DNA of 64,000 nt, from positions 115,547-179,546 of the IMG/VR virus record IMGVR_UViG_3300028591_000001. One strand, given 5' to 3'. The position numbers and the translations under genes were made by a program. This document shows positions 1 through 64,000 of the stretch, piece by piece. The stretch is from a virus (lineage: Duplodnaviria > Heunggongvirae > Uroviricota > Caudoviricetes). How positions within the stretch are numbered: the stretch's first letter is position 1; every line of letters begins with the position of its first letter. Under the pieces are notes generated by a model, which saw nothing but the letters and a program-made list of their open reading frames with translations, searched no databases and had not been told where the DNA came from.

Positions 1-3000
1 CTTATCCATTTTCTAATATATCAACTAAAGAGATTTCTTCCAAAAGAAATTCTAAGTCTAATTGAATTCCACATTCTAATTTATCTATTATTCCCAAATA
101 CTCACATATTATTTTTTCTTTAAGTTCATCAATATTGTTAGTAATAGGGAATAATTCCTAAAGCTTTATCCCATAAGAACCTAAATTAATATTTTTTATA
201 GGAAATTCAAATGGTTCCTAAATTGGGTTACAACCACATCTATTCATTTGCAACCACATCCACTAGATTTATATTTTTTGTTGCAATCATTCTATAAATT
301 GTTACATAGTCCATTACATCCTGTAATTCTTTCCAGAAGTCTTTCTGCTTCCTCATATTGGTCAATTTCTATCATATATTTTATGACATTTAATGCGGAC
401 CATAATAAATCTCTTTTATAAATTAATTCTTTATCTATTATAGATTTATTACAATTTATAGATGCAGCCTAATCAAATATCTAATAGCAAACATTAATAT
501 AACATTTTCGTAGTCTGCAAGTTTGAAAATAGTAATCATAAGTAATTTCCAAATTAGAAACATTTGGATTCATTTCCAAAAGAGTAGCAAGATCTACTTC
601 ATTATAAAAATGATAAAATTTTCCATTTTTATAATAATATTCTTGATTTTCGTCTTTTGAAAGTTTTAATGTTACTAAAGTATAAAATCCATCCATTCCT
701 AAACCAAAAGAAGGAGTTTCTTTTTCATTAGTTCTAATAAAGACATTACTTGTTACTCCAGTGGTTTGATTTAATTGTAATACATATATATAGGCATACT
801 CATTATTATAGTCTTCCTATATAATTGTATTACAATTTTTATCATAAGTTATTTTATTATTGCAGTTCATACGTTTTTAACTTCATCATTATAAGGGTTT
901 CCATCATATAACTACATAAACTCAATTTCAGTACGTTTAGAATCATTTTCAGCTTGAGATTCTTTAAATGTTCTGTCTGTCTTATTCTTATAATCATCAA
1001 GCTAGAATTGCATTTGATTCTTTTCTCTTTCTATCTGAAGTTTAGCTTCATTAAGAGATTCAATTTTGCTTTGAGCTTGTTGAAGTTGTTGTTGAGCTTG
1101 TTGTAGATTATTCTACAATTCTTCAACCTACTATGTAAGTTGCTGTATCTAATTATTTTCTTCTTTCTATTTCTTAATAGATTTTTTAACCATCGCTTTC
1201 ATTTCAGTTAAACTTTTAGCAGTCATAATATCCATAAGAATATCAGCAGAAACAATTCCTCCTTTTATAAATTCAGGAACAACTGCTCTTATTTGTTCCA
1301 TTTCCTTCAGTATTTCTGAAGAAGTAATTATATGTATATCGAAATCAGTAACTGTAAAGTATTTAGGAAGAGCAGTAAATATTTTCTATAATTTATTTCC
1401 TAATATTAATGTTCCTGTTAATCCATCTTTGTAAACTATTTTAGCACAATTTAAAGAATCCAATAAGATTTCTCTTGTTATTAAATCCATTTGATAATGC
1501 CATTGCTTGGTTACTATAAATGAATTATTAATTCCAGTTTGAACATTAGTTACTGCATCTCTCTATTGTATTCCATTTAATCTTTCTCTAAATACTCCAG
1601 TAATTGAAGATGTTGTCTATTCTACAGAGTCAATAGCTAATTGAATAGCTTGGACAGCCTATACTTTAATAGTATCATCAAATCCATTAAATATAGTAGT
1701 TAATGGTGCTTGTCCAGTATTTACTTGACCTTCTTGAGAAGTATCAATTAATGCTAATCCTTGTTTTTTATAGGCTTTCCATTTCATTAATCTTTCAGAT
1801 AAATCTTCTCCAAGAATTGCAGGAAGAGTTGGAAGGTTTACAAAATCTCCAACAGAACCGGATTGAGCTATTAAATTATCTCTATAGAAGTGCAAAAGGT
1901 CATAACGATCTTGAAGAACCATACATTTTTGAACCATAGAAAATGGTTCTCCTCCTCTATTATTAAACCATACCCCATTAACACTAAGAGTAGCTTTATT
2001 AGGAGCATCTTTAGTTCTTATTAAATCTTTATCTAATCCTTTTAAAACATATATTTCTGATCCAATTCTTACTGTAGAATATCTCTATTCAATAAAATTT
2101 TTATCAGTTTCTATCCATTCAACTTCATATACAGGAATTAAATCCTTATTATACCAATGTTGTTCTGGATATCCTGGAGTAACTTCTTCCCCAGCTCTTA
2201 TTCCATCTGTTGCAGGAGTTCCATCCTAATTATAACTTCTTATAAAATAAGAACCAGTAGTTTCTAAAGCGTCTGTCCACATTTCTTCAATTTTGGCAAG
2301 ATCGTTTTTAGATAAATCTTTACCATATTTACTAAGAATCTAATTTCTAGTTAAATATGTTCTAACTACAACTCTGTATGATTCATTAATATATGGAGAG
2401 TCATAGTTTAAGTCTGGAAACACATTAAGTGGATTTAAACAATCAATGTGTATATTTTTACCAGAAGAAGAAGGAAGAACTCTATAAAAAGTGAATCCAG
2501 AAACTAATAAATCTATAAATAACTACTTTAATTTAGTTACCAGATCAACATTTCTAGACTAAATGATATATTCAATAACATTCTGTCCAGCTATTTCATA
2601 TTCAGAAATAAAGTTTTCATTAATATCTTCTACTAATTTGTCTAACTATTCTTTTATATTTAGATCCTACATATCTTTGCTTCCAAGTATTCGTAAGAGA
2701 TTATTTTTGAGATTTGTTTGTAGGAGTTTGGTACATTCGGAAGCTATCTAAAGTTGTTTTTCTCTAAATATGTTATTAATAGTCGCAGTATCTTTACAAG
2801 AAACCTTTGGTAAAATTGGAACATCTAAATATTCTCCTACTAATGCATCAATATGTTTCCTGATTAAAGGAATAAACTCAACCGCTGTTGGCTACCCAAT
2901 ACCAAAGTTTTCTTCTAAGTATTTAAACTATTCCTTATCTCGTTTACAATTATAATAATTATAAGCTTTCTTTATAGCTGTTTTTTCCTAAACAAGTTCG

Positions 3001-3010
3001 GCAATAGCTA
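1..3010 (-). other. Late-gene block on the minus strand. Standard-code ORFs (e.g. 481-696, 1659-1937) are fragments of longer reading frames interrupted by in-frame TAG. Products unresolved.
   Basis: Adjacent same-frame ORFs separated only by TAG (rc CTA at 1659-1661 and 481-483). No TAA or TGA between fragments. Confidence 0.4.
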
Positions 3011-3012
3011 AA

Positions 3013-3309
3013 TCAGTTTTGCTAACAAGTTCTTCTTTCTTCATCTTCTGGATAAATTTTAACTCCTCTAAAGAATTTTACTCTATGTAATTGTCTAGAG
3101 ACGAGTTCTTGTTCAACAAATTTTAAAAAATCTTCTGCATTTAAATCTGCAGACATTTGTATTACGGGCTTATCTAAATTATCAAAGTCTAATTCAACTT
3201 TAAAACCTGTCCCGCCCTTCCCTAATTTAGTCACTCTAACATGTCCAGTATATTTACATTTGTATTTACACTCAATCATATTAGTAATGGCTTCTTCCAT
3301 TTCATTCAT
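3013..3309 (-). CDS. Small late protein, about 99 aa, with one recoded TAG
   Basis: ORF 3022-3309 reads through TAG at 3022-3024 to TGA at 3013-3015. ATGA overlap with the upstream gene. Confidence 0.4.
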
Positions 3310-5585
3310 CTATATCTAGGATTACTTGTTATATTCATTCCTGGAATATATCCAGTATTTATTTCTCCTTTAACTTCAAATTTATTTTGAGTAGGAATTA
3401 TTCCGTATCTCTTAACTCCTTTTTCATCAAAATAATAACCAATATCTCTAAGTCCTTGTCCAACAGGCTTATATTCTCTTGGAATAACATCATTTAATTC
3501 TTCATCTCCAACTTCAGCCATTTGACAGGCAGCTACCATATCAAATTTTCCTTTATTTTCGTCAGTATAAAGATTTAACTATTCTAAAAATTCTATAAAC
3601 CAAATATTATGACAGTAATCTTCTACATAGGAAGCAACTAAGTCAGTACCATGTTCAATCATAGCTGTAGTAGCTGTGGTACCATACTAGTTATTATTTC
3701 TTCTTCTTTCATCTCCTCCATAACAAGCTCTAGGACGTCTCATAAAGAAATGTGCGAATTTATTATCGCGAGCATAAGTTAAAACAGATAAACGAGTAGC
3801 TTCTATATTTGCTTTTGCCTGATAATACCATAACATTGCCATTGTTTGCTTGTAAGCATCTCTAATATCATCTGGTCTATCAAGATAATAAGCTACATAA
3901 GTTGGCTCCTTCATTCCATGTACTCTTCTTTTTATCATTGTACAGAATTTAGAAGGATCTCTGGTTTGAACAGAGGTTTCTGCCTAACCAATATCAATAC
4001 CGTCTATTCCAGCAACATATAGATTTTGTATTATGGGACTACCATCTTCCCATAAAGGATGCTCTAATATTCTAACTGGACCATTTGGATTAGGTTTAAA
4101 TCTAACTCCAGTGATATTCTCCCTTTTTCTTTCAGGTCCAGAATAAATAAATTCCATATATCCTCTCTAAATAGGAGGAGCCTATTTTTTAATTCTAATA
4201 GAAATTATTTGTTCAGCTATTTTAAGTTTATTAAATTTATTTACACCTTCAGCTGCAAAAGCTTCTTCTGCTGTAAAACATTGCTCCGCCTTATGCTCAA
4301 GAAGTGTCTGTGGATCAGTAATTTCTGCTCTTCTCTATTCATAATATTCTCTTTGTTTTTTCATCAAGTATTCGCCTCGACTTCCAACAAACTTAGAGTT
4401 ATTCATTGATATATAAGCAGGAATAAAGTAAGCAGTTTCTACCCAATCCCCATCTTCTGTATAATTATGTTTAAAAGGCAGAACCTAGAACATTTTAGGA
4501 TTATAATATACTTTTCTAAGTCCTTCAAGGTTTGGACCCGCGTCACCTCCCGTTCCTACTGCTGCAATAATTCCAATTTTATTACCACCAACAGTAACAA
4601 GTTCTTCAGCTTTTATGAATGATCTCTCTAAGATAGGATTAGAACCAGACTCTTCAAGAAATAAGAAACCTACACGGTCACCACGCATCTTTCTATCTTT
4701 GTCCACAACTATGCCTTCTATTTGAGACATAAAACCTGTTTCAATCTTTTGTCCATTTACTACTTTATAATGAGAAGCTCTTTTCTTAGTAGCAGTATTA
4801 ATTACCTATCTAAGTTTAAGCATTCCTCCCTAGGTATTATCATCAGTAAATGTTATTCCAGCATTTATCTTATCAAGAGTTTTCTTAACATAATTATCAT
4901 CAAATGCTGTGAGCAAACATATACTATTTTTAAAACAATTAAAAAAGTTATCAAATATAGAAGCATGTATTTCAGAAAATCCACAACCACGGTTTTTCAT
5001 TACTGTCATATTCTTCCTTAACTTTCTACATAATTCAAAATAGTGGAAGAATTCGTATTGATAAACAAAGAAACGAGGAAATATAATAGAACGACTATCA
5101 CCTGCAACATCTTGTTCTGTATTAGGTAATTGATAGTAGTTAAGAAAATAATAGTTAAATCCAGTAATAGTATAACCATTAACTGTCATTCCTTCCTTGC
5201 ATCTTCTATATTCTTCATTCCAGAAATCTCTATAAAGTTTAGAACCAGGGTAGTAAGAACAATATTGTTCAGTTTTTAAAAATGTTTCACGAGCTTCAGT
5301 AAACCAAGAAGGATCAAAGTCTAATCCTTCTGTTTCTGTTATTGGTTTATATCCAGTTAATTCATAAGAAAGTCTTTTATCAAAGTAAGGTACTGGATCG
5401 TCTATTTTAACATCCCATTCACCTTCTCGATGTTCTATAGTAGTCTCTGGTTTAATTTCTTCTATTTGCTGTTGAAGTTCTTCTTGTTTCTATTTAACCT
5501 CTTCAACTATAGATTTGACTTCCTCAGGAATTTCTGGTATAGGATTCTTACGTGGACGGCCTCTTTTCTTTTTAACCTCTTCCAT
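3306..5585 (-). CDS. Large late protein, about 760 aa, with at least 8 recoded TAG codons. Possibly the terminase large subunit: C-terminal DxD...E...D pattern, N-terminal KRGRPRK.
   Basis: ORFs 4830-5189, 4485-4730, 3687-3938 and 3306-3539 share one frame and are joined only by TAG. ATG at 5583-5585 (MEEVKKKRGRPRK). Motifs VAGIDGIDIG, SYVEDY and GKFDMVAA suggest an RNase H-like nuclease, but no Walker A was recognised. Confidence 0.4.
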
Positions 5586-5589
5586 TAAT

Positions 5590-7800
5590 CAGGCATAAAT
5601 CCTTCAACAGCTCCACCACGTATTTGACTTTGCTCCATAACTTCTTTCTTAACAAGAGATTCGATTTGTTTAAGAGTTTCAATCTAATCAGCAGCTTCTT
5701 TCATTGAAGCTTGAACATCTTTAACTTTAATAAGGTATTTACCCTATTCATCTTGTTCTTGTAAGTCTACATTATGAAAATAGTCTATAATCTTATCAGT
5801 TACTTCCTAAGCAGCTTGAAGTAATCTAACATATCTATTGGAATCCTATAGTGCTACATACTTTCTACAAGCAGCACGAAATTCTGGATTATTCCATTCT
5901 TCCTCAGTAATATGAGCATCTTTTAGAGCGGCTTCATGTCTTTCCTAATTACTATAATTAGCATAAGGTGATTTCCAATCAATTGCTAAATATATATAAG
6001 TAAATTCTCTATCAGCTCTAATATGGTCTAATCCTGAAGGATCTTCTTTACATTTATTTCTAGAAGGTTCTAGTAATTTTTTAAATTCATCAATTAAAAC
6101 TAAATCAGCAGTTACTAATTGTGCCCTTCCAGTTTTCTAATTATAATCCCATATATTCATATTTACATTAACATTTTATAAATTAATTAATATTTATTAG
6201 TGGTTCTTTTAAATCCAGCAGTTTTAGATGTAGCATCATCAAATTTCTAGAAAATCCCTGTTCCCATATTTGGACGAGTCTAATCTAAACTTTTTACTCG
6301 TAAAGGAGTATATTCTACTCCAGGAAGTCTTCTTCTAATTGTACTAATCATAGATCCCGCACTACCAGGAGTAATGTTTCCTATTGTGCCTAAATAGTGG
6401 TCCGGATTACTTGCAATAACTTTTAATACCATTTCTCTTTCACTGTTAGGAAGCTTATCTAAAACATTATTCATATTTAATCTAGAAGCTTTTGTCATTT
6501 TATAACCATCATATATTTCCTAGTAATTAGGAATATTTGGAACTTGTTCTAATTTTTTTAATCCTGGAGTTCCTCCTCTAGCTGTCCCATTTGCTCGTCT
6601 TGTTGCAGCACTTTTTTGTCCTGCTATCATTCTTGCTTTTGCAATTTCTGCAGTTTTTGCAGCTTTCTATGCTTTCATAGCTTTAACCATTTGTAAAGCT
6701 TCCAAAGCATTTTTAGCTTTTACAGGTCCAGGGGCAGTTCCAGTCTAAGTATAAGGATTATTAGTAGTTCTACTTTTTTCTTCAATAAAATTATAAAGAT
6801 CTGTTAAAGGAAAGTTTGAATAATTTCCTGCTCCTTGAGGAACAGGATTATAATAATATTCTCCATTTATTCCTCTACCATTTATTCCTCCCTTTATAGT
6901 ACCTTCTTGATAAAAGGGATTCCGTTTAAACTACCTCCCTATAAATGTTTCTTAAGTTTAGAACCACATCTAGCTTTTTTAAATTCTGCTACAACTCCTC
7001 CTTGTTCTTTTTTTATCTTAGCTCCACATTTATGTTGAGGAGTTCCTTCACCTTTTCCTTGTCTAGCATCTTGTTGATTCTTTTTAGTTTTATCAATTTC
7101 TGCTTGAGTCATTTTACGATGTTTTCCAAGTTTTGGATCGTATGTTGTATTAGCTTCTGGGTCAACTTTAGCTTTAGCTTCTTCAATTTTTTGTTTAGCT
7201 CTATTTTTAAATCTTTCAACTGCAGAGCCTAATCCAGCTTTTGTTACTTGGCCTCCTTCTTCTTTTTTCTTGCAACCACAACCTACTAAACCACCTTTCT
7301 TATAATAAACCACTTCCTCGTCTTCAGCACATTGATTCTTTAAAGATTTGAAATAATTTAGTTTAGCACCATGAAGAGCTTTCTATTTTTGTTCTGAAGT
7401 CTATTCTTCTTGTTGAGTCTATTTTTTTCCTAGAACTTCATTAGTTTTTCTTTGAATATACTTTTCTCCACCTTGTGTCTAAACAAATTGTGCTAATTCT
7501 TTCTAATCTTTTGGATTTCTTTTATATTTATTCTAGAAATCTTTTACAATAGAAGATACTACTTTTTTCTATTTATCATCCATAGTTAATCAATTAAGAT
7601 TAAATCTTTTGTAGAGAATACTGCTTCCTGTAAAAAGCCATTCTCTGTAAACCATCTCACCTTTACTCCTTTAAGTAAAGGGTTTTTATCTTCATTTCTA
7701 ATTATAGAGCGTTCTACTCTATATACCAACATAATAGGTTTATTTGGTATGTCCTGGCGTAGAGTTACTCTCTACCCAGGAACAAAATAAATCTTTTCAT
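5590..7800 (-). other. Further late genes on the minus strand, TAG-recoded, including ORF 6280-6498 and the Lys-rich ORF 6939-7313. Boundaries unresolved.
   Basis: Continuous minus-strand reading frames broken only by TAG. 6939-7313 is a very basic K-rich protein. Confidence 0.35.
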
Positions 7801-7806
7801 CCATCA

Positions 7807-8397
7807 TTATTTATTTTTAATATTCTTGAATCTTTCAGTAAGATTTTCATTAACAACTGCAAGAACTCTGTTTTCGCATACAAGTTGTAAGTTCTGTTTA
7901 TAGAAAGGAACAGGTACTGCAGAATTTTTAGTAAAGAAAATAGTATCGTTAGGTTGACACCATTTTACTTCTGGACCAACTTCTTGAATAACTCCTACTT
8001 TAATAAATTGTTCTTCTTCTTCAATTTGACCATTATCAGTATTTTTATACTGAGGAGCCATACCTCCCATATCAAGAATAAGACCAGACTTAGAATCACG
8101 AACAATTCTTTGGAAAGGATTATCTTCAAATTGTTTTACAAGAACATAATTGCCGATAGGCATTATTTCTATATTGGCCATATTTTCATTTACTTTCTTA
8201 GCAAACTCCTCTACATTAGTAAATTGTTTATCAATTTTTTCTGTAAATTTGTCTACTTCTTCGTTAAATTTTTTAACATTACGTTGTTCAATAACGTCCT
8301 CTGCTGTAGTTCCATCTAAAGTCATTACTCTACTTGTACTTTCTCCTGCTACATGCATAGCAATTTTTTCATTCTCACTTAAAATTGGATGTTCCAT
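7807..8397 (-). CDS. GroES-like co-chaperonin (Cpn10 or T4 gp31-like) with an N-terminal extension
   Basis: C-terminal half MPIGNYVLVK...SGLIL...GVIQEVGPEV...GDTIFF...LAVVNE matches the GroES signature pattern. Uninterrupted 196-aa ORF. Confidence 0.5.
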   Translation of the reverse strand: MEHPILSENEKIAMHVAGESTSRVMTLDGTTAEDVIEQRNVKKFNEEVDKFTEKIDKQFTNVEEFAKKVNENMANIEIMPIGNYVLVKQFEDNPFQRIVRDSKSGLILDMGGMAPQYKNTDNGQIEEEEQFIKVGVIQEVGPEVKWCQPNDTIFFTKNSAVPVPFYKQNLQLVCENRVLAVVNENLTERFKNIKNK

Positions 8398-8398
8398 A

Positions 8399-8620
8399 TT
8401 ACCATTTATTCATTAAACATTTTTCAGATTCAATGCTTGCTTTACTTTTTAATATACAACCGCATTGATCACATATATGTGAACTCATATACTTTATATT
8501 ATGTTCACAAGTTTTACATATATCTAATCTTCTTTTTTGTTCATCTGAAGTATAACCAGTTAAATTTCTCCAGTTACCTACTATTATATTTCGTAATTTA
8601 AGAAAGAGATTCTTTAACAT
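8399..8620 (-). CDS. Small zinc-ribbon protein (CxxC...CxxC)
   Basis: 73-aa ORF carrying CKTCEH...CDQCGC. Confidence 0.4.
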   Translation of the reverse strand: MLKNLFLKLRNIIVGNWRNLTGYTSDEQKRRLDICKTCEHNIKYMSSHICDQCGCILKSKASIESEKCLMNKW

Positions 8621-8897
8621 CTTTGTAGTATCTTAGATATTCTTTATACTATCTTTCATCTAGATAGTAAATAACTCCATCTATTTCTACTTTTTTTAGC
8701 ATTACCATTTTCCAGCAACACAATGATTATTTAAGTTTCTCATCTTTATGAGAATGTGACAACCACAACCTCTGATAAATCCGGGTTTTGCAAAAGAGGA
8801 AACTTCATTAGTATCTGGATTTAACCAAAGTTTTGGATTACATAATCCCATAGCAGGACTAAAAATAGGACAATTCTTACAAATGTCTCTACGTTCA

Positions 8898-9809
8898 TCA
8901 ATATTCTATTCGTGCATATTTAGCTTTTTGTTTTTCTAATTTGTTTTGTTTAGCATAATGTTTTAACATCTTTTCTACATCCTCTTTTAAATAAGAACAA
9001 TGATATAAAGTATTTTTTCCAGAATGATCATAATGATTTAAAATTAAATCTTTTATAATGAAATCAGAATTTAATTTTTGAAGCATCCACGCATAAGTTG
9101 ATAATTGTAATTGATAGTGATTAAAATTACATTCATCTAAATGTCCTAAAGGATATTTCATTTTATCGGTACAACGATTTGCATTATTGTAAAATCCTTT
9201 TAAATCTATTTTAGCATTAGTTTTATGGTCTATGATATAAATATCATTTCCATTTTTTACTATAAGGTCTATTTGTCCTGCCAAGTGTAAATCAATTTTA
9301 GGATTATCATAATATATAAGGTACTCAGGATATATTCCATAGTCTAAGTTAAGATCAGTATAATCTTTTTTACATTCAAATTTTCCTCCAATACCAAACT
9401 TCTTTAAAGTAATATTAGAACCAGCATTATAAAAAGAATTTTCTAACTGTGCATGAATTTTAGTTCCTCTTTCACAAGCAATTCTATTTGTTTCTGCCCA
9501 TTCATCAAGAATATCTTGTTGAACTTTATTTAGATTTTCTTGAGATATATTATATACCTCTAAAAAATCTTTTGGTATTTTATGGTTTTTCCAAATACCT
9601 CCTTTTTCTTTTTTCCAGTCTTCTGGAGACATTATTCTTTCTAAAGCTTTATAAGCACTTACAAATTCCTTATCAAATTCTTTTCCATACCTTTCTATTA
9701 AAGTAGTTACAGAGATATATTTGATAGTAGGATCATTTAAATTTCCGTAGTAATGGTCAGCTTCTCTAAATCCTACTGAACCATTAATTTTATCATATCC
9801 CATTTTCAT
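8898..9809 (-). CDS. PD-(D/E)XK family nuclease (RecB or Cas4-like fold)
   Basis: 303-aa ORF with GQIDLIV...IYIIDHKT (D...D-x-K) and several Cys residues. No TAG. Confidence 0.55.
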   Translation of the reverse strand: MKMGYDKINGSVGFREADHYYGNLNDPTIKYISVTTLIERYGKEFDKEFVSAYKALERIMSPEDWKKEKGGIWKNHKIPKDFLEVYNISQENLNKVQQDILDEWAETNRIACERGTKIHAQLENSFYNAGSNITLKKFGIGGKFECKKDYTDLNLDYGIYPEYLIYYDNPKIDLHLAGQIDLIVKNGNDIYIIDHKTNAKIDLKGFYNNANRCTDKMKYPLGHLDECNFNHYQLQLSTYAWMLQKLNSDFIIKDLILNHYDHSGKNTLYHCSYLKEDVEKMLKHYAKQNKLEKQKAKYARIEY

Positions 9810-9832
9810 ATAACATATATTTTTTATTTAAT

Positions 9833-10441
9833 TTAAGAATTATCTTTTATATACTATAATATACCTTCTACATGAAGTCTTACAATTGCATGAAATCCTT
9901 CATCACTAAGTAAATAATCTACATCTTTTTTATTATCCTAAAAAAAGTTTTCTGTTAATACTGCAGGACAATTCGTATTTTTTAATACATATAAATGAGC
10001 TTCTTTATCTGGATCTCCATCTGACAAATCAATTCTCATTTTTTTATCCTTTAGATTAAGTTTTGCTGCATTATATAAACAGGTTGCAAGTTTATCAGCT
10101 TTTGTTTTTCCTACTGATGTATAAACTTCCCAACCTGTTGCATCATGCCACTTTCCATCAGAAGCGGCGGCATTTACATGTATTGAAACATATATACAAT
10201 TCTTATATTGTTTCACTAATTCATTAACAATTTTACATCTTAATTGTAATTCTTTAGATTGAGATACTTTTAAATCATCATCTTCTATATCAATAAATAC
10301 TTGGTATCCCATATCTTTAAGAATATCTCTTACAGCCTTACACACTTCTCTAGAATATTTATATTCTTTAAATCTTCCATCAGGAGAACCTTTCCCTAAG
10401 ATGCTTTTCTAATGAGCTGTGCCAAGAAAAATTGTAATCAT
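9833..10441 (-). CDS. N-acetylmuramoyl-L-alanine amidase (Amidase_3) endolysin with 3 recoded TAG codons
   Basis: MITIFLGTAH[TAG]KSILGKGSPDG...SIHVNAA...GWEVYT... ATG at 10439-10441. Reads through TAG at 10409-10411, 9938-9940 and 9854-9856 to TAA at 9833-9835. Confidence 0.75.
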
Positions 10442-11184
10442 TTGCATATTTTATCGTAGTCAAGAAGTAATGCTAATTTTTGAATATGAGGAAGAATATC
10501 TCCAGCATATTTATAATCATAACTTTTAGGTTCTTTATAAAAAAGAATAATTAAACCTATTTGAGAAGCATGTCCTTCGATAGTAAAAAAAGAAACAGAT
10601 TTTGCATTACTAGCTTTTACTAATCTATAAAGTTTTGGGAGAGAGTATCCCATGTCTTCTACATCCTCAAATTTAACAAAACTTTGACTGTGTATTTTAG
10701 ATAATTCATCTGCATAGTATATATAATCTAACTTATTCCACTACTATTGAAGAGTAGGAGTATCTAATGATCTTGGAGCTTCTGTGAGACAAGATAAATA
10801 CAAATATTTATAACCTTGTAAACTTTGAGTATTATTATGATAATTCAAAAGTAATACATCAAAAGCATCCCTATCTACTTCTGCTATCAGCTGGACCTAC
10901 TGATTTATTTCAATAGCAGTTTCCATAGAATATTGTTCAGCCTTTTTATTACTTACAATTTCCTACTCAAACCGTTCTGTCATTATTCTTCCAGTTTCTC
11001 CAGTTATCTGAGAATACAAAACCCATCCAAACAAAAGAACAATAATTAAAGTCTTCGTTTCTGGACGAATTCTATCAAGTACTCTCCACAAATACTTAAT
11101 CCAATTTAAATTCATTTTTTTGTTAATTATAAAATAAAAATATTTGTATTTACTCAAAGTTATTAGTATATTTAGTAATGTCAA
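10438..11184 (-). CDS. Lysis-associated membrane protein (holin or spanin candidate), TAG-recoded
   Basis: N-terminal TM segment LIIVLLFGWVLYSQI. ORFs 10963-11184 and 10438-10653 are in one frame joined by TAGs. Lies immediately upstream of the amidase. Confidence 0.4.
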
Positions 11185-11286
11185 AATAATTAATATTTAA
11201 AAATATAAAAATTGAATTTTTGAATAAGATATTTACTTTTAATTTAACACTTTATATAAAATATGAATAAAAAATAGATTAGAAAG

Positions 11287-12261
11287 ATGTAGACTGCTAG
11301 TGGAGGTCCACTTCAATTAACTCCAGAAGAACAAAAGTATTTAGAATGGAGTAAAATGACTCCAAAATAGCAATAGACTTATAGAATAAATAGAGCTAAA
11401 GCTTATTTTAATGATGGACAATTATGGAATGCAGCAAAATCTTATTTTGGAGGATTTGATCCTAGAAATCCACATTTAATTACTGGAGAGGCTCCTAGTC
11501 CAGGAATGAGAAATCCTAAGTAGATAATACAAGGAGTTTAGAAAGCTAAATCTATAGCTTAGAGAGCTGCTAAAATTTCTGATAAAGTGTTTGATAGACA
11601 ATATTGGAGGGCAATAAGTAGTGGAAATCCTAAGAGAGTTTAGGCTGTAAGAAGTTTACATTTTAGTGCTAAAGCTCCTGAAACAAAAGTTGTTGATATT
11701 AAAGGAAGACCTCAATTGGTAATTCATAAAACACCTAATTATTTTATAAAATTTGATAATAATAGAAGTTATGGAAAAGTAAATTGGTTTGCAACAAAAA
11801 ATGCTTTTGAAGGAGAAGAAGGAGTATTTGCAACTGGTGCTGGACGTAATCCGAGAGAAATGAAATTATATGTTAATATAAAAAATCCCCACATTCCAAC
11901 TTTAGATGAAGGGGTAGAACCTGCATATATAAATGAAGGAGAAGATGGAATTTTAGCAATTGTAGACAATAACTATACTAATTATTTTCCTTCTACGTCA
12001 AAAGCAGGAAAAGGATTTAGAATATCCGGGGGAGTAAATAATCCTTATGCGTTAAAATCCTATAATTCTATAACTTATGATAATAATGGAAATATTATTC
12101 CTATTTCTTAGAGAGATAATTTTTTAATTAATGATATAAGATATAAACAAGGAGGTAAAATGAATATATTAGAATTTTTAAAGAATGGAAGTAGAATCCA
12201 TATTAAAGAAAAGAACAAGGGTAAATATTTTAAATCAATTAATAAATATGTAAATGTATGA
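11287..12261 (+). CDS. Late protein of about 324 aa with 6 recoded TAG codons (the first is codon 2). Ends at TGA.
   Basis: Frame traced by hand from ATG 11287 through TAG at 11290, 11368, 11374, 11521, 11539, 11560, 11641 and 12109 to TGA at 12259. Confidence 0.5.
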
Positions 12262-13010
12262 TGGAAGAAAAATTAACAAAGGAAGAGTTACAAGAATTAG
12301 GAAGTTCTTTTAATTCAAAATTAGGAATGGATATGTTTAAGAAAATAGATGGAGTTGTTTATAAATTATGTACTAAATGTCTTAAATATAAACCAATGAA
12401 TGAAGAATATTTTCCACATAGAAGTAATGTAAAATGTGGATTTGATTCTAGATGTAAGGAATGTTATAAAGAAAAAGAAAAAACTAGAGTTAGAGTCAAA
12501 CCATTTAACGAAGAAGGAGAATTATATTGTTTAAAATGTAAGTAGTATAAACCTTTATCTGAATTTTATCCAAATTCTAGTAATACTAAAAATAGAAATT
12601 ATTATTCTAATTATTGTAAATCTTGTGAATCTGAAAGAAGTAAAATAAAAAGAGAAAATTACCATTCTGATGATCCTATTTTATTTTTTAGAGATTTAGC
12701 AACTGCTTGTAGAGGTAGGGCTTATCGTAGTAATAAATTTAAATGTACAATTACTAAAGAAGATTTGTTAGATTTATATGAAAAACAAAATCATAAATGT
12801 GCATTATCTGGAATTGAAATGACTACAATAAAAGAAAAAGGAAGATTACCAAATAATGCTTCTGTTGATAGAATAAATCCTGGAAAAGATTATTCTATTG
12901 ATAATATAAGATTAGTATGCAATCATATAAATATGATGCGATCAGATTTATCAGATGAAGAACTTTTAAAATATTGTAAAGCTATTGTAGATTATGTTAA
13001 TAGAATTTAA
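12258..13010 (+). CDS. HNH homing endonuclease with one recoded TAG
   Basis: ORFs 12258-12545 and 12765-13010 are in one frame joined by TAG at 12544. Motif ASVDRINPGKDYSIDNIRLVCNHINMM (HNH_3-like) plus Cys-rich zinc fingers. Confidence 0.7.
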
Positions 13011-13011
13011 A

Positions 13012-13845
13012 AAAGGAAATAAAATATATATTAAACCTAAAAATCGCGGCAAATTTACAAAATACTGCCACGGTAAAGTAACAGATGAATGTATATAGAA
13101 AGGAAAAAATAGTTCTAATCCTGCTATTAGAAAGAGGGCTACGTTTGCAGCTAATGCTAGAAAGTGGAAACATGAATCAGGAGGATTATTAAAGTTTGAA
13201 GAAGGAGGTAAAAATGGAGCTCCTTCTACTAAGTTTTTATCTAAATAGTGGTTTAAAAAAGCTGGAAATACTATAAACAATATTGGAAATAATATAGGAG
13301 ATTTCCTAAAAACAGATACGGGAAAAGGTATAATGGATATTGGATAGAATATTCTTAGTGGATACACTAATTATAAAAAAGCTTCTAATTTATTAGATTC
13401 TCAAGTAGAACAAAGTAAAGCTTCCTTAGAATAGGCCTATTAGGATACAATATAGTAGGCTATATAGAATAGGGCTATTCAACAATAGTTGGTAAAGGAA
13501 TAGTGGAAACAAGCTTATTAGAATGGAGAAACTTTAGATAATTATAGTGATATTGTTGCTCAACATATAGGATGGAATTAGTATAGTTCCGCTTTATAGA
13601 ATGCCGAACAATAGAAAAGACAGCAAGAAGCATTAATGGATTAGCAAGCTAAATAGGCTAAAAGTAATGCTCTAGGAAATTTATTTGGAAGTGTTGTATA
13701 GTCAGGACTTGGAGTTTTAGGTAATGTATTAGGAAAAGGGGGAATATCAAGTACTCCTACTACAAGTACCTCTACTACTGCAACGAATAATACTTAGTTC
13801 AGTTCTCCTTTAAATGATTCAACAAAATTTTGGAGTATAAAATAA
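13012..13845 (+). CDS. TAG-rich reading frame (more than 15 TAG) with no in-frame ATG. Its N-terminus (KIYIKPKNRGKFTKY) duplicates the C-terminus of 11287-12261, so it may be the downstream half of a gene split by the HNH insertion.
   Basis: Frame 1 is open from 13012 to TAA at 13843-13845. Similarity IHIKEKNKGKYFKSI vs IYIKPKNRGKFTKYC. Confidence 0.35.
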
Positions 13846-13880
13846 ACCCCGGTAGGAAATTAATCCTATCGGGGTTTTAC
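13844..13880 (+). terminator. Rho-independent terminator
   Basis: AACCCCGGTAGGA aattaa TCCTATCGGGGTT followed by TTTAC. 13-bp stem with a G-U pair. Confidence 0.6.
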
Positions 13881-14044
13881 TTAAGAATATGAAAAAGAAT
13901 TATCTATCAATGTCAATTGATAGTCTATTAAGTTCATCTTTCCAATTGAGGTAGTAACCATTATCTAACATATTATGGTCTATAGATAATTGTTCTATTG
14001 CCTTAATCTCGTCTATATTTGCTTTATATAAATCTCTAAAAATT

Positions 14045-14389
14045 TCAGTTCTCATAATAAAGTGTCATTAAATACTCTTCTGTTATTTCCTTTACTCCAG
14101 TTTTAGTGGTGGGATTCCATATATGATTTTTAAAGAGTTCTCTCATTGTAGGACGAGATTCATTAACTTTAATATAGCATACTCTTCTAATATCATCTAT
14201 GTTAGAACGAACTATTACTTTTGTTACATCTTTCATACAATCTTCTAACTCATTGCTAGAAGATTTTTCTTTTTTAATAGGATTATCTATAATTTCTATA
14301 TCATCTATAGATAATTTCATTCTCTTTAATTTCTTCTCCAAATTTGGAGTAGTAATTATTGTTCCTTTATATTTAAATGTCACTTCCAT
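14045..14389 (-). CDS. Hypothetical protein of about 115 aa
   Basis: ORF 14045-14464 trimmed to the internal Met, because its first 25 codons are the translation of the suppressor tRNA gene. Confidence 0.45.
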   Translation of the reverse strand: MEVTFKYKGTIITTPNLEKKLKRMKLSIDDIEIIDNPIKKEKSSSNELEDCMKDVTKVIVRSNIDDIRRVCYIKVNESRPTMRELFKNHIWNPTTKTGVKEITEEYLMTLYYEN

Positions 14390-14391
14390 AG

Positions 14392-14463
14392 TTGTCCCAC
14401 TAGGATTCGAACCCAGGCTAAAGGATTTAGAGTCCCCTGTACTGACCGTTATACTATAGGACA
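14392..14463 (-). tRNA. Suppressor tRNA with anticodon CUA (reads UAG), probably Gln-derived
   Basis: Cloverleaf: acceptor UGUCCUA/UGGGACA (U1-A72), D GUAU-AACGGUCA-GUAC, anticodon stem GGGGA/UCCUU, loop CUCUAAA (U33, C34-U35-A36, A37), T-arm CUGGG-UUCGAAU-CCUAG, discriminator A. Resembles the phage tRNA-Gln(UUG) at 34623. Confidence 0.8.
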
Positions 14464-14473
14464 ATCTGCTGTT

Positions 14474-14839
14474 TTAAACCAGCAGTTTTTTGAATGCTTT
14501 AATCTTACGATTAGCAATTTCTTTGGTTTTAGCCTTTACTCTTTCAATTACTTTCTTATAGTCTTTAGAGTTATAAAGAGCTTGAATATCATTTAAACCC
14601 TCTCTTTCAGCAAGTTCTTCAAGAACTTCGCTAAACAAAGAATCATCTACTTGTTTTAACCAGTTCTCAAATTCTTTTTTATCTTCATTTTCTAAAAGTT
14701 GTACTTTAATAGTTAAAGTATTTCCTTCTTTCGTAGAATCTATTACAAAATGAGTATCATCGTCTTGATATTCTTGATGTAATTCGTCGAGTCCCATTAG
14801 CTCTGCTACGAGAGCTTTTAATAATTCTTCTTGTTTCAT
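14474..14839 (-). CDS. Hypothetical acidic protein, 121 aa
   Basis: ORF track. Standard code. Confidence 0.5.
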   Translation of the reverse strand: MKQEELLKALVAELMGLDELHQEYQDDDTHFVIDSTKEGNTLTIKVQLLENEDKKEFENWLKQVDDSLFSEVLEELAEREGLNDIQALYNSKDYKKVIERVKAKTKEIANRKIKAFKKLLV

Positions 14840-14892
14840 AACAATACTAATATATCTGCTATTTTATATAGACAAATTTAAAAAATGTTAAA

Positions 14893-15627
14893 TCAAGATT
14901 CTTCTTCTAAAAATTCTTCTAAGCTATTGATATTGAATTTCTTTTTAAGAACTTTTTCTATTAACTTAATATCATTAGTATTATTTTCTACTTTATTCTC
15001 AGTATTTCTTAACCTTTCTTCATGATTTCCTAAAATAAATACAATAGCCTGTTCTATTTTACTCAAATGGAATATTTTTTCTTTTATAGGCAATCCTGTT
15101 TCTGAATCTCTTTGTGATAAAGTATTAATGTTTAATATCTGTTTTGCTTGAAGAGCATTGTCTAATCTAGAAACAGTTGAAGGAGAAATATTTAGTCTTT
15201 TTGATAACTCTATATTATTATAGGTAATAATTCCATCTTGTGTATCTTCTTTTTTAAACATATACTGTTGGGTAGCTAATATGTAGGCTTTCTCTTTAAA
15301 AGAAAGTTTTTTGTTATCTAAAAAATCATATGAAAAAGGTTCAAATTTATCCCATTTCAAAAATCTATATAATTTACCTCTACCTTTAGGAGTTACTTCT
15401 ATATATTTAGCATTTATTAAATTTTGAATACTAGTTCTTACAGTATTTATGGATGCTCCGCTTTCCCTAGAAATAGTATCAAGAGAAGGATAACAGGTTT
15501 TTGTTTCTTTATCCATATGTCTTTTTATTGTAGCATAAATAAGAATATCCCCAGGTTTTAAGTAAATGTTTTGTTCCGTCATATCATTTGGAACCTGCAC
15601 GTGTTGTTTATTTAATTCATTTTCCAT
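14893..15627 (-). CDS. HTH DNA-binding protein (two winged-helix-like segments). Candidate replication initiator or early regulator.
   Basis: 244-aa ORF with YPSLDTISRESGASINTVRTSIQNL and LSKRLNISPSTVSRLDNAL. Lies next to the iteron array. Confidence 0.5.
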   Translation of the reverse strand: MENELNKQHVQVPNDMTEQNIYLKPGDILIYATIKRHMDKETKTCYPSLDTISRESGASINTVRTSIQNLINAKYIEVTPKGRGKLYRFLKWDKFEPFSYDFLDNKKLSFKEKAYILATQQYMFKKEDTQDGIITYNNIELSKRLNISPSTVSRLDNALQAKQILNINTLSQRDSETGLPIKEKIFHLSKIEQAIVFILGNHEERLRNTENKVENNTNDIKLIEKVLKKKFNINSLEEFLEEES

Positions 15628-15657
15628 ATAACTAATATATTATTATTAAAATTTTTT

Positions 15658-15768
15658 CAAATTGATATTATCATTTTAACATTTTTTAAAATTGCAAAAT
15701 TGATAGGATTAATTTCAAAATTGATAATTTCAATGTCAAAATTGATAGAATTAATTTCAAAATTGATA
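15658..15768. repeat. Iteron array: 5 copies of CAAAATTGATA. Four are spaced exactly 21 bp apart (15695, 15716, 15737, 15758).
   Basis: Read directly from the sequence. Copies 2 and 4 extend to near-identical 33-bp units. Confidence 0.65.
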
Positions 15769-15771
15769 GCT

Positions 15772-15812
15772 AACTATACTTAAAACTATACTTAAGATAA
15801 ACTATACTTAAG
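15772..15812. repeat. Three tandem copies of AACTATACTTAA, followed by a GGCCGTGCGGCC near-palindrome
   Basis: Read directly from the sequence. Confidence 0.55.
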
Positions 15813-16042
15813 GCCGTGCGGCCATTATTTTTAGGTTAGAGATATACTCTACTTAAAAAATTTTTTCTAAAATTTTATTTTTTTTTAAATTTTTTTGGAT
15901 TTTTTTAGCATAAAATTTTTTTCTAAAATTTTTTTGGAATTTTTTGTGGGAGAGAGGGTGCTACCAACCGCCAGTCCCCCCACCCTATTTGAGTGAAAAC
16001 TCAAAAAGATACATATTATAAACTTTTAAAAACATTTCAATT

Positions 16043-16579
16043 ATGAGTAAGTATTTTGATAAGAAGGCTTATGCCGCTATGGTCAAGAGTGAGTCTGCAC
16101 GTCGTTCAAGTGAGAGTTTCTTTTCTTCAAAAGAAGGAGATAATTACTTTGGCAATGTTACTGGTTCTCTTAAGGTTGTAGGGGTTGAGCCCGTTGCTGC
16201 CAATGGTAACATCAAGGCATTCAATGTGGTTAAGTTCGACGATGGGCATCAGATGTCTACATCTCGTTTCTTCTCTGCAAAGGGTCTCCGCTGGCCCGTT
16301 GGTGGTAATGTAGCCAAGTTGAACTATCTTTGCTCTGCTCTCGAATCGGGTACAGAGATTGAGGTTCAACCTAAGCAGGTAACATCTACCCCTATGATGC
16401 GTCGTGACGGTACATATGTGGGAGATGGTGGCTCGGTTTTACAGCCTGTCGAGAAAAAGGAAGGTAACAAGGTAGTTGGTACTGAAGCACCTGCAGGAGC
16501 CCTGATGGCTGTTACCTATTATTTTGAGGAGCAGGATTTGCCTGCTGTTCAGATGATTAACTTTATGGAAGAGGAGTAA
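16043..16579 (+). CDS. Hypothetical early protein, 178 aa. Markedly higher GC (~45%) than its surroundings. Acidic C-terminal tail FMEEE.
   Basis: ORF track. It is the first gene after the divergent intergenic region. Confidence 0.55.
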   Translation: MSKYFDKKAYAAMVKSESARRSSESFFSSKEGDNYFGNVTGSLKVVGVEPVAANGNIKAFNVVKFDDGHQMSTSRFFSAKGLRWPVGGNVAKLNYLCSALESGTEIEVQPKQVTSTPMMRRDGTYVGDGGSVLQPVEKKEGNKVVGTEAPAGALMAVTYYFEEQDLPAVQMINFMEEE

Positions 16580-16598
16580 TACTCCTCTTCTTAAATGT

Positions 16599-16781
16599 AT
16601 GTATACATTTATAGGAAGAAGAGAAAAGAACCCTAAACGTTTTAAAACGATTGAAGGGTTCTATCTCACTTTCGAAAAAGAACTTCCACTGTTTGAAGAT
16701 TTTATGTATGTGATTCTTTGTACTCGTAATGAGGAAACAAAGTTATTTACATTTGTGAGGTCTGCTTATTGGTGGGAGTAA
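16599..16781 (+). CDS. Hypothetical protein, 60 aa
   Basis: ORF track. Confidence 0.35.
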   Translation: MYTFIGRREKNPKRFKTIEGFYLTFEKELPLFEDFMYVILCTRNEETKLFTFVRSAYWWE

Positions 16782-16987
16782 AAACAAAACACCAAACAAC
16801 AAACAACAAACAACATTATTTAAACAATAATTAACGTATCTTTTTTGATTTTCACTTAGGTTGAAATTCCTTGGATGTATGTCCTAAAATCCCTAACATA
16901 TCTAGAACCTTCACGTGGGTTAGGGGTGAAAGCACTGTAGTGGTGTGAGTACATATCTAGATAAATAATAAACAAATATTAAACAAT

Positions 16988-17275
16988 ATGAAAAAAATTC
17001 AAGTTACAACAATTGAGAAGATGGCTAATGTTCAGATAATTGAACTAAATGCATCATTCATTGCTAGAGTTGTAAGACTTCAAGCACAATTGGAGCCATT
17101 AGTTAAGAACATCACTCGTACTAAACGTAAGTTCAATGACAAAACTAAAGAGTATGATGATGTCCTGGATGAGAATGGCAACAAAGTCATTGAGTATGAT
17201 CGAGTTGATGGTAAGGTTTTGGCTGAGAATGTAATGCCGTTCATCAATGAATTGTGTGGGGCTTTTGAAGAATAA
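16988..17275 (+). CDS. Hypothetical protein, 95 aa
   Basis: ORF preceded by AACAATATG. A hairpin terminator candidate follows at 17300-17340. Confidence 0.5.
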   Translation: MKKIQVTTIEKMANVQIIELNASFIARVVRLQAQLEPLVKNITRTKRKFNDKTKEYDDVLDENGNKVIEYDRVDGKVLAENVMPFINELCGAFEE

Positions 17276-17697
17276 AAGGTTAGTGAAGCCATAAAGAGAT
17301 CCAAAGTTCGTGAGAATATAGGGTCTCTTTCTCAATTTCAGGGGTTGAGTGTATAAAATTGAAAGTTGTGATAGTTGCGATTGAAAAATTATTGTGATCG
17401 AACATAACTGTTTGGGCACTGTCATCGACGCCAACCCAACTCCACAAATTCAACTCAACTCAATTTCAAAAATGGCTGCTTCATTAAAACTTAGTTTTAA
17501 TCAATTTTTTATACACAAAAAATATTGAATTTTCAAGCATTAAAAAATTTAAAAAAAATATTGGAGTTGGAATACCAATATATTTATAAAAACCCTATAA
17601 AATTCCCGTCATTCTGGAAGACGTAAAAAAGGTTTGCTGATGAGGCCAGAACGAAACGAAAAATATATTCGTACAAACAAACAAAACAATTAGCAAT

Positions 17698-18087
17698 ATG
17701 AAAAAAGAAAAATTAACACGTTTTGACATTGATATGCTTCAAGCATTGATGTCATCAGAAGTAAAACTTCTAAGAGTATTCCCTTATGAATCTCAAGCAA
17801 TTAATTTGATTGCGGATACAGAAGGTTACTCAAAGTGTGAAATCCAAGAAGATAGTCTTCTTTATAAAAGACTTCTTGACATCCGTAAGTATGCAGCTAA
17901 ATTTAACATGGATGACAATAAAATTGTTATTCAAGTTGAAGTTAATGCTGGATATACTCGCGATTATTTATTCCTTGGATTTTGGGATCATCATTATTCT
18001 ATAGGAACTGCTGTTATTCCATGTGCATATGCTCCAAAAGAGTTTCCATGTAATAATGGATGGGTAGGTATGAATGTAAAATTCTAA
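17698..18087 (+). CDS. Hypothetical protein, 129 aa
   Basis: ORF with an AGCAATATG start context. Confidence 0.5.
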   Translation: MKKEKLTRFDIDMLQALMSSEVKLLRVFPYESQAINLIADTEGYSKCEIQEDSLLYKRLLDIRKYAAKFNMDDNKIVIQVEVNAGYTRDYLFLGFWDHHYSIGTAVIPCAYAPKEFPCNNGWVGMNVKF

Positions 18088-18091
18088 GAAT

Positions 18092-18481
18092 ATGAAGTAC
18101 GCAATACAACATAAGATCTCTGGTCAAGTAATAGATTATTGTGAGACCAGAGATCAAGCTCAGTGGTTTCTCAACCAATCAAGTAAGTTCGAATTAGTAG
18201 AAATTGCTAATGCCTCTAAGGTTGAAGTAATCTACACTGAATTAGGAGGACCTAATGGTTATGGACATCAAGAACCTTCATTTACAACTTATGGAGGTCT
18301 TTTACCTTGCGTTAGAAGACTTATTTCATGGATGCAAGAAGAAGCTCGTGTTTGGGGTCCAGATCCTAGAGATATTAGAGACTATTTCAAAAATTGTCGT
18401 CTTTATATAAATGGAGAAGATAAGTTTGACTGGTGGTATAATCAATATCAAAAGTTAGATTTGAAAAGTCTTTATGTATAA
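18092..18481 (+). CDS. Hypothetical protein, 129 aa
   Basis: ORF track. Confidence 0.5.
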   Translation: MKYAIQHKISGQVIDYCETRDQAQWFLNQSSKFELVEIANASKVEVIYTELGGPNGYGHQEPSFTTYGGLLPCVRRLISWMQEEARVWGPDPRDIRDYFKNCRLYINGEDKFDWWYNQYQKLDLKSLYV

Positions 18482-18540
18482 ATAGCAAAGCTCTCATCGC
18501 TATACAAAAAGTGTGGGAGCACAAACAAACAAATAACAAT

Positions 18541-18753
18541 ATGAAACAGAAAGTATTTGAAACAAAGGAAGGAGTAGCATTGTTCTTCGATGAGGAGAAA
18601 TATGACTACTCAAGTGATAACATGCAAGCTGTTGAAGCAGCTCTTAAAGAGGATATGGCCAATTATTTGGTAGATCCTCAAGGAGCAGCAATGGCTCACA
18701 ATCTTATGGCTATTATGGTTTCCATGGATAGATACCATGAGATGGTGAGCTAA
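18541..18753 (+). CDS. Hypothetical protein, 70 aa
   Basis: Start moved to the ATG in the AACAATATG context. Confidence 0.45.
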   Translation: MKQKVFETKEGVALFFDEEKYDYSSDNMQAVEAALKEDMANYLVDPQGAAMAHNLMAIMVSMDRYHEMVS

Positions 18754-18781
18754 TAGCTTGCTAAATAAAAAGTTCAATTAT

Positions 18782-19066
18782 ATGAAACAGATTTATTTGT
18801 TAAATGCATTTTCATTACAGATGGTAGACGTACCCTGCGATGTCCATTTTGAGGAAGTTGACGAACTTCCAGATGGATTGACCTCTGCAATTGGCCATCA
18901 AGATACAGCAAATGTTCTTGGTGTTCCAGTGAACAGAATTAATGTTCATCTTTCGAAAGGAGATACTGCTTATGTAGCTCAGTTACAAGGTGGACGTCTT
19001 CCTGAGGGTTCTACAACATTACCTGAGGGTTTTTCCTTTAAGTATATTAAGGTTGTAATAAACTAA
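18782..19066 (+). CDS. Hypothetical protein, 94 aa
   Basis: Start at the ATG in the AATTATATG context. Confidence 0.45.
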   Translation: MKQIYLLNAFSLQMVDVPCDVHFEEVDELPDGLTSAIGHQDTANVLGVPVNRINVHLSKGDTAYVAQLQGGRLPEGSTTLPEGFSFKYIKVVIN

Positions 19067-19069
19067 GAG

Positions 19070-20380
19070 AAAACTTTCAAAAAAACTCAATATAAAATAT
19101 CCTAATTTGTGCTGACTGAAATATGCCCTTCGCTTATAGGATTTCCAAGATGTTGAGGACGCCAGTTTCTTAGTGTGGCAGGGAGTATCTAACCCTGTGG
19201 ATTGCATTGGATGTAAAAGCTATGATACTAAGTTTTAGGTGTAAAACACAATTAAAAAATGACTGGATAGTTTAACCGGTTTAGCCGTGACTCATTGAAT
19301 GCCAGCATTATTGCTTAATAAGTGTGAGAGCAATTCACAATCTGCAGGTTGTGACGTCGAGGTATATCCGACGATAAATAAGATAATATACTTAATCAAA
19401 GATTACCACACATCGAAGAGGATAATAAAATAGCCCGAACTATACGGATTAACTAACGTGGAAAGAAGAGCTTATCTTCTTTAAATATATAGTAAAATAG
19501 GTGACTTATCAGTTCAATAAGAAACTGTTCGCTTACCCAAAGTGTTAAAGTCAGATTATGTACAGAAAATGGGCGGAGTAAATTCCCGTATAATCAATGT
19601 TCACAATATATGCCAGTATATTGTGTTCCGTATCGTTGTATGCTGGCACATACAATTGACGTAAGTAGACTTAACTACATAACAGTCGCAATGTTAAGCT
19701 CGATACCTAATGCGTGAAGGTATAATATTTAATGACCTATTTACATCCTTGGCAAAAGGCTCTGTCGCAAAAATATTAGGCATATAACCCTCAAATATGC
19801 GTGAGAGGATTAATTTTAAATTTAACAATATGATTATTTTCAATTTTAAGTTTAATTGAGGCGTAGCCGAACTTCATTCGTTACCAACTGAATGGTAAAG
19901 TTCATATGGCTAGAAAGAGGCAGTTGGAAGTTGCACACATGGCGGACACGAAAAGTAGGATGAAAGACTAGTAAGTGTTGATGTCTGATTCCAAAATTAC
20001 TCGAAGATGATAGAGTATAAGTAGTATCATCCATTCCTACGTGACATCTTGGAATTCGTAGTGAGGGAAACAAAGAGTATAAAAGAAATCTTTAACAAGA
20101 CAAAGTTGGCAGCTTGGAATAGACAGCAAATTTTAATTTAACAATCTGAAACTAACAATTTGAAACCGTCGAAATTTCACTGATGATTACCGAGGATTAA
20201 TGCTCGGATTCTACATGGTTGTTTTAGGATAACAACGTAGTAGGGCTTAAGCGACGTAAAAAAAGAGCCGAAATTGTTAAGTTTGTTTGGTCTCCATTCA
20301 TAATTGGATGGATGGAGACATTTTTTAAACTAAACAATATGAAATAATTAAAACTTTTAACAATGAAAAAAATTAATATA
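19070..20380 (+). ncRNA. Candidate large structured non-coding RNA of about 1.3 kb (GC-richer, no ORFs, many local hairpins). Ends at a terminator.
   Basis: No ORF of 60 aa or more in the standard or TAG-recoded code, other than short spurious ones. GC visibly above the genome average. Many helices, e.g. GATGATA...TATCATC and CTACG...CGTAG. Terminator at 20289-20328. Confidence 0.35.
20289..20328 (+). terminator. Rho-independent terminator
   Basis: GGTCTCCAT tcataattggatgg ATGGAGAC followed by ATTTTTT. Confidence 0.55.
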
Positions 20381-20565
20381 TGGCAAGTACTACTTGTCAT
20401 TTGTATATTATTTTGGGTTTGGGTAATAAGTTTTTTCGCATGAATGACTGGTTAAAAACAAAAAAGGGTTTGCAATACCTTCTACTAAAGTTCCCAAATG
20501 ATTTGGTAGTAAATGCAATTAAAGAGTTCCGGACAAATACAAGTTGTCCAAGTTATAAATTTTAA
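20380..20565 (+). CDS. Hypothetical protein, 61 aa
   Basis: ORF track. Confidence 0.35.
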   Translation: MASTTCHLYIILGLGNKFFRMNDWLKTKKGLQYLLLKFPNDLVVNAIKEFRTNTSCPSYKF

Positions 20566-20580
20566 AACAAACAAAACAGT

Positions 20581-21036
20581 ATGAAATCTTTTAAAAGAAT
20601 TAACACAGAAGAAGTATCAGCAAGATACAATTCCGTAAGAGAGAAGAATAAAGGTAGAAAATTCTCTAATGAGGAGGTAATTAATCTTCTTAAAGAAGCT
20701 GGTTTAAGTGGTAGTATGGCAGCAAAAATTGCTGCTAATAATACTCTGCTTCAGCAATTCAAAAGAGAGGGTTGTGGACGTGGAAAACATATTGGATATA
20801 TATTCCCATATAATCCTATCCATAAGGCTTGGTTCGAGAATTGGATATATCCTCCGCACTCAGAGAAATCTAAAATTTCTTCTGTAGAGAAAGATAAGGA
20901 TTTTGAGTCTGAATGTGCTGCTTATCTTAAGCAACAAGGATATAAACTCAAGAAGTGTATAGGATTTGATGAGGATTCCTTTAAAAAAGATTATCCTCAG
21001 CTTTGGAGTAAATATTTAATCTACGAAGAAATATGA
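20581..21036 (+). CDS. Hypothetical protein, 151 aa
   Basis: ORF with an AAACAGTATG start context. Confidence 0.5.
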   Translation: MKSFKRINTEEVSARYNSVREKNKGRKFSNEEVINLLKEAGLSGSMAAKIAANNTLLQQFKREGCGRGKHIGYIFPYNPIHKAWFENWIYPPHSEKSKISSVEKDKDFESECAAYLKQQGYKLKKCIGFDEDSFKKDYPQLWSKYLIYEEI

Positions 21037-21343
21037 GTCCAAAGGAAGCAATCCAAATAGCCAGGAAGTATAATCTTGAAGCTGAAGTTCGTCAAGAACT
21101 AGCTTCAGGATTAACTCCTGAAGAAGCATTAGAAGAATGGGATATTCTTTAAGACGAAATATCTACTCGGTAACCAATCCGAGCTCTAGGGCGTCTCTTT
21201 TAAATCCTTAGAGAGACTAATAAGAAAATAAGGGTTTAAAAATCTCTAACTAGAATTAGCTACTCTAGTCAATAGAGGGTTCAGGTTTTCGGCACGTTGC
21301 TTTTACTGAACATTTTTATTAATAGCTACAAACAATTAACAAT

Positions 21344-21655
21344 ATGAAAGAATATACAATTAATATAAAAAGTAATAACTCTGCCGTAATAGCAAAAGAT
21401 TATTGGAATCCTGATAAATCTCTTAAAGCTATGGAAGAGAGGCCTTATTTATTCGAAGTAGGTATGAAAGTTGTAGATCCTTGGGGAAATGTTGTTACAA
21501 TTTCTCAGATAAACAAATGCCCATCTGTAAATAATAGAGCTCCTCAATGGACTCTCAATGTAGAAGAAAATAGAAATACTTATGTCTATTATGAAATAGC
21601 GGGTATTTTTGTTAAAGAACTTTCAGTTGATGAAGTAGAAAAATTATTAAAATAA
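21344..21655 (+). CDS. Hypothetical protein, 103 aa
   Basis: ORF with an AACAATATG start context. Confidence 0.5.
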   Translation: MKEYTINIKSNNSAVIAKDYWNPDKSLKAMEERPYLFEVGMKVVDPWGNVVTISQINKCPSVNNRAPQWTLNVEENRNTYVYYEIAGIFVKELSVDEVEKLLK

Positions 21656-21872
21656 AAGTTAGCACCGCAAGCCCGTAAAAAGTACACGGCGTCCCGATGT
21701 GCATCCTATGACCTCCTAAAATACTAGTTTGGAGACCGGATGAAATCCAGATATAAGTATGCGTGCACAAATGAAACTGGAGAACTAACTTTTTTGGAAA
21801 TAACTATTATGTATCATTAAGTTGGCAAGTAGTTGAGGTGAATTTCCTTTCAATCTTTTTAACCTCGTTTTA

Positions 21873-21944
21873 TGAAGGATAGCTCAATTAGCAGAGCCCC
21901 GATTCCAACTCGGAAGATGGTGGTGACTATTCCACCTCCTTCAT
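21873..21944 (+). tRNA. tRNA-Trp(CCA)-like with an atypical D-loop (no GG) and an 8-nt T-loop
   Basis: Acceptor TGAAGGA/TCCTTCA, D GCTC/GAGC, anticodon stem CCCGA/TCGGA with loop TTCCAAC, T GGTGG-TGACTATT-CCACC. Confidence 0.4.
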
Positions 21945-21949
21945 TTTAG

Positions 21950-22470
21950 TCAGGTAGCTCAGATAATATAAGAGCGTTCCCAGGATGGTGAAAGGTCGTT
22001 GGTGTAAATCCAACTCTGGCTACTTTAGGGAATAGTTTAAATGTTAGAACACTGATAGCCTAAGGAAGTACTTAGCAAGTAGGATTAGCTGATCCAACTT
22101 TTTTAGGAGAATACTATCAATAGAATGCAGGTACAAACTGCTTCCCTATTAATACCTTCCATCCTAGGTGAAGTGATGGTGACACATAGAGTGACGACCT
22201 ATGTAATATCCTAATGTCAACTTTTAGTTAGTACTGGCTAAAGGAATAGTCGATTTAGTGCTCTGGGTTTTCGACTATAAGTGAGTAACTAAGAGAAAAA
22301 CCAATTTCTTCTAGATGGAATTGGAGGGGTAAATGTTACGAGCAAAGGACGCTTTATTACCCCAATTTGGATAAGTAGCTCTAATTGGTTCCGACGATAT
22401 ATCGTTCCTTACTTCCGTCGGTTAGAGCCCTGGATTTTACTAGGAGGTTAGAGGTTCGATTCCACTCCTA
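21950..22470 (+). other. Cluster of tRNA-like or structured RNA elements (T-arm and D-arm-like hairpins, nested inverted repeats) that I cannot fold into canonical cloverleaves
   Basis: Contains GCTC-loop-GAGC D-like arms, GTTGG-TGTAAAT-CCAAC, GGGGTAA...TTACCCC, GCTCTAA...TTAGAGC nested hairpins and AGAGG-TTCGATT-CCACT. Confidence 0.3.
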
Positions 22471-22556
22471 TTTACATAAATTCTATAATTGGATATTAAA
22501 AATGTAGTAGAATTTTTAACTAAAGATTATAGGTGTTCTAGGTAGCTCCTAGAATA

Positions 22557-22649
22557 AGCAGGTTGGTGTAATGGTCAACGTTAGTTGGTAGCTACTAATA
22601 CAACATATTCCTAAAAGGAATGATAAAGGTTCGAATCCTTTGCCTGCTG
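22557..22649 (+). tRNA. tRNA-like (93 nt) with good acceptor and T-arm, an extra ~20 nt, and no identifiable anticodon
   Basis: Acceptor AGCAGGT/GCCTGCT, T AAAGG-TTCGAAT-CCTTT. Interior carries TGGTAGCTACT. Confidence 0.35.
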
Positions 22650-22713
22650 CAAATTTAATTTTGATTTTTCATAAATTAAAATAAATTAAAAAATAAAAAT
22701 AATTTTTAATGTT

Positions 22714-24264
22714 ATGAAAATAATTCCAAAATTACAAACAGCATGGCAGCCATTATAGGTTGATAATACTAGAGTACAAAAACCTATGGTTATGTAGCCT
22801 ATAAAAAGAACTTTAAAACCTGGAGAAATGTTGTTAAATTTAGGAGGACAACAAACAGTAGTGACTCCAAAACAAACATATATTCAATAGGATAATCGTT
22901 CAGATAAATAGAGAAAATCAGATTAGAAATATGCTTAGCAGAAAAGAAAATAGATTGAATTAGATAAAGCATAGAAAAGAACTGGAGAAGTTGCTAGTGC
23001 TTTTTTAGAAAGAACAATGCCTTCTTATTGGGCTTAGTAGTTAACTAATGAATCTCTTAATCCAATATAGTAGTTTTTAATTGATGGATTTAGTCCAGGA
23101 AAAGTTATTAAAGGGGGATTAACTACTGCTGCTATATTAACAGCTCCAATTAGAGGACTTTCAAAAACAAAATTTGGAACTCATATTGTAGAAGAAGGAG
23201 GAAAAAAATTAATAGCAGAAAGGGTTCATCCTGAATGGTTTAGTGGAATATCTCCAGAATTATAGAAAGAAGCTGAAACATTTTTAAAAGAAGGATTAAC
23301 TAAAAGACCAATATTATATGAAGAAGTTAAAAATAATCCAGAATTAATGTAGTTTGTTAAAGATATTGCAGAAGGTAAAAATTAGGAAATTTTAGCAAGA
23401 TTTAATGAAACAAAAGTTGCTCCGAATTTAGGTTCTCTTATAGCACTAAAACAAACTGGATTACCTCAAACTAAACACGTAGTAATAGGTCAAAAAGGAC
23501 ATTCTCCAATTATAGGAGATTGGCATAATACAAAAAATATGGGTAATTATAATTATTTTGCTGGAGGAGAAAATGCTAAATGGGCAGCTGCTTAGTATGC
23601 TGATGTTGGCACCTTTGAACAAGCACATAATTTATTGATTAGTAGAGGTTTTACTCCTGGTTCTAAGTAGTATGAAACAGCTATGGAAGAATTTTCTAAA
23701 ATAATGGATATGCAAAAAGCTAAAGGAGTAAAAAGATTTGCTTATAAAGAGGGTGCTAAAGATAGAAGTGGAGGAGCTAAAAACTTTAGTTGGGAACATT
23801 TGATTACTAAAGGTCCCACAAAAAAGAAAATAGAATGGACTCCAGAAGAAAGAGATAACTATCTAGATGCATTAAAAAATTGGACAAATTTCTGGGGAAA
23901 AGATATAGAAAGTGGAGGTTCTAGACAAGTGATTGCTAGAGCTGATAGTCCTTTAGGATTTGCTACAATAGAAGCTAATGGAAGAAATTATAAGGAATTA
24001 GGAGGTTCTTATATAGAAATGCCTGGAATTTCTAGGCCAAATAAAATTGATGTTAATACTGATGCAAATAAATTAGGAAAGTAGTTAGAAAAATTAAAAA
24101 TTCCATTATTTAGAGTATCAGAAGTTGATGATCCAATAAGAATTAATACTCACGGTTCCTACGGATTACCAAGTACTAACACATGGTTTTTTCAACATAA
24201 AAAAGGAGGAAAATTAAATGAAAATAACAGAAGAAATGCGTTGGGTATGTTTAAAAGGATATGA
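22714..24264 (+). CDS. Late-type protein of about 516 aa with at least 15 recoded TAG codons. Function unknown.
   Basis: ATG 22714, frame traced through many TAG, including the one at 24082-24084, to TGA 24262-24264. ORF 23683-24084 is an internal fragment. Confidence 0.5.
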
Positions 24265-24359
24265 AATAATTACATACCCAATTATTCTTTTTTATCTTTC
24301 CTGGTTCACTTCTTATTTTATTAAATTTGATTTCATAAAATATATTTGGTTAAAACTAC

Positions 24360-24929
24360 ATGGATATGAAGAATGGACAGATAATTGTGAAGAACAAGAA
24401 GTGTAAAGTTGAGAATATTCTTAAAGAATATCCAAATGCTGAAATTTTTGATGTGACCAGTAAAGGAGAATATAAAACTTTATCTCCTTTCTATCCACAT
24501 AATTCTATTCCTGTTCCATTTTCTGGTTCAGTAACTTCTCAATCTGTTGAAGGAATTTGGCAAGGTCTTAAAGTATTTGAACGTGAAGGAATAGACTTTT
24601 CTTGTTTTAATAATAAAACAATGAAAAATCTTAAAAGAACTGTTAAAACTCACGGTAGATGTCTTGGACATCAAAAAGGTTTAGGTTCTAAAGAACTTCT
24701 CGGATATATTGATGCGAGAAAAAATATTTATATTCCTTCTTATATGTGGATGCTCGAAAACAAATGTCAAAAAGAAATTGCATACTTTAAAAGTCTACTC
24801 AAAGAAGGAAAAATAATAGTTTTTCTGGACTATGATACAAATGAGAATGTAGAGGATGCTTTAAAACCTTTATCTCATGCATCTTTAATTAAAAAATATT
24901 TATTAAATGAAATACGAACAACAAATTGA
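24360..24929 (+). CDS. Hypothetical protein, 189 aa
   Basis: ORF track. Confidence 0.5.
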   Translation: MDMKNGQIIVKNKKCKVENILKEYPNAEIFDVTSKGEYKTLSPFYPHNSIPVPFSGSVTSQSVEGIWQGLKVFEREGIDFSCFNNKTMKNLKRTVKTHGRCLGHQKGLGSKELLGYIDARKNIYIPSYMWMLENKCQKEIAYFKSLLKEGKIIVFLDYDTNENVEDALKPLSHASLIKKYLLNEIRTTN

Positions 24930-25073
24930 TAGATTCCTCTTTGGACAAATGAGTTCTGAAGAGGAATCTTTATTTTTGCAGGAATGTAAAACAAATAAAG
25001 AACTTAGAGAAGAAGCACAAATGACTGCTCTTCTAGTAAAAGCATTAAAAACATCTAAACAAAATTAACAAAT

Positions 25074-25499
25074 ATGAAATGTCCCACATGTAACCAAGAA
25101 ATTGGAAAGTTTGTCTCAGATGAACGTTCCATAAAAGAAAAAGGAGAATGTTTTGAGTGTGCTCTTTGGCGTAAAAGATTACCTTTAGTAAAGAATTCTA
25201 ATGTAGCTATTATTGATGGCACATTCTATACTATTGGTGATGAAGACTCTAAAGATCCATTTAGAGGATTTGGTGGTGATAAATTTGTCATCAAGTTTAA
25301 AGATGGCAGAGAAGTTACTACAACTAATCTCTGGTGTGGTGGTCATATCTCTGAACATTGGAGACCTCAATTTCCTGATAATGCCAATTTTGATTGGAAA
25401 TGGAAGAAGATTGGCGAATGTAATTATCTTATTCCAAAAGAAATTGAAGAAATTCCTGATTCTTTAATTGCTCAAGCTGAAACTAATATTGGAATGTAA
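25074..25499 (+). CDS. Zinc-ribbon protein, 141 aa
   Basis: CPTCNQ...CFEC. AACAAATATG start context. Confidence 0.5.
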   Translation: MKCPTCNQEIGKFVSDERSIKEKGECFECALWRKRLPLVKNSNVAIIDGTFYTIGDEDSKDPFRGFGGDKFVIKFKDGREVTTTNLWCGGHISEHWRPQFPDNANFDWKWKKIGECNYLIPKEIEEIPDSLIAQAETNIGM

Positions 25500-25893
25500 T
25501 ATGAAAGTAAAAGTATTTCAACTTCAACAAAAGAAATTTGATTCTGAAGGAAATATTATTCCAAGAGACAAACGTAAAAATAAAATTGTTTGTATTGGTA
25601 CAGTAATAGTTCCAAAGAATAAAAAGAATTTCGTTGAAGACGTAATCTGGGATTTATTTAATTGGGCTTGTTGGTGGCCTTATCAAAAGGTTAACATCTA
25701 TTTAAAAGGGCTTAGAAGAGGATTTAGAAAACAAGGTTATCGTTGTTTTCCTAATTCTAATGCTCAAGGATATTGTAATTCAGATATTTTCTTCAAATTA
25801 GAAAATAAATGGATGATAGCAAAATCATTTGGATGGGATAAAGCTGACTCTTATGAGGAAGCTGTAAACATAGTTATTAAACAACAATTTTAA
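25500..25893 (+). CDS. Hypothetical protein, 130 aa
   Basis: Start at the ATG immediately after the stop of the previous gene. Confidence 0.45.
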
Positions 25894-25898
25894 TTAAA

Positions 25899-26081
25899 AT
25901 GAAAGCAACAGAAAAGAAATTTGTATGTGACCTAATTTCATTGGTCGCAAATGCTGTAGCTACTGGAACTATTTCAGAAGCCGAAGACTATCTTGTAGAT
26001 CGTTATCAAGGTGAGGATAATGATTTAATTGAACACTCACTAAATGTATTAACAAATATTAAAAACAAACAAGCAATATGA
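25899..26081 (+). CDS. Hypothetical protein, 60 aa
   Basis: ORF track. Confidence 0.35.
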   Translation: MKATEKKFVCDLISLVANAVATGTISEAEDYLVDRYQGEDNDLIEHSLNVLTNIKNKQAI

Positions 26082-26354
26082 ATGATGTTATTCTAGAATG
26101 GACAATCATTCCTTCTAATAAATGATTATGAAATTTAGAGTATTAATTAATAAAGGTATGAGTACTATTACTCAGTCTTTTAGAGTATATTCCGAAGCAC
26201 TTCAATTCCAACGAGAAAATGGAGGAATCATTTATCTAAAAGTTAGAAGTTATGGAGGAAGAAATTAAACAATACTTGAATAAATCAATTGTAGACATCT
26301 CACGAAAGTGTGGTGTCTACATTGAAGATGTTGTAAAAACAATTAAAAAATTAT

Positions 26355-26786
26355 ATGGAAATGAGAATTAATTTTACAAAAGACCACATGGCTCGTCTGG
26401 TAGACCTTGCAGACGCAGCATTGTTTGATAAAACAGTAGTGGTTACAAAACTAGGTCAGCAACTCAATATTTATGAGTTACTTCATATGACGTCAATTAA
26501 TCAACTTAATGAGATTAAAACAAGTCTTACTAAGAAGATTGAGAAAGTTGAAGCATCCGATGAATGGATTGCTCCAGATAATGATAAACTTCAGTCAATA
26601 AAAGATGCCAAGGAATTGGTAAATCTTATTATTGGTTGGAAGCGTTATAATCTGGAGTTGGATGAGAACGCTCGTAAGAAGGAAGAGCTTTCTAAGAAGC
26701 TTTCTGAACTGAAGGAATCTACAAAGACTCCAGAAGATCGAATTAAGGAACTTGAAGCTCAACTTAAAGAGTTAGAAGAATTCTAA
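26355..26786 (+). CDS. Coiled-coil protein, 143 aa
   Basis: ORF track. EELKxL heptads. Confidence 0.5.
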   Translation: MEMRINFTKDHMARLVDLADAALFDKTVVVTKLGQQLNIYELLHMTSINQLNEIKTSLTKKIEKVEASDEWIAPDNDKLQSIKDAKELVNLIIGWKRYNLELDENARKKEELSKKLSELKESTKTPEDRIKELEAQLKELEEF

Positions 26787-26789
26787 TAA

Positions 26790-27583
26790 TAGTAGTACAA
26801 GGATTGAAAGTGTCCAGGTTTAAAGATTTCCTTATTGCTGATGATCAAGTGGTTGCCATGGTAATAGTGGTTCTAGGTGATGGCAAGTCCTAGACTAGCA
26901 ACAGCGACTGGCTCAGATAAACAATTGAAGGATTAAGTGTAATAACGCGCTACTATTATTTAAATCAGATTAGTTTTAATAAAATTTTAAAGAACAGATA
27001 TTCTGTGCGAGTATCGGGTTAGTGCAACCTCACACAGAAGAAAAATAATGGTTATTACCGTGACTATCTCCGCCAAATTGTAGGTAGAAGTACATGAGCA
27101 ACGAAAGCCTTGTCACCTACTCGGGAAAACGTGAAAGAATAGTTCTGTTCTTTAAATAATATAAGACTGAAGCTTGATATCGGGATAGCAATTAAAACCC
27201 GCTTTTCCTCTCTTGGAAGTAATGTTGGATAGATATAGCCCAATATTGTTATGAAGTAGAGATAAAACGGCTCGAAGCCACTCTTTTAAAAATAAAGGTA
27301 AACCAAAGAGCATACTCCAGATACGACAACAATACTCTAAGGAATTCCTTTTAAAAATAGGATTTACAGGTCAAAGAGAAGACGGATAATTGTGTAAATA
27401 ATAGAGGTTTAATGGCTCTACAAAACAAAACAGGGTTAAATAGCAAGTAGCACCGTAAATGCGAAATGGTTAGAGAGTAATCTCGGTAAGCCTTAAATAT
27501 GGTAAGGTACCCTTGAGTGAAGAACACGATCCTATTTGTTTTATGGCACAGAAGTTAGTTACTTACAAATTTAACAATTAATT
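26790..27583 (+). ncRNA. Candidate structured non-coding region (~0.8 kb, GC-richer, hairpin-rich) upstream of the Ro-like gene. Ends with the GTTACTTACAAAT module 15 nt before ATG 27584.
   Basis: No ORFs. Helices such as TTGCCAT...ATGGCAA and CTGTG...CACAG. Contains GTGACTATCTCC, related to other tRNA-like pieces. Confidence 0.3.
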
Positions 27584-29419
27584 ATGATTACAGTAGAATT
27601 AAACAAGAAAAATGAGAATCCATTTTATGGATGTAGTAACTGTTTGAAACTTATTGAACAAGCAGCAGGTAATGTGACTAATTCTATGCTCGATGCAGCA
27701 TGGAAAGAAGTTGCACAAGACCTAGAAAAGAAAAAGATGTTCTTCTCTATATTATTCTCTATTGGAGATATTACAGGAAGACAGCATAATATCTTTGGTA
27801 AGAAGAAGATAGATTCTGGTGGTAATGCCAACAGAGATTCTTTTAATACAATCTTCCATTGGTTGTGGAATAATAACAAGAATCAATTCATTAAGTTCAT
27901 GAATGCACAGTTGTTCAATGAATATACTTGTTTTGATTTCTTGTTCCAGAATCGTGTGAAGACCAAAGGTTCAAAAGTACTGAATGTATTCTCTGCTTAC
28001 AATGATCCTGAGTACAAGAAGGCTCTTCTTAACTATGTGTATTCTGTTATCAATGGCACTAATCCATTTAACAAAATGCTTGTGGCTAAGTTCTTGACTA
28101 TTCCTCGTACATCTAAGAGACAAGGTCATAAGAAAATGCTTCCTGAAACTCTTAAGATTATGAGAGAAAAGAAAGCTTTCTTGGAGGAATTGTCTAAGAT
28201 GATGGGTTGGGAGATTGAATATTTCAAAGGCTATCGTGAGTGGAGAAAGCAGTATAATGGTGAATTGGAATCTGTTCTGTTCTCTACTGGAAAGATTAAC
28301 GAATTTACTAAGGATGAATTCATTAGTTGGTTCGATAAACTTCCAGCACAGGCTCGTTTCAGAGTGAAGAATCGTATTCTTTATTCTAAAAAGAATGAAG
28401 ATATGAATGATGGTAATCGTGTTGTTGATTTATCCGATTCTGGATATAAATGGGCTAAGTTTCAACCTTGGTTGAAAGAATGGGAACAGTTCAAGGAGAA
28501 TAAGCAGCAAGAACAGAGAATTCTTGAAGAGAAAGTTCGTCAAGGACAAGCTACCGATGAAGATAAGATTAAACTTCAGAAAGTAAAGAAGGAAGCTAAA
28601 GTTACAACTGGTGCTACTAACTTTAATGAATTGTATCAATCGATTCTTAATGGTAATGTAGACAAGTTGAAACTTGAATCATTCATTCAGAATAAAGTTA
28701 ATTTACCATATAATAGTTTGGTAATTATTGACGATTCTGGAAGTATGGGTGGAGCTCCTTTCAACTTTGCAAAGTTTATTGCTTCGGTATGTCTTGTTAA
28801 GAATCCAGATGATGATGCTCGTAATCTGATTGGATTCTTCAATAGTCGTTCTCACTGGCACAGTTTCATTGATCAAACTTCTTCTCGTAAGAATAGTCTT
28901 CTTAGAACTCAAATTGCTCAAACTAATACTAAACCATTAGTTGATCCAAAATTGAGTTTCTATGATAACTACCAGAGAATTAGTAAATTCTGTGATGCTA
29001 CTTATCAAGGAGGTGGAACTCGATTGAATTCAATTCCACAAGGATTGGAATATATCATCCATGAGAATCCAGACATGCTTGATACTCTTAAGGAATATCC
29101 TATTTGGACAATTTGTTCAGATGGAGATCTAAATTCCTGTTGGAACGCTAAGTCAAGTATGTTAGAGTTCCAGAATGATTGTCGTCGTATTCTTGGGTTT
29201 GTTCCTTTTGTCGTAATGATTGAAATATATCGTTATGGACAACCTTCAATTAATCATTTTGAAGGAATTGAGAATATGATATATATTCCATCAAATCCTG
29301 CTCAGATTGAACAATTCTTAACCAACTTTAAGGATATGGATATCTTTGATGTTTATACTCCACTGTTGAGTCTGTATCGTTCAAATCGTTATCAATTAGT
29401 ACGTGAAAATACTCTTTGA
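27584..29419 (+). CDS. 611-aa protein with a C-terminal von Willebrand factor A domain (MIDAS DDSGSMGG, GGGT, SDG). Candidate Ro60/TROVE-like RNA-binding protein.
   Basis: vWA motifs seen directly. A ~360-aa N-terminal non-ATPase region is followed by the vWA domain, which is the Ro60/Rsr layout. Surrounded by tRNA-like RNAs. Confidence 0.6.
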   Translation: MITVELNKKNENPFYGCSNCLKLIEQAAGNVTNSMLDAAWKEVAQDLEKKKMFFSILFSIGDITGRQHNIFGKKKIDSGGNANRDSFNTIFHWLWNNNKNQFIKFMNAQLFNEYTCFDFLFQNRVKTKGSKVLNVFSAYNDPEYKKALLNYVYSVINGTNPFNKMLVAKFLTIPRTSKRQGHKKMLPETLKIMREKKAFLEELSKMMGWEIEYFKGYREWRKQYNGELESVLFSTGKINEFTKDEFISWFDKLPAQARFRVKNRILYSKKNEDMNDGNRVVDLSDSGYKWAKFQPWLKEWEQFKENKQQEQRILEEKVRQGQATDEDKIKLQKVKKEAKVTTGATNFNELYQSILNGNVDKLKLESFIQNKVNLPYNSLVIIDDSGSMGGAPFNFAKFIASVCLVKNPDDDARNLIGFFNSRSHWHSFIDQTSSRKNSLLRTQIAQTNTKPLVDPKLSFYDNYQRISKFCDATYQGGGTRLNSIPQGLEYIIHENPDMLDTLKEYPIWTICSDGDLNSCWNAKSSMLEFQNDCRRILGFVPFVVMIEIYRYGQPSINHFEGIENMIYIPSNPAQIEQFLTNFKDMDIFDVYTPLLSLYRSNRYQLVRENTL

Positions 29420-29443
29420 GTATTTTTGCATATATTCCAAGTT

Positions 29444-29482
29444 TGCTAGAGGAGAGATTTAATTCTCTCTTCTAGTTTTAGA
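29444..29482 (+). terminator. Rho-independent terminator
   Basis: GCTAGAGGAGAGA tttaatt TCTCTCTTCTAG followed by TTTTAG. Confidence 0.5.
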
Positions 29483-29534
29483 AGAAAAAGAATAAATCAT
29501 AATAGAAATGAATTAAAGATACTTACAATCTCAA

Positions 29535-29607
29535 ATTACATTAGCTCATTTGGTAGAGCACTAGATTGATAATCCAGGAGTAGCGAGTTCGATTCTCGTA
29601 TGTAGAC
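29535..29607 (+). tRNA. tRNA-Ile(GAU)
   Basis: D GCTC-ATTTGGTA-GAGC, anticodon stem CTAGA/TCCAG with loop TTGATAA, T GCGAG-TTCGATT-CTCGT, acceptor ATTACAT/ATGTAGA (A1-A72 mismatch). Flanked by AAAGATACTT...AAGTATCTTT. Confidence 0.65.
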
Positions 29608-29625
29608 CAGAAAGTATCTTTATTT

Positions 29626-29764
29626 GGGGAACTTGAGTAATGGTAAGCTCAAATTATATACGGGTAACCTAGGACAATCTTTTGATTTAGGGTTACCTAC
29701 AATATCATCATCTATAATTTTTCTAGGATTTCTAGAGATGTAAGTTCAAATCTTACGTTCCCCG
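29626..29764 (+). ncRNA. tRNA-like RNA (139 nt) with acceptor, D-arm, class-II variable hairpin and T-arm, but no anticodon loop. The anticodon region is replaced by the hairpin GGGTAACC...GGGTTACC-TACAAT.
   Basis: Acceptor GGGGAAC/GTTCCCC perfect with discriminator G. D GAGT-AATGGTAA-GCTC. T GTAAG-TTCAAAT-CTTAC. 8-bp helix AAATTATA/TATAATTT encloses the module hairpin. Confidence 0.5.
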
Positions 29765-29995
29765 CTAATCCAAACTATAACAATATTATTGACGTTCTTG
29801 ACATATGAATTGAAAGCAAACGTAGGTGCTTTAATTGCATTGGTAAACGTTAGGATAAATCAAGACCTAATACTAAGGAAGAAATTGTTATTTCTGTACA
29901 GAGTTTGGATTAAATTGCCAGGGTAACTCAATAAATTGATTTTAGTAATTTTATTAGTTACTTACAATACTATAGTTTTCAAAAAGGTTAGAGTA

Positions 29996-30045
29996 TTTGA
30001 TTGAAATTCAAAGAGTTGTTGGTTCGATTTCAACTCCGCCCACCA
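29996..30045 (+). pseudogene. tRNA-Phe(GAA)-like 3-prime portion (anticodon arm, T-arm, acceptor 3-prime strand, encoded CCA). No matching 5-prime acceptor or D-arm was found.
   Basis: TTTGA-TTGAAAT-TCAAA, T GTTGG-TTCGATT-TCAAC, TCCGCCC A CCA. Preceded by a closed module hairpin ending TACAAT at 29964-29969. Confidence 0.35.
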
Positions 30046-30127
30046 AATAAGTCGTGAGACTTTATGTCATTGTAATAAATGACCATACGCAGAAGTTTTA
30101 AATGACAGTCCGAAAAGACGGACACTT

Positions 30128-30263
30128 GAGGGGTTCGTCTAGTGGTTTAGGACACAGAAAAATATAAAATTTTACTAGTATCAGGCTGATACTTACTATA
30201 TCACAATTAAATTGAATATAGCAATCCAAGCCTGGAACAGAGGTTCGATTCCTTTACCCCTCA
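30128..30263 (+). ncRNA. tRNA-like RNA (136 nt) with perfect acceptor, D-arm and T-arm, and an 85-nt insert containing the module hairpin GTATCAG-G-CTGATACT-TACTAT in place of the anticodon arm
   Basis: Acceptor GAGGGGT/ACCCCTC, D GTCT-AGTGGTTTA-GGAC, T AGAGG-TTCGATT-CCTTT. Confidence 0.45.
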
Positions 30264-30266
30264 CTA

Positions 30267-30465
30267 CTTGCCAACAAACGGTTATTTAATAAGTAATTAT
30301 AAATAAGACTGGAGAGTGAGGCGTAAGATCCCAGTATAAAACGCTCTTAAAATAAACTTTAGGATGATGCGAATAATAGTAACATCTAGTAAACCTAAGA
30401 CATCGTAACTTCAAAATTTGTTTATAATGAAAGTTTTAGCAAAGGTTCGATTCCTTTGGTTGGCA
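30267..30465 (+). other. Possible tRNA-like element with a ~130-nt insert (acceptor 6 of 7 pairs plus a canonical T-arm)
   Basis: GCCAACA ... AAAGG-TTCGATT-CCTTT GGTTGGC A. Confidence 0.25.
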
Positions 30466-30496
30466 CATTATAGAATATTAAATAAATTTAAACAAT

Positions 30497-31003
30497 ATGG
30501 AACAAATTATTTATGGAATTACAATTATTCTCTATGCAGTATTTATAATCCGATTTATCCTTAGTTGGGTAGGCGGAGATTTTGATTTAGATATGGATGC
30601 TGATGGAGATGTTGATTTAGGTGATGTTGTGTCATTTAAAGGTGCTACTCATTTTTTAATGGGATTTTTTAGTTGGTTATCAGCTAAATTACTTACTGCT
30701 CATACTATAGAATGGTATGATTATATTATAGCATTTGCATTAGGAGTAGTATTCTTTATAGTATTAGTGTATATTTATAAACTAATGATGAAATTAGAAT
30801 GTAAACCAATCATATTAACAGGAAAACAGTTAATAGGAAAATCTGCTAAAGTTTATTTACATGTTGATTATAATAAATATATTATCACAGTAAATAATGG
30901 AATAGGTACAACAGAAGTTCCAGCTCACTCCTCTAGTAAACATAATATTGGTGATATGGTTACCATTCTTGATTACAAAGACTCTTATTACATAATCAAA
31001 TAA
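30497..31003 (+). CDS. NfeD-like membrane protein (YqiJ-type) with a C-terminal OB-fold
   Basis: N-terminal TM helices, acidic DFDLDMDADGDVDLGD, C-terminal beta-rich segment KVYLHVDYNKYIITVNNGIGTTEV...IGDMVTILD. Immediately upstream of the flotillin gene. Confidence 0.6.
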   Translation: MEQIIYGITIILYAVFIIRFILSWVGGDFDLDMDADGDVDLGDVVSFKGATHFLMGFFSWLSAKLLTAHTIEWYDYIIAFALGVVFFIVLVYIYKLMMKLECKPIILTGKQLIGKSAKVYLHVDYNKYIITVNNGIGTTEVPAHSSSKHNIGDMVTILDYKDSYYIIK

Positions 31004-31016
31004 TTAAACAAACATT

Positions 31017-32996
31017 ATGACATTAACAACATTAATTATTGTAGGAGTAATTGTCCTCCTAGTAATTTTGACAATTATTGGACTCTTGTCACGTTATCGT
31101 AAATGTCCAAGTGACCAACTTTTGGTAGTTTATGGTAAAGTTAGTGGTAAATCAGCTGCTAAAATTTATCCTGGTGGTGGTGTGTTTGTATGGCCCGTTA
31201 TTCAGGATTATAAGGTAATGTCTTTAAGACCTTTCCAAATTAACTCAGAAGTTGTAGGTCCAGACAGTGGTATGATCAGAACTCATGTTACTGTAGCTTT
31301 AACTACTGCTATTTCTCAAGATCCGACAATTCAGCAGAATGCTGCAGCTCGTTTCTTAAGTGCTAATTCTAATGAGATTGTTTCTCAGATTAAGACCATT
31401 CTTGAGGGTGAAGTAAGATTGATTATTGCTTCAATGTCAATTGAAGAAATTAATTCTGACCGAGATGCTTTCAAGACTAAGGTTAAGGATAGTTTAGGTA
31501 ATGAGTTAAACAAGGTTGGTTATGATATAACTAACATTAACATTCAAGAAATTACTGATGAAGCAGATTATATTAAGAATCTTGGAAAGAAGAAGGAAAC
31601 AGAGGCTAGAGCAAATGCAGAGGCTGATATTGCTGACAAGGAGAAAGACGGAGCAATTAGAAAGGCCAACATCAAGAAGGAACAAGAAATCCAAGTAGCA
31701 ACTGCTGATAAGGAAAGAGAAACTACTGTTTCTCAGACCAAACAGGAGCAGGCTGTTAAAGTAGCAGAGATTGAGAAGGAACAGGAGACTCAGATTGCTG
31801 AAACTCAGAAAGCTAAAGAGGTTCAACTGTCTGAAATTGAGAAAGACAAGCAAACCGGTATTGCTAATCAGAAAGCTCTCCAAGTAGCTGCTGTAGCAAG
31901 TGCTGATGCAGATGCAGAATCAAAGAAGGCAGAAGCAGAAGCAAGAAAGGTAGCAGCTGTAGCAGCTCAAAAAGCAAAAGCTGAATCAGAGAAAGCTAAG
32001 TCTGAATCAGAACAGAGAAAGGCCGTAGCAACTGCTGAAGCTGATGCTGAAGCTACTGAGAATGAGAAAGAAGCATTGATGCAAACTCGTATTGCTGAAG
32101 CTAATCAGAAGAAAGAAGCTGATATTGCTAAGGCAACTCAGGAGAAGGAAGCTAAGAAGGCAGAGTATGAGTCTGCTAAACAGATTCGCAAAGCTAAGGC
32201 TGATCAGGATGCAGGTGTAGCAGAACAGAATGCAAAGATTCTTGTAGCTCAAGCACGTGCAAAAGCAGGTCAAGCAGAAGCTGATGCTGATAAAACTGTA
32301 CAGGTTGCTAAGATTGAAGCAGATATGAAGGCTGCTAAGACTAAACAAGAACGTCAGTTGGAGGTTAACGAAGCTGAAGCTAAGGCAGTTGAAGCTAAGT
32401 TAAATGCTGAGCAGGTTGTTCCTGCAGAGCAGGCTAAGAAGAAGACCATTATCGAAGCAGAAGCTATTAAGGAACAAGCTGTCCTTGAAGCAGAAGCCGA
32501 GAAGCAACGTATTCTTAAAAAGGCTGAAGCAGACGCAGAGAAAGTTCGTTTGAACATGAATGCTGAAGCTGAAGGTATTAAGAATAAGAAACTTGCTGAA
32601 GCAGAGGGTCAGAAGGCTCTCTTGTTTGCAGAAGCAGAAGCTCTCCAGAAGAGAGAAATGGCTCCAGCACTTGCTCTACAGAAGATGGTTGAATCATTCG
32701 GTGGTAATCCAGATCTTCTTGTTCAGTACAAAATGGTTGACCAGTATAAGTCAATCGCTGAGGCTCAAGAGAAGATGCTCGAGCATATTCAGCTTGGTAA
32801 TGTCACTATTTATGGTGATAAGAACACTGGTGCTGACTTCGCTAAGAGCTTTATCAAGAACTTTACTCCTGCCCTTGACATTGTTAATGACGGATTCAAG
32901 GATAAGTTTAAAGAAGTATTTGGTCTAAAGAAGGCTGAGGAACTTCCTGATAATTCTGAGACTCCAGAGAATAAGGAATTTGATGAAGTGAAATAA
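31017..32996 (+). CDS. Flotillin or band-7 (SPFH) family protein (YqiK/FloT-like), 659 aa
   Basis: N-terminal TM, PSDQLLVVYGKVSG...GGVFVWPVIQDYKVMSLRPFQI SPFH core, long EA-rich coiled coil, C-terminal domain. Confidence 0.75.
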   Translation: MTLTTLIIVGVIVLLVILTIIGLLSRYRKCPSDQLLVVYGKVSGKSAAKIYPGGGVFVWPVIQDYKVMSLRPFQINSEVVGPDSGMIRTHVTVALTTAISQDPTIQQNAAARFLSANSNEIVSQIKTILEGEVRLIIASMSIEEINSDRDAFKTKVKDSLGNELNKVGYDITNINIQEITDEADYIKNLGKKKETEARANAEADIADKEKDGAIRKANIKKEQEIQVATADKERETTVSQTKQEQAVKVAEIEKEQETQIAETQKAKEVQLSEIEKDKQTGIANQKALQVAAVASADADAESKKAEAEARKVAAVAAQKAKAESEKAKSESEQRKAVATAEADAEATENEKEALMQTRIAEANQKKEADIAKATQEKEAKKAEYESAKQIRKAKADQDAGVAEQNAKILVAQARAKAGQAEADADKTVQVAKIEADMKAAKTKQERQLEVNEAEAKAVEAKLNAEQVVPAEQAKKKTIIEAEAIKEQAVLEAEAEKQRILKKAEADAEKVRLNMNAEAEGIKNKKLAEAEGQKALLFAEAEALQKREMAPALALQKMVESFGGNPDLLVQYKMVDQYKSIAEAQEKMLEHIQLGNVTIYGDKNTGADFAKSFIKNFTPALDIVNDGFKDKFKEVFGLKKAEELPDNSETPENKEFDEVK

Positions 32997-33047
32997 TTTT
33001 CTGAGAAATTGGTGAAGTTTTTCCATCTTTATAATTTTTAAGTTTAT

Positions 33048-33171
33048 AGGTTACTTACAATAACGTATTATACATTGATGGTTCGATTCCATCTTTTGGC
33101 TCCATTTTTTGCCGAAATCGCTCAATGGTAGAGCATCAAATTTGTAATTTGACGTAATTATTTAGTAACCT
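33048..33171 (+). ncRNA. Circularly permuted tRNA-Thr(UGU) unit, enclosed by an 8-bp inverted repeat: 3-prime quarter (T-arm, acceptor 3-prime strand, U, CCA), then TTTTTT, then acceptor 5-prime strand, D-arm and anticodon arm
   Basis: AGGTTACT-TACAAT ... GATGG-TTCGATT-CCATC TTTTGGC T CCA TTTTTT GCCGAAA TC GCTC-AATGGTA-GAGC A TCAAA-TTTGTAA-TTTGA ... AGTAACCT. The acceptor halves pair at 7 of 7 positions with one G-U. Confidence 0.5.
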
Positions 33172-33203
33172 TTTTATTTAAAAAATTAATATTATAATAA
33201 TTT

Positions 33204-33334
33204 AAGATACTTACAAAATATTGAATTGTATTCAATGAATTGCGGGTTCGAATCCCGTCTTACCTTATGGTATGTGGTGGAACGGTAAACACGTTGGATT
33301 AATCATCCGATTTCGATAAAAAACATAAGTATCT
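33204..33334 (+). ncRNA. Module-flanked unit with a Thr-like anticodon arm (ATTGA-ATTGTAT-TCAAT), T-arm and acceptor 3-prime strand, followed by a degenerate acceptor/D-arm-like segment. Possibly a permuted or decayed tRNA.
   Basis: AAGATACTT-ACAAA ... GCGGG-TTCGAAT-CCCGT CTTACCT T ... AAGTATCTT. Confidence 0.3.
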
Positions 33335-33341
33335 TTTAAAT

Positions 33342-33457
33342 GAGGGAATTGGTGTAATGGTAACACACGTAGCTTTTGTATCTTTTGATACATACAATAT
33401 CATTATGCGATGAATTGTGGTTTTCCGTGTTCTAGGTTCGAGTCCTAGGTTCCCTCC
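33342..33457 (+). ncRNA. tRNA-like RNA (116 nt) with acceptor, D-arm and T-arm, and the module hairpin TGTATC-TTTT-GATACA-TACAAT in place of the anticodon arm
   Basis: Acceptor GAGGGAA/TTCCCTC, D GGTG-TAATGGTAA-CACA, T CTAGG-TTCGAGT-CCTAG. Confidence 0.45.
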
Positions 33458-33592
33458 AACAATGATTTTAAAGTTCATAAATTTGTAAAAGTTATTAAGT
33501 AAATTAATTAGTTACTGTGAAGTAGCATGTGTACGGGAGTACAGCGGTACTCCATTTTTTAAATGAAATTTGTTTTTAATTTAATATATATT

Positions 33593-33820
33593 ATGGGAAA
33601 AGGAAAAGGTTCATTAGTTGTTCGTGAAAGAGCAGCTTTAAAAAGATTGGAGGCAGTTTATGAAAAATTTAAAGCTGCTGGTGAAGATAAGAAACCTTGG
33701 GATTCAACCCGAAATGGTTTTCCTGTTCACCACAAAGGTGGAAGTTATAATGAGGAATGTGAAAGAATGAAGAAAGAAATTTCTATTCTAAAAGATAAAA
33801 TTTCTAAAGTTCATATTTAA
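33593..33820 (+). CDS. Hypothetical protein, 75 aa
   Basis: ORF 33563-33820 trimmed to the second ATG. Confidence 0.35.
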   Translation: MGKGKGSLVVRERAALKRLEAVYEKFKAAGEDKKPWDSTRNGFPVHHKGGSYNEECERMKKEISILKDKISKVHI

Positions 33821-33952
33821 CATCTTTTAACTATAACATCTAAAAAATAAAAAATAAGTTTAAAGTCTAAGATACTTACAATTTTTATTTGAATTTTGCC
33901 ATAAATTAAGAACAACATGATAAAAAAAATAAAATTTAAGTATCTTTTTAAT

Positions 33953-34548
33953 GGCTCCATGTCGGAATTGGTATACGAGTCAGACTGGACTAAAGACTAT
34001 AATTTGGTCTTAAATATAGGTTGCTATGGCGAGAAATCCCATAGTAGAATCTCCCTAAAACGGTGGAAGTCCTCAGAAGTGGGAGTAAGTTGTGTGAGAT
34101 ATATACATTCACACCACCTAAACAATAATGGTGGAGGATAATACCGTGCTAAATTGAGATAAGGATGAAGAAGTCCTCCAAATAGCCAAAGTTGGATATG
34201 ATTCTACATTGACCGAATCAATCTCATAAATGTGTAGAGAGTATATAGGAGATACCTAAGTTGAAATTATACCTCATATACGTGTCCATAAGATTGTAAA
34301 AACAGTAAATGGGCAGCCATTTAATCGGAATGAGACTTGCAAGAATTTCAATATTGGTAAAGATGTATTCCAGACCACAACAAACAAAAACTTGCATTAA
34401 CATCTTTGAAGGGTGAAATCAGATAGAAGTTAAAAACTTGCTCAGTTTTAAACGACAAAATGTGTTTGTTTGGCTATGGCAACATAGAGTGGTAAGTAAA
34501 ATCTGATGGGCTGAATAGCCTGTGAGGGTTCAAGTCCCTCTGGAGCTA
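33953..34548 (+). tRNA. tRNA-Leu(UAA), class II, interrupted in the anticodon loop after U33 by a ~510-nt insertion (33987-34496) that is a candidate group I intron
   Basis: Exons: GGCTCCA TG TCG-GAATTGGTATA-CGA G TCAGA CU | UAAAA UCUGA, variable hairpin GGCT-GAAT-AGCC, T GAGGG-TTCAAGT-CCCTC, TGGAGCT, discriminator A. The insertion follows a U and ends in G. Confidence 0.55.
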
Positions 34549-34622
34549 CAATGTCGTGATGACATCATAGTATAAATTTTTGTACACGTTAGTTACTCAC
34601 GTGGGGAAAAGTAGTAGCAAAT

Positions 34623-34696
34623 TGGGGTTCGGTGTGATGGTCGCACAAGAGGTTTTGGCTCTCTTGGAATTGCTGGTTCGAATCCAGTAACCCCAA
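34623..34696 (+). tRNA. tRNA-Gln(UUG)
   Basis: Acceptor TGGGGTT/AACCCCA (U1-A72), D GTGT-GATGGTC-GCAC, anticodon stem AGAGG/TCTCT with loop TTTTGGC, T GCTGG-TTCGAAT-CCAGT. Confidence 0.7.
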
Positions 34697-34700
34697 CTAA

Positions 34701-34828
34701 TAAGTTACTTACAATATTAATAATAATTAATATACTTATAACTCAAAAGTATCAGTGGTTCGAATCCATTATTTTCTATCATTTGGAAAATTAGCATAGT
34801 GGTTTAATGCAATTAATTTAAAGTAACT
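34701..34828 (+). ncRNA. Inverted-repeat-enclosed permuted tRNA-like unit: T-arm and acceptor 3-prime strand, then TCATTT, then acceptor 5-prime strand and D-arm. A 6-bp hairpin with a 9-nt loop (ATACTT-ATAACTCAA-AAGTAT) sits in the anticodon position.
   Basis: AAGTTACTT-ACAAT ... AGTGG-TTCGAAT-CCATT ATTTTCT A TCATTT GGAAAAT TA GCAT-AGTGGTTTA-ATGC A ... AAGTAACTT. Confidence 0.4.
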
Positions 34829-34833
34829 TTTAT

Positions 34834-34922
34834 GGGATCATAGTATATCGGTCAGTACTAGAAATAGGCGATTACCTCTGACTTTTAATCAGATAAGCTG
34901 GGTTCGACTCCCAGTGGTCCCA
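34834..34922 (+). tRNA. tRNA-Lys(UUU)-like, 89 nt, with a 17-nt insertion between the D-arm and the anticodon stem
   Basis: Acceptor GGGATCA/TGGTCCC, D GTAT-ATCGGTCA-GTAC, insert AGAAATAGGCGATTACC, anticodon stem TCTGA/TCAGA with loop CTTTTAA, T CTGGG-TTCGACT-CCCAG. Confidence 0.45.
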
Positions 34923-35219
34923 CAAATAAACCTAACACCGAGAGCAACGATCCTTATATTAAATATCCGGATGAAAACTAGTTGATATATGTGAGTCGGG
35001 TCGGTTAGTTTAGCATAAGTCGAAAGTTTATGTGAAGAGTTTAGGTTTATTTAATATCGCAGTGAGAATTGGTATTCAAGAGGGTCTCATAAGCCTTCCT
35101 CCGAGGATTCGATTTCCTCCGCTGCAAGGACACATAATCAAAACCTCCACGTGGTGTGTCTGGGTAATGCTAATTTGATTAGATAATTTATTTAATTTAA
35201 TTTATTTAGAATTGAATTA

Positions 35220-35870
35220 TGGCTTATATTTATTGTATTACAAATTTAATTAATGGAAAATAGTATGTAGGTAAAACTACATGTTCTATTACAAAAAGAT
35301 TTAAAGAACATTGTAAAGATTGTAAAAAAGAAGAAGAAAAAAGACGTCCTCTTTATAATGCCATGAATAAATATGGCATAGAAAATTTTGTTGTAAAAGA
35401 ACTTATAGAATGTGAAATAGATGAACTTAGTTCTTATGAAATTATATTTATAGAGAAACTTCAAACATATGGAAAAAAAGGATATAATGCAACAAAAGGA
35501 GGTGATGGTTCTATATTATTTGATTATAATGAAATAGTTAATTTATATAAACAAGGAAAATCTATGATAGAAGTAGCTAGTATAACACATTGTTGTACTA
35601 AAACTGTTTCTAAAGTAATTCATTTATATAATTTGCCTATAAATAAAATTATATCAGGTAGTTGTTAGCAACCAAAAATTGTAATACAACTAAATAAAGA
35701 AACAGAAGAAGAATTACAAACTTTTGATTCAGTTGCAGACGCTTCTCATTGGTTAGTTGATAACGGATATGCTAAAACATATAATGGAGGAGTTAGACAA
35801 AAGATTTGTAATTGTTGTAATGGAAAACTAAAATCAGCTTATAAGTTTAAATGGAAATATAAAGAGTAAT
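35220..35870 (+). CDS. GIY-YIG homing endonuclease with 2 recoded TAG codons
   Basis: MAYIYCITNLINGK[TAG]YVGKTT...KEHC...ENFVVKEL. Reads through TAG at 35262 and 35664 to TAA. ORF 35363-35668 is an internal fragment. Confidence 0.65.
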
Positions 35871-35918
35871 ATTTAACTGCAACAATTATTCAACTTAAGC
35901 GCATAATAAGATACTTAC

Positions 35919-35995
35919 AATAATAAAATGATGTTTAGTTCATTTGGTTAGAACGATTTCTTTTCATGAAATAAGTAACAAGTTCGAGTCTTGTA
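35919..35995 (+). tRNA. tRNA-Glu(UUC) with encoded CCA
   Basis: Acceptor TGATGTT/AATATCA, D GTTC-ATTTGGTTA-GAAC, anticodon stem ATTTC/GAAAT with loop TTTTCAT, T ACAAG-TTCGAGT-CTTGT, G CCA. Flanked by AAGATACTT...AAGTATCTT. Confidence 0.75.
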
Positions 35996-36096
35996 ATATC
36001 AGCCAGAAGTATCTTTTTTAATCAACCAATTGAAATAATTGGATATTTACAAATAAATTATAAATTAGGTATAAACTTTTATTTTTATTTCATTAG

Positions 36097-36183
36097 TATC
36101 CAATATGGCGCGTTCGACTAGTGGCTTAGGTCACAAGACTTTCAATCTTGTAGGAAGGTTGCTTCCTCAGGGGTTCGAATCCC
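36097..36183 (+). tRNA. Class-II-shaped tRNA-like (87 nt) with anticodon UUC and an 18-nt variable hairpin. Atypical.
   Basis: Acceptor GGCGCGT/ACGCGTT (two G-U), D GACT-AGTGGCTTA-GGTC, 6-bp anticodon stem ACAAGA/TCTTGT with loop CTTTCAA, variable GGAAG-GTTG-CTTCC, T AGGGG-TTCGAAT-CCCCT. Confidence 0.45.
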
Positions 36184-36380
36184 CTACGCGTTACTGGTCC
36201 AACCTAGAGCGACACGGTTGTAAAAGAATTGTCAAGCAGCTTTGGTATTTAAGCATTAAATACCTCCCAGAAGAACAAACACGCTTTGACGGGAGATGAT
36301 CTAAACGTGTTCCAATAGTATTACTATTGTAGAATCCAGAGATAATGTATTATGACCATATAAAATACATTGAGGAATCT

Positions 36381-36452
36381 GGATTATTTTGGGGTCATCG
36401 TATAAAGGCTATTACTTCAGTTCTGCACACTGAGAATTAGGGTTCAATTCCC
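36381..36452 (+). tRNA. tRNA-Ala(UGC) with a G3-U70 pair
   Basis: Acceptor GGGGTCA/TGGCTCC, D GTAT-AAAGGCTAT-TAC, anticodon stem TCAGT/ACTGA with loop TCTGCAC (C33), T TAGGG-TTCAATT-CCCTA. Confidence 0.6.
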
Positions 36453-36518
36453 TATGGCTCCACTATATAATTTAATTAAATTAAATAATTATGAATATAA
36501 AAGAATTAACACTTAGTA

Positions 36519-36592
36519 TCCTTTTATTGGTCCTGTAATTCAACTGCATAGAATAACTGACTTCTAATCAGTATGTTGGGTGTTGGAGTCAC
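36519..36592 (+). tRNA. tRNA-Arg(UCU)
   Basis: Acceptor GGTCCTG/CAGGATC, D ATTC-AACTGCATA-GAAT, anticodon stem ACTGA/TCAGT with loop CTTCTAA, T GGGTG-TTGGAGT-CACCC (C19 and G56 swapped). Confidence 0.7.
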
Positions 36593-36683
36593 CCCAGGAT
36601 CACTATAATCTATACTAGATAAGATTATGAATATAATTAAGACATTGCATCATTAGTAGTAAATAGGGAGTGATTCTAGTTAA

Positions 36684-36760
36684 GCTTCCATTTGGGGTGT
36701 TGGCTCAGTGGCGACGGCGCCGCACTGTCTATGCGGTATTTCATCATGGGTTCGAGTCCC
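36684..36760 (+). tRNA. tRNA-Asp(GUC)
   Basis: Acceptor GGGGTGT/ACATCCC, anticodon stem CCGCA/TGCGG with loop CTGTCTA, T ATGGG-TTCGAGT-CCCAT, discriminator G. Confidence 0.65.
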
Positions 36761-37004
36761 ATACATCCCGCACCCGTCCAGAGAGCTATAGACGTTAAAT
36801 AAGCTCCTTTTAGCACTTACAGTTTTGAAAGGTAAACTTTAAAAGTAGTTCGCTGATTAACTTACATCAGTAGTTTGTTGATATTTCTTTTCTTAAAAAG
36901 TGAAATATCAGGCATAGTTAATAATATTTAATACTATGTAACAATAGAGGTCTGGTAAACCTCTATTATTTTTACGTGTTATAATCACGAGATACTTATA
37001 AAAT

Positions 37005-37078
37005 TATATTTTATGAATTTTTAGCTCATTTGGATAGAGCAATATCCTGATAAGATGTGTGTAGTCGGTTCGATTCCG
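37005..37078 (+). tRNA. tRNA-Ile(GAU), second copy
   Basis: Acceptor GAATTTT/AAAATTT, D GCTC-ATTTGGATA-GAGC, anticodon stem ATATC/GATGT with loop CTGATAA, T GTCGG-TTCGATT-CCGGC. Flanked by GAGATACT...AGTATCTC. Confidence 0.65.
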
Positions 37079-37099
37079 GCAAAATTTATTTTTAGTATC

Positions 37100-37178
37100 T
37101 CTTAAATATGCATAGGTATGCAAGTGGTTGAAGCACCTAGTATTACAAACTAGTATTCCACACGTAGGTTCGAATCCT
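37100..37178 (+). tRNA. tRNA-Val(UAC)
   Basis: Acceptor GCATAGG/CCTATGT, D TGCA-AGTGGTTGA-AGCA, anticodon stem CTAGT/ACTAG with loop ATTACAA, T GTAGG-TTCGAAT-CCTAC. Confidence 0.55.
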
Positions 37179-37205
37179 ACCCTATGTACAAAAATAATAA
37201 ATAAA

Positions 37206-37853
37206 AATGTATTTATGAGTTATATTTATTGTATTACAAATTTAATTAATAGTAAAAAGTATGTCGGAAAAACTACAACTACTATAGATGAAAGATGGTA
37301 GGAACATTGTAGAGATAGTAAAAGAGAAAGATGTAGCAAAAGACCTTTATATGATGCTTTTAATAAGTATGGTATAGAAAATTTTAAAATAGAAGAACTT
37401 GAATATGTTGAAGATGATTCCAAACTTTCTGAAAGAGAAATATATTGGATAAGAGAACTCCAAACTTATGGTCAAAATGGATATAATGCTACTAAAGGAG
37501 GAGATGGAACAATATTATATGATCATAATGAAATATTAGAATTATATAAATTAGGATATTCTGTTATACAAATTTCAGAAAAAATACAATGTGAACGTAG
37601 TACTATTTCCAAAGTTTTAAAAGTTCATGGAGTCAAATCTAGAGGAAATTCTGATATGATAGATTAGTTTGATTTAGCTGGAAATTACATACAAACTTTT
37701 GATTCTTCTGTAGAAGCAGCACAATGGATTATAAATAATAATCTTACAACTACTAATAAAATAAAAACTATTAGAGGAGCAATTAGATTGTGTTGTCAAA
37801 GAAAAAGAAACTCTGCATATGGTTATAAATGGATTTTAAAAATTATTCCATAA
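37206..37853 (+). CDS. GIY-YIG homing endonuclease, a paralog of 35220-35870, with 2 recoded TAG codons
   Basis: MSYIYCITNLINSKKYVGKTT...RW[TAG]EHCRDSK...YGIENFKIEEL. The first ~30 nt are near-identical to the 35220 copy. Confidence 0.65.
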
Positions 37854-37860
37854 ATTTTAA

Positions 37861-37905
37861 AAGGGGTTTGGTCTGGTTTAGGCTAAACCCCTTTATTTTT
37901 TTTAA
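37861..37905 (+). terminator. Rho-independent terminator
   Basis: AAAGGGGTTT ggtctggtttaggct AAACCCCTTT followed by ATTTTTTTT. Confidence 0.6.
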
Positions 37906-38301
37906 TTAAATTAGTAATAAGTATGAAAAGTATTAAAGAAAAGGCAAAAGAATCTTCATTGGGATATGATGAAGTACAAGCACCTGCTATTGGAAGTGGT
38001 TTTGTACTTGGTGCAAACTATGTGCTTAATCTCCTATCTGAAACTATACATGTATCAAAGGATGCTTATCTTAAAAATAATTTATTTGAACTAATAAAAC
38101 AACTAAAGAAATAAAGCTATGAAGAAAGTTTTAATTGTAACACTTGTATGGTTTATTGTGGCAGCGTTCTTTTACGCAGCTATATGGACTAACGAGAACA
38201 ACACATTGTCTGAATGTTTTCTGTTTACAGGATTTGTTGTTATCGTTCAGATACTACTTACTTTTATATATTATTCTTTAACACAAATAGAAGATTGATG
38301 T

Positions 38302-38544
38302 ATGAAAAAGATTATCCTAATAATAGCACTTACCATCTTGATAGTAGGGTGTGGAAAAGAACAAAGAGTGACACATAAGTATGAGGTGCTTTTATCTACA
38401 AAAGACACAATGTATGTAGATGCTTGGTATTATGAGTCCTCTTCTGCAACATTTACATCAAAGAGAACCGTTATATTCTATGATACTCATTGGATGGATA
38501 TTTTAACAATAAATGACCCAATTTATATAAGAGAAATAAAATGA
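38302..38544 (+). CDS. Lipoprotein, 80 aa
   Basis: Signal peptide with lipobox LIVGCG. Confidence 0.5.
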   Translation: MKKIILIIALTILIVGCGKEQRVTHKYEVLLSTKDTMYVDAWYYESSSATFTSKRTVIFYDTHWMDILTINDPIYIREIK

Positions 38545-38789
38545 AGAAACTAATACTATTAGCACTTACCGCCTTGATGATGGTTGGGTGCGAAAACATA
38601 AAAAATGATGACGGCACATACAGTTTGGCAACATCTCCACATACATATATTATTGATTCTTGCGAATATATTGGCTATATTGGTTATGGTACTGGTGATA
38701 TTATAGCTCATAAAGGCAACTGTCGTTTTTGTAAAGAGCGCAGACAAAAGGAATTGGAAGAGTTGGTAATTAAATTAAAGGAGAAATAG
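38541..38789 (+). CDS. Lipoprotein, 82 aa
   Basis: Signal peptide with lipobox MMVGCE. Confidence 0.5.
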   Translation: MKKLILLALTALMMVGCENIKNDDGTYSLATSPHTYIIDSCEYIGYIGYGTGDIIAHKGNCRFCKERRQKELEELVIKLKEK

Positions 38790-40614
38790 TTATGATGGAA
38801 ATATTAATTATGCTTGGTTTAATTATATTAATAATAGGCTTAATTTGTCTATTCGTGGATAAGAGTGGTTTTGCTTTTCTTTTTGGCGTAATTGGAGCAT
38901 ATATTTTGTCAGGTGGTGTAATGATGCATCAAGAAAGTCACAAACCTACAGCAATGGATGTTTATCAAAATAAAACTACCCTTGAGATAACCTATAAAGA
39001 CGATATACCTGTAGATAGTGTGGTAGTGTTTAAAGATAAAGAGAAATAACTATGAGTATAGACGAATTATCGTTGTTTGATATTTATGACGAATATTTTA
39101 ACTATAAGTATTCTATGCAAATTGACCATTTTAGCGAAGAACTTAACAAGTGAGTAACTATGAGACAAGAAGATAAAGAATTATTATTGAAAGACCTTTG
39201 TACAAGGTTGCCTTATAGGGTTATTATAGAGTATAATAATGATGGCTGTTCGTCAACAAGAGAACTTGGACTTGGCAGTTTACATGATTTTATGTTTGAT
39301 AATGCAGAACTTAAGCCTTATCTTCGTTCAATATTTTCAATGACAGAGGAAGAGTTTACAGAATTAAAAAACTATACTGAGTTAAAATATAGCCAACTTG
39401 AACTGGTAGATTGGGATAATACTCATAGAACAATTGAATTTTATCTTGAGGAAATACCACATTACTGCGTAATTAAAGTATTCGATTGGTTTAATGCCCA
39501 TCATTTTGATTATCGAGGACTAATTGAAAAAGGTCTTGCACTAGAAGCACAAGAAGGAATGTATAAAAACTATTAGTTATGATTACAGAAGATTATGTTA
39601 GTTTTGAAACTGCAAAACTATTGAAAGAAAAGGGATTTAATGAAAGACTACTTACTTTCTATGTTACTGATGAAACTAAAAAGGAAGGTTGTTTCCAAAT
39701 AATGGCTTTCACTGATGATAAAATAGATAATAATCATAGTGACCATTGTTATTTAGCACCAACCCTTCAAATGGCTATGAAGTGGTTAAGAGAAGTACAC
39801 AATTTATGTATTGAACCTTACAGAACAGCTTGTGGTTATCTTTATACAATATCTACTATTCCTTATGGAAGTTGTAAATGTAATCCAAGAGAAGGTGGTG
39901 ATGATGAAGATAGTGGTCAATGGACTACCTATGAAAAAGCTTGTGAAGCAGCAATAAAGTATTGTCTTAAAAACTTAATTTGAATAACTATGGAATGGTT
40001 ACTATTGGAAAATGGACGAACCATAGATACATTTCCATCACATACAAAAGCAAAGAACGCTAAATGGTGGAAAGAAAAAGAAGCAAAACAAGATTGGCTT
40101 GATTTGTCTTATGAGATTAAACCAAAAGAATAAATAACTATGACAACAATTAAATCATATACTGACATAGAACAGTTAAAAAAGTTGGCTGAGATTCTGC
40201 CACTTGAAAATGCGGATATGGAGTATTTAGCAATAAAGGAAAATGGCCTATTAGTAGGAGCTGTTCCGTTTGTGAAAGATGATTCTGAAGTAGAAGATTC
40301 GGCATATAGTCATATCTATGATAGAATAGCCTGTTGGTCTCTTACAGCATTGCTTAATGTTTTACCACGAATAGAAGGTCTTAAACCTGTATTAGATTTG
40401 GAAATGAATTATATTCAATACCCATCTGATATTGACCTTAGTGCTACGGCAGACAATCCTGTTGATGCTTGTGTGGTTATGATTGAGAAATTGCATGAAC
40501 TTAAACTGTTGTGATTATGAGTGCAGGTTGGATAGCATTCCTCATTATTATGAGTTATATACTACTCTTATGCTTTATAGTTTACGAATATAATAAATAT
40601 AAAAATAAACAGCT

Positions 40615-41712
40615 ATGAAAGAACTTAGTATAGAAGAAAAAGCCCAAAGATATGATGAGACTTTAGATAGAACAATACGTTTCTTAACAATTATAGGTGT
40701 GTCTCCAAATGAAGAACCTATTGCAGCTGTAAAACGTATGTCAGAATACATCTTCCCCGAACTCAAAGAGAGTGAGGATGAGGATGAGGATGAGAGGATA
40801 AGAAAAGCTCTTATAAAATTAGTGAAGAAAGCTGGAGAAGGATATGAGAATGTTATAGATGGTGTCAGTATAGAGAACGCTATTTCTTGGCTTGAAAAGC
40901 AAGGAGAGCATAAGCCTGCTGATAAGGTTAAGCCAAAGTTTAAGGTTGGTGATTGGATTATAACAAACAAAAACCATATTTGGTATATTGATGAAACACC
41001 CGAAACAACATCGTATCTGTATAGGCTTATAAACCAATATGGCAAGGCTGAAGTTGCAGAATTTGAGGTTGTTGACGAGAAAGCAAGACTTTGGACTATT
41101 CAAGATGCAAAGGATGGTGATGTGCTTGCAGTAGAAGCGATTGAAGAAAACTATCAGTATCCATTTGTTGCTATTTACAAAGAGCGTGGTTTAGACTTTT
41201 TTAATTCATATTGTTCTATTGGTTTTAATGGTAAATTTCATGAAGCTGACACAGGACATTTAACAAAAAAAATTCATCCAGCAACCAAAGAACAGCGTGA
41301 CCTTTTATTTCAAAAGATGAAAGAGGCTAGGTATGAATGGGATGCTGATAAGAAAGAGTTGAAAAAGATTATAGACGAAAAGCAAATAAAAAAGAATCTT
41401 CAAGATAACAGTTTTCGTAGAATGTTTGAGCAGAATACTGCTTGGAGTGAAAAGGATGAAAGAATGTTCAATTCTGCCCTTTGGCACGTTAAAAACTCCT
41501 GTGGTAATGGTGGTAAGAACAGCGGAGAATTTGAAGTCTATAACTGGCTCTTATCCCTCAAAAACAGATACACTTGGAAACCAAGTAATGAACAAATACA
41601 TTATTTGTCTTGGATTGCAAACGTAAAGTTAGGTGATAGCGTGGTTGAACAAGAGGTTTCAAAACACCTTAATGAATTGCTTAAAGATTTAAAGAAACTT
41701 AGGGAGGAATAG
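40615..41712 (+). CDS. Hypothetical protein, 365 aa, with an acidic EDEDEDE stretch
   Basis: ORF track. Confidence 0.55.
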   Translation: MKELSIEEKAQRYDETLDRTIRFLTIIGVSPNEEPIAAVKRMSEYIFPELKESEDEDEDERIRKALIKLVKKAGEGYENVIDGVSIENAISWLEKQGEHKPADKVKPKFKVGDWIITNKNHIWYIDETPETTSYLYRLINQYGKAEVAEFEVVDEKARLWTIQDAKDGDVLAVEAIEENYQYPFVAIYKERGLDFFNSYCSIGFNGKFHEADTGHLTKKIHPATKEQRDLLFQKMKEARYEWDADKKELKKIIDEKQIKKNLQDNSFRRMFEQNTAWSEKDERMFNSALWHVKNSCGNGGKNSGEFEVYNWLLSLKNRYTWKPSNEQIHYLSWIANVKLGDSVVEQEVSKHLNELLKDLKKLREE

Positions 41713-44700
41713 TTATGAAAGCAAACGAAGAATATGATTAACATAACAATATCAAAGAATAAATTCGGTAAGTTTTCATATGTCCGATTAGAGATTGAAG
41801 GAAGTGTAATGTCTATGACATATGATGATTATAAAAAGCTTATAACATGCGTATTAAATCCTAAATTCACAAACTATCGTGGAGAAATGTACTTAACTGA
41901 TAAAGATTATACAAGTGAATTAGAGAAATTAAGAAAGTAAAATTATGAATTCAATCAAAGTACCAGAAAAGATTTTTTTGGAATGGTATAGAATTGGTGA
42001 TAAAAAAATATCGTGATTGGTGCATTACACCAAAAACAAATGACGAATCAGTTGAATACATTCACATTGATGCCTTTATTGATAAACTTGAATGTTGGAT
42101 GAATGAAAATTTCTATCAGTATGCAGGAGAATTTGCTGAAGGAATTTTAGCCCAATTTGATAAAACAGAAGACGCAATTGAGGACTTTAGAAACTATATG
42201 AAAGGAGAGTAATAATATGGATTATAAAGCAGAAGGAAACATTATATACCCTGATAAACAAATGCTGACATGGGGTCCTTTTTATTATCATTCAAAAGAA
42301 AAAGCAATTGAAAAAACAGAAGAGATTCTAAAAACCATTACAGAATGGTGTAACGAGAAAGAGCCTTCACTAAAAATTGAACCCCAAAAAGTACGGAGAT
42401 TAGCTAAAGGTGAGCAAACCATCTTTTATATACAAGCATGGAAAGATGAGAATACTCTTGAAAATTGTAAAGGGATTATAACTGTTGAAGAAATATATTT
42501 TGAGGATTAAGTTATGGCACATTTAATAGACAAATCCACTGTGGTAGCGGAGATAGAGAGAAGAATAAAAATAAACAAGGAGTGCATGCTTGGTTTAAAA
42601 AACCTTGATTACTACCAAGGAAAAGTGGATGCACTCAATGACACACTTTTTACCCTCGACACCCTTGAAGTAAAAGAGGTGGACTTGGATAAAGAGTATG
42701 AGGAATTTGTAGAAAACGACGCAGTGTATAGAAAACTTGTTAATAGCATAGTTGGTAAGAGTATTGCCAAGCATTTCTTTGAACTTGGACTTAAAGTACA
42801 GAAAAGGTTATGATAATCATAAAAGAAAAGAAATCAGTTCCACATGCAGATATAAGATGTGACAATTGTGGTAGTCTGTTACAGTATGGGAATGCTGACT
42901 TACATGAGGATTATAGTCGCTCAGACGGAATGACTTATGCCTTTCAAGGACATTTAAGACCATATTACTTTAATTGTCCTGTCTGTGGGTGTAAAGTAAT
43001 TGCTAATTGGATAATGCAGAAAGGAGAAGAGATATGAAAGTTAAAATTAAAGATAAAATAATTGATGTACCTGATTATTTTGAAGTTAGAGATAATCTGC
43101 TTTTTAATAATAATACTAAAAAATATGAAGGTGTTGATGGGGATATTGTAATTATTAATCAATATGGTAAATCAAAAAGAGGGCATATTAAAGGATATAC
43201 AGAGTATCAAATAATTCCTACTTATGAGTGGCCTACGATAGTTATATCAGCACTAGGGCTTCATGATGGCTCTTGTAATATTGATTTTATTCATTGCACA
43301 CCCGTATATAAAGTACAGAAAGGAGAAAAAGCATGATTTGGATTACATTATCTTGCCTTATGGTAGCTATTTCAGTAGGAGGATTGTTCTATATAATAGA
43401 ACAAAATAATAAAGCACAGAAATGAGAAGAATTATGAAAAAATGGTTTTATAGAAATGTCGTATTAGTATATGTCCTTGCAATAGCGTCAGTAATAATAG
43501 GAGTACTTTACTTCATACAACAAAAAGTATCAGAAGAAACTTTTAATGCGTTATTCAATGCTATGATTATTGTAATTTTTATGGTAATCGCAAGTACTGT
43601 GTTTGTTGGTATTTGGGGTGAAAATAAATTAGAAGAAATAGAAAAAAGGAGAAAGATATGAAAGACAAAGTACAGAAAGAGCCTGTAAGCGAGGACTTGG
43701 AAGCAGAACTTGACAAGTACATCAAAGACAACTTCACCATCGACAAGGAACAACTTAACAGATTTGGCATTGAAGAAAAGGATTATATGTACTCTATGGA
43801 TAAAAGTGATATGTTTAAAATGATAAGGCATTTCACAAATAACTACAAAGTACCAGCAAGTAATGATTTAGAGGAGGCAGCCAAACTTTGTGTGTCAGAT
43901 TTTTTATGTATTACAAACGAAGAAGATTGGGATGATACTGCTGTTGACGCATTGAACATATTCAAGGCTGGTGCTAAGTGGCAGAAACAACAAGACCAAT
44001 CCACTATTGAACTTGCCGAAGATCATGCTATGCTTGCAGGTATGGAGAAGATGAAAGAGGAGTTAATGGCAAAGGCTATTGATGCTCAGTGTTTTGGATT
44101 CCAAGGTGCTGCGTTGTTTTCTTTTAAATTACCAGCAGATAACTATCTTGTAGGCTCAGAAGTAAAAGTAATTGTAATTAAGGAGGATTAAACTATGAGT
44201 AAGGCAGAGAAATTTATCAGAGAACATACAAAGAATTGTAGCAACGATTGGTATGATGACCTTTCACATGGCTATGAACCTTGGCTTACTCCAGACCAAG
44301 CAAGAAGGGCTGTGGAAATTGCAAGGGAAGAAATCTACGAATGGTTAAATAATAATGTCTTTGAAGATAAATACTTAGACTTAAGAAAAATGGGAATAGA
44401 ATATGCTTTCTATGGATATAAAGTGGATACTTTAATTAACGATTTAAAACAAGCAATAAAGGATGAAACGTAGAATTTATAAAAAAAATTACTCAAAACC
44501 CCTCTTAACAAAAGGTTGATATGGAAATTTTGTAAGCCTATAAATGTTGTTCCTATTGCTGTTATAGGAAAAGATGGTAAAAGAATAAAAACAATATACG
44601 AAAGATTATGAGCAAGGCAGAAGAAGAAGCAAATAAAAGGTATAGAATTACAAGAGGTGATGATACAGAAGAAACCTCTGGTATTGATATGCAAAGAGCA

Positions 44701-46289
44701 TTAGATTTTATTGAAGGCTACCAACAGGCAGAGAAAGACGTTGCAGAGGCGTTTGCAAGAATCATTCGTGGCAATCTTGGTGGAATAGGAAATGGTATTC
44801 AGAATATGTTTGAAAAACTATATGCTGATATAACTGGAGAAAAAATGTACAAAGGATTTATAGATTAGCAATATGAGCAAAGCAGAAGAATTTGCATATA
44901 GTAAATACCCTAAAGACAAGAAAGGGGTATTGTATGACCTTGCAAGAAATAGTATTATCAACGGTTATCAACAAGCAGAAAAAGACTTATTAGAAAATAA
45001 ACATGAAAAAAGTTGGAGGTTAGATGAAAAATTATGGAAAGGTATTAAAGATGTAGAAGAAGCGTCCTATCAATATATGTATGATGCTTCTAATGATTGG
45101 GCTTATGATACTCCAACATGGAAAGATGTTCAAGATGCTTTTAAGGCTGGAAGTGAGTGGAAAGAAGACTTGGAACTTACTTGGAAGGATATGAAACTAA
45201 TTTGGAATATCACTGACGAAATGAATAATATGCCAGAAGAAGAGTTTTATCAAGAAGTATTGAAACGATTTAAAAATTTAAAAAAATAGACTTAACAATA
45301 TGATATTTTTAAAAATATTTATTTTAATTGAAATAGTAGGTTTGATATTATTTATTTATGAAATCAAACATGCTCCTTTATATCCACCTGATTATGATAT
45401 ATAAACGTTATGAATATTGGTCTAATGAGGGTAAAAAATGGACTAAGTGGTTTAAATGGAATTCTAATTTAAAGCCAGAATTTCAAATGGAAGATAGAAG
45501 AATATTTTGTAGATTGAAAAATGAATATAAAGATGAAAAAGATTTATGTACAAATTGTTAATACTTTAAATGGTATTTCACAAACAGGTATGATTGAAGA
45601 ACCTGTAATAAAAGGACAAGAAATTCAAAACACTTTAAAACATTTTGGTATAGTTTATGGAGAGATTACTTGGAACAGTGATTTTATAAATGAAGATGTT
45701 GCTAATCATCCTAGACTACTTACTGGAAGTGTTGATGGAGCTAACAAAGTAATAAATATAATTTCACTATAAATAGTATGGAAGAACTAAGAACTATTAA
45801 AGTAAATTATACTAAGGCTAAAGAATGGTATAATTCAAATAATCCTTCATTAAAAGAAATTGCTTTACAAGCATTTACTAAAGAAGAATTAGAACAAATT
45901 GATTTAAAAGAACTAATTCAACTTCTTTTAAGTTATAATTATAGTCTTACTGATACTCAAAGAATTCAACTTGAGAGTTTAATGAACAGAAAAGATATTA
46001 CTAAAATATCAGCTCCAAAATTATTAAGAATTCTTGCATGCTATTTTAATGGAGGCTTTTGGAAAAAGAAAGAAGGAGAAGAAGGATATTTCTTTTATAA
46101 AAATGAAAACGGTTTTAAAAACATTTATAATCCAAATGTTATAGATAAATATTGGTGTATAGTTTCTCATACTTCTGTATGTTATTCAACATTAGTATAT
46201 TTTAAAAGAGAAGAAGATTGTAGAGAAGCATATAATATTATGAAAAATTTAGGTAAATTAGATGCTTTATATACAGATTTTTAAGGTTG

Positions 46290-46460
46290 TGTCCGACCAA
46301 CCTTCTTATTTGATGCAGGTTTAAATCCTGTCCTTGGGCTTATTCCCGAGGTGCTGCAAATGAATGACAGAATAAGAAAAACGATCGGTGACTATTCGAT
46401 TCCCGTTCACAACAAGTCTTTTAAAACGGGATAGCAGAAGGCACTGTCTTAACAAATGTA
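46290..46460 (+). ncRNA. Candidate small structured RNA (GC-richer) ahead of a terminator. Shares GGTGACTATTCGATTCC with tRNA-like fragments.
   Basis: Hairpins GGTTG...CCAACC and CTGTC...GACAG. No ORF. Confidence 0.3.
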
Positions 46461-46470
46461 CAAGTATTTA

Positions 46471-46497
46471 AACTGGAGACTACCTCCAGTTTATTTT
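46471..46497 (+). terminator. Rho-independent terminator
   Basis: CTGGAG actac CTCCAG followed by TTTATTTTT. Confidence 0.6.
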
Positions 46498-46835
46498 TAA
46501 AACTTAACAATATGAAAACATCTGAATTAATAAATAAATTACAAAAGTCTATAGAACTTTTTGGTGATAATGAAATTGTGTGTGAATTACAAAGTAGTAA
46601 TAAATGGTACTCTGAAAAAGAATGGTCTAAAACTATTTATGGACATTTAGGAATCAGAGGAAATAAAACTTTAATTTTTGTATGAAACTTAGAAAATTAA
46701 AAAAGAAAAATCCAAATAAATTACAAAGAATTTGGATCAAACATTTGATAGAATGGATTAAATTAGAAACAAAGTATAAGTCTATTAAAAAATATTATAT
46801 TCAATCTTGTAAAGAAAAAATAAATTATTAATAAT

Positions 46836-47198
46836 ATGAAACCATTTATATTTGAATTAAAACTACATTGGATAGGATTTTATGGAAACTTATTAGAGTG
46901 GATTCCAAGAATACATATTTTTATATCAGATAATCCATCAATAAAACTTAAATGGATGGGAATAGAATTATCTTTGTGGTGTGGAATATTAGGTAGTATT
47001 GGTAAAGGATTTTATTTGACTCCATCTTTTGTATTTAAATGTCTTGACAAAAAATATAAAGAAAAATATGATTTTCAACTCTCTTGGTTAAACATAAATT
47101 ATAGAAAATTTATAGGAGAAAGAGTTAAATATAAAATTGTATTAGCAGAAGAATTAAAGAAGCCTATTGATTGGAATAAAATATTTGAAAAAAATTAA
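46836..47198 (+). CDS. Hypothetical protein, 120 aa
   Basis: ORF track. Confidence 0.45.
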   Translation: MKPFIFELKLHWIGFYGNLLEWIPRIHIFISDNPSIKLKWMGIELSLWCGILGSIGKGFYLTPSFVFKCLDKKYKEKYDFQLSWLNINYRKFIGERVKYKIVLAEELKKPIDWNKIFEKN

Positions 47199-47415
47199 TT
47201 TTTAAAACATGGAAATAGATTTTAATAAATATAATTGCTTTATAGCAGAATGTTATGAGGCGGAAGATGAATTCTGGAAAGGAATTTATGAAGATATTGA
47301 AGCTGATTATTGGATAAATGAAAATAAAAATAATTTTTGATTTTTTAACAACTATAAATAATATTAACTGTTAATAGTAGATAGTTCAAATTTTTAACGT
47401 TAAAAATCAAAATTT

Positions 47416-48741
47416 ATGAATAAATTAGTTTCAAAAAACCCGGTTTAGAGATTTAAAAAGGGTAGAAAAATTATTAAAGCACAAAAGAGTTGGGGAAAGG
47501 GATTTGGAATTGAAAATTCTGGAAAAATTTTTGGATCTTTGAATACTTTAGGGTATGAAAACCCAAATATAGGTAATAATTTTTCTATTGGAACCTCTGC
47601 AAGATTTTTGGGATATAATCCTCCAGAAACTTAGGGAAATATGCTTTATAATATTCCAAGTAGTTAGGAAGAATCAAAATCATTTACTAATGAAGTTGTG
47701 GATAAATCTGTATCTAATGAAGAACCTATTAATAATAAAATCGAAAAAAAAGGTAAAAAAATATAGAAAAAAGGTATAAATCCAAATAGGTTTGTCTCTA
47801 TTTATGATGATAAAAATAGAACTTGGACAACACATGCTGCAGATAATAAACTTACTAATAGAGACTAGGTAAAAGCTTTTTAGAGAGATGTTCTTAAAAT
47901 GGGAGAAGCTTCTGATGGAATTTGGGGAAAAAATACTGAAGCTGCTTATTAGAAATATTTAACGTCAAAACAAACAGCTCCTACTGTTTCTTATACTCCA
48001 GTAGTTGAAAAAAATGGAGTATTTACTCCTACAGAAAAGACTACTACAGATGTTAATGTAGCAAGAGATTATTTATTAACTCCAAAACAAGAAACTCCTA
48101 CATTTAATCTTGGAACTTATGTTGGAAGTGATCCTACAAGAACATATAATGCAGGAAATATTAGAGCTAATAGAGGAAATTTATATTCTAATGTAGACGA
48201 ATATTGGAATTATTTAAGTAATAATAAAAATTCTGATGATTTTTAGTTATTCCAAAATATTATGGGAACATAGGATGGAAATCTAAATAGAGAAGCATTT
48301 AATGCTACAATGGCTAATTATGGTATTTCTGGAAATCTTGGAAGAAGAGATTCTGGAAGACTTGCAAATTTATTAAATGATTTAAGAGCTATTGGAACAA
48401 AAGGCTCTGATGCTAGAAATGCTTTTCTAAACTCATATAAATAGAGTTTTGATAATGTACAGACTGGAGTAGGAAATACTATATATAATCGTTCAGCCAC
48501 AAGAGACTGGTTAAGAAATAATGCTGGAGGTTCAGCATATGCTTTTACTGGTGATTAGAGAAAAGCTGTAAGAAATATATTAAATGGTTAGGGAACAGAT
48601 CAAGATAAAGAATTAATTAAAGGAAACTCTGTTTTAGCAAAAGCATTAACAGGTTATTTTAAAACAGGAGGAAATATATTGCCATCTAGAAATATTATTG
48701 AAAGATTTAAACAAAGAAATTTTAGAATAGTGGCTCAGTAA
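47416..48741 (+). CDS. Late virion-type protein (~441 aa, at least 18 recoded TAG) with a peptidoglycan-binding (PG_binding_1-like) motif
   Basis: ATG 47416, many in-frame TAG, TAA at 48739. V-K-A-F-[TAG]-R-D-V-L and A-A-Y-[TAG]-K-Y-L place TAG at the conserved Gln positions of the LQxxL and FQ motifs, around DGIWGKNT. Confidence 0.55.
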
Positions 48742-48767
48742 CCACATTAAAAACTGAAAAAATTCAA

Positions 48768-50204
48768 AAATGTGCTAAAGGATACAATATTAAATATAAT
48801 GATTTGTATAATAATACATTTTTTAATAATAATATTACTTTAAATAATAAAAAATATTATAGATATTAGCCTCCTGTTAATTCTTTTTTAATTGAAGATA
48901 TTAAACCTTATTCTGAAAAAAAATATTATAAATATTCTCCTAATAAAAATATTATATTTGATGATCAAAAAATAAAAAAATATGAAATAGAACATCCAAA
49001 TATTAATAATTTTTATGAAAAACCAAATAGTTTATATATTCAAAAAATTCCAGAAAAAACTAAATCTATAGAAGAACTTAATGCTCCTAATTTTATAGAA
49101 AGCAAAGTACAAGATATTAAAGATGTTATTAGGGAATCTGGTGATGTTGGAGATTTTATTCAAACTGCTTGGAATGGTATAGCTAAACATTTTGTTAATG
49201 ATAAACAAGTTAAAACTAAAAAACGTCAACTTAAAGTAAATACACATTCTAAAGAGCAAATTTCTCAGTCTCCTAAAGAAGTCTTAGACGAAGCTTTTGC
49301 TAAAGAAACTAGAAATGGGACTGATACTCTTACTTGGGATAAAGTACCTGTAGATAGAACTGGAAATAAATATTATATTCAAGAATCATATCCTATTACA
49401 GATGATATGAGATTTGGTTCTAGAAATAGACTTGAATATAGAGATTTGGATTCTAATAATGCACCTCTTACTACATATCGTCCGATTCATAAATATGAAG
49501 ACTATGTAAAAGGAATAACCTATGCTGGTAAAAATTATAAAGCCATAGATAGAGATAGTGAAGGTCACCAAAATCATTTTATGGGTTACGATAAAGACGG
49601 AAAATTTAAGATAGGTCCTCTATCTAAATTTGGTCCTGGAGACACTATGACACAAGTTTTTTATTCTGATATTATCGGAGTTCCTAGAGATGCTAACGGA
49701 AACATTCAATATGTTGAAGATAGAAATAATCCAGGTCGTTTTCAACCTGTCGTTGATATTTATGGCGAGTCTACTTATGATGAAAACGGAAATCTCAAAA
49801 GAGGTAAAAAAGGAAGAGGTGTTCTTACTACAATGAGCAAAAAGAGAAGTCTTAATGGAAGTTATGGTAATGTTTCTGGCGGTCGTGTTCTTCTACAAGT
49901 AGGAAATGAAACTAGAATTGTAGCTGGAAGTATTGAGCATGTAATTCAAGAACTTGAACTTATGCAAAAAAATCATAAAGGACAACCTGTTAGATATTAT
50001 CAACTTGATAACGGTTCTTACAATAGAGGTCTTAGAACACGTAATGGAAAAAATATTTCTGCTTTAGATTTGAGAGATTATGATAGACAAAACACTACTA
50101 GTGCTGGAGGTGGACATTTTATGTATATATTAAATAATAAAAAAGGAGGAATACTTCCATCAATAAACCCAACCACAAGATTTAAAAATAGAAAATTTTA
50201 TTAA
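48768..50204 (+). CDS. Late protein (at least 478 aa including ORF 49407-50204) with one in-frame TAG at 48867 and no in-frame ATG at its 5-prime end. Start unresolved.
   Basis: Frame 0 is open from 48741 to TAA at 50202. Confidence 0.4.
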
Positions 50205-50515
50205 CAAATATTAACTTTTGAATTTTTGAATTCATTAGTAAATTTATTCCATAATCCTTTTCGGGTAAGGTTAAGCAGAACCTGCGAGTTGGATATGTAA
50301 TGAATCAAAGCATATTCAGAAGCACCTACTTGCTTGAATGTAGGCAAACCTTTATTATAAATACAAACTCGCGTAATGCAGCTGCAAAGTTTGTTCCATA
50401 TATGGTATAGGACTCTTAAAAATACTTTGAGGATTTCTAGATACAAGAATAAGTTGAGAAGAGGAAATTTATAATAAAAATCTGCAAAGCTAGGTAGAGG
50501 AAGTCCTAGCAAATT

Positions 50516-50592
50516 AGTGCTGTATAGACTCTCCCTGATAAGGAGTTGAAATCTTAGTTGGTCACACGTAGGTTCAAATCCTACCAGCACTA
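50516..50592 (+). tRNA. Non-canonical tRNA-like RNA with no recognisable D-arm: 7-bp acceptor, then TA, then a 4-nt stem strand, an anticodon-like hairpin (loop CTGATAA), a GTTGGTCACAC segment and a T-arm
   Basis: AGTGCTG ... GTAGG-TTCAAAT-CCTAC CAGCACT A. Paralogous to 50599-50675. Confidence 0.35.
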
Positions 50593-50598
50593 CTAATA

Positions 50599-50675
50599 CC
50601 AGGAATATCCGCTCTGTCTTATACACAGTAGAAACGGTAATTGGTCACATGTAGGTTCAACCCCTACTTCCTGGA
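50599..50675 (+). tRNA. Non-canonical tRNA-like paralog of 50516-50592, with hairpin loop CTTATAC
   Basis: CCAGGAA TA TCCG CTCTGT-CTTATAC-ACAGTAG AAACGGTAATTGGTCACAT GTAGG-TTCAACC-CCTAC TTCCTGG A. Confidence 0.35.
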
Positions 50676-50851
50676 CTAAAAATAAATAATTCTGGTCAAT
50701 GAGTGAAAGTTGTCGAGACGAGTTATTTAAGTATGTACGTTTAGTACCTCTATATTAAATTACCCATGAAGTACCTTGGTACATAGTCGGACGAGTAGAC
50801 TAAATAAGGTATAAGAAAGTTATACACGATGGAAGGAATTATTTATTTTAT

Positions 50852-50936
50852 CACCAGTTGGTCGAGTGCTCGATGGCAGGGGACTGCAAATCCTCTAGGA
50901 GAAATCCTCACGTTGGTTGGAATCCAACACTGGTGT
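50852..50936 (+). tRNA. tRNA-Cys(GCA)-like with a long variable hairpin and a 6-bp anticodon stem (allo or Sec-like shape)
   Basis: Acceptor CACCAGT/ACTGGTG, D GTCG-AGTGCT-CGAT, anticodon stem AGGGGA/TCCTCT with loop CTGCAAA, T GTTGG-TTGGAAT-CCAAC (G56 with C19). Confidence 0.45.
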
Positions 50937-51056
50937 CTACAATAATCCTAAACACTTAGCAATTGTGTAGAGAATACACTAAAAAGAGTGCTCAACTATG
51001 GCATCTATAGACCATCAAATTGCTCGTGGGATACGTTGAGAGGATTATTAAAATAA

Positions 51057-51177
51057 GAATCAATGGCGAAAAGGGTAAAGCAGGAGGAAAAATCTGTAGA
51101 ATATAACTTCTTATTGGGTAGCTACTTTAAGATTATAAGTTATATTTAGTATAGGGTTCGATTCCCTATTTGATTCT
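51057..51177 (+). ncRNA. tRNA-like RNA (121 nt) with acceptor and T-arm, and a large nested-hairpin insert (ATATAACTT...AAGTTATAT around GTAGCTAC)
   Basis: GAATCAA ... ATAGGG-TTCGATT-CCCTAT TTGATTC T. Confidence 0.3.
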
Positions 51178-51181
51178 TTAT

Positions 51182-51270
51182 AGGGGAGTAACCGGTAATG
51201 GGTTTCCGACCAGATTTGGGATCTGGAAACGTGATGAGCGTGTATGCGAGTTCGAGTCTCGTTTCCCCTA
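51182..51270 (+). tRNA. tRNA-Pro(UGG)-like with a long variable hairpin, 89 nt
   Basis: Acceptor AGGGGAG/TTCCCCT, anticodon stem CCAGA/TCTGG with loop TTTGGGA, variable ACGTG-ATGAG-CGTGT, T GCGAG-TTCGAGT-CTCGT. Confidence 0.45.
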
Positions 51271-51309
51271 CTATTTAGTAGATAGTTCTTTTAACTTAAT
51301 TAATGTAAA

Positions 51310-51957
51310 ATGAAAAAGAGTTTTATTTTAGCTTTTTTAATGGGTTTAGTAATGTCTTTTATGTCCTGCACAGGATGTAATTCTAGTAAAGAAGACATTA
51401 AATTGCAAGATTCAGTAGTAGCTACTGCTGTATTAGATGTAGAACATTCAATTGCCTTAGACAGACAAGCTATGTATGTAAACTATAAAGATGATTATCG
51501 TTGGTTTGAAACAGAAATTCTTCTTCCAGAATTTATGGACTCAGACAGTGCAACAAGTAATCCAGAAATGATTGTAAATGTTTTACAAAGCATTGTTGAA
51601 AAAGGTAATGGTGCTGATGTATGGGTACATAAATTTCAACATTTTAAAGATGGAACAGTTACACATGACTCTATTCAAGGTTTCTGGATTGAAAATTATG
51701 CACTAAATGATGAAGTAATTAAGCTTAAGTATACAGAAGCTTGGGATAGAATGATGGCAACTAATTTCCCTAAACCTCATTCAAGACATGTTACTTTAAG
51801 AAATCCTATTGGACCTGTTGCAGTTAATACACAATGGATTTTTGGTAATATCAATGAACAAATTTGGGTTGATGCTGTGACAGGTGATACTAAAAATTCT
51901 AATCCAGCTTTTCCAAAGGAAAAGGGGTTCAAAATGCCTTTAGGAGAGTGGCCCTAA
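51310..51957 (+). CDS. Putative lipoprotein, 215 aa
   Basis: Signal peptide MKKSFILAFLMGLVMSFMSC, then a hydrophilic domain. Terminator at 52022-52046. Confidence 0.55.
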   Translation: MKKSFILAFLMGLVMSFMSCTGCNSSKEDIKLQDSVVATAVLDVEHSIALDRQAMYVNYKDDYRWFETEILLPEFMDSDSATSNPEMIVNVLQSIVEKGNGADVWVHKFQHFKDGTVTHDSIQGFWIENYALNDEVIKLKYTEAWDRMMATNFPKPHSRHVTLRNPIGPVAVNTQWIFGNINEQIWVDAVTGDTKNSNPAFPKEKGFKMPLGEWP

Positions 51958-52021
51958 GAAAAATTAATTTGGTAGAACCTTGAATACATTGTTACTCATA
52001 GTCTGTTAAAATTAAAGTTAT

Positions 52022-52046
52022 GGAGCTACGAGTTAGCTCCTTTTAT
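52022..52046 (+). terminator. Rho-independent terminator
   Basis: GGAGCTA cgagt TAGCTCC followed by TTTTATT. Confidence 0.6.
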
Positions 52047-52118
52047 TCCTCCTTAGTATAAAGGTTATTACACTCGATTTGTAATCCTGAAATGGCGGTT
52101 CGATTCCACCAGGAGGAT
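52047..52118 (+). tRNA. tRNA-Thr(UGU)-like, 72 nt, with a weak anticodon stem (3 of 5 pairs)
   Basis: Acceptor TCCTCCT/AGGAGGA, D GTAT-AAAGGTTA-TTAC, loop TTTGTAA, T GGCGG-TTCGATT-CCACC. Confidence 0.45.
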
Positions 52119-52508
52119 CTACTTGGCTATATAGTAGTTGCAAATGCTATATAGACGTAAGGCTTAGTACTTTGTCTACTAAGGGTAATCGTAGGTACAC
52201 AGTCCTGTACGACAGGAGATTGTCCGAAGTTCAGTAAAAACTGTGCAAACTTGAGGTAGGTTGAAATACGAACTGTCGTGAAAACTGAAAAAGGGTTTAC
52301 AGTAGGTATAAGAATAAGAATCAGAAACCCTGAGGCTGAGGAGCTGGAAACCTCTTTAAATATTAGCTTTAACAAGCCGACAGTCCATTTGGTAATTCCA
52401 TAGGAGCGCTGTTAATCTTATTCTATGATTACTAATCAACAGGTGAAGAGGCTGTAGATTAATGAGTATTTTAGCAAGGTTTAGCACTGTACCTTAAACA
52501 GTGCTATT
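52119..52508 (+). ncRNA. Candidate structured non-coding RNA (~390 nt, GC-richer, hairpin-rich) between tRNA genes
   Basis: No ORF. Hairpins GTACA...TGTAC and GACA...TGTC. Confidence 0.3.
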
Positions 52509-52602
52509 GGGAAGGTAACGGCTTTAGTCTGTAAAACTAAACTGCATTAACAAATTGTCGTAGTGGACTCGCAGTAAATAGGTTCGAATCCTATTCTTCC
52601 CA
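52509..52602 (+). tRNA. tRNA-Tyr(GUA)-like, non-canonical: the anticodon hairpin follows acceptor-TA-ACGGC directly, and a 38-nt stem-loop with a D-like GTCG-TAGTGGAC lies before the T-arm
   Basis: GGGAAGG TA ACGG C TTTAGT-CTGTAAA-ACTAAA ... ATAGG-TTCGAAT-CCTAT TCTTCCC A. Confidence 0.35.
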
Positions 52603-52682
52603 CTAATTAAAATATATGATATATGTTATTTGATAAATGTAATGGAAGTAAGCAATAGGGTAATATAGGACATGCCGCCGCT

Positions 52683-53345
52683 TTGTTCTATTATTCGTCT
52701 TTAGGATGGAATGTTTCAAATCCTATTACTGATTGTACTGATTATGATTTTTTAGCGGAAGATAATGGAAAAATATATAAGATACAAGTTAAAACTACTA
52801 AATTTTTAACAGATTCTGGAAATTATCAAGTTCATTTAACAACTAATGGAGGAAATCAAAAAGAATATTGGAGAAAAGAATTAAATAAAGAAGAATTAGA
52901 TTATTTATTTATACTAACAGAACAAGGTATTTGTTACTCTATTCCAATAAATGAAGTAGAAACATCTAATACAATTACATTATATGATAAGTATGATAAA
53001 TATAAAGTTTTCATTTTGTCTCCAATAACAGAAGAAAATATTCATTGTAATCATAAAGAAATTCCTCTTCCAAATAGAAGTACTAAAGAACATCAATACT
53101 TTTGTGAATGTGGAAACCCTGTTTCTAGAAAAGGAGGTCTTTGTAGAAGTTGTTCTCAAAAAAGAAGAAACAATAGAAAAGTAGAACGTCCCTCTAAAGA
53201 AGAATTACTTCAATTGGTTAAAGAAAATGGAATGACTAAAACCGGAAAAATGTTTGAAGTATCTGATAAATCTATTAGTAAATGGTTAATTGATTATGGA
53301 TTACCAGGAACTATAGGAGGATTAAAAGAACAAAATTTAATATAA
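52683..53345 (+). CDS. Putative PD-(D/E)XK-like nuclease with a C-terminal zinc ribbon and HTH. Possible homing endonuclease.
   Basis: DYDFLAEDNGKIYKIQVKT, CECGNPVSRKGGLCRSC, C-terminal HTH-like LVKENGMTKTGKMFEVSDKSISKWL. Confidence 0.4.
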   Translation: MFYYSSLGWNVSNPITDCTDYDFLAEDNGKIYKIQVKTTKFLTDSGNYQVHLTTNGGNQKEYWRKELNKEELDYLFILTEQGICYSIPINEVETSNTITLYDKYDKYKVFILSPITEENIHCNHKEIPLPNRSTKEHQYFCECGNPVSRKGGLCRSCSQKRRNNRKVERPSKEELLQLVKENGMTKTGKMFEVSDKSISKWLIDYGLPGTIGGLKEQNLI

Positions 53346-53538
53346 TCCAAACCTGTCTGATGACGAGACATTAATACCGTCATATCAGTTCTCACTTGGA
53401 TTCAAGAAGTGATAGGTTGCGCAACCGAATGTAATGAGCTTTTTATAGGTAAGGAAACCGCCATCACTAAGTTTTGGAAACTATAATGTAAAACTAAGGT
53501 AAAGGGTAAGTAGAGTTATGGATTACTCTGCGTAAACT

Positions 53539-53621
53539 GGAGGCTGAGAGCACTGGTGATTAGTGTGCTGCATTATAATTAATATTAATGTGGAAGACGG
53601 GTTCGATTCCCGTAGCCCCCA
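53539..53621 (+). tRNA. tRNA-like RNA with an acceptor (6 of 7 pairs), a 5-bp D-like arm and a canonical T-arm. The anticodon region is an AT-rich hairpin with a 10-nt loop.
   Basis: GGAGGCT ... AGCAC-TGGTGATTAGT-GTGCT ... CATTA-TAATTAATAT-TAATG ... ACGGG-TTCGATT-CCCGT AGCCCCC A. Confidence 0.3.
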
Positions 53622-53626
53622 CACAT

Positions 53627-53701
53627 TGGGCAATAGCGCAGGTGGTCAGTTCGCGCTTGACTGAAAATCAAGAGATTCTAGTTCGACTCTAGATTGTCCA
53701 A
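53627..53701 (+). tRNA. tRNA-Phe(GAA)
   Basis: Acceptor TGGGCAA/TTGTCCA, D GCGC-AGGTGGTCAGT-TCGC, anticodon stem CTTGA/TCAAG with loop CTGAAAA, T TCTAG-TTCGACT-CTAGA. Confidence 0.7.
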
Positions 53702-53706
53702 CTTAT

Positions 53707-53778
53707 GCAGACTTAGTTCAGAGGTAGAACGTTGCTCTCCAAAAGCAAATGTCGGGGGTTCAAATCCTTCAGTCTGTG
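53707..53778 (+). tRNA. tRNA-Trp(CCA)
   Basis: Acceptor GCAGACT/AGTCTGT, D GTTC-AGAGGTA-GAAC, anticodon stem TTGCT/AGCAA with loop CTCCAAA, T GGGGG-TTCAAAT-CCTTC, discriminator G. Confidence 0.75.
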
Positions 53779-53785
53779 CAAATTT

Positions 53786-53859
53786 GCTCCATTAGCTCAG
53801 TTGTATAGAGCATTTCGCTACGAACGAAAGGGTCAGGGGTTAGAATCCCTTATGGAGTA
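53786..53859 (+). tRNA. tRNA-Arg(ACG) with encoded CCA
   Basis: Acceptor GCTCCAT/ATGGAGT, D GCTC-AGTTGTATA-GAGC, anticodon stem TTTCG/CGAAA with loop CTACGAA, T AGGGG-TTAGAAT-CCCTT (U19 with A56), A CCA. Confidence 0.75.
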
Positions 53860-53993
53860 CCAAGTCAACACGTTTTTTACACAATTTTTAACGTTAAAAC
53901 AAAATTGTTGAAAAACTACTATTCTATGATATAGGACAGGAAGTTGTTGATACCTGTGAAAAAAGGAAATCCTATTAAGAATAGTAGAAAAAT

Positions 53994-54080
53994 AGTGGTA
54001 TGTCTGAGCGGTCGAAAGAGGAAGTCTTGAAAACTTTTGAACGATAACACGTTCCGTGGGTTCGAATCCTACTGCCACTA
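53994..54080 (+). tRNA. tRNA-Ser(UGA), class II
   Basis: Acceptor AGTGGTA/TGCCACT, D TCT-GAGCGGTCGAA-AGA, anticodon stem GAAGT/ACTTT with loop CTTGAAA, variable GAACG-ATAACA-CGTTC, T GTGGG-TTCGAAT-CCTAC. Confidence 0.7.
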
Positions 54081-54385
54081 CTATGAGTACGTTTGAATAT
54101 AAAAATGACCAATGGGTCTGTAAAAAATGTGGTAGTACTAATGTTTCTATTAAAACTGGAATGATGGTTGATAGAGCATGGTGTAATAATTGTAATAATG
54201 AAGATTATTTATGACATTAAGAGATTTAGTAAAAGAAAATGAAAAAGTATTAGATTGTGATATATTTGTAGACTGTTTAGAAGGAGACAAATTTTTAGTA
54301 TCTAATATAGAATTTAATGGTAATTCATTAACTTTGAAACTCCATAAAGGAGATAGAAGGTGGATTAAAATTAGTGAACATTATT

Positions 54386-54473
54386 AGAGGATTGCGTGAG
54401 TGGTTTAAACGACTAACCTGCTAAGTCAGCATACATCAAAAGTGTATCATTGGTTCAAATCCAATATCCTCTG
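54386..54473 (+). tRNA. Class II tRNA-like (88 nt) with a 4-bp anticodon stem and a 9-nt loop (AACCTGCTA). Identity unclear.
   Basis: Acceptor AGAGGAT/ATCCTCT with discriminator G, D CGT-GAGTGGTTTAA-ACG, variable ATACA-TCAAAAG-TGTAT, T ATTGG-TTCAAAT-CCAAT. Confidence 0.4.
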
Positions 54474-54587
54474 CTAAAATTTATGTATTATGAATCCAAA
54501 AATCTATGAACATGATGAAGAAATAAGTCCAACAATAAAATATTGTCAACCTTGTTTGAGTATTAATTTACAAAAATTTGTTAAAAA

Positions 54588-56616
54588 ATGGAAAAATATT
54601 TTGGACAACAATGCCAAGATGATACTCTGAATCAAAAATTCAGAGAGCTTCATTATAAATTGGTTAATGAAATTATTTCTTTTTGTAAAGAAAATAATAT
54701 CGTTATTGATGAATTTCATTTAAATGCTGATGATGTTGAAGGCTCTATTCCGTTTGGAGAATGGAAATCTTGTACTGATTCTTGTTTATCTTTTGAGAAA
54801 TTTACTGAAAGATATAAGAATGTTGTTTCTTTTAAAGAAAAAGTTAGTAATGCTGAATGGCAGAAGATTAAATTTGAACAAGAACCATTTTTAGTTTCAA
54901 TGTAATGGAAAAAGTTATTGGTGTTTATAGGATAATTTATCCTAAATATGGAGTATCTCAAGTAAAGAATCTCATTTCTTACGAAGATTATGAGAATATT
55001 TACAAGAAATGGAATGAGAGAAAACAGGAACTTGAAACTGAAATCTCTGGATTAAATAAGAAAAAGCATCAAGATAAAATTAAAGAACTTAATCAAGAAA
55101 TTAAAAACATTAAGAATAAATTACTTAATTTCTTTGGTGCCGAGTTCTTTACAGATGCTTCTCCTATTTGGTTATCTCAAAAATGTGGAGGTAATATGTT
55201 ATTATCTGATTATCAAGGTGGAGTAATTGAAGTTAAATTAGAGGAACTATGAATATTTTTAAATTAGAAAGAATTTTAAATCATCAACAACATTTATATT
55301 TTAATGCTGATTGGAGTGATTATTATGAGGAATCTTATAAATGTGCTACTTCTAAAGTGAATGAATTAGAAAGAGAATTATCTCTTTCCAAAGAAAAATT
55401 TAAAAATCTTTGGGATATTCCAATTCAAGTAGAATTAGGAGAGAAATTTCCATTTGCTGGATTTGTTGGAATTGATGGTACTACATATAAGTGTGAACCA
55501 TGTGAACATGAGAAATTAGTACGAGATATGGTTTATAATATTCCAGAACATTTTAAAAGATATTTAAATGTTCCTGCTACTTTTTATGATAGAAAACCTC
55601 AAGGTATGTTACAGGAAGAGTATTTCCTAATGAAATATCTTGGTTTTGTAAAAATCTCTTCTTTTGAAAAGGCTCCTACTAAAAGGATTCTTTTTCGATA
55701 TGAGAATTTAACTTGGAAACAATCTGATGTAATTTATCCATTATGAAAATAATTAAACAAATAGATGAAACTCACTTCGAAGTTGAAGTAGAACCATATG
55801 ATAAGGATAATGAAATTAAGGTTTTTGTAGCTCATGATTATTTATCCATAGGTGCTCCTAATGATTTTCTTACTTCTCTAGATATTAAAGGAGAATACAA
55901 TAGTGGACCAATGAATGGACTCTGTAATTATAGTACTATTCAAATTCCTATTAGGGCTGCACAAAAAATATTAGAACTTATTAAAGACAATAAGTATATG
56001 AAACCAGAACACCTTATTCATTATAACGGAAAACCTAATTATCTTTGGAATAACCATCCTATAATGTTTAAGGATGAAGAAGGAAAATGGAAGGTTGCAG
56101 TTAGGAATGATGAGGAAGAAGAATATTCTATTCTTTCACTTTCTATTTATAACAAATTAACAAAAGAATTAAAATGAAAGTAACAAATGATTTATTTTAA
56201 AAGATTTTTATTTGGTATAATAACTTTTTGTTCTATGCTATTTGGAGTTGTAGGAACAATATTTCTCTTTATAACTACTCCAATATGGGGATTCATATAT
56301 TATATAATTACTGGTGATGATCCAGTAAATTGTGATTTCGAATTTTTTTGTTGGGATAAAGCAATGAAATTTAGTGATTGGTGTGAATCAAAATTAATTA
56401 AAAATGACAAGAGGTGAATTATTAGATTTCCTTACACAACAAGCTAAGGAATTTAGAAAAGATAAAACTAGTATCAGTAGAAATTATCATTTAACTGGTA
56501 TTAAAGAACAACCAGAACAACATTTAATTGATGGAGTTCTTGTAGCATTTATTAATCATATTGGAATGTCACAGTGCATCGACTATGCATTAGATGTTGA
56601 TGATTTAAATGAATAA
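54588..56616 (+). other. Six small standard-code genes (54588-54905, 54905-55252, 55249-55746, 55743-56177, 56187-56417, 56404-56616) of unknown function
   Basis: ORF track. Overlapping stops and starts. Confidence 0.5.
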
Positions 56617-56719
56617 CTCCTAGTCTATAGTGGGAGTATAAACAACTATGGATAGCTTTTAAGAGAGATTGAGTTTCAGATTAAGTAAACTCACCTTGGG
56701 ATTGACGAATCCCAGATAT

Positions 56720-56803
56720 AGGACTATGCTGGAACTGATAGACAGAACAGATTTAGGATCTGTCGTTGAAACATACGTGTGGGTTTGAGTCCCACTAGTC
56801 CTA
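56720..56803 (+). tRNA. tRNA-Leu(UAG), class II
   Basis: Acceptor AGGACTA/TAGTCCT, D CTG-GAACTGATAGA-CAG, anticodon stem ACAGA/TCTGT with loop TTTAGGA, T GTGGG-TTTGAGT-CCCAC, discriminator A. Confidence 0.7.
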
Positions 56804-56990
56804 CAAATACAGCACGTATTTTAACTAAGGAGTTTTGACTCGTATAAGGAACCCTTAGAAAGACATTCTTCAATGACTATAGAATGGGAACTTGCCGTTA
56901 CCTATTAAAAAAGGAAATCCTATATAGAAGAATGAATTGCAGCATTGGTGTTAATGGTAGCATATAACTTTAACTTACTTTATAAAATAA

Positions 56991-57068
56991 GCGGTATTGG
57001 TGTAGCTGAAGGCGCATATCGGACTTCCACTCCGAAGGCATGCACGGGTTTGATTCCCGTATACCGCT
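56991..57068 (+). tRNA. tRNA-Gly(UCC)
   Basis: Acceptor GCGGTAT/ATACCGC, anticodon stem TCGGA/TCCGA with loop CTTCCAC, T ACGGG-TTTGATT-CCCGT. Confidence 0.6.
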
Positions 57069-57173
57069 CTATTTAATTATTAAAAATTGTTAAATTTATA
57101 AGTTTGAGTTTGATTTTTCGAACTTGAAGATATATTTATAGTACGAAGATTAAAACCCCTTCGTCTAAAAAAT

Positions 57174-57746
57174 ATGTCAAAATGGGAATCTGAAAAAGAA
57201 GAACTTGAAAGACTTATAAATATAGAAAAAGTCAGTTATGAAGAAATAGGTAGAAGATATGGTTGTTCTGGGAGTAATATTAAGAAAGTTGCTAGACAAT
57301 TAGGAATAGAACTCCCTCAACGTAGAAAGATAAATCCATCTGAACATTTTAACAAACAACAACATTATTGTTTAAATTGTGGAAAAGAAATTAAAACTGG
57401 TAATAAATTTTGTAATGTAAGTTGTCAATGGGAGTTTAAATATAAACACTTTATACAAAAGTGGTTAAATGGAGAAGAATCTGGAATTGTTGGGAAAGAT
57501 GATATATCAGATTATATAAGAAAATATTTATTTGAAATTCATAATAATTCTTGTGAAAAATGTGGATGGAATGAAGTAAATAAATTTACTGGAAAAGTTC
57601 CATTACAAATTCATCATATAGACGGAGATTGTACGAATAATAACATAAAAAATCTTCAATTATTATGTCCAAATTGCCATTCATTAACTGAAAATTTTGG
57701 TGCAAGAAATAAAAATTGTACAAGAATAGATAAAAGAGTAAGATAA
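57174..57746 (+). CDS. HNH homing endonuclease with an N-terminal HTH
   Basis: LQIHHIDGDCTNNNIKNLQLLCPNCH, plus SYEEIGRRYGCSGSNIKKVARQLGI. Confidence 0.75.
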   Translation: MSKWESEKEELERLINIEKVSYEEIGRRYGCSGSNIKKVARQLGIELPQRRKINPSEHFNKQQHYCLNCGKEIKTGNKFCNVSCQWEFKYKHFIQKWLNGEESGIVGKDDISDYIRKYLFEIHNNSCEKCGWNEVNKFTGKVPLQIHHIDGDCTNNNIKNLQLLCPNCHSLTENFGARNKNCTRIDKRVR

Positions 57747-57785
57747 GGTCAAGGAGACGGTCCGAGTCCGTTATGCTGCTCTTTT

Positions 57786-57860
57786 GAGGATATAGCACAG
57801 TGGTTAGTGCATTAGTTTGCCATACTAAGGACGACAGTTCAATTCTGTTTATCCTCTCCA
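57786..57860 (+). tRNA. tRNA-Gly(GCC) with encoded CCA
   Basis: Acceptor GAGGATA/TATCCTC, D GCAC-AGTGGTTA-GTGC, anticodon stem TTAGT/ACTAA with loop TTGCCAT, T GACAG-TTCAATT-CTGTT, T CCA. Confidence 0.75.
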
Positions 57861-57919
57861 GGGGAGATGGTGAAATTGGTTAATAGATAAAAATTATATG
57901 ATTAAATGTTAATGAATTA

Positions 57920-58355
57920 TGGCTGAAAGAGAAATTAGACATTGTGAAAAACATGGAGATACAGAGTTTGCTTTGTATTCAGATGGAAATAGAAAACGTT
58001 GGAAATGTTTAAAATGTTAGACAGAAGCAACATAGAAAAGAAGAGATAAGGTAAAAGTTCTTGCAGTAGCATACAAGGGAGGTAAATGTCAATGTTGTGA
58101 ATATAATACCTTTATAGGGGCTTTAGAATTTCATCATACGGATCCAAATGAAAAAGATTTTGGAATTTCGGCTAAAGGATATACTAGAGCTTGGAGTAAA
58201 ATAACTCCAGAATTAGATAAATGTGTTTTAGTATGTTCTAATTGTCATAGAGAGATTCATGCTGGAATAAGGCCCTGTCCTGAGATAAAAGAGGGAGATA
58301 ATGATGCAGTAAAAATTGCAGAACAGAAATTTGAGGAAAATTATAATAAATAAGA
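57920..58355 (+). CDS. HNH endonuclease with 2 recoded TAG codons
   Basis: MAEREIRHCEKHG...KC[TAG]TEAT[TAG]KRRDK...EFHHTDPNEKDFGIS...LVCSNCHREIH. Ends at TAA 58353. Confidence 0.6.
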
Positions 58356-58358
58356 TAA

Positions 58359-58429
58359 TGGGGTATAGCTGGAAGGTCAAGCAAAAGTCTGTTAAACTTT
58401 AGATGTGGGTTCAATTCCCACTACCCCAG
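58359..58429 (+). tRNA. tRNA-Asn(GUU)
   Basis: Acceptor TGGGGTA/TACCCCA, anticodon stem AAAGT/ACTTT with loop CTGTTAA, T GTGGG-TTCAATT-CCCAC, discriminator G. Confidence 0.7.
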
Positions 58430-58442
58430 CAATATTTAACAT

Positions 58443-58516
58443 GGTGTTAGTAGCTCAGTTGATAGAGCAGAGGGTTGTGGTTCCTCTAGTCGCAGGTTTG
58501 AGTCCTGTCTAACACA
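58443..58516 (+). tRNA. tRNA-His(GUG) with encoded G-1
   Basis: g GTGTTAG/CTAACAC, D GCTC-AGTTGATA-GAGC, anticodon stem GAGGG/TCCTC with loop TTGTGGT, T GCAGG-TTTGAGT-CCTGT. Confidence 0.7.
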
Positions 58517-58809
58517 CTAATAACTAAAAACTACAGATTTAAATACCTTTAATGTTATCAAAATTACTGGACTTGATATATATCATTGATTTAAATCAAA
58601 AAGTATGCGAACACATTTGATAATTTTAAATTAAAGATATATTTAAATTGTACCAGAGATAATTATTTATAAACTTTAAATTTGTAGAAATTATGGCTAA
58701 AAGAGTATTAAATGTGTTTAAAAAATTAGGTAGAATCTATGTAAATAGTATGGTAGAATATTATAAACCTATAATAGATTCTAAGATTAATCCAGTAATT
58801 TAATGGATT

Positions 58810-58883
58810 GCGTTCATAGCTCAGTTGGTAGATGTACGAAACTTTTAATTTCGGGGTCCTGGGTCCAAGTCCCAGTGGACGCA
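58810..58883 (+). tRNA. tRNA-Lys(UUU) with a weak D-stem
   Basis: Acceptor GCGTTCA/TGGACGC, anticodon stem CGAAA/TTTCG with loop CTTTTAA, T CTGGG-TCCAAGT-CCCAG, discriminator A. Confidence 0.6.
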
Positions 58884-59244
58884 CCTTTAATTTTAAAAAT
58901 TAATTAATTATGAAACGTAAATTAAAAATATTAGCAATATGGGTAGCAAGTATGGCTGCTTCAATTTATTCATTTCATTTAATAAAAAATGGATACTTAA
59001 TTTAAGATAAAATTTTAGGTTGAAAAACCTAGTAGATAAATATTAAAACTAATTTATTTATAGTATGATTATAATTATTGTTATTATATTATTTGCTTTA
59101 TGGTTTTTCTGGCCTAGAATAGATTACTATAAAGATTATAGAGACCATAAACATTTTGTTATGTGGTATAATTGGTTTAAAGAAAGAAAATTTGTTCATT
59201 ATGAATGGGTGACTAAATAAGTCACCTTTTTTTATTTATATACT

Positions 59245-59727
59245 ATGATTAAAAAAGACTGGATTTATATAACTTGGAAAAAATATTTATATATAAATAT
59301 TAGTAATCCAAAAAAGACAATGAATAAACTTAAAGGAGTATTTAAGCCACTTAAACTTTATTTTAGATTTACCGTAGATGAATGGGCTCCTTATCCAGTA
59401 TTATGGGTTTCTAAACCTTCTTATATTCAAATTATGTTTGAAGATGTTGGTTGGAAAGATAAATATGATACTCCTAGATTTGAACATCATCCATATATAT
59501 GGATTCATGTCTATAAATGGAATTTTGTGTGGTATTGGGATCTTTCTTTATACGAACAATCTTATATAGATGAATATTGGGAACAAGCTCTTTGGTATTT
59601 ATATTATTATAAAACTATAAGTCAAGGAATTAGAAACGAACCTGATATAAAATTTGCTAAAGAAAGTTGGCCTTGGCAGGATATGAATGGAAATAGTACT
59701 TGGACAGATAAATTTTTGATAAAATGA
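59245..59727 (+). CDS. Hypothetical Trp-rich protein, 160 aa
   Basis: ORF track. Confidence 0.5.
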   Translation: MIKKDWIYITWKKYLYINISNPKKTMNKLKGVFKPLKLYFRFTVDEWAPYPVLWVSKPSYIQIMFEDVGWKDKYDTPRFEHHPYIWIHVYKWNFVWYWDLSLYEQSYIDEYWEQALWYLYYYKTISQGIRNEPDIKFAKESWPWQDMNGNSTWTDKFLIK

Positions 59728-60152
59728 GGACTTTTCATATTTATACAGATGCTTCTTGTAAAAATACTAAATTAATGGATCCTATAAATGGAGTAAAAAG
59801 AACTACTAAAGTTGGTGTTATTGTTGTAGACTCTCATATAATAGATATTTATTATAATAGAGTAGAAAAATATTTTCATTCTTATTATGCAGAACGTGAT
59901 GCAATAAAGGAATCTATATATTATATAAGAAGTAAATATAATGCTATTAATATTATTATACATACTGATGATAGATTCCAAATAGGCAAATTTAAAAATA
60001 AGAAAGGATATAAAAATATTAAATTTATATATGTAAAAGGTCATTGTCCAAATAGAAATGGACTTAAATATAAGTTTAATTGTTTGGCAGACTGGATAAG
60101 TAGGAATGAAATTAATACTTGGAAAAATTATTATTATAGACATTTATTATGA
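59724..60152 (+). CDS. RNase H-like protein (DEDD-type: IYTDAS, AERDA, IHTDD, KGH...N..ADW)
   Basis: Motif pattern of the RNase HI fold. Confidence 0.45.
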   Translation: MRTFHIYTDASCKNTKLMDPINGVKRTTKVGVIVVDSHIIDIYYNRVEKYFHSYYAERDAIKESIYYIRSKYNAINIIIHTDDRFQIGKFKNKKGYKNIKFIYVKGHCPNRNGLKYKFNCLADWISRNEINTWKNYYYRHLL

Positions 60153-60300
60153 AATACATTAAAGTCGAATGGCCAGAAATCCAGGATTATATGTTAAATC
60201 CTAGGTATAGAGAAGAAGTAAGTTATGATCCAAATAGAAATTGTTGGTTTGTTCCAGAGGATTTTGGAGAATATAAAAGTAATTTAATTTAAAAAAAATT

Positions 60301-60687
60301 ATGTGTTTAATATCTAAATGGAGATTTGCTAAAAAAACTTCTCATGATATTGTCTGTTATAAAGTATTAGATAAATGGGAAGATGTATATTATACTCCCT
60401 ATATGGGTACTATAGTTGATATTAACAGAATATTAAAAGCTCAAGGTTCTAGTTTTTCTTTTTTTGAACCAAAAGAAAAAGGAGCAGGATATATACATAC
60501 TTTTGTAACTTTAGATTGTGCTAAAAAATATATATTTGAAATGGGATGTAAAAATCCTGTAATATTTAAATGTATTATTCCCAAAGGAACTAAATATCAT
60601 ATATCTAAAGATTGTATTGAGTTTTGTTCTAAAAAAATTGATTTTAAATCACAAGTGCCTTCTTATGAAATATACAATTTACACTGA
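60301..60687 (+). CDS. Hypothetical protein, 128 aa
   Basis: ORF track. Confidence 0.45.
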   Translation: MCLISKWRFAKKTSHDIVCYKVLDKWEDVYYTPYMGTIVDINRILKAQGSSFSFFEPKEKGAGYIHTFVTLDCAKKYIFEMGCKNPVIFKCIIPKGTKYHISKDCIEFCSKKIDFKSQVPSYEIYNLH

Positions 60688-61096
60688 TGGTTCATGTAGA
60701 GCTAATGGAAATGGGGGATTAGGAGTAGTTTGGTTAAAAGATGGAAAGAAAGTTCTAGAATTTTCTAAAGCTTTTAAAGAAACTACTAATAATCAAATGG
60801 AATTATTTGCTATTTATATTGGATTAAAAGCTATTACTAAGCCAATAGATTCTTTAGAAATAGTTTCTGATTCAGAATATGCTTTAGGATGTATATTTAA
60901 TGAAAAATGGAACCCTAAAAAGAATGTTAAATTAATTGCTAAAATTAAAAAACAATTAGAAATTACTCAAATTCTTGTTAAAAATCCAATTACATATCGT
61001 CATGTTTATGGACATCAAAAAGAAGGTGATATAGATATGATTTGGAATAATAAAGCAGATTCTCTTGCTCAATCTGAAAGTAGTATGATATTATGA
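60665..61096 (+). CDS. rnhA: Ribonuclease H (RNase HI)
   Basis: MKYTIYTDGSC...ELFAIYIGLK...IVSDSEYAL...VYGHQ...NNKADSLA, the D-E-D-D signature. Start at the internal ATG 60665. Confidence 0.65.
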   Translation: MKYTIYTDGSCRANGNGGLGVVWLKDGKKVLEFSKAFKETTNNQMELFAIYIGLKAITKPIDSLEIVSDSEYALGCIFNEKWNPKKNVKLIAKIKKQLEITQILVKNPITYRHVYGHQKEGDIDMIWNNKADSLAQSESSMIL

Positions 61097-63859
61097 AATT
61101 GTCAGAATTAATTAAAATTTTAAAAGAAAAACAGAGTAAATTTGGAGATTGTGATGTATCTGGATTTTACGGAGAAGAAATTAAAGACATTTGTTCTGTT
61201 GGATATGATAGTCTTTTAACTGGAAAAAATTCTACTAGAATTGAAATCATTTTAGAGCATAATTATACTGGAAAATGAATAAAGAACAACTTAAAAAAGG
61301 AGACATTATTGAATGTTGTGGAATAACAGCTTATGTAGTAGATCCAAATTTTAATGATAATTATATAAAAGTAAATCTTGGAAATACTTGTAAAGCTAGA
61401 GTATTAATTAATAAGGATTGGTTATCAATTTGGAATTTTACTAATCCTATTAAAGATAACCGTATTGTATCTAATAAAACATTTGCTATTCGATTTAGAA
61501 ATTTTATTAAAGATACTCGAGTATGTGACCCTGCTTCTGATGAAGAAAAAGAATATCTTTTAAATGTAGCTAATGAGTTGCTTAAATATCAAATTCAGAC
61601 TGCTACAGAGGAAAAAGAAATTAATTATTTAAAAAAACTTAATTTATATGGATGAATCTAATAAAATTTTTGAGGAATTAAAGAGGATTGATAAAAGAAT
61701 TGATAAATTATCAGATCCTAATAATCTTGGAACAGTTCTTTGGGGAGAGGTTGGTTACTATATAAAAGAAGCAATTACTGCTATTAAAAAAGATAAACGA
61801 ATTTATGGTTGGTAATTATGACAAAAAATGATTATATAAATATTTTTAATAATATGATTCGAGGAACTCCTGTTTCTTGGCAAAATGAAATAATTCCAAT
61901 GATTTGTGAATATTTAACAGAAATTAAGTTGGAAAATTATGATAAATTAATAAATTTAATTGTACAAAATCCTCAAATGTGCAATCAATATTTGTTAGAT
62001 TGTGTATCATATTATTGTAGAAAACACTGTATATTAAGTATTATATTTAATAATAAAACAATTTTGTATTATGAATGATGAAAAAGTGATTGGAAATCCA
62101 ATCGAAACTAAGAGAGAAGGTAATAAAATTACTAAGATTTGTAAAGAAGATTATTACAAGATGATTAATCGAATTGGTGAAGCCGAAAATCGTAGTGCTG
62201 AAAAGTGGAACGAAATTTGGGATTCTATGGGAGATGATAATACTTGTGTTATTATTGGAACTGGTACTTCTCAACCCTGTATGACTGATGCTTTTGATGA
62301 AGAAATTGGCAATAATATTGCCTTTATGAAAGCTAAGTTAAATGCTAATATGAAAAAAAGAAATATTCTTCGTAAACTTTGGAACGCTGTTTTTATTACT
62401 GTTGATGCTATTGAAGATGAATGGCAAAAAATTGATAATATGATAGCATTTGATCTTAATGGATTACGTAAATACAATACTGAATATCTTAATCATTTAG
62501 ACGAATTTGGTTATGAAATACAAGAAGAAATTACAGAACTTGGAAGCGAGGATTAAAGCTTGGGAAGCTCGTGGAGGGCAAAACAAAGAAAGTGGGCATT
62601 TACATAAGAGACCCGGAAGTAAAAATAAATGACTAGGAACCAATTATTTACTAGTTTAAATAAGTTATGTAACGAAATGGACTTCCAATATGATACTGGT
62701 AGTGGGGGATGTTGTTTTGTTACAGCTTGTTTAGCGGAAAATCTAGAAAGAAATAATATTCCATTTTCAGTAATAGTATTACATTTTCCTGGTCATTATT
62801 TTATTAAAGTATCTGATAGATATATAAACAGATGTGATTATACTATTAGAGAAGAGAATAAAGAAATTTTTAACTATACTTCTAAATATTTATTTGATAT
62901 ATATTATAGTGAGGATTGGAATAGCTGCTATAGTAAAAGATGGAATTTAATTGTTTCTACTAGAATTAGAGCTTTATTTAGGAAATATGAAAATAGTAGA
63001 ACCTGATTTTATCATGGAACCTTCTGGTCCTGATAGTGAATTTTACGACTTAACTTTTATGAAAAGAGTTAAGAAACGAGATACAGGAAAATTTGAGATA
63101 GAACCAGGAAATACTTTATATGCATTAACTCTTTCTCATTGTCTTAATAAAATAGCTCATAAGAGAACTGCTAAAAAATGGGAAGAGGATAATGTTACTT
63201 TAAAGGAATTTATGAAAGAGTTTCAAATCAACTATAGAGAAATAGTAAAATTATGTAGAGAAACTCTTCCTGAAAAATTTGATACTGGAGAATGAATAAA
63301 TGGACGTTATTAGGAACATTAGTAGCAATTATTTTATTTATAGTTTTCTATATAAAAATAGCAGATTTTACTCCAATAGATAAAGATGATTTGCTACTAA
63401 AGAAAATTAATAAACTTGAATTAAAGATAGATTCTATAAATAATACTAAAGATAGTATTAGAACTATTATTGATTCAACTCACGTTAAAATCATTTTAAA
63501 TGAAAAACATTATCAAGAAAGGATTAATACTATTATTACTCAACCTTTGTCTGTCGATTCCCAGTTCATCTCAAACTACATCGGCAGATACATTGAAAGC
63601 CATAAGTCTTATTTTCAATGAACATGAGAAATTGAGTAATGAAAATCCTTTATTAAAAAAACAAATTTTATCATTAGAGAAGTTAAATCAACTTTATGTA
63701 AAATCTGATTCTATTCAGAAAATAGAATTAAATATTTATAAAGATAAAGTTACTTCTGATGATATTAAAATTCAACAACTTAAATCTTCTCAGAAGAAAT
63801 TAATAATAGGGTCTTCTGTAGGAGGTATTTTATTATTTATTTTAGGTTTAATTTTATGA
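61093..63859 (+). other. Run of about 10 small standard-code genes (61093-61278, 61275-61655, 61650-61815, 61818-62078, 62071-62556, 62629-63006, 62987-63295, 63292-63621, 63603-63859) of unknown function. A partial gene starts at 63857.
   Basis: ORF track. Overlapping stops and starts. Confidence 0.45.
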
Positions 63860-64000
63860 CATATAATATTTATTACGGAACTATTGGTAAGACATTAGGT
63901 GTTAGGTATCGTTTTACAAGAAATTGTAATCGTGGAGAACAAGAAGCAATTAAAATTGCTAAAAATGCTGTTACTTCATTTTATTATAAAAATGAAGGAA

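Follow-up and report, generated by a model that had tools for sequence, protein, structure and literature searches.

Gene-by-gene use of TAG as a glutamine codon or as a stop in a crAss-like phage genome fragment

The phage DNA analysed here, a stretch of 64,000 nt referred to as the window, is a fragment of a crAss-like phage in which TAG is read as glutamine, by means of the phage's own suppressor tRNA, in genes for packaging and lysis, in orphan genes and in most homing-endonuclease genes (Table 1), and the remaining genes shun TAG or use it as a terminator. This gene-by-gene partition is real and is conserved in relatives. Published work on crAss-like, Lak and Agate phages already describes the same arrangement, including a recoded homing endonuclease and backup stops; the finding is correct and well supported, but not novel.

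Table 1. Features of the window, with strand, in-frame TAG codons and supporting match or remark
Feature	Position	Strand	TAG	Match or remark
Gene downstream of portal	2-259	-	2	ORF call
Gene downstream of portal	244-870	-	4	ORF call
Portal protein, 725 aa	867-3044	-	22	phrog_6547 4e-50; phrog_156
Large terminase subunit (TerL), 759 aa	3306-5585	-	10	phrog_6681 2e-68, residues 94-698
Gene upstream of TerL	5585-6160	-	6	phrog_16390
Gene upstream of TerL	6187-6690	-	4	
Gene upstream of TerL	6894-7583	-	8	
Gene upstream of TerL	7586-7807	-	1	
TAG-free island in packaging/lysis block	7807-9809	-	0	conserved
GroES-like protein	7807-8397	-	0	
Zinc-ribbon protein	8399-8620	-	0	
PD-(D/E)XK nuclease	8898-9809	-	0	PDDEXK_1 23.2 bits (cut-off 22); phrog_298
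Amidase_3 endolysin	9833-10447	-	3	Amidase_3 5.5e-21, residues 6-197
Putative membrane protein	10438-11115	-	4	hydrophobic N-terminal segment; by eye a membrane helix
TAG-rich island	11263-13845	+		between suppressor tRNA and lysis genes
Plus-strand gene	11263-12261	+	9	weak ART-PolyVal match
HNH endonuclease	12258-13010	+	1	pairwise alignment to homologues crosses TAG
Gln-rich protein	12994-13845	+	18	TAG is 64% of Gln-like codons
TAG-free operon with suppressor tRNA	14045-15627	-	0	
Small gene of tRNA operon	14045-14389	-	0	
Suppressor tRNA, anticodon CUA, reads UAG	14391-14463	-		ARAGORN; Rfam tRNA model 61 bits, E = 9e-11
Small gene of tRNA operon	14474-14839	-	0	
HTH_36/DnaD_N-like protein	14893-15627	-	0	HTH_36 5e-17; PHROG replication-initiator/DnaD-like matches
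Orphan gene, 516 aa	22714-24264	+	18	inside TAG-free plus-strand block
GIY-YIG endonuclease	35219-35869	+	2	PF01541 1.2e-7; within tRNA array
GIY-YIG endonuclease	37215-37853	+	2	PF01541 1.3e-13; within tRNA array
Block of ~30 small genes	37923-46284	+	0 internal	
Orphan gene	47416-48741	+	12	terminates at TAA 48739-48741
Short orphan ORF	48982-49239	+	4	
Separate gene	49407-50204	+	0	frame other than 47416-48741
PD-(D/E)XK (PDDEXK_5) endonuclease	52623-53345	+	1 (codon 12, in domain)	PF11645 2.2e-18, residues 9-117
HNH gene	57174-57746	+	0	HNH_3/HNH
HNH gene	57919-58353	+	2	PF01844 at cut-off

Gene calls under translation table 11 were compared with calls in which only TAA and TGA act as stops. 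With TAG as sense, coding density was 95.1% instead of 47.7% over positions 1-13845, and 78% instead of 58% over the whole window. ORFs in 1-13845 then had a median length of 208 aa and a maximum of 759 aa; under table 11, which splits TerL into 11 pieces and the portal gene into 23, the corresponding values were 75 and 303 aa. The proteins obtained with TAG as sense were much longer and more homologous. In family-profile searches they matched TerL, portal, Amidase_3, GIY-YIG, HNH and PDDEXK_5, and these matches run across the TAG positions. The TAGs fall within conserved domains and not between separately conserved short genes; none of the refuting outcomes named beforehand was seen. The original prediction that certain ORFs are continuous only if TAG is translated was borne out for TerL, the amidase gene, 11263-12261, 22714-24264, both GIY-YIG genes and two HNH genes. 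A single ORF at 47416-50204, also proposed, does not exist, as a TAA ends its first part and the TAG-free remainder (49407-50204) lies in a different frame. TAA and TGA are still terminators, as had been claimed: neither occurs in frame in the relatives' aligned regions of TAG-bearing genes (up to 75 loci), and the sole in-frame TAA in the relatives' alignments lies in a 34%-identity match to the TAG-free HTH gene.

The window contains 19 TAG-bearing genes with 128 in-frame TAGs in 5,300 codons and, among ORFs of at least 90 aa, 49 TAG-free genes with no internal TAG in 7,538 codons (Fisher p = 3e-45), while the off-frame TAG rate is similar in both sets (2.2% and 2.8%). TAG makes up ~43% of Gln-type codons in the TAG-bearing genes, compared with none internally among 283 Gln codons in the others. 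The partition had been described as running module by module; it exists, but it runs gene by gene. The late block 1-13845 is recoded overall but not uniformly, since the three island genes lack TAG, and two HNH genes carry TAG but a third does not. The early blocks do lack internal TAG, yet they are not merely TAG-free, as six of their genes end at TAG.

Codon substitutions between relatives indicate that TAG is a sense codon meaning glutamine. Opposite TAGs of the window, CAA or CAG occupied 105 of 126 non-TAG cases in close relatives (83%), comprising 51/60 in TerL (relatives of at least 92% identity) and 54/66 in four other genes; on this ground we assign TAG to Gln. In seven standard-code relatives, Gln stood in 15.8% of TAG columns against a background of 3.3%, an approximately fivefold enrichment. 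At some variable columns of the alignments, E, K or D stood opposite TAG. Codons of portal orthologues opposite window TAGs were TAG (68), CAA (36), CAG (5) and others (9), and TAG likewise alternates with CAA in orthologues of the genes upstream of TerL (5585-7807). TAG is present, too, in the 244-870 orthologues of recoded relatives. The suppressor tRNA's own sequence is not clearly tRNA-Gln-like; the identity of the amino acid rests on the codon substitutions.

TerL homologues are full length (750-785 aa). Their TAG positions turn over fast and are poorly conserved: even between proteins of 92% identity or more, the count ranges from 3 to 13. Some near relatives (L020-L029) keep to the standard code and have no TAG in TerL. 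Such turnover is compatible with near-neutral synonymous use as much as with regulation. In tblastn searches, TerL matched crAss-like terminases (cr50_1, cr55_1 and others) at 25-29% identity, as well as Azobacteroides phage ProJPt-Bp1; Flavobacterium phage records were also present among the 135 matches. Megablast of positions 1-14000 against GenBank phages gave no match; IMG/VR contains relatives with 96% TerL identity. Contigs of relatives reach 163-192 kb, the window itself being 64 kb. Three signature genes, those for IHF, the major capsid protein and the giant RNA polymerase (DxDxD motif), lie outside it. The suggested likeness to crAss-like and Lak phages is supported by TerL and portal, both crAss-like, and agrees with published descriptions (PMC7886860; bioRxiv 10.1101/2021.08.26.457843).

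The island inside the packaging/lysis block, with matches to phrog_3188 and phrog_298, lacks TAG even where 11 and 10 Gln codons are present, for which the TAG share of late genes gives P = 0.002 and 0.004, and its orthologues at 61-65 loci have 1 TAG versus 438 Gln codons and 5 TAGs versus 788. A PD-(D/E)XK nuclease in the structural block, here at 8898-9809, is a known crAss-like feature (PMC7886860). The adjoining lysis genes are recoded, as predicted, and their TAGs are conserved in orthologues, but there is no preferential recoding: TAG accounts for 3/8 Gln-like codons in the amidase and 4/14 in the membrane protein, compared with the pooled 43%. The latter protein probably takes part in lysis.

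Among the plus-strand genes, the 516-aa orphan had no match in Pfam, PHROG or PDB, and a comparison by position found no large TAG-rich ORF at the matching place in three relatives (L129-L131). The N-terminal 60 aa of the Gln-rich protein are kept in most relatives. The domain encoded by 49407-50204 corresponds to the C-terminus of a 750-aa protein adjoining portal in contig L080; this gene has no TAG, yet carries a C-terminal tail motif common to four TAG-rich proteins. One recoded orphan is related to a protein encoded beside portal in the same contig.

The suppressor tRNA shares its strand with the lysis and packaging genes, and it is syntenic in six relatives (L001, L004, L006, L007, L038 and L064), on the TerL strand ~6-9 kb upstream of TerL. 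In relatives, both small genes of its operon have orthologues without TAG, and those of the HTH gene are TAG-free in 5/6. The lack of TAG in this operon is a precondition for expressing the tRNA before TAG becomes readable. Scanning all window ORFs of at least 300 aa revealed no release factor and no glutaminyl-tRNA or other aminoacyl-tRNA synthetase. Nor does the tRNA sit in a Jade-type code-change module, as no release factor or synthetase adjoins it; its neighbours are the HTH/DnaD-like protein and two small proteins.

TAG also serves as a terminator. In the block 37923-46284, six genes end at TAG (38787, 39574, 41710, 44471, 44866 and 45287). For five of them the next in-frame TAA or TGA follows 2-3 codons on; at 44866, the ATG of the following gene lies 4 nt downstream, and a TAG-TAA pair in the same frame comes 11-12 codons on. 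All eight TAGs in TAG-free genes fall within the last 12 codons, where they abut the start codon of the next gene, and 6/8 are followed by TAA or TGA within 3 codons, compared with 21% of TAA/TGA-terminated genes with a second in-frame stop within that distance. The pattern recurs in the relative L131. The TAG-terminated genes, with their backup stops, show that for one gene set TAG is still a working stop.

We consider it probable (about 85%) that the phage reads this codon in two ways, gene by gene, by means of its suppressor tRNA(CUA), with TAG-bearing genes fully made only after the tRNA. The tRNA, made from the TAG-free operon, would most likely be charged with Gln by the host glutaminyl-tRNA synthetase and then read UAG as Gln. 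Only after that would full-length terminase, portal and neighbouring proteins, the lysis cassette, several orphans and most free-standing homing endonucleases be produced. Genes needed before the tRNA accumulates, namely the small early-type, HTH/replication, GroES-like and PD-(D/E)XK nuclease genes, would have no internal TAG for that reason, and the second stop just downstream of TAG terminators would limit read-through later in infection. The assignment to early and late expression draws on gene content only; the charging enzyme, competition with host release factor 1 and a role as translational timer are likewise put forward as plausible elements of the scheme.

The strongest alternative, which we regard as unlikely, accepts TAG as Gln but denies the timer: the suppressor would be active throughout, TAG would accrue by AT-biased drift from CAG in genes that tolerate termination now and then, and it would be purged from genes requiring high or accurate expression or be absent from recent standard-code acquisitions. 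The variable TAG content of TerL would fit such drift, as would the scarcity of CAG in TAG-bearing genes (18 CAG:152 CAA, versus 77:206 in TAG-free genes), although this difference is driven partly by two atypical genes. TAG is enriched neither near gene starts nor in lysis genes, and the SPFH gene, with 40% GC, appears recently acquired. However, the same genes (GroES-like, PDDEXK nuclease and tRNA operon) stay TAG-free across deeply diverged recoded relatives, the tRNA is placed where expression before TAG reading requires it, and the backup stops show TAG terminating one gene set.

Homing-endonuclease genes often decay, and their TAGs could be inactivating nonsense mutations in such selfish genes. 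With only 1-2 TAGs each, far below the structural genes, and one HNH gene without any, this is conceivable, yet we hold it to be improbable. All eight in-frame stops in the five TAG-bearing endonuclease ORFs (144-250 aa) are TAG, although TAA or TGA would be likelier accidents at 31% GC, and there is no TAA, TGA or frameshift. The domain matches are full length on either side of each TAG, which in the GIY-YIG genes sits in the catalytic domain. Both GIY-YIG genes are free-standing, and no intron family was found in the window. TGA-recoded Agate phages have been reported to carry an early gene whose intron endonuclease is recoded (bioRxiv 10.1101/2021.08.26.457843). As there, the present phage has endonuclease genes with recoded stops among early genes, which should delay the product until the code switch. 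In Agate phages the recoded codon is TGA (Trp) and an intron carries the gene; in the present phage it is TAG, in five free-standing endonuclease genes that belong to three families and are located within or close to tRNA arrays.

It is very improbable that code 15 holds for the whole genome or the host and that chance or codon bias has kept TAG out of some genes. TAG-free genes fit either code, but the absence of TAG from all their 283 Gln codons, the confinement of their TAGs to gene ends next to the following start codon and the standard code of published hosts of such phages (bioRxiv 10.1101/2021.08.26.457843) all speak against it. Equally remote is a reading of TAG as pyrrolysine or another amino acid, or of the interrupted ORFs as pseudogenes or assembly errors, for which the ARAGORN label 'Pyl' and the E, K or D residues at variable columns might be cited, since that label derives from the anticodon alone, pyl gene families (pylS/pylBCD) were not found among the scanned ORFs, close relatives overwhelmingly have CAA/CAG, and TAG is the only in-frame stop in the same genes of dozens of independent contigs.

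TAG-recoded crAss-like phages have been described by Yutin et al. 2021 (PMC7886860) and Borges et al. (bioRxiv 10.1101/2021.08.26.457843), and Peters et al. 2022 (PMC9523058) supported code 15 in such phages with peptide data. In common with them, the present phage has TAG for Gln, a phage suppressor tRNA, recoding largely limited to genes for structure and lysis, early and replication genes that fit the standard code, and near relatives on the standard code (here L020-L029). It is unlike them in that its lysis genes are not the most heavily recoded, its TAG-rich genes are scattered singly within TAG-free blocks, and a conserved TAG-free island lies inside the packaging/lysis block.

The present phage is a candidate member of the Zeta crAss-like group (defined in PMC7886860), whose genomes span 145-192 kb. 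With phages of this group such as Lera (PMC12386605), it shares a probably large genome, to judge by the contigs of its relatives, ~26-30 tRNA genes including a CTA suppressor, several homing endonucleases, gene-end TAGs followed by a close second stop, and a code that varies between close lineages. Lera, however, recodes TGA and apparently leaves its CTA suppressor unused, whereas TAG is heavily used as sense here. As in the Jade 'code change module' and in Lak phages (bioRxiv 10.1101/2021.08.26.457843), a stretch of standard-code genes, on the strand of the lysis cassette and upstream of it, contains the suppressor tRNA; in contrast to them, it has no release factor or aminoacyl-tRNA synthetase in the window, and a plus-strand TAG-rich island separates it from the lysis genes.

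When open reading frames (ORFs) were called with only TAA and TGA as stops, coverage of positions 1-13845 was 95.1%, compared with 47.7% under the standard bacterial code (table 11), and the median ORF there lengthened from 75 aa (maximum 303) to 208 aa (maximum 759). Over the whole window the coverage was 78% vs 58%. Table 11 splits the large terminase (TerL) into 11 pieces and the portal into 23. The profile matches of TerL (residues 94-698), the portal (residues 4-381 and 314-701) and Amidase_3 (residues 6-197) run across the TAG positions, and thus TAG does not fall between separately conserved short genes. This supports the original prediction, correct in its overall interpretation, that TAG is translated in late, lysis and homing-endonuclease genes. 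Among the genes it had named, TerL, the amidase, the proteins at 11263-12261 and 22714-24264 and two GIY-YIG genes, each with two TAGs inside its catalytic domain, were confirmed. Two HNH genes had also been named, and both contain TAG; a third HNH gene is TAG-free. One proposed ORF, 47416-50204, did not hold up: its first part ends at a TAA (48739-48741), and the second (49407-50204) lies in another frame with no TAG. Joining the two by an intron was considered and rejected, as the parts end in separate C-terminal tails, L080 (a different phage contig) has a homologue of the second only, and Rfam at gathering thresholds returned only tRNAs and no intron family between them.

Features of the window, and suppressor tRNAs of related phage contigs (L004, L038, L064)
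Feature	Position	Strand	Remarks
Portal gene	867-3044	minus	phrog_6547, 4e-50
Large terminase gene (TerL)	3306-5585	minus	phrog_6681, 2e-68; 10 TAG
Protein	6894-7583		K-(K/Q/T)-G-G tail motif
GroES-like protein	7807-8397		TAG-free, inside 'late' block
Zinc-ribbon protein	8399-8620		TAG-free, inside 'late' block
PD-(D/E)XK nuclease	8898-9809		TAG-free, inside 'late' block
Amidase	9833-10447		3 TAG
Protein	11263-12261		9 TAG; tail motif
HNH endonuclease	12258-13010		1 TAG
Suppressor tRNA (CUA)	14391-14463	minus	61 bits
Odd tRNA or tRNA-like gene	22557-22650
Protein	22714-24264		18 TAG; tail motif
Odd tRNA or tRNA-like gene	33343-33456
Odd tRNA or tRNA-like gene	34834-34923
Odd tRNA or tRNA-like gene	36107-36194
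Protein	47416-48741		tail motif
Protein	49407-50204		0 TAG; tail motif
Odd tRNA or tRNA-like gene	50852-50937
Odd tRNA or tRNA-like gene	51182-51271
Odd tRNA or tRNA-like gene	52509-52602
HNH endonuclease	57174-57746		TAG-free
HNH endonuclease	57919-58353		2 TAG
Suppressor tRNA with insertion	L004:3945-4034
Suppressor tRNA with insertion	L038:2215-2304
Suppressor tRNA with insertion	L064:1177-1264

The separation between the two kinds of gene is sharp. Among ORFs of at least 90 aa, 19 hold 128 in-frame TAGs in 5,300 codons, and the other 49 have none in 7,538 internal codons (Fisher's test of TAG vs CAA+CAG between the gene sets, 3e-45). TAG frequency in the two non-coding frames is similar (2.8% in TAG-bearing vs 2.2% in TAG-free genes). 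Two of the 19, 33817-34227 and 53588-53911, of which the second overlaps tRNA genes, are unlikely to be real ORFs; they account for 5 of the 128 TAGs, so the contrast is independent of both. TAG accounts for 43% of the glutamine-type codons of the TAG-bearing genes. Against this pooled share the lysis genes show no preference for recoding, with 3 of 8 glutamine-like codons in the amidase and 4 of 14 in the membrane protein. Nor does TAG cluster towards gene starts: the test for such a 'gatekeeper' was not significant, with a combined p of 0.05 under a uniform model and no effect once conditioned on glutamine-like positions. The repeated junction TAGTTATGA was not significantly enriched, with 3 copies vs 1.3 expected and 19 of 100 shuffles reaching 3. 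CAG is rarer in TAG-bearing genes and in recoded TerLs; GC content and a pair of atypical, CAG-rich genes confound the effect, and the claim that TAG replaced CAG was dropped.

Codons opposite TAG in relatives were mostly those of glutamine, the reading of translation table 15. Among TerL relatives with at least 92% protein identity, the codons opposite any TAG in the group were CAA 48, CAG 3 and other 9. Opposite the TAGs of the window in the portal and three other genes, orthologues of 80% identity or more had TAG 95, CAA 47, CAG 7 and other 12. Pooled, 105 of the 126 non-TAG codons encode glutamine. In seven more distant relatives whose TerL is free of TAG, glutamine occupies 15.8% of the TAG columns vs a 3.3% background. 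The 'Pyl' label given by ARAGORN to the suppressor tRNA reflects the anticodon only, and pyrrolysine is without any support. The nearest sequence to this tRNA is a 90-nt paralogue at 34834-34923 (79%) rather than tRNA-Gln(UUG); among the suppressor tRNAs of relatives, only that of L064 is nearest to tRNA-Gln.

The suppressor tRNA shares its strand with the lysis and packaging genes. Two small TAG-free genes flank it, and the HTH_36/DnaD_N-like gene upstream (14893-15627) is TAG-free as well. Four relatives (L001, L004, L006, L007) have a CUA tRNA in the same position, 6-9 kb upstream of TerL and on its strand; the much more distant L038 and L064 keep this arrangement, and the neighbouring genes are TAG-free in relatives too. 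The placement resembles the layout proposed for code-switching phages, with the tRNA within standard-code genes ahead of the recoded ones (bioRxiv 10.1101/2021.08.26.457843). It differs in that no release factor or synthetase accompanies the tRNA, neither being matched among window ORFs of at least 300 aa. A scan for sigma-70 promoters and terminators around the tRNA operon was uninformative because of the AT content. The syntenic CUA tRNA is 88-90 nt long in three relatives, owing to 16 extra nucleotides, CGTAGCCCTCTGAAGG, in the variable-arm region; the remainder aligns with the 73-nt version of the window, and the additional stretch may represent either a long variable arm or a small insertion. 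Several other tRNA or tRNA-like genes of the window are unusually long (86-114 nt), have an odd ARAGORN anticodon or were found by Rfam only, and may also carry short insertions.

In genes without internal TAG, TAG serves as a stop: all eight TAGs lie within the last 12 codons. A TAA or TGA follows within three codons in 6 of the 8, compared with 21% of TAA/TGA-terminated genes having a further in-frame stop so near, a suggestive excess. Several terminal TAGs lie 2-4 nt from the ATG of the next gene, as real terminators do; six of the TAG-ended genes are in the 37.9-46.3 kb block, and the related contig L131 shows the same pattern. Since TAG-free genes stop at TAG, the further claim that early genes use the standard code is justified. 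The backup stops would keep read-through in check after the suppressor becomes active, and are the same feature as that reported for Zeta crAss-like phages (PMC12386605).

Recoding extends to homing endonucleases. Five of the six free-standing endonuclease genes (two GIY-YIG, two HNH and one PDDEXK_5) have one or two TAGs inside the conserved domain, and in HNH 12258-13010 the homologue alignment continues on either side of the single TAG. No TAA, TGA or frameshift was found in the TAG-bearing endonuclease genes, which argues against decay. A recoded endonuclease was interpreted in the same way in Agate phages, where it is borne on an intron within an early gene and the codon is TGA (bioRxiv 10.1101/2021.08.26.457843), in contrast to the TAG and free-standing genes of the window. 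Within 12150-13105, an imperfect direct repeat lies on either side of HNH 12258-13010. Its two copies specify one peptide motif, (I/M)L.F.K.G..I.IK.KN.GK(Y/F), which lies C-terminally in 11263-12261 and N-terminally in 12994-13845. At this locus, close relatives show a single motif copy and no HNH gene, and distant standard-code relatives (L021-type) have a 38%-identical HNH adjoining this motif. The pattern is suggestive of a homing insertion accompanied by duplication of the target.

The partition between the codes is made gene by gene and is conserved. Inside the 'late' block lies a TAG-free island, whose PD-(D/E)XK nuclease is within the packaging block. Given the 11 and 10 glutamine codons of two island genes, zero TAG at the late-gene share has P = 0.002 and 0.004; their orthologues in 61-65 related loci have 1 TAG vs 438 glutamine codons and 5 vs 788, compared with 463 vs 2,716 for the portal and 286 vs 1,594 for TerL. 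Conversely, lone TAG-rich genes (22714-24264, 47416-48741 and 48982-49239) stand within TAG-free plus-strand blocks. In three close relatives, the region matching a lone TAG-rich gene, as judged by position, holds no large TAG-rich ORF. Relatives of a 365-aa early protein, distant and paralogue-like only, have 0 TAG vs 239 glutamine codons, and may belong to phages of either code.

In the most far-reaching interpretation, given a probability of about 0.3, TAG would work as a gate on the translation of individual genes, whatever their transcription unit, and would have been kept in this role over deep divergence. It would delay packaging and lysis proteins as well as lone orphans situated among early genes and, in the tRNA arrays, five free-standing homing endonucleases from three families; the island, with its GroES-like protein and nuclease, would be translated beforehand, and TAG-ended early genes would be protected by their backup stops. 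For the recoding as a whole, when the genes are expressed, which enzyme charges the tRNA and whether it competes with release factor 1 are inferred. A near-neutral, non-regulatory use of TAG, with the suppressor active throughout, is retained as a minority explanation because TAG positions turn over quickly between close relatives; alongside this turnover stands the conservation of the partition itself. If true, the per-gene gate would be a finer dual-code design than the module-level picture in the literature.

Every element of the recoding is already published and is known biology in the phage group where it was described. Reports on crAss-like and other gut phages cover TAG read as glutamine, a CUA suppressor encoded by the phage, recoding confined to structural and lysis genes, early genes that keep the standard code, codes that switch between lineages, recoding of a homing endonuclease and a backup stop after TAG (PMC7886860; bioRxiv 10.1101/2021.08.26.457843; PMC12386605; PMC9523058). 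Code 15 has peptide-level support in two crAss-like phages (PMC9523058), and block-wise dual coding was described in the Mgcod preprint (10.1101/2022.06.29.495998). The window therefore leaves current understanding unchanged, and its main value lies in correct annotation and a clean worked example, a further clear case of large crAss-like phages with two readings of UAG in one genome. As table 11 breaks TerL and portal and leaves about half of 1-13845 seemingly non-coding, a gene catalogue of this phage must use a mixed code. With suppressor tRNA, TAG-ended genes with backup stops and TAG-gated endonucleases side by side, the window is a handy test case for dual-code gene callers and translational timing experiments.

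The TAG-rich orphans had no sequence match in Pfam, PHROGs or PDB, except a weak ART-PolyVal match for 11263-12261. The TAG-free 49407-50204 (265 aa) shares 74% identity with the C-terminal third of a TAG-containing protein of 750 aa (L080:4486-6738) encoded directly after terminase and portal. The likeness suggests that domains have been shuffled among proteins with a possible place in the virion. On the thin basis of this portal-adjacent homologue and the ART-PolyVal match, the orphans could be late products associated with the virion. A motif of aromatic or hydrophobic residues and then K-(K/Q/T)-G-G recurs in five proteins, of which four are TAG-rich; it usually stands 20-30 residues before the C-terminus (FQHKKGGKL, YFKTGGNILPS, NNKKGGILPS) and may serve as a shared tail in assembly, packaging or processing. 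In many of the more distant relatives (L049-L060, L065-L078), the TerL match extends over 3.0-3.3 kb rather than the 2.2 kb seen elsewhere, some 1 kb longer, with a drop in tblastn E-values. These differences suggest that an intron, intein or endonuclease gene is inserted in the terminase gene, as reported in large crAss-like phages.

Portal and TerL lie at the left end of the window, which has a GC content of 30.7% and 28 tRNA genes (ARAGORN), 20 of them confirmed by Rfam, which added three tRNA-like matches. By tblastn, identity of the terminase is 25-29% with its counterparts in named crAss-like phages and rises to 46-48% with unclassified gut phage records. TerL relatives in IMG/VR reach 96% identity, on contigs of up to 179-192 kb; going by relatives, the whole genome would be about 175 kb. 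Megablast of 1-14000 gave zero DNA-level matches to GenBank phages, where relatives are at the protein level only. Judged by traits published for the Zeta group (large genome, many tRNAs, code varying among close lineages; PMC7886860, PMC12386605), the phage is likely a Zeta-group crAss-like member.

Two stretches of more than 600 nt, 21946-22556 and 29841-30496, contain no tRNA and, whichever code is applied, no ORF of 50 aa or more, and may include regulatory regions or unannotated RNAs. Directly after the TAG-rich 22714-24264, the TAG-free gene 24360-24929 matches DUF6939 strongly (2.9e-66). A TAG-free SPFH/Band 7 gene (31017-32996; 8e-25) has a GC content of 40%, vs 30.7% for the window, and CAG as 27 of its 44 glutamine codons; it looks like a recent acquisition from a host. 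The adjoining 611-aa orphan (27584-29419) is likewise TAG-free and CAG-rich (13 of 30).

Follow-up and report, generated by a model that had tools for sequence, protein, structure and literature searches.

A phage-encoded amber suppressor tRNA in a TAG-free operon of a divergent crAss-like phage that very probably reads TAG as glutamine

A leftward operon in a 64-kb stretch of phage DNA (called the window in the following; GC content 30.7%) carries a suppressor tRNA gene with the anticodon CUA between small protein-coding genes, and the locus comprises the following features.

14045 to 14389, minus strand: conserved open reading frame (ORF) of 114 amino acids, free of TAG, with its ATG 2 nt past the 3' end of the tRNA
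14392 to 14463, minus strand: suppressor tRNA(CUA) of 72 nt with a canonical cloverleaf (ARAGORN, Rfam RF00005, and covariation across six homologs)
14428 to 14430, minus strand: anticodon CUA at tRNA positions 34 to 36 within the loop CUCUAAA (coordinate calculated from position 34 = 14463 - 33)
14466 to 14485, no strand assigned: hairpin CTGCTG-N8-CAGCAG, located 5' of the tRNA at a distance of 2 nt (dG -9.9 kcal/mol, z -4.9)
14474 to 14839, minus strand: acidic ORF of 121 amino acids, free of TAG, directly upstream of hairpin and tRNA and conserved in the related loci L003 and L006
14893 to 15627, minus strand: gene of an HTH_36/DnaD-like replication initiator or regulator of 244 amino acids, free of TAG (PF13730 at 5e-17; PHROG 186/428; synteny)
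15640 to 16020, no strand assigned: divergent intergenic region with iteron-like direct repeats read from the sequence (CAAAATTGATA five times and AACTATACTTAA three times)

Our analysis covers the 64 kb of the window, while the whole genome probably measures 155 to 180 kb. Its large terminase (TerL) and portal protein match the crAss-type families PHROG 6681 and PHROG 6547, respectively, and a tblastn search with TerL finds mainly crAss-like, Bacteroides, and Flavobacterium phages with an identity of ca. 23% to 29%. With ca. 27% identity of TerL to named crAss-like phages and 45% to 48% to two unannotated GenBank contigs, we class the phage, from these protein matches, as a divergent crAss-like phage. 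A megablast search of window positions 1 to 20000 against 50,697 phage records gave no match, so that no annotated close relative was usable for comparison. Shine-Dalgarno sequences are not used (6 of 53 genes compared to a background of 9%), which is consistent with a Bacteroidota-type host without proving one; Bacteroidales or Prevotella would be the predicted host. Relatives of the phage are present in the ENA assemblies ERZ1667807, ERZ1024255, and ERZ28653742.

The DnaD-like gene is the first gene of the operon holding the tRNA and is conserved upstream of the tRNA in L004, L005, and L006, three of the five loci in other phage contigs (L002 to L006) that carry a homologous tRNA. The adjacent intergenic region additionally contains a GC hairpin and T-rich repeats and coincides with a change of sign in GC skew; it is presumed to act as the origin and to hold the early promoter of the tRNA operon. 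Matches to sigma-70-type promoters are at chance level (15 versus 13.5 expected), and for the Bacteroidota-type motif TTTG-N(17-23)-TAnnTTTG, we found no occurrence close to the tRNA and a genome-wide frequency at chance level. The hairpin next to the tRNA holds the TAA stop codon of the 121-amino-acid ORF in its loop and looks like a terminator on the plus strand, where the window has a T-run. A hairpin of different sequence occupies the same place in five of the six loci (z -2.7 to -5.0 in L002, L004, L005, and L006), and the start codon of the conserved small ORF lies 1 to 3 nt past the tRNA 3' end across loci. Such a terminator-like hairpin directly 5' of the tRNA in several relatives might mean that the tRNA is not simply coexpressed with the early genes. 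Neither of the two small ORFs has a sequence match in Pfam, PHROG, or PDB, and the AF2 model of the 114-amino-acid protein (pLDDT 80.7) has no fold match in PDB (best E 2.2, TM 0.28). Nothing in these searches supports a translation-related role for either of them. Among the Pfam, PHROG, and PDB matches of the flanking ORFs, there is likewise no aminoacyl-tRNA synthetase or release factor adjacent to the tRNA. The operon is free of TAG in the window as well as in every relative's locus.

ARAGORN calls the tRNA at 14391 to 14463 on the minus strand with the anticodon cta at position 34, and RF00005 matches 14463 to 14392 on the same strand from end to end (model positions 1 to 71 of 71; E 9.4e-11). 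The original prediction of an amber suppressor tRNA with anticodon CUA on the minus strand proved exact in coordinates, strand, loop CUCUAAA, and U1-A72 pair. It had named a covariance score below threshold or a different anticodon on proper folding as grounds for giving up the call; the score is 61.0 bits at a gathering score of 29, and the CUA anticodon is kept. In the covariance alignment, the acceptor stem UGUCCUA/UGGGACA contains U1-A72, G2-C71, and U3-A70, the D arm carries G18G19, and the T loop reads UUCGAAU. The discriminator is A73 and CCA is not encoded, while the anticodon loop (C32 U33 C34 U35 A36 A37 A38) has the regular 7 nt with a purine at position 37. Among the 23 Rfam tRNA matches in the window, this tRNA ranks fifth, and it is the only one of amber suppressor type out of 31 tRNAs. 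Minimum free energy (MFE) folding of the tRNA alone was uninformative (z -0.9, cloverleaf not obtained), and the structure was therefore judged by covariance model and covariation. When the window's tRNA is aligned with five CUA tRNAs from other phage contigs, 98.2% of cells are paired, 16 of the 21 pairs show compensatory changes (equaled by 0 of 500 shuffles), and all six homologs have an identical CUCUAAA loop with its A36-A37-A38 context. The cloverleaf is thus far beyond chance. The tRNA is also found on the TerL strand, 8 to 10 kb upstream of TerL, in relatives with 74% and 55% TerL identity. A low-threshold Rfam search of positions 13500 to 16500 returned the tRNA and merely two sub-threshold matches (NsiR1 and CopA), which we took to be chance.

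The annotation of this region suffers from a 139-amino-acid ORF on the minus strand (14045 to 14464, TTG start) that translates straight through the tRNA gene. This call had been suspected to be wrong, and it is indeed an artifact, with the conserved protein beginning at the ATG at 14389. The same spurious N-terminal extension, consisting of translated tRNA, is present in 32 of 90 homologs checked among the 120 listed, so gene callers went astray in the window and in around one-third of these homologs.

Treating TAG as a sense codon raises the coverage of the window by ORFs of at least 100 amino acids from 52.5% to 72.2%. TAG usage is bimodal, with 123 in-frame TAG in the 4474 codons of 13 genes and none in the 7298 codons of 41 other genes, though TAG amounts to 2.2% out of frame in the latter. 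In the 13 recoded genes, TAG makes up ca. 46% of glutamine codons. Four of the recoded genes, all on the strand of the tRNA, are listed below.

867 to 3044, minus strand: portal protein, 725 amino acids, 22 in-frame TAG (PHROG 6547 at 4.5e-44)
3306 to 5585, minus strand: large terminase, 759 amino acids, 10 in-frame TAG (PHROG 6681 at 4.7e-66; tblastn to crAss-like TerL; codon alignment)
9833 to 10447, minus strand: endolysin of Amidase_3 type, 3 in-frame TAG (PHROG 435 at 3.6e-41), ca. 4 kb downstream of the tRNA
10438 to 11115, minus strand: protein of 225 amino acids, 4 in-frame TAG, adjoining the endolysin gene (hydrophobic N-terminal stretch read by eye)

The 225-amino-acid protein has no family match and is presumed from adjacency to belong to a lysis cassette; together with the endolysin it lies 3.3 to 4.6 kb downstream of the tRNA, and this layout is the same in relatives. 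The tRNA had been placed between early and late modules, and we indeed find it between a TAG-free block of replication and early-type genes and the TAG-rich lysis, structural, and packaging genes. The TAG-rich leftward block includes TAG-free genes for a PD-(D/E)XK exonuclease (8898 to 9827) and a GroES-like protein (7807 to 8409), and TAG-rich genes are embedded in the TAG-free rightward block (22690 to 24264 and 47404 to 48741). Relatives with as little as 55% TerL identity show the same pattern gene by gene.

Glutamine counts in database homologs of TerL are partly circular evidence for the meaning of TAG given that these proteins were translated with a recoded table, and we therefore compared codons. 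In TerL, a relative with 92% identity has CAA at 8 of the 10 TAG positions of the window, and no codons other than TAG, CAA, or CAG occur in three conserved columns of the alignment. Over 29 gene-locus pairs, the 227 pairings of TAG with a sense codon comprise 99 with glutamine, 23 with lysine, and 21 with glutamate. Summed BLOSUM62 scores across these pairs favor glutamine over glutamate (493 versus 257), as do the empirical log-likelihoods (-522 versus -805). The standard-code relative MT835470, which reaches 92% coverage under code 11 and has no tRNA near TerL, shows glutamine at 17 of 51 TAG positions and lysine at one. Judged by its codon partners, TAG behaves as glutamine in the recoded genes, in agreement with the reading first proposed, and the use of a standard-code sister phage as control makes this a clean and noncircular demonstration.

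The body of the tRNA is a less straightforward guide. Glutamine had originally been argued for from the likeness of the suppressor to a phage tRNA-Gln in the window, described as follows.

34623 to 34696, plus strand: phage tRNA-Gln(UUG), sharing U1-A72, G2-C71, and A73 with the suppressor

While the conclusion holds, the likeness behind it is weak and not diagnostic. Among the tRNAs of the window, this tRNA-Gln comes second in body similarity (0.65, behind a tRNA-Thr at 0.67), and tRNA-Gln(UUG) is the best match in L004 (0.65). U1-A72 is present in 8 of the 28 window tRNAs called by ARAGORN and is thus not specific to glutamine; among the homologs, it is kept in the window, L004, and L006, with U.U in L002 and L003 and U.G in L005. 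The glutaminyl-tRNA synthetase (GlnRS) of E. coli recognizes U35, C34 or U34, a weak 1:72 pair, G2-C71, G3-C70, G73, and G10. When the suppressor was checked for GlnRS identity elements as the original prediction had advised, U35, C34, U1-A72, and G2-C71 were found, and G3-C70 and G73 were not. G2-C71 is kept in three of the six homologs with C2-G71 in the other three, the 3:70 pair is U-A in the window and never conserved as G-C, A73 is found in all six, and position 10 is G in three and U in three. Like supE, the suppressor carries A in place of G at anticodon position 36. By E. coli rules, the tRNA body hence does not clearly look like that of a glutamine acceptor, though A73 also occurs in the two phage tRNA-Gln(UUG) genes, and the host GlnRS may therefore follow rules other than those of the E. 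coli enzyme. In its D and T arms, the suppressor comes closest to a paralog at 34834 to 34923, an odd 90-nt tRNA whose MFE structure includes a Lys(UUU) fold; with introns allowed, ARAGORN reads it as Gln(CUG) with a 12-nt insert. A supE-like origin of the suppressor from a tRNA-Gln(CUG) paralog was considered and is unsupported, with the Lys(UUU) fold being 5.5 kcal/mol better.

Could the tRNA-like sequence be a pseudogene or chance match, with TAG read through by other means? Such routes must exist, since ca. 60% of TAG-recoded phage genomes are reported to lack a detectable suppressor tRNA (10.1101/2021.08.26.457843). For this locus, the idea is effectively refuted by a score of 61 bits across the whole model length, the 16 compensated pairs out of 21 with an invariant anticodon loop in homologs down to 55% TerL identity, the synteny of the tRNA among relatives, and its absence near TerL in the standard-code relative, and we give it virtually no credence. 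It is hardly more conceivable, and in our view very improbable, that the tRNA is functional and inserts a residue other than glutamine such as lysine or pyrrolysine. Lysine is suggested by A73, U35, and D and T arms nearly identical to those of the tRNA at 34834 to 34923 with its best-folding Lys UUU arm, and pyrrolysine by the label "tRNA-Pyl" that ARAGORN assigned from the anticodon alone. The codon evidence strongly favors glutamine over lysine and glutamate with a gap of ca. 280 nats, lysine occupies only the single position out of 51 in the comparison to the standard-code relative, the conserved TerL columns admit nothing besides TAG, CAA, or CAG, and proteomics of related phages is reported to have found glutamine (PMC9523058). 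A tRNA-Pyl is distinguished by a single nucleotide between acceptor and D stems, a D loop of ca. 5 nt without G18G19, a 3-nt variable loop, and a noncanonical T loop; the suppressor has a two-nucleotide linker (U8-A9), an 8-nt D loop with GG, and the T loop UUCGAAU, and we rejected this fold. It resembles tRNA-Pyl solely in that ARAGORN draws an optional sixth pair in the anticodon stem, A26-U44, which leaves a variable loop of 3 nt; in the Rfam alignment, the stem has five pairs and the variable loop 4 nt. No pylS or pylBCD domains were detected among the neighbors of the tRNA with Pfam or PHROG.

We consider it very probable that the amber suppressor tRNA of this phage inserts glutamine at UAG and thereby enables the recoded genes, with its TAG-free operon fitting a late-delay model. 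The tRNA would be cotranscribed with the genes upstream, excised by RNase P and a 3' endonuclease, completed by CCA addition, and supplied with glutamine most likely by the host GlnRS. In the A site of the ribosome, the charged tRNA would then pair with UAG and insert glutamine, which would restore 13 genes of the window (including those for portal, large terminase, endolysin, and neighboring structural proteins) that are otherwise broken by the 123 TAG codons. The operon, in the order DnaD-like initiator/HTH gene, small ORF, hairpin, tRNA, and small ORF, uses the standard code throughout, so that unmodified host machinery can make the switch. The tRNA may also have a temporal role if its client proteins are not made until it has accumulated, and the operon layout agrees with the published model of recoding as a cause of delayed late and lysis gene expression.

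It is instead imaginable, if unlikely, that TAG is read as glutamine without any timing function by a constitutive tRNA of a fixed alternative code, in which case the lack of TAG in some genes would go back to how strongly they are expressed, their age, or their horizontal origin and not to an early/late switch. The mixed blocks described above speak for such a view in that TAG-free and TAG-rich genes interrupt each other's territory and code usage is thus gene specific and not strictly modular. Yet the pattern is kept gene by gene over the same evolutionary distance, the operon of the tRNA is TAG-free in every locus, the recoded genes with assigned functions are of late type (portal, TerL, and endolysin), and the pattern matches a convergent one described across phage clades (10.1101/2021.08.26.457843). 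Less probable still, to a degree that we would call it improbable, is that the suppressor mainly harms the host by read-through of host TAG codons that deranges its proteins, including those of defense, with the phage's own use being secondary. This possibility has been raised for crAss-like phages (PMC7886860), and five of six TAG-terminated phage genes in our data have a backup TAA or TGA 2 to 3 codons downstream compared to 10 of 43 controls (p = 0.008), suggesting that the phage shields its own TAG-terminated genes from expected read-through. However, with 123 in-frame TAG in its essential genes, the phage cannot do without the tRNA for making its own proteins, whatever the effect on the host, and the two roles are not exclusive.

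Starting from glutamine insertion by the suppressor as the preferred reading, one may speculate that the conserved microarchitecture (early ORF with its stop inside the hairpin, 2 to 9 nt, tRNA(CUA), 1 to 3 nt, and the ATG of the small ORF) is itself the timing device of the code switch, a proposal that we consider unlikely. The terminator-like hairpin could limit read-through from the DnaD-like operon into the tRNA and thus set the time of the code change. By cutting out the tRNA, RNase P and a 3' endonuclease would punctuate the transcript, leaving the upstream mRNA with a protective 3' hairpin and freeing the downstream ORF as an essentially leaderless mRNA whose translation would be coupled to tRNA maturation. 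In mitochondria, the excision of tRNAs from transcripts in this manner is known as "tRNA punctuation". The consulted passages of the papers on recoding make no mention of a hairpin-tRNA-start codon layout behind a DnaD-like gene. This layout gives experiments a concrete point of attack on the manner and timing of code switch expression, which the literature still treats as a model.

The classical E. coli suppressor supE (glnV/glnX) is a tRNA-Gln with its anticodon changed from CUG to CUA that inserts glutamine at UAG and acts as a weak and tolerated suppressor. The phage tRNA shares with it the CUA anticodon with C34 and U35 as recognized by GlnRS, a weak U1-A72 pair, and G2-C71, but differs from E. 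coli tRNA-Gln in having U3-A70 for G3-C70, A73 for G73, and A38 for U38. The comparison of paralog folds in the window gave no evidence for descent from a tRNA-Gln(CUG). In contrast to the weak suppression by supE, 13 genes of the window use TAG as a major sense codon.

Suppressor tRNAs and late-gene recoding have been published for crAss-like phages (Yutin 2021, PMC7886860), a model of recoding with an early switch followed by late and lysis genes has been put forward (Borges 2021/22, 10.1101/2021.08.26.457843), and peptides are described as proving that TAG is glutamine in two crAss-like phages (Peters 2022, PMC9523058). As far as these accounts describe them, code-15 crAss-like phages have in common with our phage a phage-encoded CUA tRNA, an AT-rich genome, TAG as glutamine, and in-frame TAG mainly in late, structural, and lysis genes (PMC7886860, 10.1101/2021.08.26.457843, PMC9523058), whereas the lineage of the window has no near match among deposited phage records. 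The TGA "code-change module" of Jade phages, reported to combine a suppressor tRNA with TrpRS and RF1 upstream of the lysis cassette (10.1101/2021.08.26.457843), resembles the locus of the window in that its suppressor tRNA belongs to an operon in the standard code and shares its strand with a recoded lysis cassette a few kb downstream. It differs in codon and amino acid (TGA/Trp versus TAG/Gln) and in its gene content, since the tRNA of the window has no adjacent synthetase or release factor and is accompanied by the DnaD-like HTH protein and two small proteins. The phAss-1 or "Phassvirus" gut phages, with TAG as glutamine deduced from TerL alignments and tRNA-Sup-CTA genes, are described as also sharing a large number of tRNAs and the lack of a dedicated synthetase (PMC10607447). 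Unlike the phage studied here, they belong to a non-crAss lineage with similarity-based hints at Bacillota hosts and have two or three suppressor copies compared to the one in the window (PMC10607447). A 2026 preprint on an amber-reassigned Crassvirales genus concerns, in its available portion, a different 101-kb lineage without suppressor tRNA. In practical terms, the window needs annotation with TAG as glutamine to keep portal, terminase, endolysin, and around ten more genes from being shattered. Set against these systems, the locus is a clean additional example of a well-documented phenomenon and not a discovery, which confirms in a lineage without annotated relatives the accepted mechanism by which some gut phages bring their own suppressor tRNA and keep their late genes unreadable to the host.

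Where the suppressor gene was predicted, ARAGORN places a minus-strand tRNA (14391-14463) whose anticodon, cta, starts at position 34, and the Rfam tRNA model matches 14463-14392 from end to end with 61.0 bits (E 9.4e-11; gathering score 29), the fifth-ranked of 23 Rfam tRNA hits across the window. The original prediction proves exact in its coordinates, strand, anticodon loop and U1-A72 pair, and the covariance model upholds anticodon CUA. The Rfam alignment resolves the gene as follows:

Acceptor stem: UGUCCUA/UGGGACA, with U1-A72, G2-C71, U3-A70, C4-G69, C5-G68, U6.G67 and A7-U66
D arm: GUAU-AACGGUCA-GUAC, G18G19 present
Anticodon stem: GGGGA/UCCUU
Anticodon loop: C-U-C-U-A-A-A
Variable loop: 4 nt
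T arm: CUGGG-UUCGAAU-CCUAG
Discriminator: A73
3' CCA: not encoded in the gene

A plain MFE fold did not recover this cloverleaf, a failure that is common for tRNAs and uninformative. The ARAGORN label tRNA-Pyl only mirrors the anticodon, and the defining structural features of tRNA-Pyl were tested and are not present. ARAGORN tRNAs of the window that fall below the Rfam tRNA threshold include those at 21872, 35057, 35929, 50852, 56720 and 56991.

Homologous CUA tRNAs are present in five further phage contigs, of which L002 and L003 encode homologs of the large terminase (TerL) with 74% and 55% identity, respectively, and L004-L006 came from a scan of IMG/VR using the anticodon-arm sequence. 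In a scoring alignment of the six CUA tRNAs and two phage tRNA-Gln(UUG) genes, 98.2% of cells in the cloverleaf are paired and 16 of the 21 pairs show compensatory double changes; none of 500 shuffles matched this covariation, and slid controls all collapsed to 40-54% paired. Loop CUCUAAA is invariant in the six CUA tRNAs, and the sole systematic departure from pairing is the first pair (U-A in three, U.U in two, U.G in one), which amounts to a conserved U1 with position 1:72 weak or open. Purifying selection acts on both the structure and the anticodon of the suppressor tRNA.

The window has 30.7% GC and 28-31 tRNA genes, and ORFs of 100 aa or more cover 52.5% of it with TAG as a stop and 72.2% with TAG as sense. 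Three genes with in-frame TAG have family matches:

867-3044, minus strand: portal, 22 TAG (PHROG 6547, 4.5e-44)
3306-5585, minus strand: large terminase, 10 TAG (PHROG 6681, 4.7e-66)
9833-10447, minus strand: endolysin, 3 TAG (PHROG 435, 3.6e-41)

Around ten neighbouring long TAG-containing ORFs gave no family match. Altogether 123 in-frame TAG fall in 13 genes of 4474 codons (2.75%), with none in the 7298 codons of 41 other genes, where out-of-frame TAG reaches 2.2%; the latter set was picked for absence of TAG, so that this contrast is descriptive and not an independent test. TAG usage is bimodal between genes, and the code in use varies from gene to gene without strictly following modules. 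The TAG-rich leftward block contains two TAG-free islands on the minus strand, a GroES-like gene (7807-8409) and a PD-(D/E)XK exonuclease (8898-9827), both of which are kept in L002, L003 and L005; the TAG-free rightward block contains two TAG-bearing islands on the plus strand, at 22690-24264 (18 TAG) and 47404-48741 (12 TAG).

TerL is ~27% identical to its counterparts in crAss-like phages and 45-48% identical to those of two unannotated human-faecal 'Bacteriophage sp.' contigs, and metagenomic relatives, several on contigs of 155-180 kb, reach 96%; no DNA-level similarity to deposited phages was found. Contigs of that size would fit a placement in the large-genome crAss-like group of Yutin et al. 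(PMC7886860). The standard-code relative MT835470.1 (89736-117447; TerL 45% identical, 36.5% GC, 92% code-11 ORF coverage) serves as a natural control: its TerL has no in-frame TAG and no tRNA was found across 27.7 kb around it, showing that in this clade the suppressor and the recoding occur together. Upstream of 53 genes of the window there is no enrichment of Shine-Dalgarno-like motifs (6/53 vs 9% background), and these upstream regions are A/T-rich; the missing enrichment is consistent with a Bacteroidota-type host and initiation without SD pairing.

The residue found at TAG positions in database homologs of TerL is mostly Q, but since these proteins had already been translated with a recoded table, we redid the test at the codon level. 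Opposite the 10 TAGs of the window's TerL, a 92%-identical relative carries eight CAA, one GAA and one TAG, and three conserved TerL columns contain nothing but TAG, CAA or CAG across four genomes. Over 29 gene-locus pairs, TAG is aligned with TAG 54 times and with sense codons 227 times (Q 99, K 23, E 21), with a BLOSUM62 sum over the TAG:sense pairs of 493 for Gln and 257 for Glu and a likelihood from the same alignments of -522 for Gln and -805 for the runner-up. Q stands opposite 44% of TAG codons and 63% of genuine Gln codons. At 51 positions, TAG of the window faces Q 17, N 6, T 5, E 4 and K 1 times in the standard-code MT835470, and TAG supplies 46% of Gln codons in recoded genes. Taken together, the codon-level comparisons including the standard-code control indicate that TAG is read as Gln. 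This was also the original conclusion, which stands on the codon evidence; the reason given for it, likeness to tRNA-Gln, is weaker.

Judged by its sequence, the suppressor tRNA resembles tRNA-Gln only loosely. U1-A72, G2-C71 and A73 are common to it and the window's tRNA-Gln(UUG) (34623-34696, plus strand), all three are also found in the window's tRNA-Phe, and U1-A72 occurs in 8 of the 28 tRNAs called by ARAGORN. With the anticodon loop masked, its body is most similar to tRNA-Thr (0.67) and only then to tRNA-Gln(UUG) (0.65), which is the best match in L004 (0.65); with tRNA-Thr closer and neither U1-A72 nor the triplet specific, the likeness is a weak argument for Gln. The closest paralog by D arm (18/19) and T arm is a 90-nt tRNA at 34834-34923 (plus strand) that scores below the Rfam gathering score and is called Ala(GGC) by ARAGORN or, if introns are allowed, Gln(CUG) interrupted by 12 nt. 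Its best-supported predicted fold is Lys(UUU) (arm UCUGA-CUUUUAA-UCAGA, -21.9 vs -16.4 kcal/mol), with an 18-nt insertion between D and anticodon arms, and because this fold is better, a supE-like origin of the suppressor from tRNA-Gln(CUG) is unsupported. Insert-bearing tRNAs called with introns allowed also lie on the plus strand at 29626-29765 (Arg(ACG), 49 nt), 33343-33457 (Lys(UUU), 23 nt; also an Rfam match of 36 bits) and 33953-34549 (Leu(UAA), whose anticodon loop holds 510 extra nt where group I introns classically sit); Rfam gave no intron family at threshold.

The identity set of E. coli GlnRS comprises U35, C34, a weak 1:72 pair, G2-C71, G3-C70, G10 and G73. The first three are present in the suppressor and G3-C70 and G73 are absent, while only half of the homologs keep G2-C71, and only half keep G10. 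Among the identity elements proposed for checking, U35 and, in the window, G2-C71 were found and G3-C70 and the discriminator G73 were not. A73 also occurs in the phage's own tRNA-Gln(UUG) genes, and the identity rules of the host GlnRS therefore probably differ from those of E. coli. A CUA anticodon alone attracts GlnRS, and the classic su+7 amber suppressor, a tRNA-Trp, is charged with Gln. The invariant A36-A37-A38 is the context modified by MiaA in tRNAs for U-starting codons, which would favour efficient UAG decoding.

The tRNA is part of a short TAG-free minus-strand operon with the following order:

14893-15627, minus strand: HTH_36/DnaD-like gene (Pfam 5e-17; PHROGs 'DnaD-like helicase loader' and 'replication initiation protein')
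14474-14839, minus strand: acidic ORF, 121 aa
14392-14463, minus strand: suppressor tRNA
14045-14389, minus strand: downstream ORF, 114 aa

It departs from a 380-bp divergent intergenic region (15640-16020) that is rich in iteron-like repeats, lies near a sign change of GC skew and, by its sequence, looks like an origin/iteron region with early promoters; no promoter was recognisable. The region carries direct repeats CAAAATTGATA (five times) and AACTATACTTAA (three times), a GGCCGTGCGGCC hairpin and T-rich repeats. The operon is separated by three genes with TAG on the plus strand (11260-13845) from the endolysin and an adjacent 225-aa ORF, both with TAG, which are followed on the minus strand by the exonuclease and GroES-like gene and then by TAG-rich structural and packaging genes. 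L002-L006 repeat this gene order and the gene-by-gene TAG pattern, and the original note fairly described the tRNA as lying between early and late modules. An ORF at 24354-24929 (plus strand; Pfam DUF6939, 2.9e-66) has weak sub-threshold likeness to the DarT1-associated NADAR antitoxin and is possibly an anti-defence gene.

The downstream ORF has its ATG 1-3 nt past the tRNA 3' end in five of six loci (window 14387-14392), and its homologs share M..TFKY...LEKKLKR(M/L)K...DIEII. This conservation marks the 139-aa ORF 14045..14464 with TTG start as an artefact, as suspected. The N-terminus is extended, for example by VSTGDSKSFSLGSNPSGTT, in 32 of the 90 database homologs that were checked; the extension is the translated tRNA gene, with GSNP as its T loop. 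The exceptional locus L003 (1722-2852) has a 293-aa gene and extra tRNAs inserted before the downstream ORF. There, tRNA-Gly(UCC) and a tRNA-like sequence with GUU (Asn-like) loop precede the tRNA(CUA), and extensions of some database homologs (P0229, P0230) are translated Asn(GUU)-like tRNA, so the tRNA slot before this ORF is variable. The downstream protein has 393 homologs and no family or fold recognisable in Pfam, PHROG or PDB sequence and fold searches. Five of six loci have a hairpin 2-9 nt 5' of the tRNA (window 14466-14485, L002 ~85-110, L004, L005, L006; dG -8 to -13 kcal/mol, z -2.7 to -5.0) that differs in sequence and keeps its structure; its loop contains the stop codon of the upstream ORF in the window and L006. 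In L002 and L004 the hairpin is terminator-like, with a U-run behind it on the strand of the tRNA, and the window has a T-run on the opposite strand. The simplest reading is that the tRNA is co-transcribed and then excised, in which case the hairpin may terminate transcription leakily or stabilise the 3' end of the upstream mRNA; given the position of the ATG, 3' processing would leave the downstream mRNA essentially leaderless.

We are confident that the gene encodes an amber-suppressor tRNA of the phage, which host GlnRS probably charges and which would insert Gln at UAG and thereby make late, lysis and packaging genes translatable. Being made from standard-code sequence, the suppressor would act as a switch that precedes its clients, the genes with in-frame TAG, and TAG recoding without any role in timing seems unlikely to us. 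Against the covariation and invariant loop, a pseudogene or chance match is barely credible, and in view of the codon-level alignments it is very improbable that an amino acid other than Gln is inserted.

That the suppressor mainly serves to sabotage host termination is a fairly remote prospect. Six standard-code genes on the plus strand apparently end at TAG (38541-38789, 39160-39576, 40615-41712, 44195-44473, 44608-44868 and 44873-45289), and in this small sample five of the six have a backup TAA/TGA 2-3 codons on vs 10 of 43 TAA/TGA-ended genes (Fisher p = 0.008). Three of them share the junction TAGTTATGA, in which TGA overlaps the ATG of the next gene. With the suppressor in place, backup stops may keep read-through extensions short; the pattern fits sabotage of host termination and does not show it.

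Suppressor tRNAs with late-gene recoding have been published for crAss-like phages (PMC7886860), as have a regulatory model of recoding (10.1101/2021.08.26.457843) and proteomic validation (PMC9523058), and analogous tRNA-Sup-CTA genes are reported from other gut phages (PMC10607447). The element is thus of a known kind; new are its lineage without annotated relatives and its tidy, conserved local architecture. The original observation is correct and helps annotation, but a specialist would not be surprised by it. Full code-change modules as described by Borges et al. have an aminoacyl-tRNA synthetase and release factor adjacent to the suppressor tRNA, whereas neither adjoins the tRNA of the window. 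Like the suppressor tRNAs of these modules, it lies a few kb upstream of a lysis cassette, and the reading of TAG in the window agrees with the peptide evidence for Gln at TAG that was published for two crAss-like phages, of which one has 191 kb (PMC9523058).

What the first reader, a model, noticed from the sequence alone, without database searches (positions are those of the whole stretch)
19070..20380. 1.3-kb GC-richer, ORF-free, hairpin-dense region; candidate large structured RNA
An AT-rich phage seldom leaves 1.3 kb non-coding. The sequence has elevated GC, many local helices and ends at a clean intrinsic terminator, which suggests a stable transcript. Large ornate RNAs such as GOLLD and ROOL are known from phages with tRNA arrays. 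Similar smaller regions lie at 26790-27583, 46290-46460 and 52119-52508.
Basis: inference. Interest (0 to 1): 0.65.

Follow-up and report, generated by a model that had tools for sequence, protein, structure and literature searches.

The report
Structured RNA gene cluster in crAss-like phage
The 1.3-kb gene-free stretch is a string of separate conserved folded RNAs, not one giant RNA, and its first unit is an apparently undescribed double-pseudoknot RNA that sits at the same genomic spot in many crAss-like phages, a group that includes very abundant human-gut viruses.

Summary
The region 19067-20379 is non-coding: all six frames carry TAA, TAG and TGA, even though this phage recodes TAG. It ends at a real intrinsic terminator. 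GC content equals that of the flanking genes, and fold energies match shuffled sequence. Comparative data show real structure.

The stretch is a plus-strand array of modules:
- **M0** (19079-19249)
- **Mx**
- **M1** (19595-19810)
- **M2** (19860-20076)
- **M2b**
- **M3 plus terminator** (20166-20326)

M0, M1 and M3 have strong covariation. M2 is about 95% conserved, but its fold is unproven. The modules come and go independently in relatives, and protein genes can lie between them, so this is not a GOLLD- or ROOL-like single RNA.

M0 belongs to a large phage-only family, found in more than 200 viral contigs and in reference Crassvirales genomes, once per genome. It has a compact double-pseudoknot fold. 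It matches no Rfam 15 family, and its motif strings are absent from the searched literature. It always lies just inside the rightward gene block after a divergent switch, usually 12-50 nt upstream of varied small genes.

Function is unknown. My best guess is a cis-acting 5' leader.

The parts
19079..19249 (+). M0: double-pseudoknot RNA, the first module. 5' box AAAAAAACUCAAUAUAAAAUAUCC at 19079-19102. Clade-specific P1 hairpin at 19099-19142. Pc hairpin 19144-19146/19157-19159 with loop AAGAUGUUGA at 19147-19156. PK2: loop 19151-19154 pairs with 3' tail 19245-19248. P2: 19160-19163 with 19238-19241. Junction AGUUU at 19164-19168, probably paired with the 5' AAACU. Variable P3 domain at 19169-19232.
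   Evidence: Covariance model hit of 56 bits, E=2e-11, the only real hit in the window. Covariation on 74 sequences: 94.5% of cells paired against 35-43% when partners are slid, 0/500 shuffles reach it. On 134 sequences: PK2 pairs UA108/CG23 and GC108/AU19/GU6; the variable P2 pair AU111/GC12/GU11; the most variable Pc pair UA103/CG28. The 5' box is associated with the junction variant.
19252..19594 (+). Mx: a less conserved non-coding segment with local hairpins at 19336-19353 (CACAA/UUGUG) and 19355-19373 (CGUCG/CGACG). A mini-ORF starts at 19259 (MTG*, or 19 aa if TAG is read through).
   Evidence: Patchy conservation: 19331-19395 is 86% identical in L012 and 19401-19468 is 77% identical in L029. 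One compensatory change, CGUCG/CGACG to CAUCG/CGAUG, in L012 (alignment A2). The evidence is thin.
19595..19810 (+). M1: structured RNA. Hairpin H1 at 19602-19625. Hairpin H2 at 19636-19655. Kissing loops UGCCAG (19611-19616) with CUGGCA (19643-19648). Long-range helix 19668-19675 with 19693-19701, enclosing a variable mini-hairpin. H4 at 19703-19723. A 3' extension includes H6 at 19789-19808.
   Evidence: 13 distinct sequences: 94.9% paired against 22-50% when slid; 18 pairs changed on both sides; 0/500 shuffles. The kissing helix is 100% paired with 2 compensated positions. RNAalifold keeps 16 of 35 pairs through changes on both sides.
19812..19859 (+). AT-rich spacer carrying the phage's gene-start motif (AAUUUUAAAUUUAACAAUAUG), followed by a 9-codon mini-ORF at 19830-19859.
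   Evidence: The motif also precedes real genes at 16980, 17690, 18533, 21336, 30489, 45292 and 46504. A 7-9-codon ORF is kept at this position in L012 and L013, but its sequence is not conserved (alignment A1).
19860..20076 (+). M2: a highly conserved, optional non-coding module whose fold is unproven.
   Evidence: 5 copies, about 95% identical. 0 of 60 predicted pairs show two-sided compensation. L013 carries a self-contained 29-nt hairpin insertion. The minus-strand frame is open in 4 of 5 copies, but substitutions fall 9/9/10 over the three codon positions, and indels break the frame in L012 and L013.
20105..20135 (+). M2b: short conserved element GUUGGCAGCUUGGAAUAGACAGCAAAUUUU. A second gene-start-like motif follows at 20128-20149, with CUG in place of AUG.
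   Evidence: Conserved in L012, L013, L021, L037 and L158. Motif family D1.
20166..20326 (+). M3: pseudoknotted RNA that ends in the intrinsic terminator. Closing helix GUCG (20168-20171) with CGAC. Invariant CACUGAUGAUUAC and GAAAUUGUUAAGUUUGUUUG blocks. Two covarying hairpins. Terminator at 20290-20319 plus a T-run.
   Evidence: 12 genuine copies. RNAalifold keeps 18 of 33 pairs through changes on both sides. Read from the sequences: closing helix CUCG/CGAG, GUCG/CGAC, GACG/CGUC, UUCGC/GCGAA; crossing helix GGCU/AGCC, CCCA/UGGG, GGCCG/CGGCC, GGGGG/CCCCC. Terminator scan.

Best explanation
The stretch 19067-20379 is a non-coding RNA locus on the plus strand of a distant crAss-like jumbo phage that recodes TAG. 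It is a modular array of separately conserved structured RNAs: M0, Mx, M1, M2, M2b and M3. It is probably made as one primary transcript that stops at the M3 terminator.

M0 is the local copy of a large, phage-only RNA family. Its compact double-pseudoknot core consists of hairpin Pc, whose loop pairs with the 3' tail (PK2); helix P2, which encloses a variable P3 domain; and probably a 5' AAACU/AGUUU helix that crosses P2. M0 is single-copy and sits at a conserved position, just inside the rightward gene block that starts at a divergent switch. In most phages it ends 12-50 nt before the start codon of a varied small gene.

Shown: the region is non-coding, the plus strand is the one read, the M0, M1 and M3 folds covary, the modules are independent, and M0 is widespread with a conserved position.

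Inferred: M0 acts in cis as a structured 5' leader on whatever follows it (about 40%). It could protect the transcript from nucleases, or act on the transcribing polymerase or the ribosome. The clade-specific downstream modules would be stable small RNAs released from, or carried on, the same transcript. By positional analogy with phage phi14:2, the locus is probably transcribed early, abundantly and persistently.
For: Non-coding:
- All three stop codons occur in all six frames.
- Stop-masked six-frame translations hit no Pfam or PHROG family.
- The homologous stretches in relatives are also ORF-free.

Conservation and modularity:
- Conservation in relatives is similar to that of flanking genes.
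- The order M0, M1, [M2], M3 recurs on one strand in the window, L013, L162, L021 and L170. L016 and L034 have ORFs between M0 and M3 instead.

Structure:
- M0.
- M1.
- M3.
- G-U pairs in covarying helices fix the plus strand; for example P2 is AU111/GC12/GU11 with no A-C.

Breadth of M0:
- 98 matching stretches from a core-based scan.
- Only 13 MAG contigs of inconsistent taxonomy among 185,579 species genomes.
- Reference Crassvirales genomes of Suoliviridae and Steigviridae, one place per record, always unannotated.

Position and context of M0:
- The same layout in cr6_1, cr128_1, cr114_1 and cr10_1.
- In 73 of 103 loci an ORF starts within 150 nt of M0, mostly 12-50 nt, and these ORFs are unrelated to each other.

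Not already known:
- No Rfam match, even for compact members.
- The motif strings are absent from the searched literature.

Precedent: phi14:2 makes abundant, persistent rightward long non-coding RNAs from long intergenic regions near its left end (bioRxiv 10.1101/2020.03.07.982082).
Against: - No expression data exist for this phage, so transcription, RNA ends and processing are all inferred.
- No conserved promoter lies upstream of M0; information content is about 0 until position -3.
- The M2 fold has no covariation, and Mx evidence is thin.
- In this window M0 is followed by more RNA rather than a gene, which fits a translational role poorly.
- phi14:2 has no detectable M0, so that precedent is positional only.
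- Fold energies are no better than shuffles.
- The extreme sequence invariance of M0's unpaired segments suggests a specific ligand, catalytic or protein-binding role rather than a generic stabiliser.
- An unnamed entry for M0 may exist among the 10,006 candidates of PMC10690425. Its supplements were not available.
Confidence: 0.72

Rival explanations
1. M0 is a catalytic or ligand-sensing RNA, meaning a new class of self-cleaving ribozyme or a riboswitch, rather than a passive leader. As a ribozyme it would cut at its own sharp 5' edge and free the downstream RNA from upstream transcripts. As a riboswitch it would sense a metabolite or signal and gate the genes that follow.
For: - A compact double-pseudoknot core with roughly 45-50 invariant nucleotides, many of them in formally unpaired segments.
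- Variable peripheral stems P1 and P3 inserted at fixed points.
- Conservation starts abruptly at U|AAAAAAC with no upstream signal, as in ribozymes that cleave at their 5' end.
- Extreme sequence conservation across phages that share no other DNA similarity.
Against: - No match to any ribozyme or riboswitch family in Rfam 15.
- The helix order differs from HDV-like ribozymes, and M0 is not next to tRNAs as theta ribozymes are (0 of 109).
- The downstream genes are diverse and unrelated, which is unusual for a metabolite riboswitch.
- No conserved terminator or other expression platform follows M0.
- It is single-copy per genome, whereas small self-cleaving ribozymes often occur in several copies (own knowledge).
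Confidence: 0.17
2. The whole 1.3 kb is one large ornate RNA of the GOLLD or ROOL kind, and the modules are domains of a single fold.
For: - The module order is conserved in five independent contigs.
- There is one terminator, at the very end, and none inside.
- The phage is rich in tRNAs, like phages that carry GOLLD or ROOL (own knowledge).
Against: - No GOLLD or ROOL match at any threshold.
- M2 is absent in L011, L158, L163 and L170.
- Two ORFs separate M0 from M1 in L021, and ORFs replace M1 and M2 in L016 and L034.
- M0 occurs alone as an ~80-nt unit in most phages.
- Each well-supported module closes on itself, and no long-range pairing between modules was found.
Confidence: 0.05
3. The region is decayed or unrecognised protein-coding DNA: pseudogenes, a gene read in another code or frame, or the minus-strand ORF across M2.
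For: - Two gene-start motifs lie inside the region (19812-19833 and 20128-20149), one followed by a 9-codon ORF.
- A minus-strand frame is open over M2 in 4 of 5 copies.
- The phage recodes TAG.
Against: - All three stops occur in all frames.
- No family hits in six frames.
- The ORF-free state is conserved.
- Substitutions are compensatory in helices and spread evenly over codon positions in the M2 frame (9/9/10), with frame-breaking indels in L012 and L013.
Confidence: 0.03
4. The conserved elements work at the DNA level, as a replication origin, promoter array or packaging or recombination sites near the divergent switch, and not as RNA.
For: - M0 always lies within 1-3 kb of a divergent switch. 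In the window it lies 3.5 kb from a replication-initiator gene.
- It has invariant sequence blocks and sharp edges.
Against: - Helices are kept through strand-specific G-U intermediates that would be A-C mismatches on the other strand. The variable P2 pair is AU111/GC12/GU11 with no mismatch, and PK2 includes 6 GU.
- A long-range loop-to-tail pseudoknot and kissing loops covary, which double-stranded DNA function would not require.
- M3 ends in a plus-strand terminator.
Confidence: 0.03

Closest known systems
Long non-coding RNAs of crAss-like phage phi14:2 (g004-g005 and g005-g006 intergenic regions; Drobysheva et al., bioRxiv 10.1101/2020.03.07.982082)
   Same: A 1-2-kb ORF-free stretch a few kb into the rightward block of small genes in a Crassvirales genome. 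In phi14:2 it is transcribed rightward, above most protein genes, from the earliest time point and without later decline, and its function is undetermined. phi14:2 is in the same subfamily (Asinivirinae) as M0-bearing cr128_1.
   Different: No M0 is detectable in the first 9 kb of phi14:2, even with filters off (best 15.6 bits). This is positional analogy, not shown homology. The held text of that paper (searched by term, not read in full) says only that the functions of these RNAs remain to be determined.
Phage T4 gene 32 mRNA leader pseudoknot
   Same: An H-type pseudoknot at the 5' end of a phage leader, followed by a short A/U-rich spacer and a start codon. M0 has Pc plus PK2, and usually 12-50 nt to an AUG. 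The role of the T4 element is cited in PMC10690425.
   Different: The T4 element sits before one specific autoregulated gene (the ssDNA-binding protein), whereas M0 precedes unrelated genes or other RNAs. M0 has extra helices (P2, P3, a probable 5' helix) and far higher sequence conservation.
HDV-like and theta ribozymes of recoded gut phages (PMC10879173)
   Same: Compact nested double-pseudoknot RNAs with a variable peripheral hairpin and a sharp 5' edge, found in Bacteroidota-infecting, stop-codon-recoded phages (the helix scheme is own knowledge).
   Different: No Rfam HDV-family hit. In M0 the 5' strand of P2 follows the small hairpin instead of preceding it, and the hairpin loop pairs with the 3' tail rather than with the J1/4 joining region. 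M0 is not adjacent to tRNAs. Cleavage was not tested.
GOLLD and ROOL large ornate RNAs
   Same: Non-coding, phage-associated, found in tRNA-rich genomes and of unknown function.
   Different: No covariance-model match. The region is an array of independent modules of roughly 30-340 nt (the three well-supported ones are 160-220 nt), not one 500-800-nt fold.
HK022 put antiterminator RNAs (own knowledge)
   Same: A cis-acting structured RNA, single or few per genome, near the head of a long co-directional phage transcription unit. It would be expected to be highly conserved because it binds a conserved polymerase.
   Different: put is two simple stem-loops and M0 is a double pseudoknot.

Membership tests
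GOLLD / ROOL / HEARO / group I and II introns / tmRNA (Rfam 15) | Covariance-model score at or above the family's gathering threshold | tested here: not met
   The whole-window gathering scan returns only tRNAs. An E<=10 scan of 18900-20500 returns only chance-level hits. ARAGORN finds no tmRNA.
Hammerhead ribozyme (suggested by the invariant CUGAUGA in M3) | A CUGAUGA core followed by stem II, a conserved GAAA, stem III and a UH cleavage site, and a covariance-model score above gathering | tested here: not met
   Hammerhead_3 scores 18.8 bits against a gathering score of 48.5. GAAA is not conserved after the hairpins: the window has UUAAGCGAC and L013 has GUCUCCCGAG.
HDV-like / theta ribozymes | Helix order P1a-P2a-P3 hairpin-P1b-P4 hairpin-P2b, with the L3 loop pairing to J1/4 (scheme from own knowledge) | tested here: not met
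   M0's order is 5' strand, Pc hairpin, P2a, junction strand, P3 hairpin, P2b, tail, and the Pc loop pairs with the 3' tail. There is no Rfam hit.
HDV-like / theta ribozymes | Position immediately downstream of phage tRNAs (theta subfamily, PMC10879173) | tested here: not met
   0 of 109 M0 copies have a same-strand tRNA ending within 100 nt upstream. Only 7 have one within 2 kb.
HDV-like / theta ribozymes | Site-specific self-cleavage | not testable with these tools
   This needs an in vitro transcription and cleavage assay.
M0 family (defined here) | Pc hairpin with loop AAGNNNUUGA; P2 CRCC/GGYG enclosing AGUUU-P3-UUUUA; 3' tail UAAAAYRC pairing with the loop | tested here: met
   The window copy at 19141-19249 scores 56 bits, E=2e-11, against the model built from 74 family members, a set that includes the window's own copy. 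All helices are present.
phi14:2 long non-coding RNAs | Sequence or structure homology to the phi14:2 g004-g006 intergenic transcripts | tested here: not met
   The M0 model finds nothing significant in NC_021806 1-9000. The M1-M3 anchor patterns were searched only in loci held, before phi14:2 was fetched, so M1-M3 were not tested there.
phi14:2 long non-coding RNAs | Equivalent genomic position: a long ORF-free gap early in the rightward block of small genes | tested here: met
   phi14:2 gap 2905-4601, compared with the gaps holding M0 in cr128_1, cr6_1, cr114_1 and cr10_1 and with the window's 19067-20379.
phi14:2 long non-coding RNAs | Abundant, early and persistent transcription | not testable with these tools
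   No expression data are available for this phage or its relatives.
T4 gene 32-type leader pseudoknot | An H-type pseudoknot at the 5' end of a leader, a short distance upstream of a start codon | tested here: met
   Pc plus PK2 form an H-type pseudoknot. An ORF starts within 150 nt in 73 of 103 loci, mostly 12-50 nt. The window copy is followed only by a 3-codon ORF (19 aa with TAG read-through) at 19259.
T4 gene 32-type leader pseudoknot | Association with one specific autoregulated gene (an ssDNA-binding protein) | tested here: not met
   The downstream ORFs fall into many unrelated small clusters, the largest with 4 members.

The most novel reading that the evidence does not exclude
M0 is a new functional RNA class. 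It would be either a new self-cleaving ribozyme or an RNA that binds and reprograms a conserved host machine, such as RNA polymerase, the ribosome or an RNase. It would be shared by a large part of Crassvirales and related Bacteroidota phages and would control the non-coding and accessory transcription unit at the head of their rightward gene block. The downstream modules M1-M3 would be further new stable RNAs of the jumbo clade.
Probability: 0.25. Interest if true: 0.85.

Novelty: new variant of a known kind. Interest (0 to 1): 0.7.

Why it matters
Crassvirales include some of the most abundant viruses of the human gut, and much of their early biology is unknown. The one transcriptome of a crAss-like phage found here (phi14:2) reported very abundant, persistent non-coding RNAs of unknown function from the equivalent genomic position.

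This analysis gives that kind of locus a concrete, testable anatomy:
- **M0:** a single-copy, double-pseudoknot RNA with about 45-50 invariant nucleotides. It is present in hundreds of phage contigs and in reference genomes of at least two Crassvirales families, always at the same place. It is absent from Rfam 15, and its motif strings are absent from the searched literature.
- **M1 and M3:** at least two further covarying RNAs in the jumbo clade.

The compact ~80-nt versions of M0 are small enough for direct cleavage assays, chemical probing, pull-downs and structure determination. M0 could also serve as a marker for this region when annotating phage genomes.

The result also carries a caution. 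Neither GC content nor fold energy revealed these RNAs.

Tried and rejected
- **Alternative genetic codes.** TAG recoding is real in this phage, but it does not open any frame in the region.
- **Pseudogene search.** Stop-masked six-frame translations against PHROGs and Pfam gave nothing.
- **Relatives through the upstream gene (18782-19066).** Nine loci share only that gene, because the neighbourhood is mosaic. The downstream 151-aa protein gave one spurious locus. Relatives were finally reached through the 614-aa protein 7 kb away.
- **Direct blastn of the region against reference phages.** No match.
- **5' box pairing with the Pc loop.** This was my first pseudoknot idea. It was 97% paired but varied on one side only. 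The loop-to-3'-tail pairing has two-sided covariation and replaced it.
- **GUUUUA-GGYG-UAAAAC as a local hairpin.** Rejected, because GGYG covaries with CRCC.
- **Theta or HDV-like role in tRNA processing.** Rejected on tRNA adjacency and helix order.
- **Hammerhead in M3.** Rejected.
- **Conserved promoter upstream of M0.** None found.
- **M0 in cellular genomes.** Only misbinned MAG contigs.
- **M0 in phi14:2.** Absent.
- **Cultured Bacteroides crAss phages.** They do not appear among the blastn hits.
- **Paralogues of the modules elsewhere in the window.** None, apart from the gene-start motif.
- **ENE-like triple helix.** The idea was that the U-rich internal loop AGUUU/UUUUA clamps the A6 tract. 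I considered it, but could not test it.
- **Earlier catalogues.** The supplements of PMC10690425 are not held, so I could not check whether M0 is one of its unnamed candidates.
Full report
**1. The observation**

The stretch between the stop codon of the upstream gene (19064-19066) and the next plausible gene (20380) has no credible ORF. The longest is a 73-aa TTG ORF on the minus strand.

The window holds 28 tRNA genes by ARAGORN. One, at 14391-14463 on the minus strand, has anticodon CTA and would read TAG. Allowing TAG read-through nearly doubles the long-ORF total (6,266 to 11,768 aa) and restores 736-aa and 760-aa genes in 244-13845. Read with TAG as Gln, these look like a portal protein and a large terminase. 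Recoding therefore had to be excluded as the cause of the gap. It is excluded: every one of the six frames across 19070-20380 carries TAA, TAG and TGA repeatedly.

The terminator at 20290-20319 plus T-run is real.
- Region GC is 0.342 against a window mean of 0.307, but the flanking genes are 0.349 and 0.331.
- Fold energies of 150-nt windows and of each module match dinucleotide shuffles, except at the terminator.
- Non-coding DNA is not rare here: 30 gaps of at least 200 nt make up 17% of the window.

**2. Not a known RNA and not a hidden gene**

Rfam 15 finds only tRNAs in the window at gathering thresholds and only chance-level hits in the region at E<=10. Stop-masked six-frame translations hit no PHROG or Pfam family. 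The region has no blastn match in the reference phage collection.

**3. Relatives and conservation**

The upstream gene (PHROG 5063) occurs in nine IMG/VR contigs, but similarity stops exactly at its end, so the neighbourhood is mosaic. A 614-aa protein 7 kb downstream brought in true relatives, L011-L019. DNA pattern scans and the one metagenome scan added more.

In these relatives parts of the region are conserved at 71-87%, similar to the flanking genes. The homologous stretches also lack ORFs. Conservation is blocky and defines the modules.

**4. M0 (19079-19249)**

M0's invariant core occurs in 17 IMG/VR contigs. A core pattern that leaves the loop and tail free occurs in 98 stretches.

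In cellular genomes the 3' box is found only on 13 MAG contigs of mutually inconsistent taxonomy, and in no isolate. That pattern is expected for phage contigs binned by mistake.

The compact form, about 80 nt, reads:

AAAAAACUYAAUAAC-UU(UCC)AAGN[UGUU]GA(GGA)<CACC>AGUUU{CU..P3..AG}UUUUA<GGUG>UAA[AACA]C

The window's clade has an extra P1 hairpin inserted after the 5' box, and a larger P3.

Covariation is strong:
- On 74 distinct sequences, 94.5% of cells pair against 35-43% with slid partners, and 0 of 500 shuffles reach the score.
- On 134 distinct sequences, the most variable Pc pair is UA103/CG28 and the variable P2 pair is AU111/GC12/GU11 with no mismatch.
- In the same set, the two variable pairs of the loop-to-tail pseudoknot PK2 are UA108/CG23/UG1 and GC108/AU19/GU6, with 3 mismatches in all.

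PK2 first appeared in reference genomes that had not been selected on the tail. An unbiased scan then confirmed it.

All six copies with the variant junction UUAGUU have a matching AACU[A/G]A 5' box, and none of about 130 CUC or CUU boxes do. This points to a further helix (AAACU/AGUUU) that crosses P2. M0 is therefore a compact double pseudoknot.

G-U intermediates fix the plus strand. No Rfam family matches even compact copies. The motif strings do not occur in the searchable literature.

**5. Context of M0**

- It is single-copy: one real covariance-model hit in the 64-kb window (56 bits) and one place per complete reference genome.
- In 73 of 103 loci an ORF of at least 40 aa starts within 150 nt, mostly 12-50 nt. 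These ORFs are unrelated small proteins.
- No conserved promoter sits upstream. Conservation begins abruptly at U|AAAAAAC.
- It is not tRNA-associated.
- It is present in reference Crassvirales genomes of Suoliviridae and Steigviridae, always in unannotated DNA.
- In cr6_1, cr128_1, cr114_1 and cr10_1 the layout is the same. A divergent switch is followed by one or two small rightward ORFs, then an unannotated gap of 0.6-1.5 kb that holds M0, then a run of small hypothetical genes.
- The window repeats this layout, with the switch at 15628-16042 and M0 3 kb inside the block.
- The window's terminase-like protein is most similar to Crassvirales terminases (27-29% identity, E about 1e-43). Related contigs are 175-180 kb. 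The source is therefore a distant crAss-like jumbo phage of a Bacteroidota host.

**6. The other modules**

- **M1 (19595-19810).** It has 13 distinct copies: 94.9% paired against 22-50% slid, 18 pairs changed on both sides, 0 of 500 shuffles. Its two hairpin loops, UGCCAG and CUGGCA, are complementary. In the divergent L029 copy both change and stay complementary (AGCAG/CUGCU), which indicates a kissing-loop contact. RNAalifold adds an invariant long-range helix around a variable mini-hairpin.
- **M3 (20166-20326).** It has 12 copies. RNAalifold keeps 18 of 33 pairs through two-sided changes. A closing helix and a second helix that encloses its 3' strand both covary when read from the sequences, giving a pseudoknot. 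The module ends in the terminator.
- **M2 (19860-20076).** It is about 95% identical in 5 copies but has no two-sided compensation. A minus-strand frame is open in 4 of 5 copies. However, substitutions fall 9/9/10 over the three codon positions, L012 has frame-scrambling 1-nt indels, and L013 has a 29-nt hairpin insertion with stops. I treat M2 as non-coding with an unproven fold.
- **Mx (19252-19594).** It has only patchy conservation and one compensatory change.
- **Spacers.** AT-rich spacers before M2 and M3 carry the phage's gene-start motif, which also abuts real start codons elsewhere.

**7. An array, not one RNA**

The order M0, M1, [M2], M3 on one strand recurs in the window, L013, L162, L021 and L170. 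But M2 is missing in L011, L158, L163 and L170, two ORFs lie between M0 and M1 in L021, and ORFs replace M1 and M2 in L016 and L034. In most phages M0 stands alone before a gene.

The locus behaves as a cassette with a constant leader (M0), a constant terminator module (M3, in this clade) and variable cargo. In this window the cargo is RNA only.

**8. How it probably works**

Shown: non-coding status, strand, the folds of M0, M1 and M3, modularity, and the breadth and fixed position of M0.

Inferred: one plus-strand primary transcript that ends at 20319-20326. The only terminator is at the end.

In the crAss-like phage phi14:2, long intergenic regions at the equivalent position are transcribed rightward above most protein genes, from the earliest time point and without later decline. 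Their function is undetermined (bioRxiv 10.1101/2020.03.07.982082). phi14:2 has no detectable M0, so this is analogy only.

M0 has no terminator of its own, sits a short and fairly constant distance before varied start codons, and is single-copy at the head of a long co-directional block. Its most likely role is therefore a cis-acting 5' leader (about 40%), either protecting the transcript or acting on the polymerase or ribosome.

The invariance of its unpaired segments keeps a catalytic or ligand-sensing role alive (about 17%). A processed, trans-acting RNA is also possible.

**9. Novelty**

None of the modules matches Rfam 15. M0 is not described in the literature I could search. It may be an unnamed entry among the 10,006 candidates of PMC10690425, which does not mention crAss phages. 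I rate this a new variant of a known kind, a phage structured non-coding RNA or leader pseudoknot, with a realistic chance that M0 is a new functional class.

Noticed in passing
window 14391-14463 (-) and 244-13845: A suppressor tRNA with anticodon CTA sits next to a block of genes that give long ORFs only if TAG is read through. The block includes portal-like (867-3077) and terminase-like (3306-5588) genes. The rightward block from 16043 on mostly does not need read-through. This matches the pattern of late-gene TAG recoding described for gut phages.
   Followed up: partly
window 33343-33456, 52509-52602, 50516-50592, 22557-22650: Rfam calls tRNAs of unusual length (114 nt and 94 nt) that ARAGORN does not report, possibly tRNAs with introns or inserts. 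ARAGORN also reports a tRNA with a two-base anticodon at 22557-22650.
   Followed up: no
window 16980, 17690, 18533, 19822, 20138, 21336, 30489, 45292, 46504: A gene-start motif (UUUAA..UAACAAU directly abutting AUG) recurs before real genes: 31 matches against 16 expected. It also occurs twice inside the non-coding region without a gene. It could be a promoter that gives near-leaderless mRNAs, or a Bacteroidota-type translation-start context.
   Followed up: partly
window 15770-16040, 21164-21343, 21946-22230, 26787-26964, 27251-27295, 29738-30067, 34228-34622: Other non-coding gaps are also conserved in relatives (74-97% identity) and match no Rfam family.
   Followed up: partly
window 60570-60625 (-): A weak second hit to the M0 model (19.5 bits, E=0.04), with an AAAACUCAAUACAA 5' box but a poor core. 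It is probably chance.
   Followed up: no
window 19144-19159, 19703-19723, 19789-19808: Three hairpins share the form CC-AA....[G/U]UGA-GG: M0 Pc (UCC AAGAUGUUGA GGA), M1 H4 (ACCU AAUGCGUGA AGGU) and M1 H6 (CCUC AAAUAUGCGUGA GAGG). They could be a common protein-binding or tertiary motif.
   Followed up: no
window 19197-19226 and L026 (inside its P1 hairpin): The sub-element GUGGAUUGCAUUGGAYGUAAAAGCUAUGAU lies in the P3 insert of the window's M0 but in the P1 insert of L026's M0. A peripheral sub-domain seems to have moved between stems.
   Followed up: no
loci L084, L144, L121, L141, L058; and L055, L143, L072: Two recurrent motifs lie at variable distances just upstream of compact M0 copies: ACAACUGAGUGCAGAGGGG and CCUAAGCAUGUGUAUAAACUG. 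They could be phage promoters or further RNA elements. Many other copies have a GC-rich hairpin 5-15 nt upstream.
   Followed up: no
window 18782-19066: The small gene upstream of the region (PHROG 5063, unknown function) is found at 49-89% identity in nine otherwise unrelated phage neighbourhoods, so it moves as a single-gene unit.
   Followed up: partly
window 19259-19318: An AUG lies 10 nt after M0 and opens a 3-codon ORF (MTG, then TAG). It becomes a 19-aa ORF if TAG is read as Gln. Its length would therefore depend on whether the suppressor tRNA is active.
   Followed up: no

What the first reader, a model, noticed from the sequence alone, without database searches (positions are those of the whole stretch)
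27556..37096. Conserved bulged-helix module (GWTACTT-ACAAT paired with AAGTATC plus a U-tract) repeated at least 12 times around tRNA-sized units
The left arm (A)GATACTT or GGTTACT is always followed by unpaired (T)ACAAT. The right arm, its reverse complement, is usually followed by a T-run. Arm pairs enclose a complete tRNA (29516/29611 around Ile, 35899/35997 around Glu, 36981/37081 around Ile), a permuted tRNA (33048/33164, 34701/34819), or form closed hairpins inside tRNA-like genes (29664-29702, 29919-29969, 30170-30197, 33385-33410). One copy sits 15 nt upstream of the Ro-like gene (27556). This could be a protein-binding helix, a processing or termination signal, or a small mobile element that targets tRNA genes.
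Basis: seen in the sequence. Interest (0 to 1): 0.8.

Follow-up and report, generated by a model that had tools for sequence, protein, structure and literature searches.

The report
Phage RNA handle beside Ro60-like gene
A gut/rumen crAss-like phage repeats one small base-paired RNA "handle" 13 times around tRNAs, scrambled tRNA look-alikes and the start of a neighbouring gene whose protein folds like the RNA-binding protein Ro60, so this is probably a new, greatly expanded Ro60/Y-RNA-type system.

Summary
The window holds 13 copies of one module, all on the + strand, between 27556 and 37101. Each is an 8-11 bp helix, 5'-(AA)GNNACU(U) paired with (A)AGUNNC(UU), and its 5' strand runs into unpaired ACAAU. 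In 90 related phage contigs I found 375 flanking and 93 closed-hairpin copies, and the arms covary strongly.

The helix closes four kinds of cargo: true tRNAs, permuted (YrlA-like) tRNA mimics, roughly 45-nt cargos (some are anticodon-stem-loop mimics), and the ribosome-binding site plus start codon of the adjacent 611-aa ORF. The core motif lies upstream of 77 of 78 distinct ORF starts. As a closed hairpin the module interrupts tRNA-like genes in the D-loop, at 26/27, or at 29/30.

The ORF has no Pfam match. A confident AlphaFold model finds Ro60 proteins as its best PDB matches. Distant ORF relatives keep the same layout with a different junction sequence.

Best reading (about 0.5): the module is a protein-binding handle of a divergent, expanded Ro60/Y-RNA-like system, and the 5'UTR copy is an autoregulatory operator. 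Binding is inferred, not shown. Rivals are a cleavage or splicing signal and a transcript-end or stability element. It is not in Rfam and I found no description in the literature searched.

The parts
27556..27642 (+). Module copy that encloses the ribosome-binding region and start codon (27584) of the Ro60-like ORF. Left arm TAGTTACT 27556-27563, junction TACAAA, right arm AGTAACTG 27635-27642 (codons 18-19, Ser-Asn). Proposed translational operator.
   Evidence: The core is present upstream of 77 of 78 distinct ORF starts in relatives, and 65 of those have an exact right arm in the early coding region, at differing codon positions.
27584..29419 (+). 611-aa ORF with an N-terminal alpha-helical repeat domain and a C-terminal vWA domain carrying a MIDAS motif (DDSGSM). 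Ro60-like fold. Proposed partner protein of the module.
29514..29622 (+). Flanking module (11 bp: TAAAGATACTT / AAGTATCTTTA) around tRNA-Ile(GAU) 29535-29608. ACAAT plus an 8-nt leader on the 5' side. The right arm starts 2-3 nt after CCA. T-run follows.
29662..29703 (+). Closed-hairpin module (GGGTAACCT ... GGGTTACCT + ACAAT) inside tRNA-like gene 29626-29765.
29944..29968 (+). Closed-hairpin module (AGTAAT-TTTATTA-GTTACTT + ACAAT) inside the D-loop of a tRNA-like unit (29917-30045; Phe-GAA anticodon arm, T arm and CCA intact; acceptor stem poorly paired in this window). An alternative partner for the left arm is GGGTAACT 29921-29928.
   Evidence: The orthologue in L001 has a complete acceptor stem (GGTCGGG/CCCGACC) and D stem (ACTC/GAGT), which places the insert in the D-loop.
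30176..30199 (+). Closed-hairpin module (TAGTATC-AGGCT-GATACTT + ACTAT) inside tRNA-Gly(UCC)-like gene 30128-30263. The insert splits the 5' strand of the anticodon stem (CAG | insert | GC ... GCCTG).
33048..33171 (+). Flanking module (AGGTTACT / AGTAACCT, T-run) around a permuted tRNA-like RNA. Order: T arm, acceptor hairpin with CCA in its loop, D arm, anticodon-like stem-loop (UGU).
   Evidence: (Rfam YrlA over the full model length, 26.7 bits, below the gathering score of 69).
33204..33335 (+). Flanking module (AAGATACTT / AAGTATCTT, junction ACAAA, T-run) around a second permuted tRNA-like RNA.
   Evidence: (YrlA 22.7 bits).
33377..33398 (+). Closed-hairpin module (TGTATC-TTTT-GATACA + TACAAT) inside tRNA-like gene 33343-33456.
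   Evidence: The same gene family in relatives is aligned in A2.
33869..33946 (+). Flanking module (AAGATACTT / AAGTATCTT, T-run) around a 55-nt AT-rich cargo that contains AACAACATGATAAAAA. This resembles the ORF's translation start region in relatives.
34702..34829 (+). Flanking module (AAGTTACTT / AAGTAACTT, T-run) around a third permuted tRNA-like RNA.
35908..36015 (+). Flanking module (AAGATACTT / AAGTATCTT, T-run) around tRNA-Glu(UUC) 35929-36005 with encoded CCA.
36038..36104 (+). Flanking module with a weaker core (ATTGGATATT + TACAAA / AGTATCCAAT, 10 bp with one G-U pair) around a 47-nt AT-rich cargo. No T-run.
36989..37101 (+). Flanking module with a weaker core (GAGATACT + TATAAA / AGTATCTC) around tRNA-Ile(GAU) 37014-37089.

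Best explanation
The module is an RNA structural handle. It is an 8-11 bp helix whose outer pairs are free to covary, whose inner pairs (ACU(U)/(A)AGU) are fixed, and whose 5' strand continues into a conserved single-stranded ACAAU.

I propose that the product of the adjacent 611-aa gene, a very divergent Ro60-like protein (helical repeats plus a vWA/MIDAS domain), recognises this handle. On that reading the handle-bearing RNAs are this phage lineage's counterpart of Y RNAs. Some have the classic YrlA layout: a terminal stem closing a permuted tRNA-like domain. Others are true tRNAs, tRNA-shaped RNAs that carry the handle as an extra arm, or small anticodon-stem-loop mimics.

The copy that wraps the gene's own ribosome-binding site and start codon would let the protein repress its own translation.

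What is shown: the helix, its covariation, the cargo classes, the 5'UTR copy, the co-occurrence with the gene, and the fold similarity. What is inferred: that this protein binds the handle, that the 5'UTR copy autoregulates, and what the particles do. The tRNA-like cargos and a Pnkp-like gene next to one relative suggest tRNA quality control, repair, or decoying of tRNA-directed nucleases.
For: (1) The helix is real.
- The table of the 3 variable left-arm bases against right arms found downstream is strongly diagonal: GAT 153/190, GTT 123/166, GAC 28/35, GTC 26/31, GCT 23/28.
- Pairs not used to select the instances also covary. Position -4/+1 is paired in 92% of copies against 55.5 +/- 1.9% when shuffled (AT 229, TA 61, GC 37, CG 10). 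Position -5/+2 is paired in 67% against 44%.
- 82 tRNAs were chosen only because the core lies upstream of them. In 96% of these, the left arm forms at least 7 contiguous pairs with the 16 nt after the tRNA, against 50% in the control.

(2) The module is tied to the gene.
- 77 of 78 distinct ORF starts have the core within 70 nt upstream. 65 of them have the exact right arm in the first ~20 codons, at different codon positions in different lineages.
- Four loci (L017, L026, L045, L047) were fetched by the RNA pattern alone and hold several modules. All four contain an ORF homologue at 38-90% identity.
- Relatives at about 22-24% protein identity keep the layout with lineage-specific junction sequences: YAUGC|UACAAAAAC in L131 and NNNNN|CUUAGUAA in L130.

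(3) The protein resembles Ro60. The best PDB matches of a confident model are Ro60 proteins, ahead of vWA-only hits, and Ro60 proteins dominate the sub-threshold sequence hits.

(4) The RNAs resemble Y RNAs. The permuted units match Rfam YrlA over the full model length, though below threshold. Ro60 genes in bacteria and phages are known to sit next to tRNA-like Y RNAs, and Ro60 mainly contacts the 5' strand of the stem (PMC4201824, PMC12135203).

(5) There is no conserved sequence in the 65 nt upstream of the left arms, so the conserved element is the module itself.
Against: - No binding data exist.
- The known Ro60-binding motifs (GGUCCGA, GNCGAAN0-1G, CGAA) are absent.
- YrlA scores are far below the gathering score.
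- Thirteen Y-like RNAs per genome, true tRNAs inside the handle, and handles that interrupt tRNA stems and loops have no precedent among Y RNAs. They fit a processing signal at least as naturally.
- In the 5'UTR copies the arm is almost always GTTAC, so there is little covariation at that site.
Confidence: 0.5

Rival explanations
1. The module is a cleavage or splicing signal. A phage or host endonuclease recognises the helix plus ACAAU and cuts near its inner end.
- For enclosed tRNAs this releases the precursor.
- For closed hairpins inside tRNA genes it removes an intervening sequence. The pieces are then either religated (RtcB or Pnkp/ligase) or left as a two-piece tRNA.
- For permuted units, cutting and joining followed by RNase P/Z would give a normal tRNA, as in Cyanidioschyzon.
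The Ro60-like protein could be part of this machinery, and the 5'UTR copy would then be a self-limiting cleavage site.
For: - Closed and permuted forms are circular permutations of one another (direct reading).
- In the A2 family the insert splits the 5' strand of the anticodon stem at 29/30. The 3 bases before the insert covary with the 3 bases after the loop (ACG..GC/GCCGU, CAG..GC/GCCUG, CGG/CCG, CCG/CGG). Precise removal would therefore restore a canonical anticodon arm with U33 and a 7-nt loop.
- Other inserts lie in the D-loop or at 26/27, positions that should disable an unspliced tRNA.
- Within this window, tRNA-Ile(GAU) is found only in module-flanked form.
- A Pnkp-like gene lies next to the ORF homologue in L134.
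Against: - No endonuclease or RNA ligase was recognised among about 34 window ORFs.
- There is no bulge-helix-bulge geometry: the intron 3' ends cannot pair with the exon 1 ends.
- The distances from the helix to the putative junctions vary (5-8 nt on the 5' side, 9-14 nt on the 3' side), so there is no simple ruler.
- Half of the flanking modules enclose about 45 nt with no tRNA to release.
- Only 15 of 72 closed units gave a clean excision solution under strict rules. By a rough hand estimate, that is not far above chance.
Confidence: 0.22
2. The module is a transcript-boundary or stability element. The long-range closing helix plus U-tract acts as an intrinsic-terminator-like 3' end and protects both ends of small RNAs from exonucleases. 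No dedicated protein is involved. The conserved ACUUACAAU would then serve RNA folding or a host RNase.
For: - 42% of right arms are followed by at least 5 T in 8 nt, against a hand-calculated 9.5% expected. Six of 9 flanking copies in the window have a T-run.
- The helix ends where the T-run begins: position -6/+3 is T/T and unpaired.
- The right arm starts 1-5 nt after the tRNA 3' end.
Against: - The stems are AU-rich and long-range, unlike intrinsic terminators.
- More than half of the copies lack a T-run.
- Closed hairpins inside tRNA genes and the copy around the ORF start codon make no sense as terminators.
- This reading explains neither the strict conservation of one strand's sequence nor its lineage-specific change together with the ORF family.
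Confidence: 0.13
3. The module is a small mobile DNA element (MITE-like, with terminal inverted repeats), a homing target that inserts into or next to tRNA genes, or a phage promoter (TACAAT as a -10 element).
For: - Many copies lie clustered in a tRNA region that also holds two ORFs which, by eye, look like GIY-YIG homing endonuclease genes, and a large intron in tRNA-Leu.
- Inserts occur at several different tRNA positions.
- All copies lie in the direction of transcription.
Against: - A transposase or RNA polymerase would require a fixed arm sequence. Instead the arms covary freely at 5 positions while staying complementary.
- A transcript started downstream of TACAAT would lack the left arm, which leaves the covariation unexplained.
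- Orthologous copies are conserved in position across relatives at 55-90% protein identity.
- Target-site duplications were not examined.
Confidence: 0.06

Closest known systems
Bacterial and phage Ro60 (Rsr) with Y RNAs, especially YrlA (Rfam RF02553). Examples: Salmonella rsr-yrlBA-rtcBA, mycobacteriophages, Thermus phage phiLo Yrl1/Yrl2.
   Same: - A helical-ring plus vWA protein gene sits directly beside small RNAs.
- The 5' and 3' ends of those RNAs form a stem, with sequence conserved on the 5' strand.
- The stem closes a tRNA-like domain in permuted order (T arm, acceptor hairpin, D arm).
- One relative (L134) has an RNA-repair gene as neighbour.
   Different: - The protein does not match the TROVE model.
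- The binding motif is ACUUACAAU rather than GNCGAA or CGAA.
- There are 13 copies per window and hundreds across the clade, instead of 1-4.
- The handle also encloses genuine tRNAs and about 45-nt cargos, sits as an internal hairpin inside tRNA genes, and wraps the protein's own start codon.
Bulge-helix-bulge tRNA introns, split tRNAs and permuted tRNA genes of archaea and Cyanidioschyzon merolae.
   Same: One small helix motif occurs in three topologies: around whole RNAs, inside tRNA genes at non-canonical positions (D-loop, 26/27, 29/30), and at the ends of permuted tRNA genes.
   Different: - The helix is 8-11 bp with a one-sided ACAAU junction, not two 3-nt bulges separated by 4 bp.
- No EndA-type endonuclease was seen.
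- The setting is a bacterial virus.
- Many copies enclose no tRNA.
Translational operators of RNA-binding proteins, such as ribosomal-protein operators, T4 RegA/gp32 and the MS2 coat protein hairpin.
   Same: A copy of the protein's presumed RNA target overlaps its own ribosome-binding site and start codon.
   Different: The helix here is long-range. It spans the start codon and has one arm made of codons. Repression has not been tested.
rRNA processing stems (RNase III sites formed by leader and trailer) and rRNA intervening sequences.
   Same: Leader and trailer pair to enclose a stable RNA. Internal hairpins interrupt a structural RNA.
   Different: The helix is much shorter, one strand has a conserved sequence, and the context is tRNA.

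Membership tests
Y RNA / YrlA (RF02553) | The 5' and 3' ends pair to form a terminal stem | tested here: met
   Arms pair over 8-11 bp and covary. The true transcript ends were not mapped.
Y RNA / YrlA (RF02553) | Conserved Ro60-binding sequence on the 5' strand (GGUCCGA in animals; GNCGAAN0-1G or CGAA in bacteria and phages; PMC4201824, PMC12135203) | tested here: not met
   The 5' strand is conserved, but as GNNACUU-ACAAU. No CGAA-type motif is present.
Y RNA / YrlA (RF02553) | tRNA-like domain in permuted order (T arm, acceptor hairpin, D arm) that reaches Rfam's gathering score | tested here: inconclusive
   The order is present in 3 window units. The YrlA model matches over its full length, but at 26.7 and 22.7 bits against a gathering score of 69. 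91 of 375 flanking copies in relatives have the T-loop early in the cargo.
Y RNA / YrlA (RF02553) | Encoded next to a Ro60 gene and bound by Ro60 | not testable with these tools
   Adjacency to a Ro60-like-fold gene is shown. Binding cannot be tested here.
Ro60 / TROVE proteins (for the ORF) | Match to the TROVE domain model | tested here: not met
   No Pfam family at E <= 0.01 for the ORF. Among 10 remote members there is only one weak vWA_Ro60 hit, E 0.015. The family profile finds only 173 clusters among 1.84 billion representatives, with no bridge to TROVE proteins.
Ro60 / TROVE proteins (for the ORF) | Fold: helical (HEAT-like) repeat domain followed by a vWA domain with MIDAS | tested here: met
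Bulge-helix-bulge introns / permuted tRNA genes | Two 3-nt bulges on opposite strands separated by a 4-bp helix at the exon-intron borders | tested here: not met
   I read the A2 family directly. The intron 3' ends (for example UUAACAAU) cannot pair with the exon 1 ends (CGACG). Both junctions lie on the same strand of a three-way junction.
Bulge-helix-bulge introns / permuted tRNA genes | 3' half of the tRNA encoded upstream of the 5' half, with an acceptor-end linker | tested here: met
   Units 33048-33171, 33204-33335 and 34702-34829.
Bulge-helix-bulge introns / permuted tRNA genes | Splicing endonuclease and ligase encoded or available; spliced or circular products | not tested
   None was recognised among about 34 window ORFs. 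The rest of the genome and the host are unknown, and there are no RNA data.
Intrinsic terminator | Short G+C-rich hairpin immediately followed by a U-run | tested here: not met
   The stem is AU-rich and closes 40-120 nt. A U-run is present in only about 42% of copies.
MITE / terminal inverted repeat element | Fixed terminal repeat sequence recognised by a transposase; target-site duplication | tested here: not met
   The arms vary with compensation at 5 positions. Target-site duplications were not examined.

The most novel reading that the evidence does not exclude
The module marks excision and joining sites of a protein-dependent tRNA maturation pathway in a bacterial virus. It would cover intervening sequences at several tRNA positions, permuted tRNA genes matured through a joined or circular intermediate, and leader/trailer release. 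A Ro60-like protein would guide the process and healing-and-sealing enzymes (Pnkp or RtcB type) would finish it. This would be a bacterial-virus analogue of archaeal bulge-helix-bulge splicing, built from unrelated parts.
Probability: 0.15. Interest if true: 0.95.

Novelty: new variant of a known kind. Interest (0 to 1): 0.78.

Why it matters
If the reading holds, crAss-like gut and rumen phages carry a Ro60-like ribonucleoprotein system that sequence models miss. It has its own RNA recognition code and an unusually large, diverse set of partner RNAs: true tRNAs, permuted tRNA mimics and anticodon-arm mimics.

This would extend the Ro60/Y-RNA paradigm. It would give a ready-made natural series of RNAs for studying how such proteins read a helix plus a single-stranded junction. 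It would also bear on why these abundant phages carry so many odd tRNA-like genes. Orthologous flanked tRNAs keep their body and change their anticodon, which hints at conflict with host tRNA-targeting defences.

If the splicing reading is right instead, it would be the first protein-dependent tRNA intron and permuted-tRNA pathway in the bacterial world.

In practical terms, the module explains why tRNA finders mis-call or miss many genes in these genomes.

Tried and rejected
- **Promoter (TACAAT as a -10 element).** Rejected because the arms covary and nothing upstream is conserved.
- **Transposon terminal repeats.** Rejected for the same reason.
- **Bulge-helix-bulge motif.** I read the exon-intron borders and it is not present.
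- **Known RNA families.** In the finding region (27000-37300), Rfam in gathering and E-value modes gives only tRNA hits, weak YrlA hits, and chance-level hits to HDV-like, permuted tmRNA and a plastid UTR.
- **Near-identical DNA or ORF protein in GenBank phages.** No match.
- **Pfam, PHROGs and PDB sequence searches of the ORF.** Nothing found.
- **First structure model from a shallow alignment.** It was too poor (pLDDT 72) and gave ambiguous fold hits. It was redone with a deeper alignment.
- **Whole-collection DNA pattern search for GATACTTACAAT...AAGTATC.** It returned mostly single, apparently chance or unrelated hits. Only the multi-copy loci were informative.
- **RNAalifold on the A2 family.** It recovered only the tRNA stems and a 2-bp loop closure, not the insert structure.
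- **Strict computational 'excision restores a cloverleaf' test.** Inconclusive: 15 of 72 units gave a solution, with crude D-stem detection.
- **Loose 2-mismatch scans of the window and of L133/L134.** Too noisy to use.
- **MazF-type ACA site or anticodon-loop mimicry by CUUACAA.** Considered, but not testable and not shared by the L130 variant.
- **Search for RNA ligase or nuclease genes in the window.** None recognised.

Full report
**Context.** The window is low-GC phage DNA. Reading TAG as a sense codon raises the total ORF length from 11.7 to 18.2 thousand codons, mostly in a block of minus-strand genes. A tRNA with anticodon CUA lies at 14391-14463. The 759-aa protein encoded at 3306-5585 (minus strand) is a large terminase. 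It is 27-29% identical to terminases of crAss-like phages and 45-48% identical to unannotated human-faecal phage contigs. Neither the region nor the ORF discussed below has a match in 50,697 GenBank phage records.

- GWTACTTACAAT with at most one mismatch occurs 12 times, against 1.5 +/- 1.2 in shuffles. Eleven copies lie in 27558-35921, all on the + strand.
- Two weaker copies (36042, 36991) complete a set of 13.
- The right arm alone is too short to be enriched. However, each left arm has a complementary partner of 8-11 bp, and minimum-free-energy folds of every unit use that helix.
Some coordinates are about 10 nt off, and one more permuted unit exists at 33204-33335.
- The second tRNA array of the window (50-59 kb) has no copy.

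**Anatomy.** I compared the window with 89 related loci, 1.05 Mb in all. They were fetched through the neighbouring ORF from viral and metagenome collections (rumen and human gut; contigs of about 100 kb and about 176 kb).
- I found 375 distinct flanking copies and 93 closed-hairpin copies.
- The consensus is 5'-AAG[NN]ACUU|ACAAU ... cargo ... AAGU[NN]CUU-UUUU.
- Three positions before ACUU vary and the right arm follows them. Left GAT finds AGTATC downstream in 153 of 190 cases, GTT finds AGTAAC in 123 of 166, GAC 28 of 35, GTC 26 of 31 and GCT 23 of 28, with low off-diagonal counts.
- Two further outer pairs were not used to pick the instances, and they also covary. The first is paired in 92% of copies against 55.5 +/- 1.9% after shuffling, with AT, TA, GC and CG all present. 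The second is paired in 67% against 44%. The third is T opposite T, so the helix ends there.
- The bases opposite ACAAU are not complementary, so ACAAU is a single-stranded junction at the inner end of the helix.
- In a test that does not use the right arm for selection, I took 82 tRNAs that have the core upstream. In 96% of them the left arm forms at least 7 contiguous pairs with the 16 nt after the tRNA 3' end, against 50% in a conservative control.
- There is no conserved sequence in the 65 nt upstream of the left arm.

**Cargo** (with examples).
- 77 of the 375 flanking copies enclose ARAGORN-called tRNAs. The commonest are Lys-UUU, Asn-GUU, GCU on a class I body, Ile-GAU, Glu-UUC and Thr-UGU.
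- 91 enclose units with the T-loop first, the permuted order.
- 14 enclose uncalled tRNA-like units.
- 193 enclose short cargos with a median of 45 nt.
- For true tRNAs the right arm starts 1-5 nt after the 3' end, while 8-18 nt separate the left arm from the 5' end.
- The short cargos include three recurring kinds: the ORF's own translation start; a small hairpin plus a 5-bp stem with a 7-nt loop of anticodon-loop form (CUUUUAA, CUUGUAA, CUUUCAA); and a class that contains AACAACAUGAUAAAAA.
- Orthologous flanked tRNAs keep their body but differ in anticodon. The window's Ile-GAU at 29535 corresponds to GCU in L001 and L003, UUC in L002 and UGU in L004. Glu-UUC at 35929 corresponds to UUG in L001. 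Ile-GAU at 37014 corresponds to Lys-UUU in L001.

**Closed-hairpin form.** Here the order is right arm, a 3-6 nt loop, left arm, then ACAAU. This is the circular permutation of the flanking form around a permuted tRNA. In both, the inner end of the helix faces the tRNA body and ACAAU leads towards the T-arm side.
- The inserts sit at different tRNA positions.
- In a family of Gln/Pro-like tRNAs (alignment A2) the insert splits the 5' strand of the anticodon stem between positions 29 and 30.
- The three bases before the insert covary with the three bases after the loop (ACG..GC/GCCGU, CAG..GC/GCCUG, CGG..GC/GCCCG, CCG..GC/GCCGG, CAG..GG/CCCUG). The loop keeps 7 nt with U33 and G37 while the anticodon changes.
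- An uninterrupted tRNA-Gln with the same kind of loop (UUUUGGC) exists in L130.
- In another family (window 29917-30045; L001 orthologue) the insert lies in the D-loop. In others it lies at 26/27.
- No bulge-helix-bulge structure can be drawn at these borders.

**The neighbouring gene.** ORF 27584-29419 (611 aa) has no Pfam, PHROG or PDB sequence match.
- Its family is small: 173 clusters at 50% identity among 1.84 billion representatives.
- A first model from close homologues was poor.
- A model from 76 sequences reaching down to 19% identity is confident: pLDDT 86.7, pTM 0.81.
- Five of the eight sub-threshold hits of the family profile against PDB sequences are Ro60 proteins.
- The MIDAS residues are invariant.
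- I therefore call the protein Ro60-like in fold. It is not a demonstrated member of the TROVE family.

**Link between module and gene.** Three lines of evidence connect them.
- *A copy around the gene's own start.* 77 of 78 distinct ORF starts have ACTTACAA within 70 nt upstream of the ATG. 65 of them have the exact 6-nt right arm within the first ~20 codons. That arm is in frame as Ser-Asn codons but at different places relative to the conserved NPFYG motif. Lineages with a TTTACTT left arm use AGTAAA. The helix thus encloses the ribosome-binding site and the start codon.
- *Retrieval by RNA pattern finds the gene.* Of the loci fetched purely by a DNA pattern for the module, the four that hold several modules and enough flanking DNA (L017, L026, L045, L047) all contain an ORF homologue at 38-90% identity.
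- *Distant relatives keep the arrangement with another junction sequence.* L131 (about 22% identity) has an 860-nt non-coding stretch just after the gene. It holds three exact YATGC|TACAAAAAC modules with matching GCATR arms, one closed inside a tRNA-like gene and two flanking. L130 (about 24% identity) has at least four NNNNN|CTTAGTAA modules, two of which close permuted tRNA-like RNAs directly upstream of the gene. In L134 the gene is followed by a polynucleotide kinase-phosphatase-like gene.

**Interpretation.** Ro60 genes of bacteria and phages are known to sit beside Y RNAs. The paired ends of a Y RNA carry the Ro60 site, mainly on the 5' strand, and its body mimics a tRNA in permuted order (PMC4201824; PMC12135203; PMC7824862). 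The present system has that architecture with a different motif and a protein that sequence models do not recognise.

I therefore read the module as the protein-binding handle of a divergent and much expanded Ro60/Y-RNA-like system, and the 5'UTR copy as an autoregulatory operator. I put this at about 0.5. Binding, autoregulation and the downstream function are inferred.

The main rival, at about 0.22, is that the module directs cleavage, with or without rejoining. Three points favour it: the inserts sit at positions that should disable a tRNA, the split anticodon stems covary, and the closed and permuted forms are equivalent. Several points count against it:
- there is no bulge-helix-bulge geometry;
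- the distances to the putative junctions vary;
- no nuclease or ligase was recognised in the window;
- half of the copies enclose no tRNA.

A role as a pure end or stability element (about 0.13) fits the U-tracts. It does not fit the internal copies, the start-codon copy or the co-variation of the junction sequence with the protein lineage. Mobile-element and promoter readings (about 0.06 together) conflict with the covariation.

**Novelty.** Rfam 15 has no family at these sites. The literature searches found phage Ro60/Y-RNA work, but nothing on this module, this protein family, or permuted or interrupted tRNAs in phages. I rate it a new variant of a known kind. If the splicing reading proves right, it would be categorically new.

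Noticed in passing
window 244-13845, 22714-24264, 47416-48741; tRNA at 14391-14463 (-): TAG appears to be read as a sense codon in a subset of genes (portal- and terminase-like late genes carry 10-22 in-frame TAGs). The Ro60-like ORF and most + strand early genes have none. A tRNA with anticodon CUA is encoded.
   Followed up: partly
window 33953-34549: ARAGORN reads a tRNA-Leu(UAA) with a 510-nt insert between anticodon positions 34 and 35, the classic site of the cyanobacterial tRNA-Leu group I intron. No Rfam group I match was returned. A module with a short cargo that contains an ATG sits immediately upstream (33869-33946).
   Followed up: no
window 29535, 35929, 37014 versus L001, L002, L003, L004: Orthologous module-flanked tRNAs keep nearly identical bodies but carry different anticodons (GAU/GCU/UUC/UGU; UUC/UUG; GAU/UUU). 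Some, such as GCU on a class I body, cannot be ordinary tRNAs of that identity. This suggests rapid anticodon switching.
   Followed up: partly
window 35219-35869 and 37215-37853: Two paralogous ORFs, each with two in-frame TAG codons, start YIYCITNLINGK(Q)YVGKT. By eye this looks like a GIY-YIG homing endonuclease. They sit among the tRNA genes. Not checked against Pfam.
   Followed up: no
window 26787-27555: About 770 nt without an ORF lie directly upstream of the 5'UTR module. Part of it (around 27250-27290, GAAGTAGAGATAAAACGGCTCGAAGCCACTC) is conserved upstream of the ORF in L006. It may be another structured RNA.
   Followed up: no
window 30497-32996: A 168-aa ORF and an SPFH/Band 7 (flotillin-like) protein with a long Ala/Glu/Lys-rich coiled region sit between the two module clusters.
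   Followed up: partly
L134 7107-8096: In a distant relative, the Ro60-like gene is followed by a gene with polynucleotide kinase 3'-phosphatase (PNK3P) and kinase-like domains. This places the family in an RNA end-healing context.
   Followed up: no
window 30290-30470; L001 12533-12660: Further tRNA-like units have a T arm and acceptor stem but long inserts that do not contain the module. The region therefore holds other kinds of interrupted tRNA-like genes.
   Followed up: no
window 35127-35193: Weak match to the HDV-like ribozyme family (25.3 bits against a gathering score of 44, E 0.26), just after tRNA-Met and before the ORF at 35219-35869. Probably chance.
   Followed up: no
window 24360-24929: A 189-aa ORF is a strong member of DUF6939 (E 3e-66). 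It is one of the few window proteins with any Pfam match.
   Followed up: no
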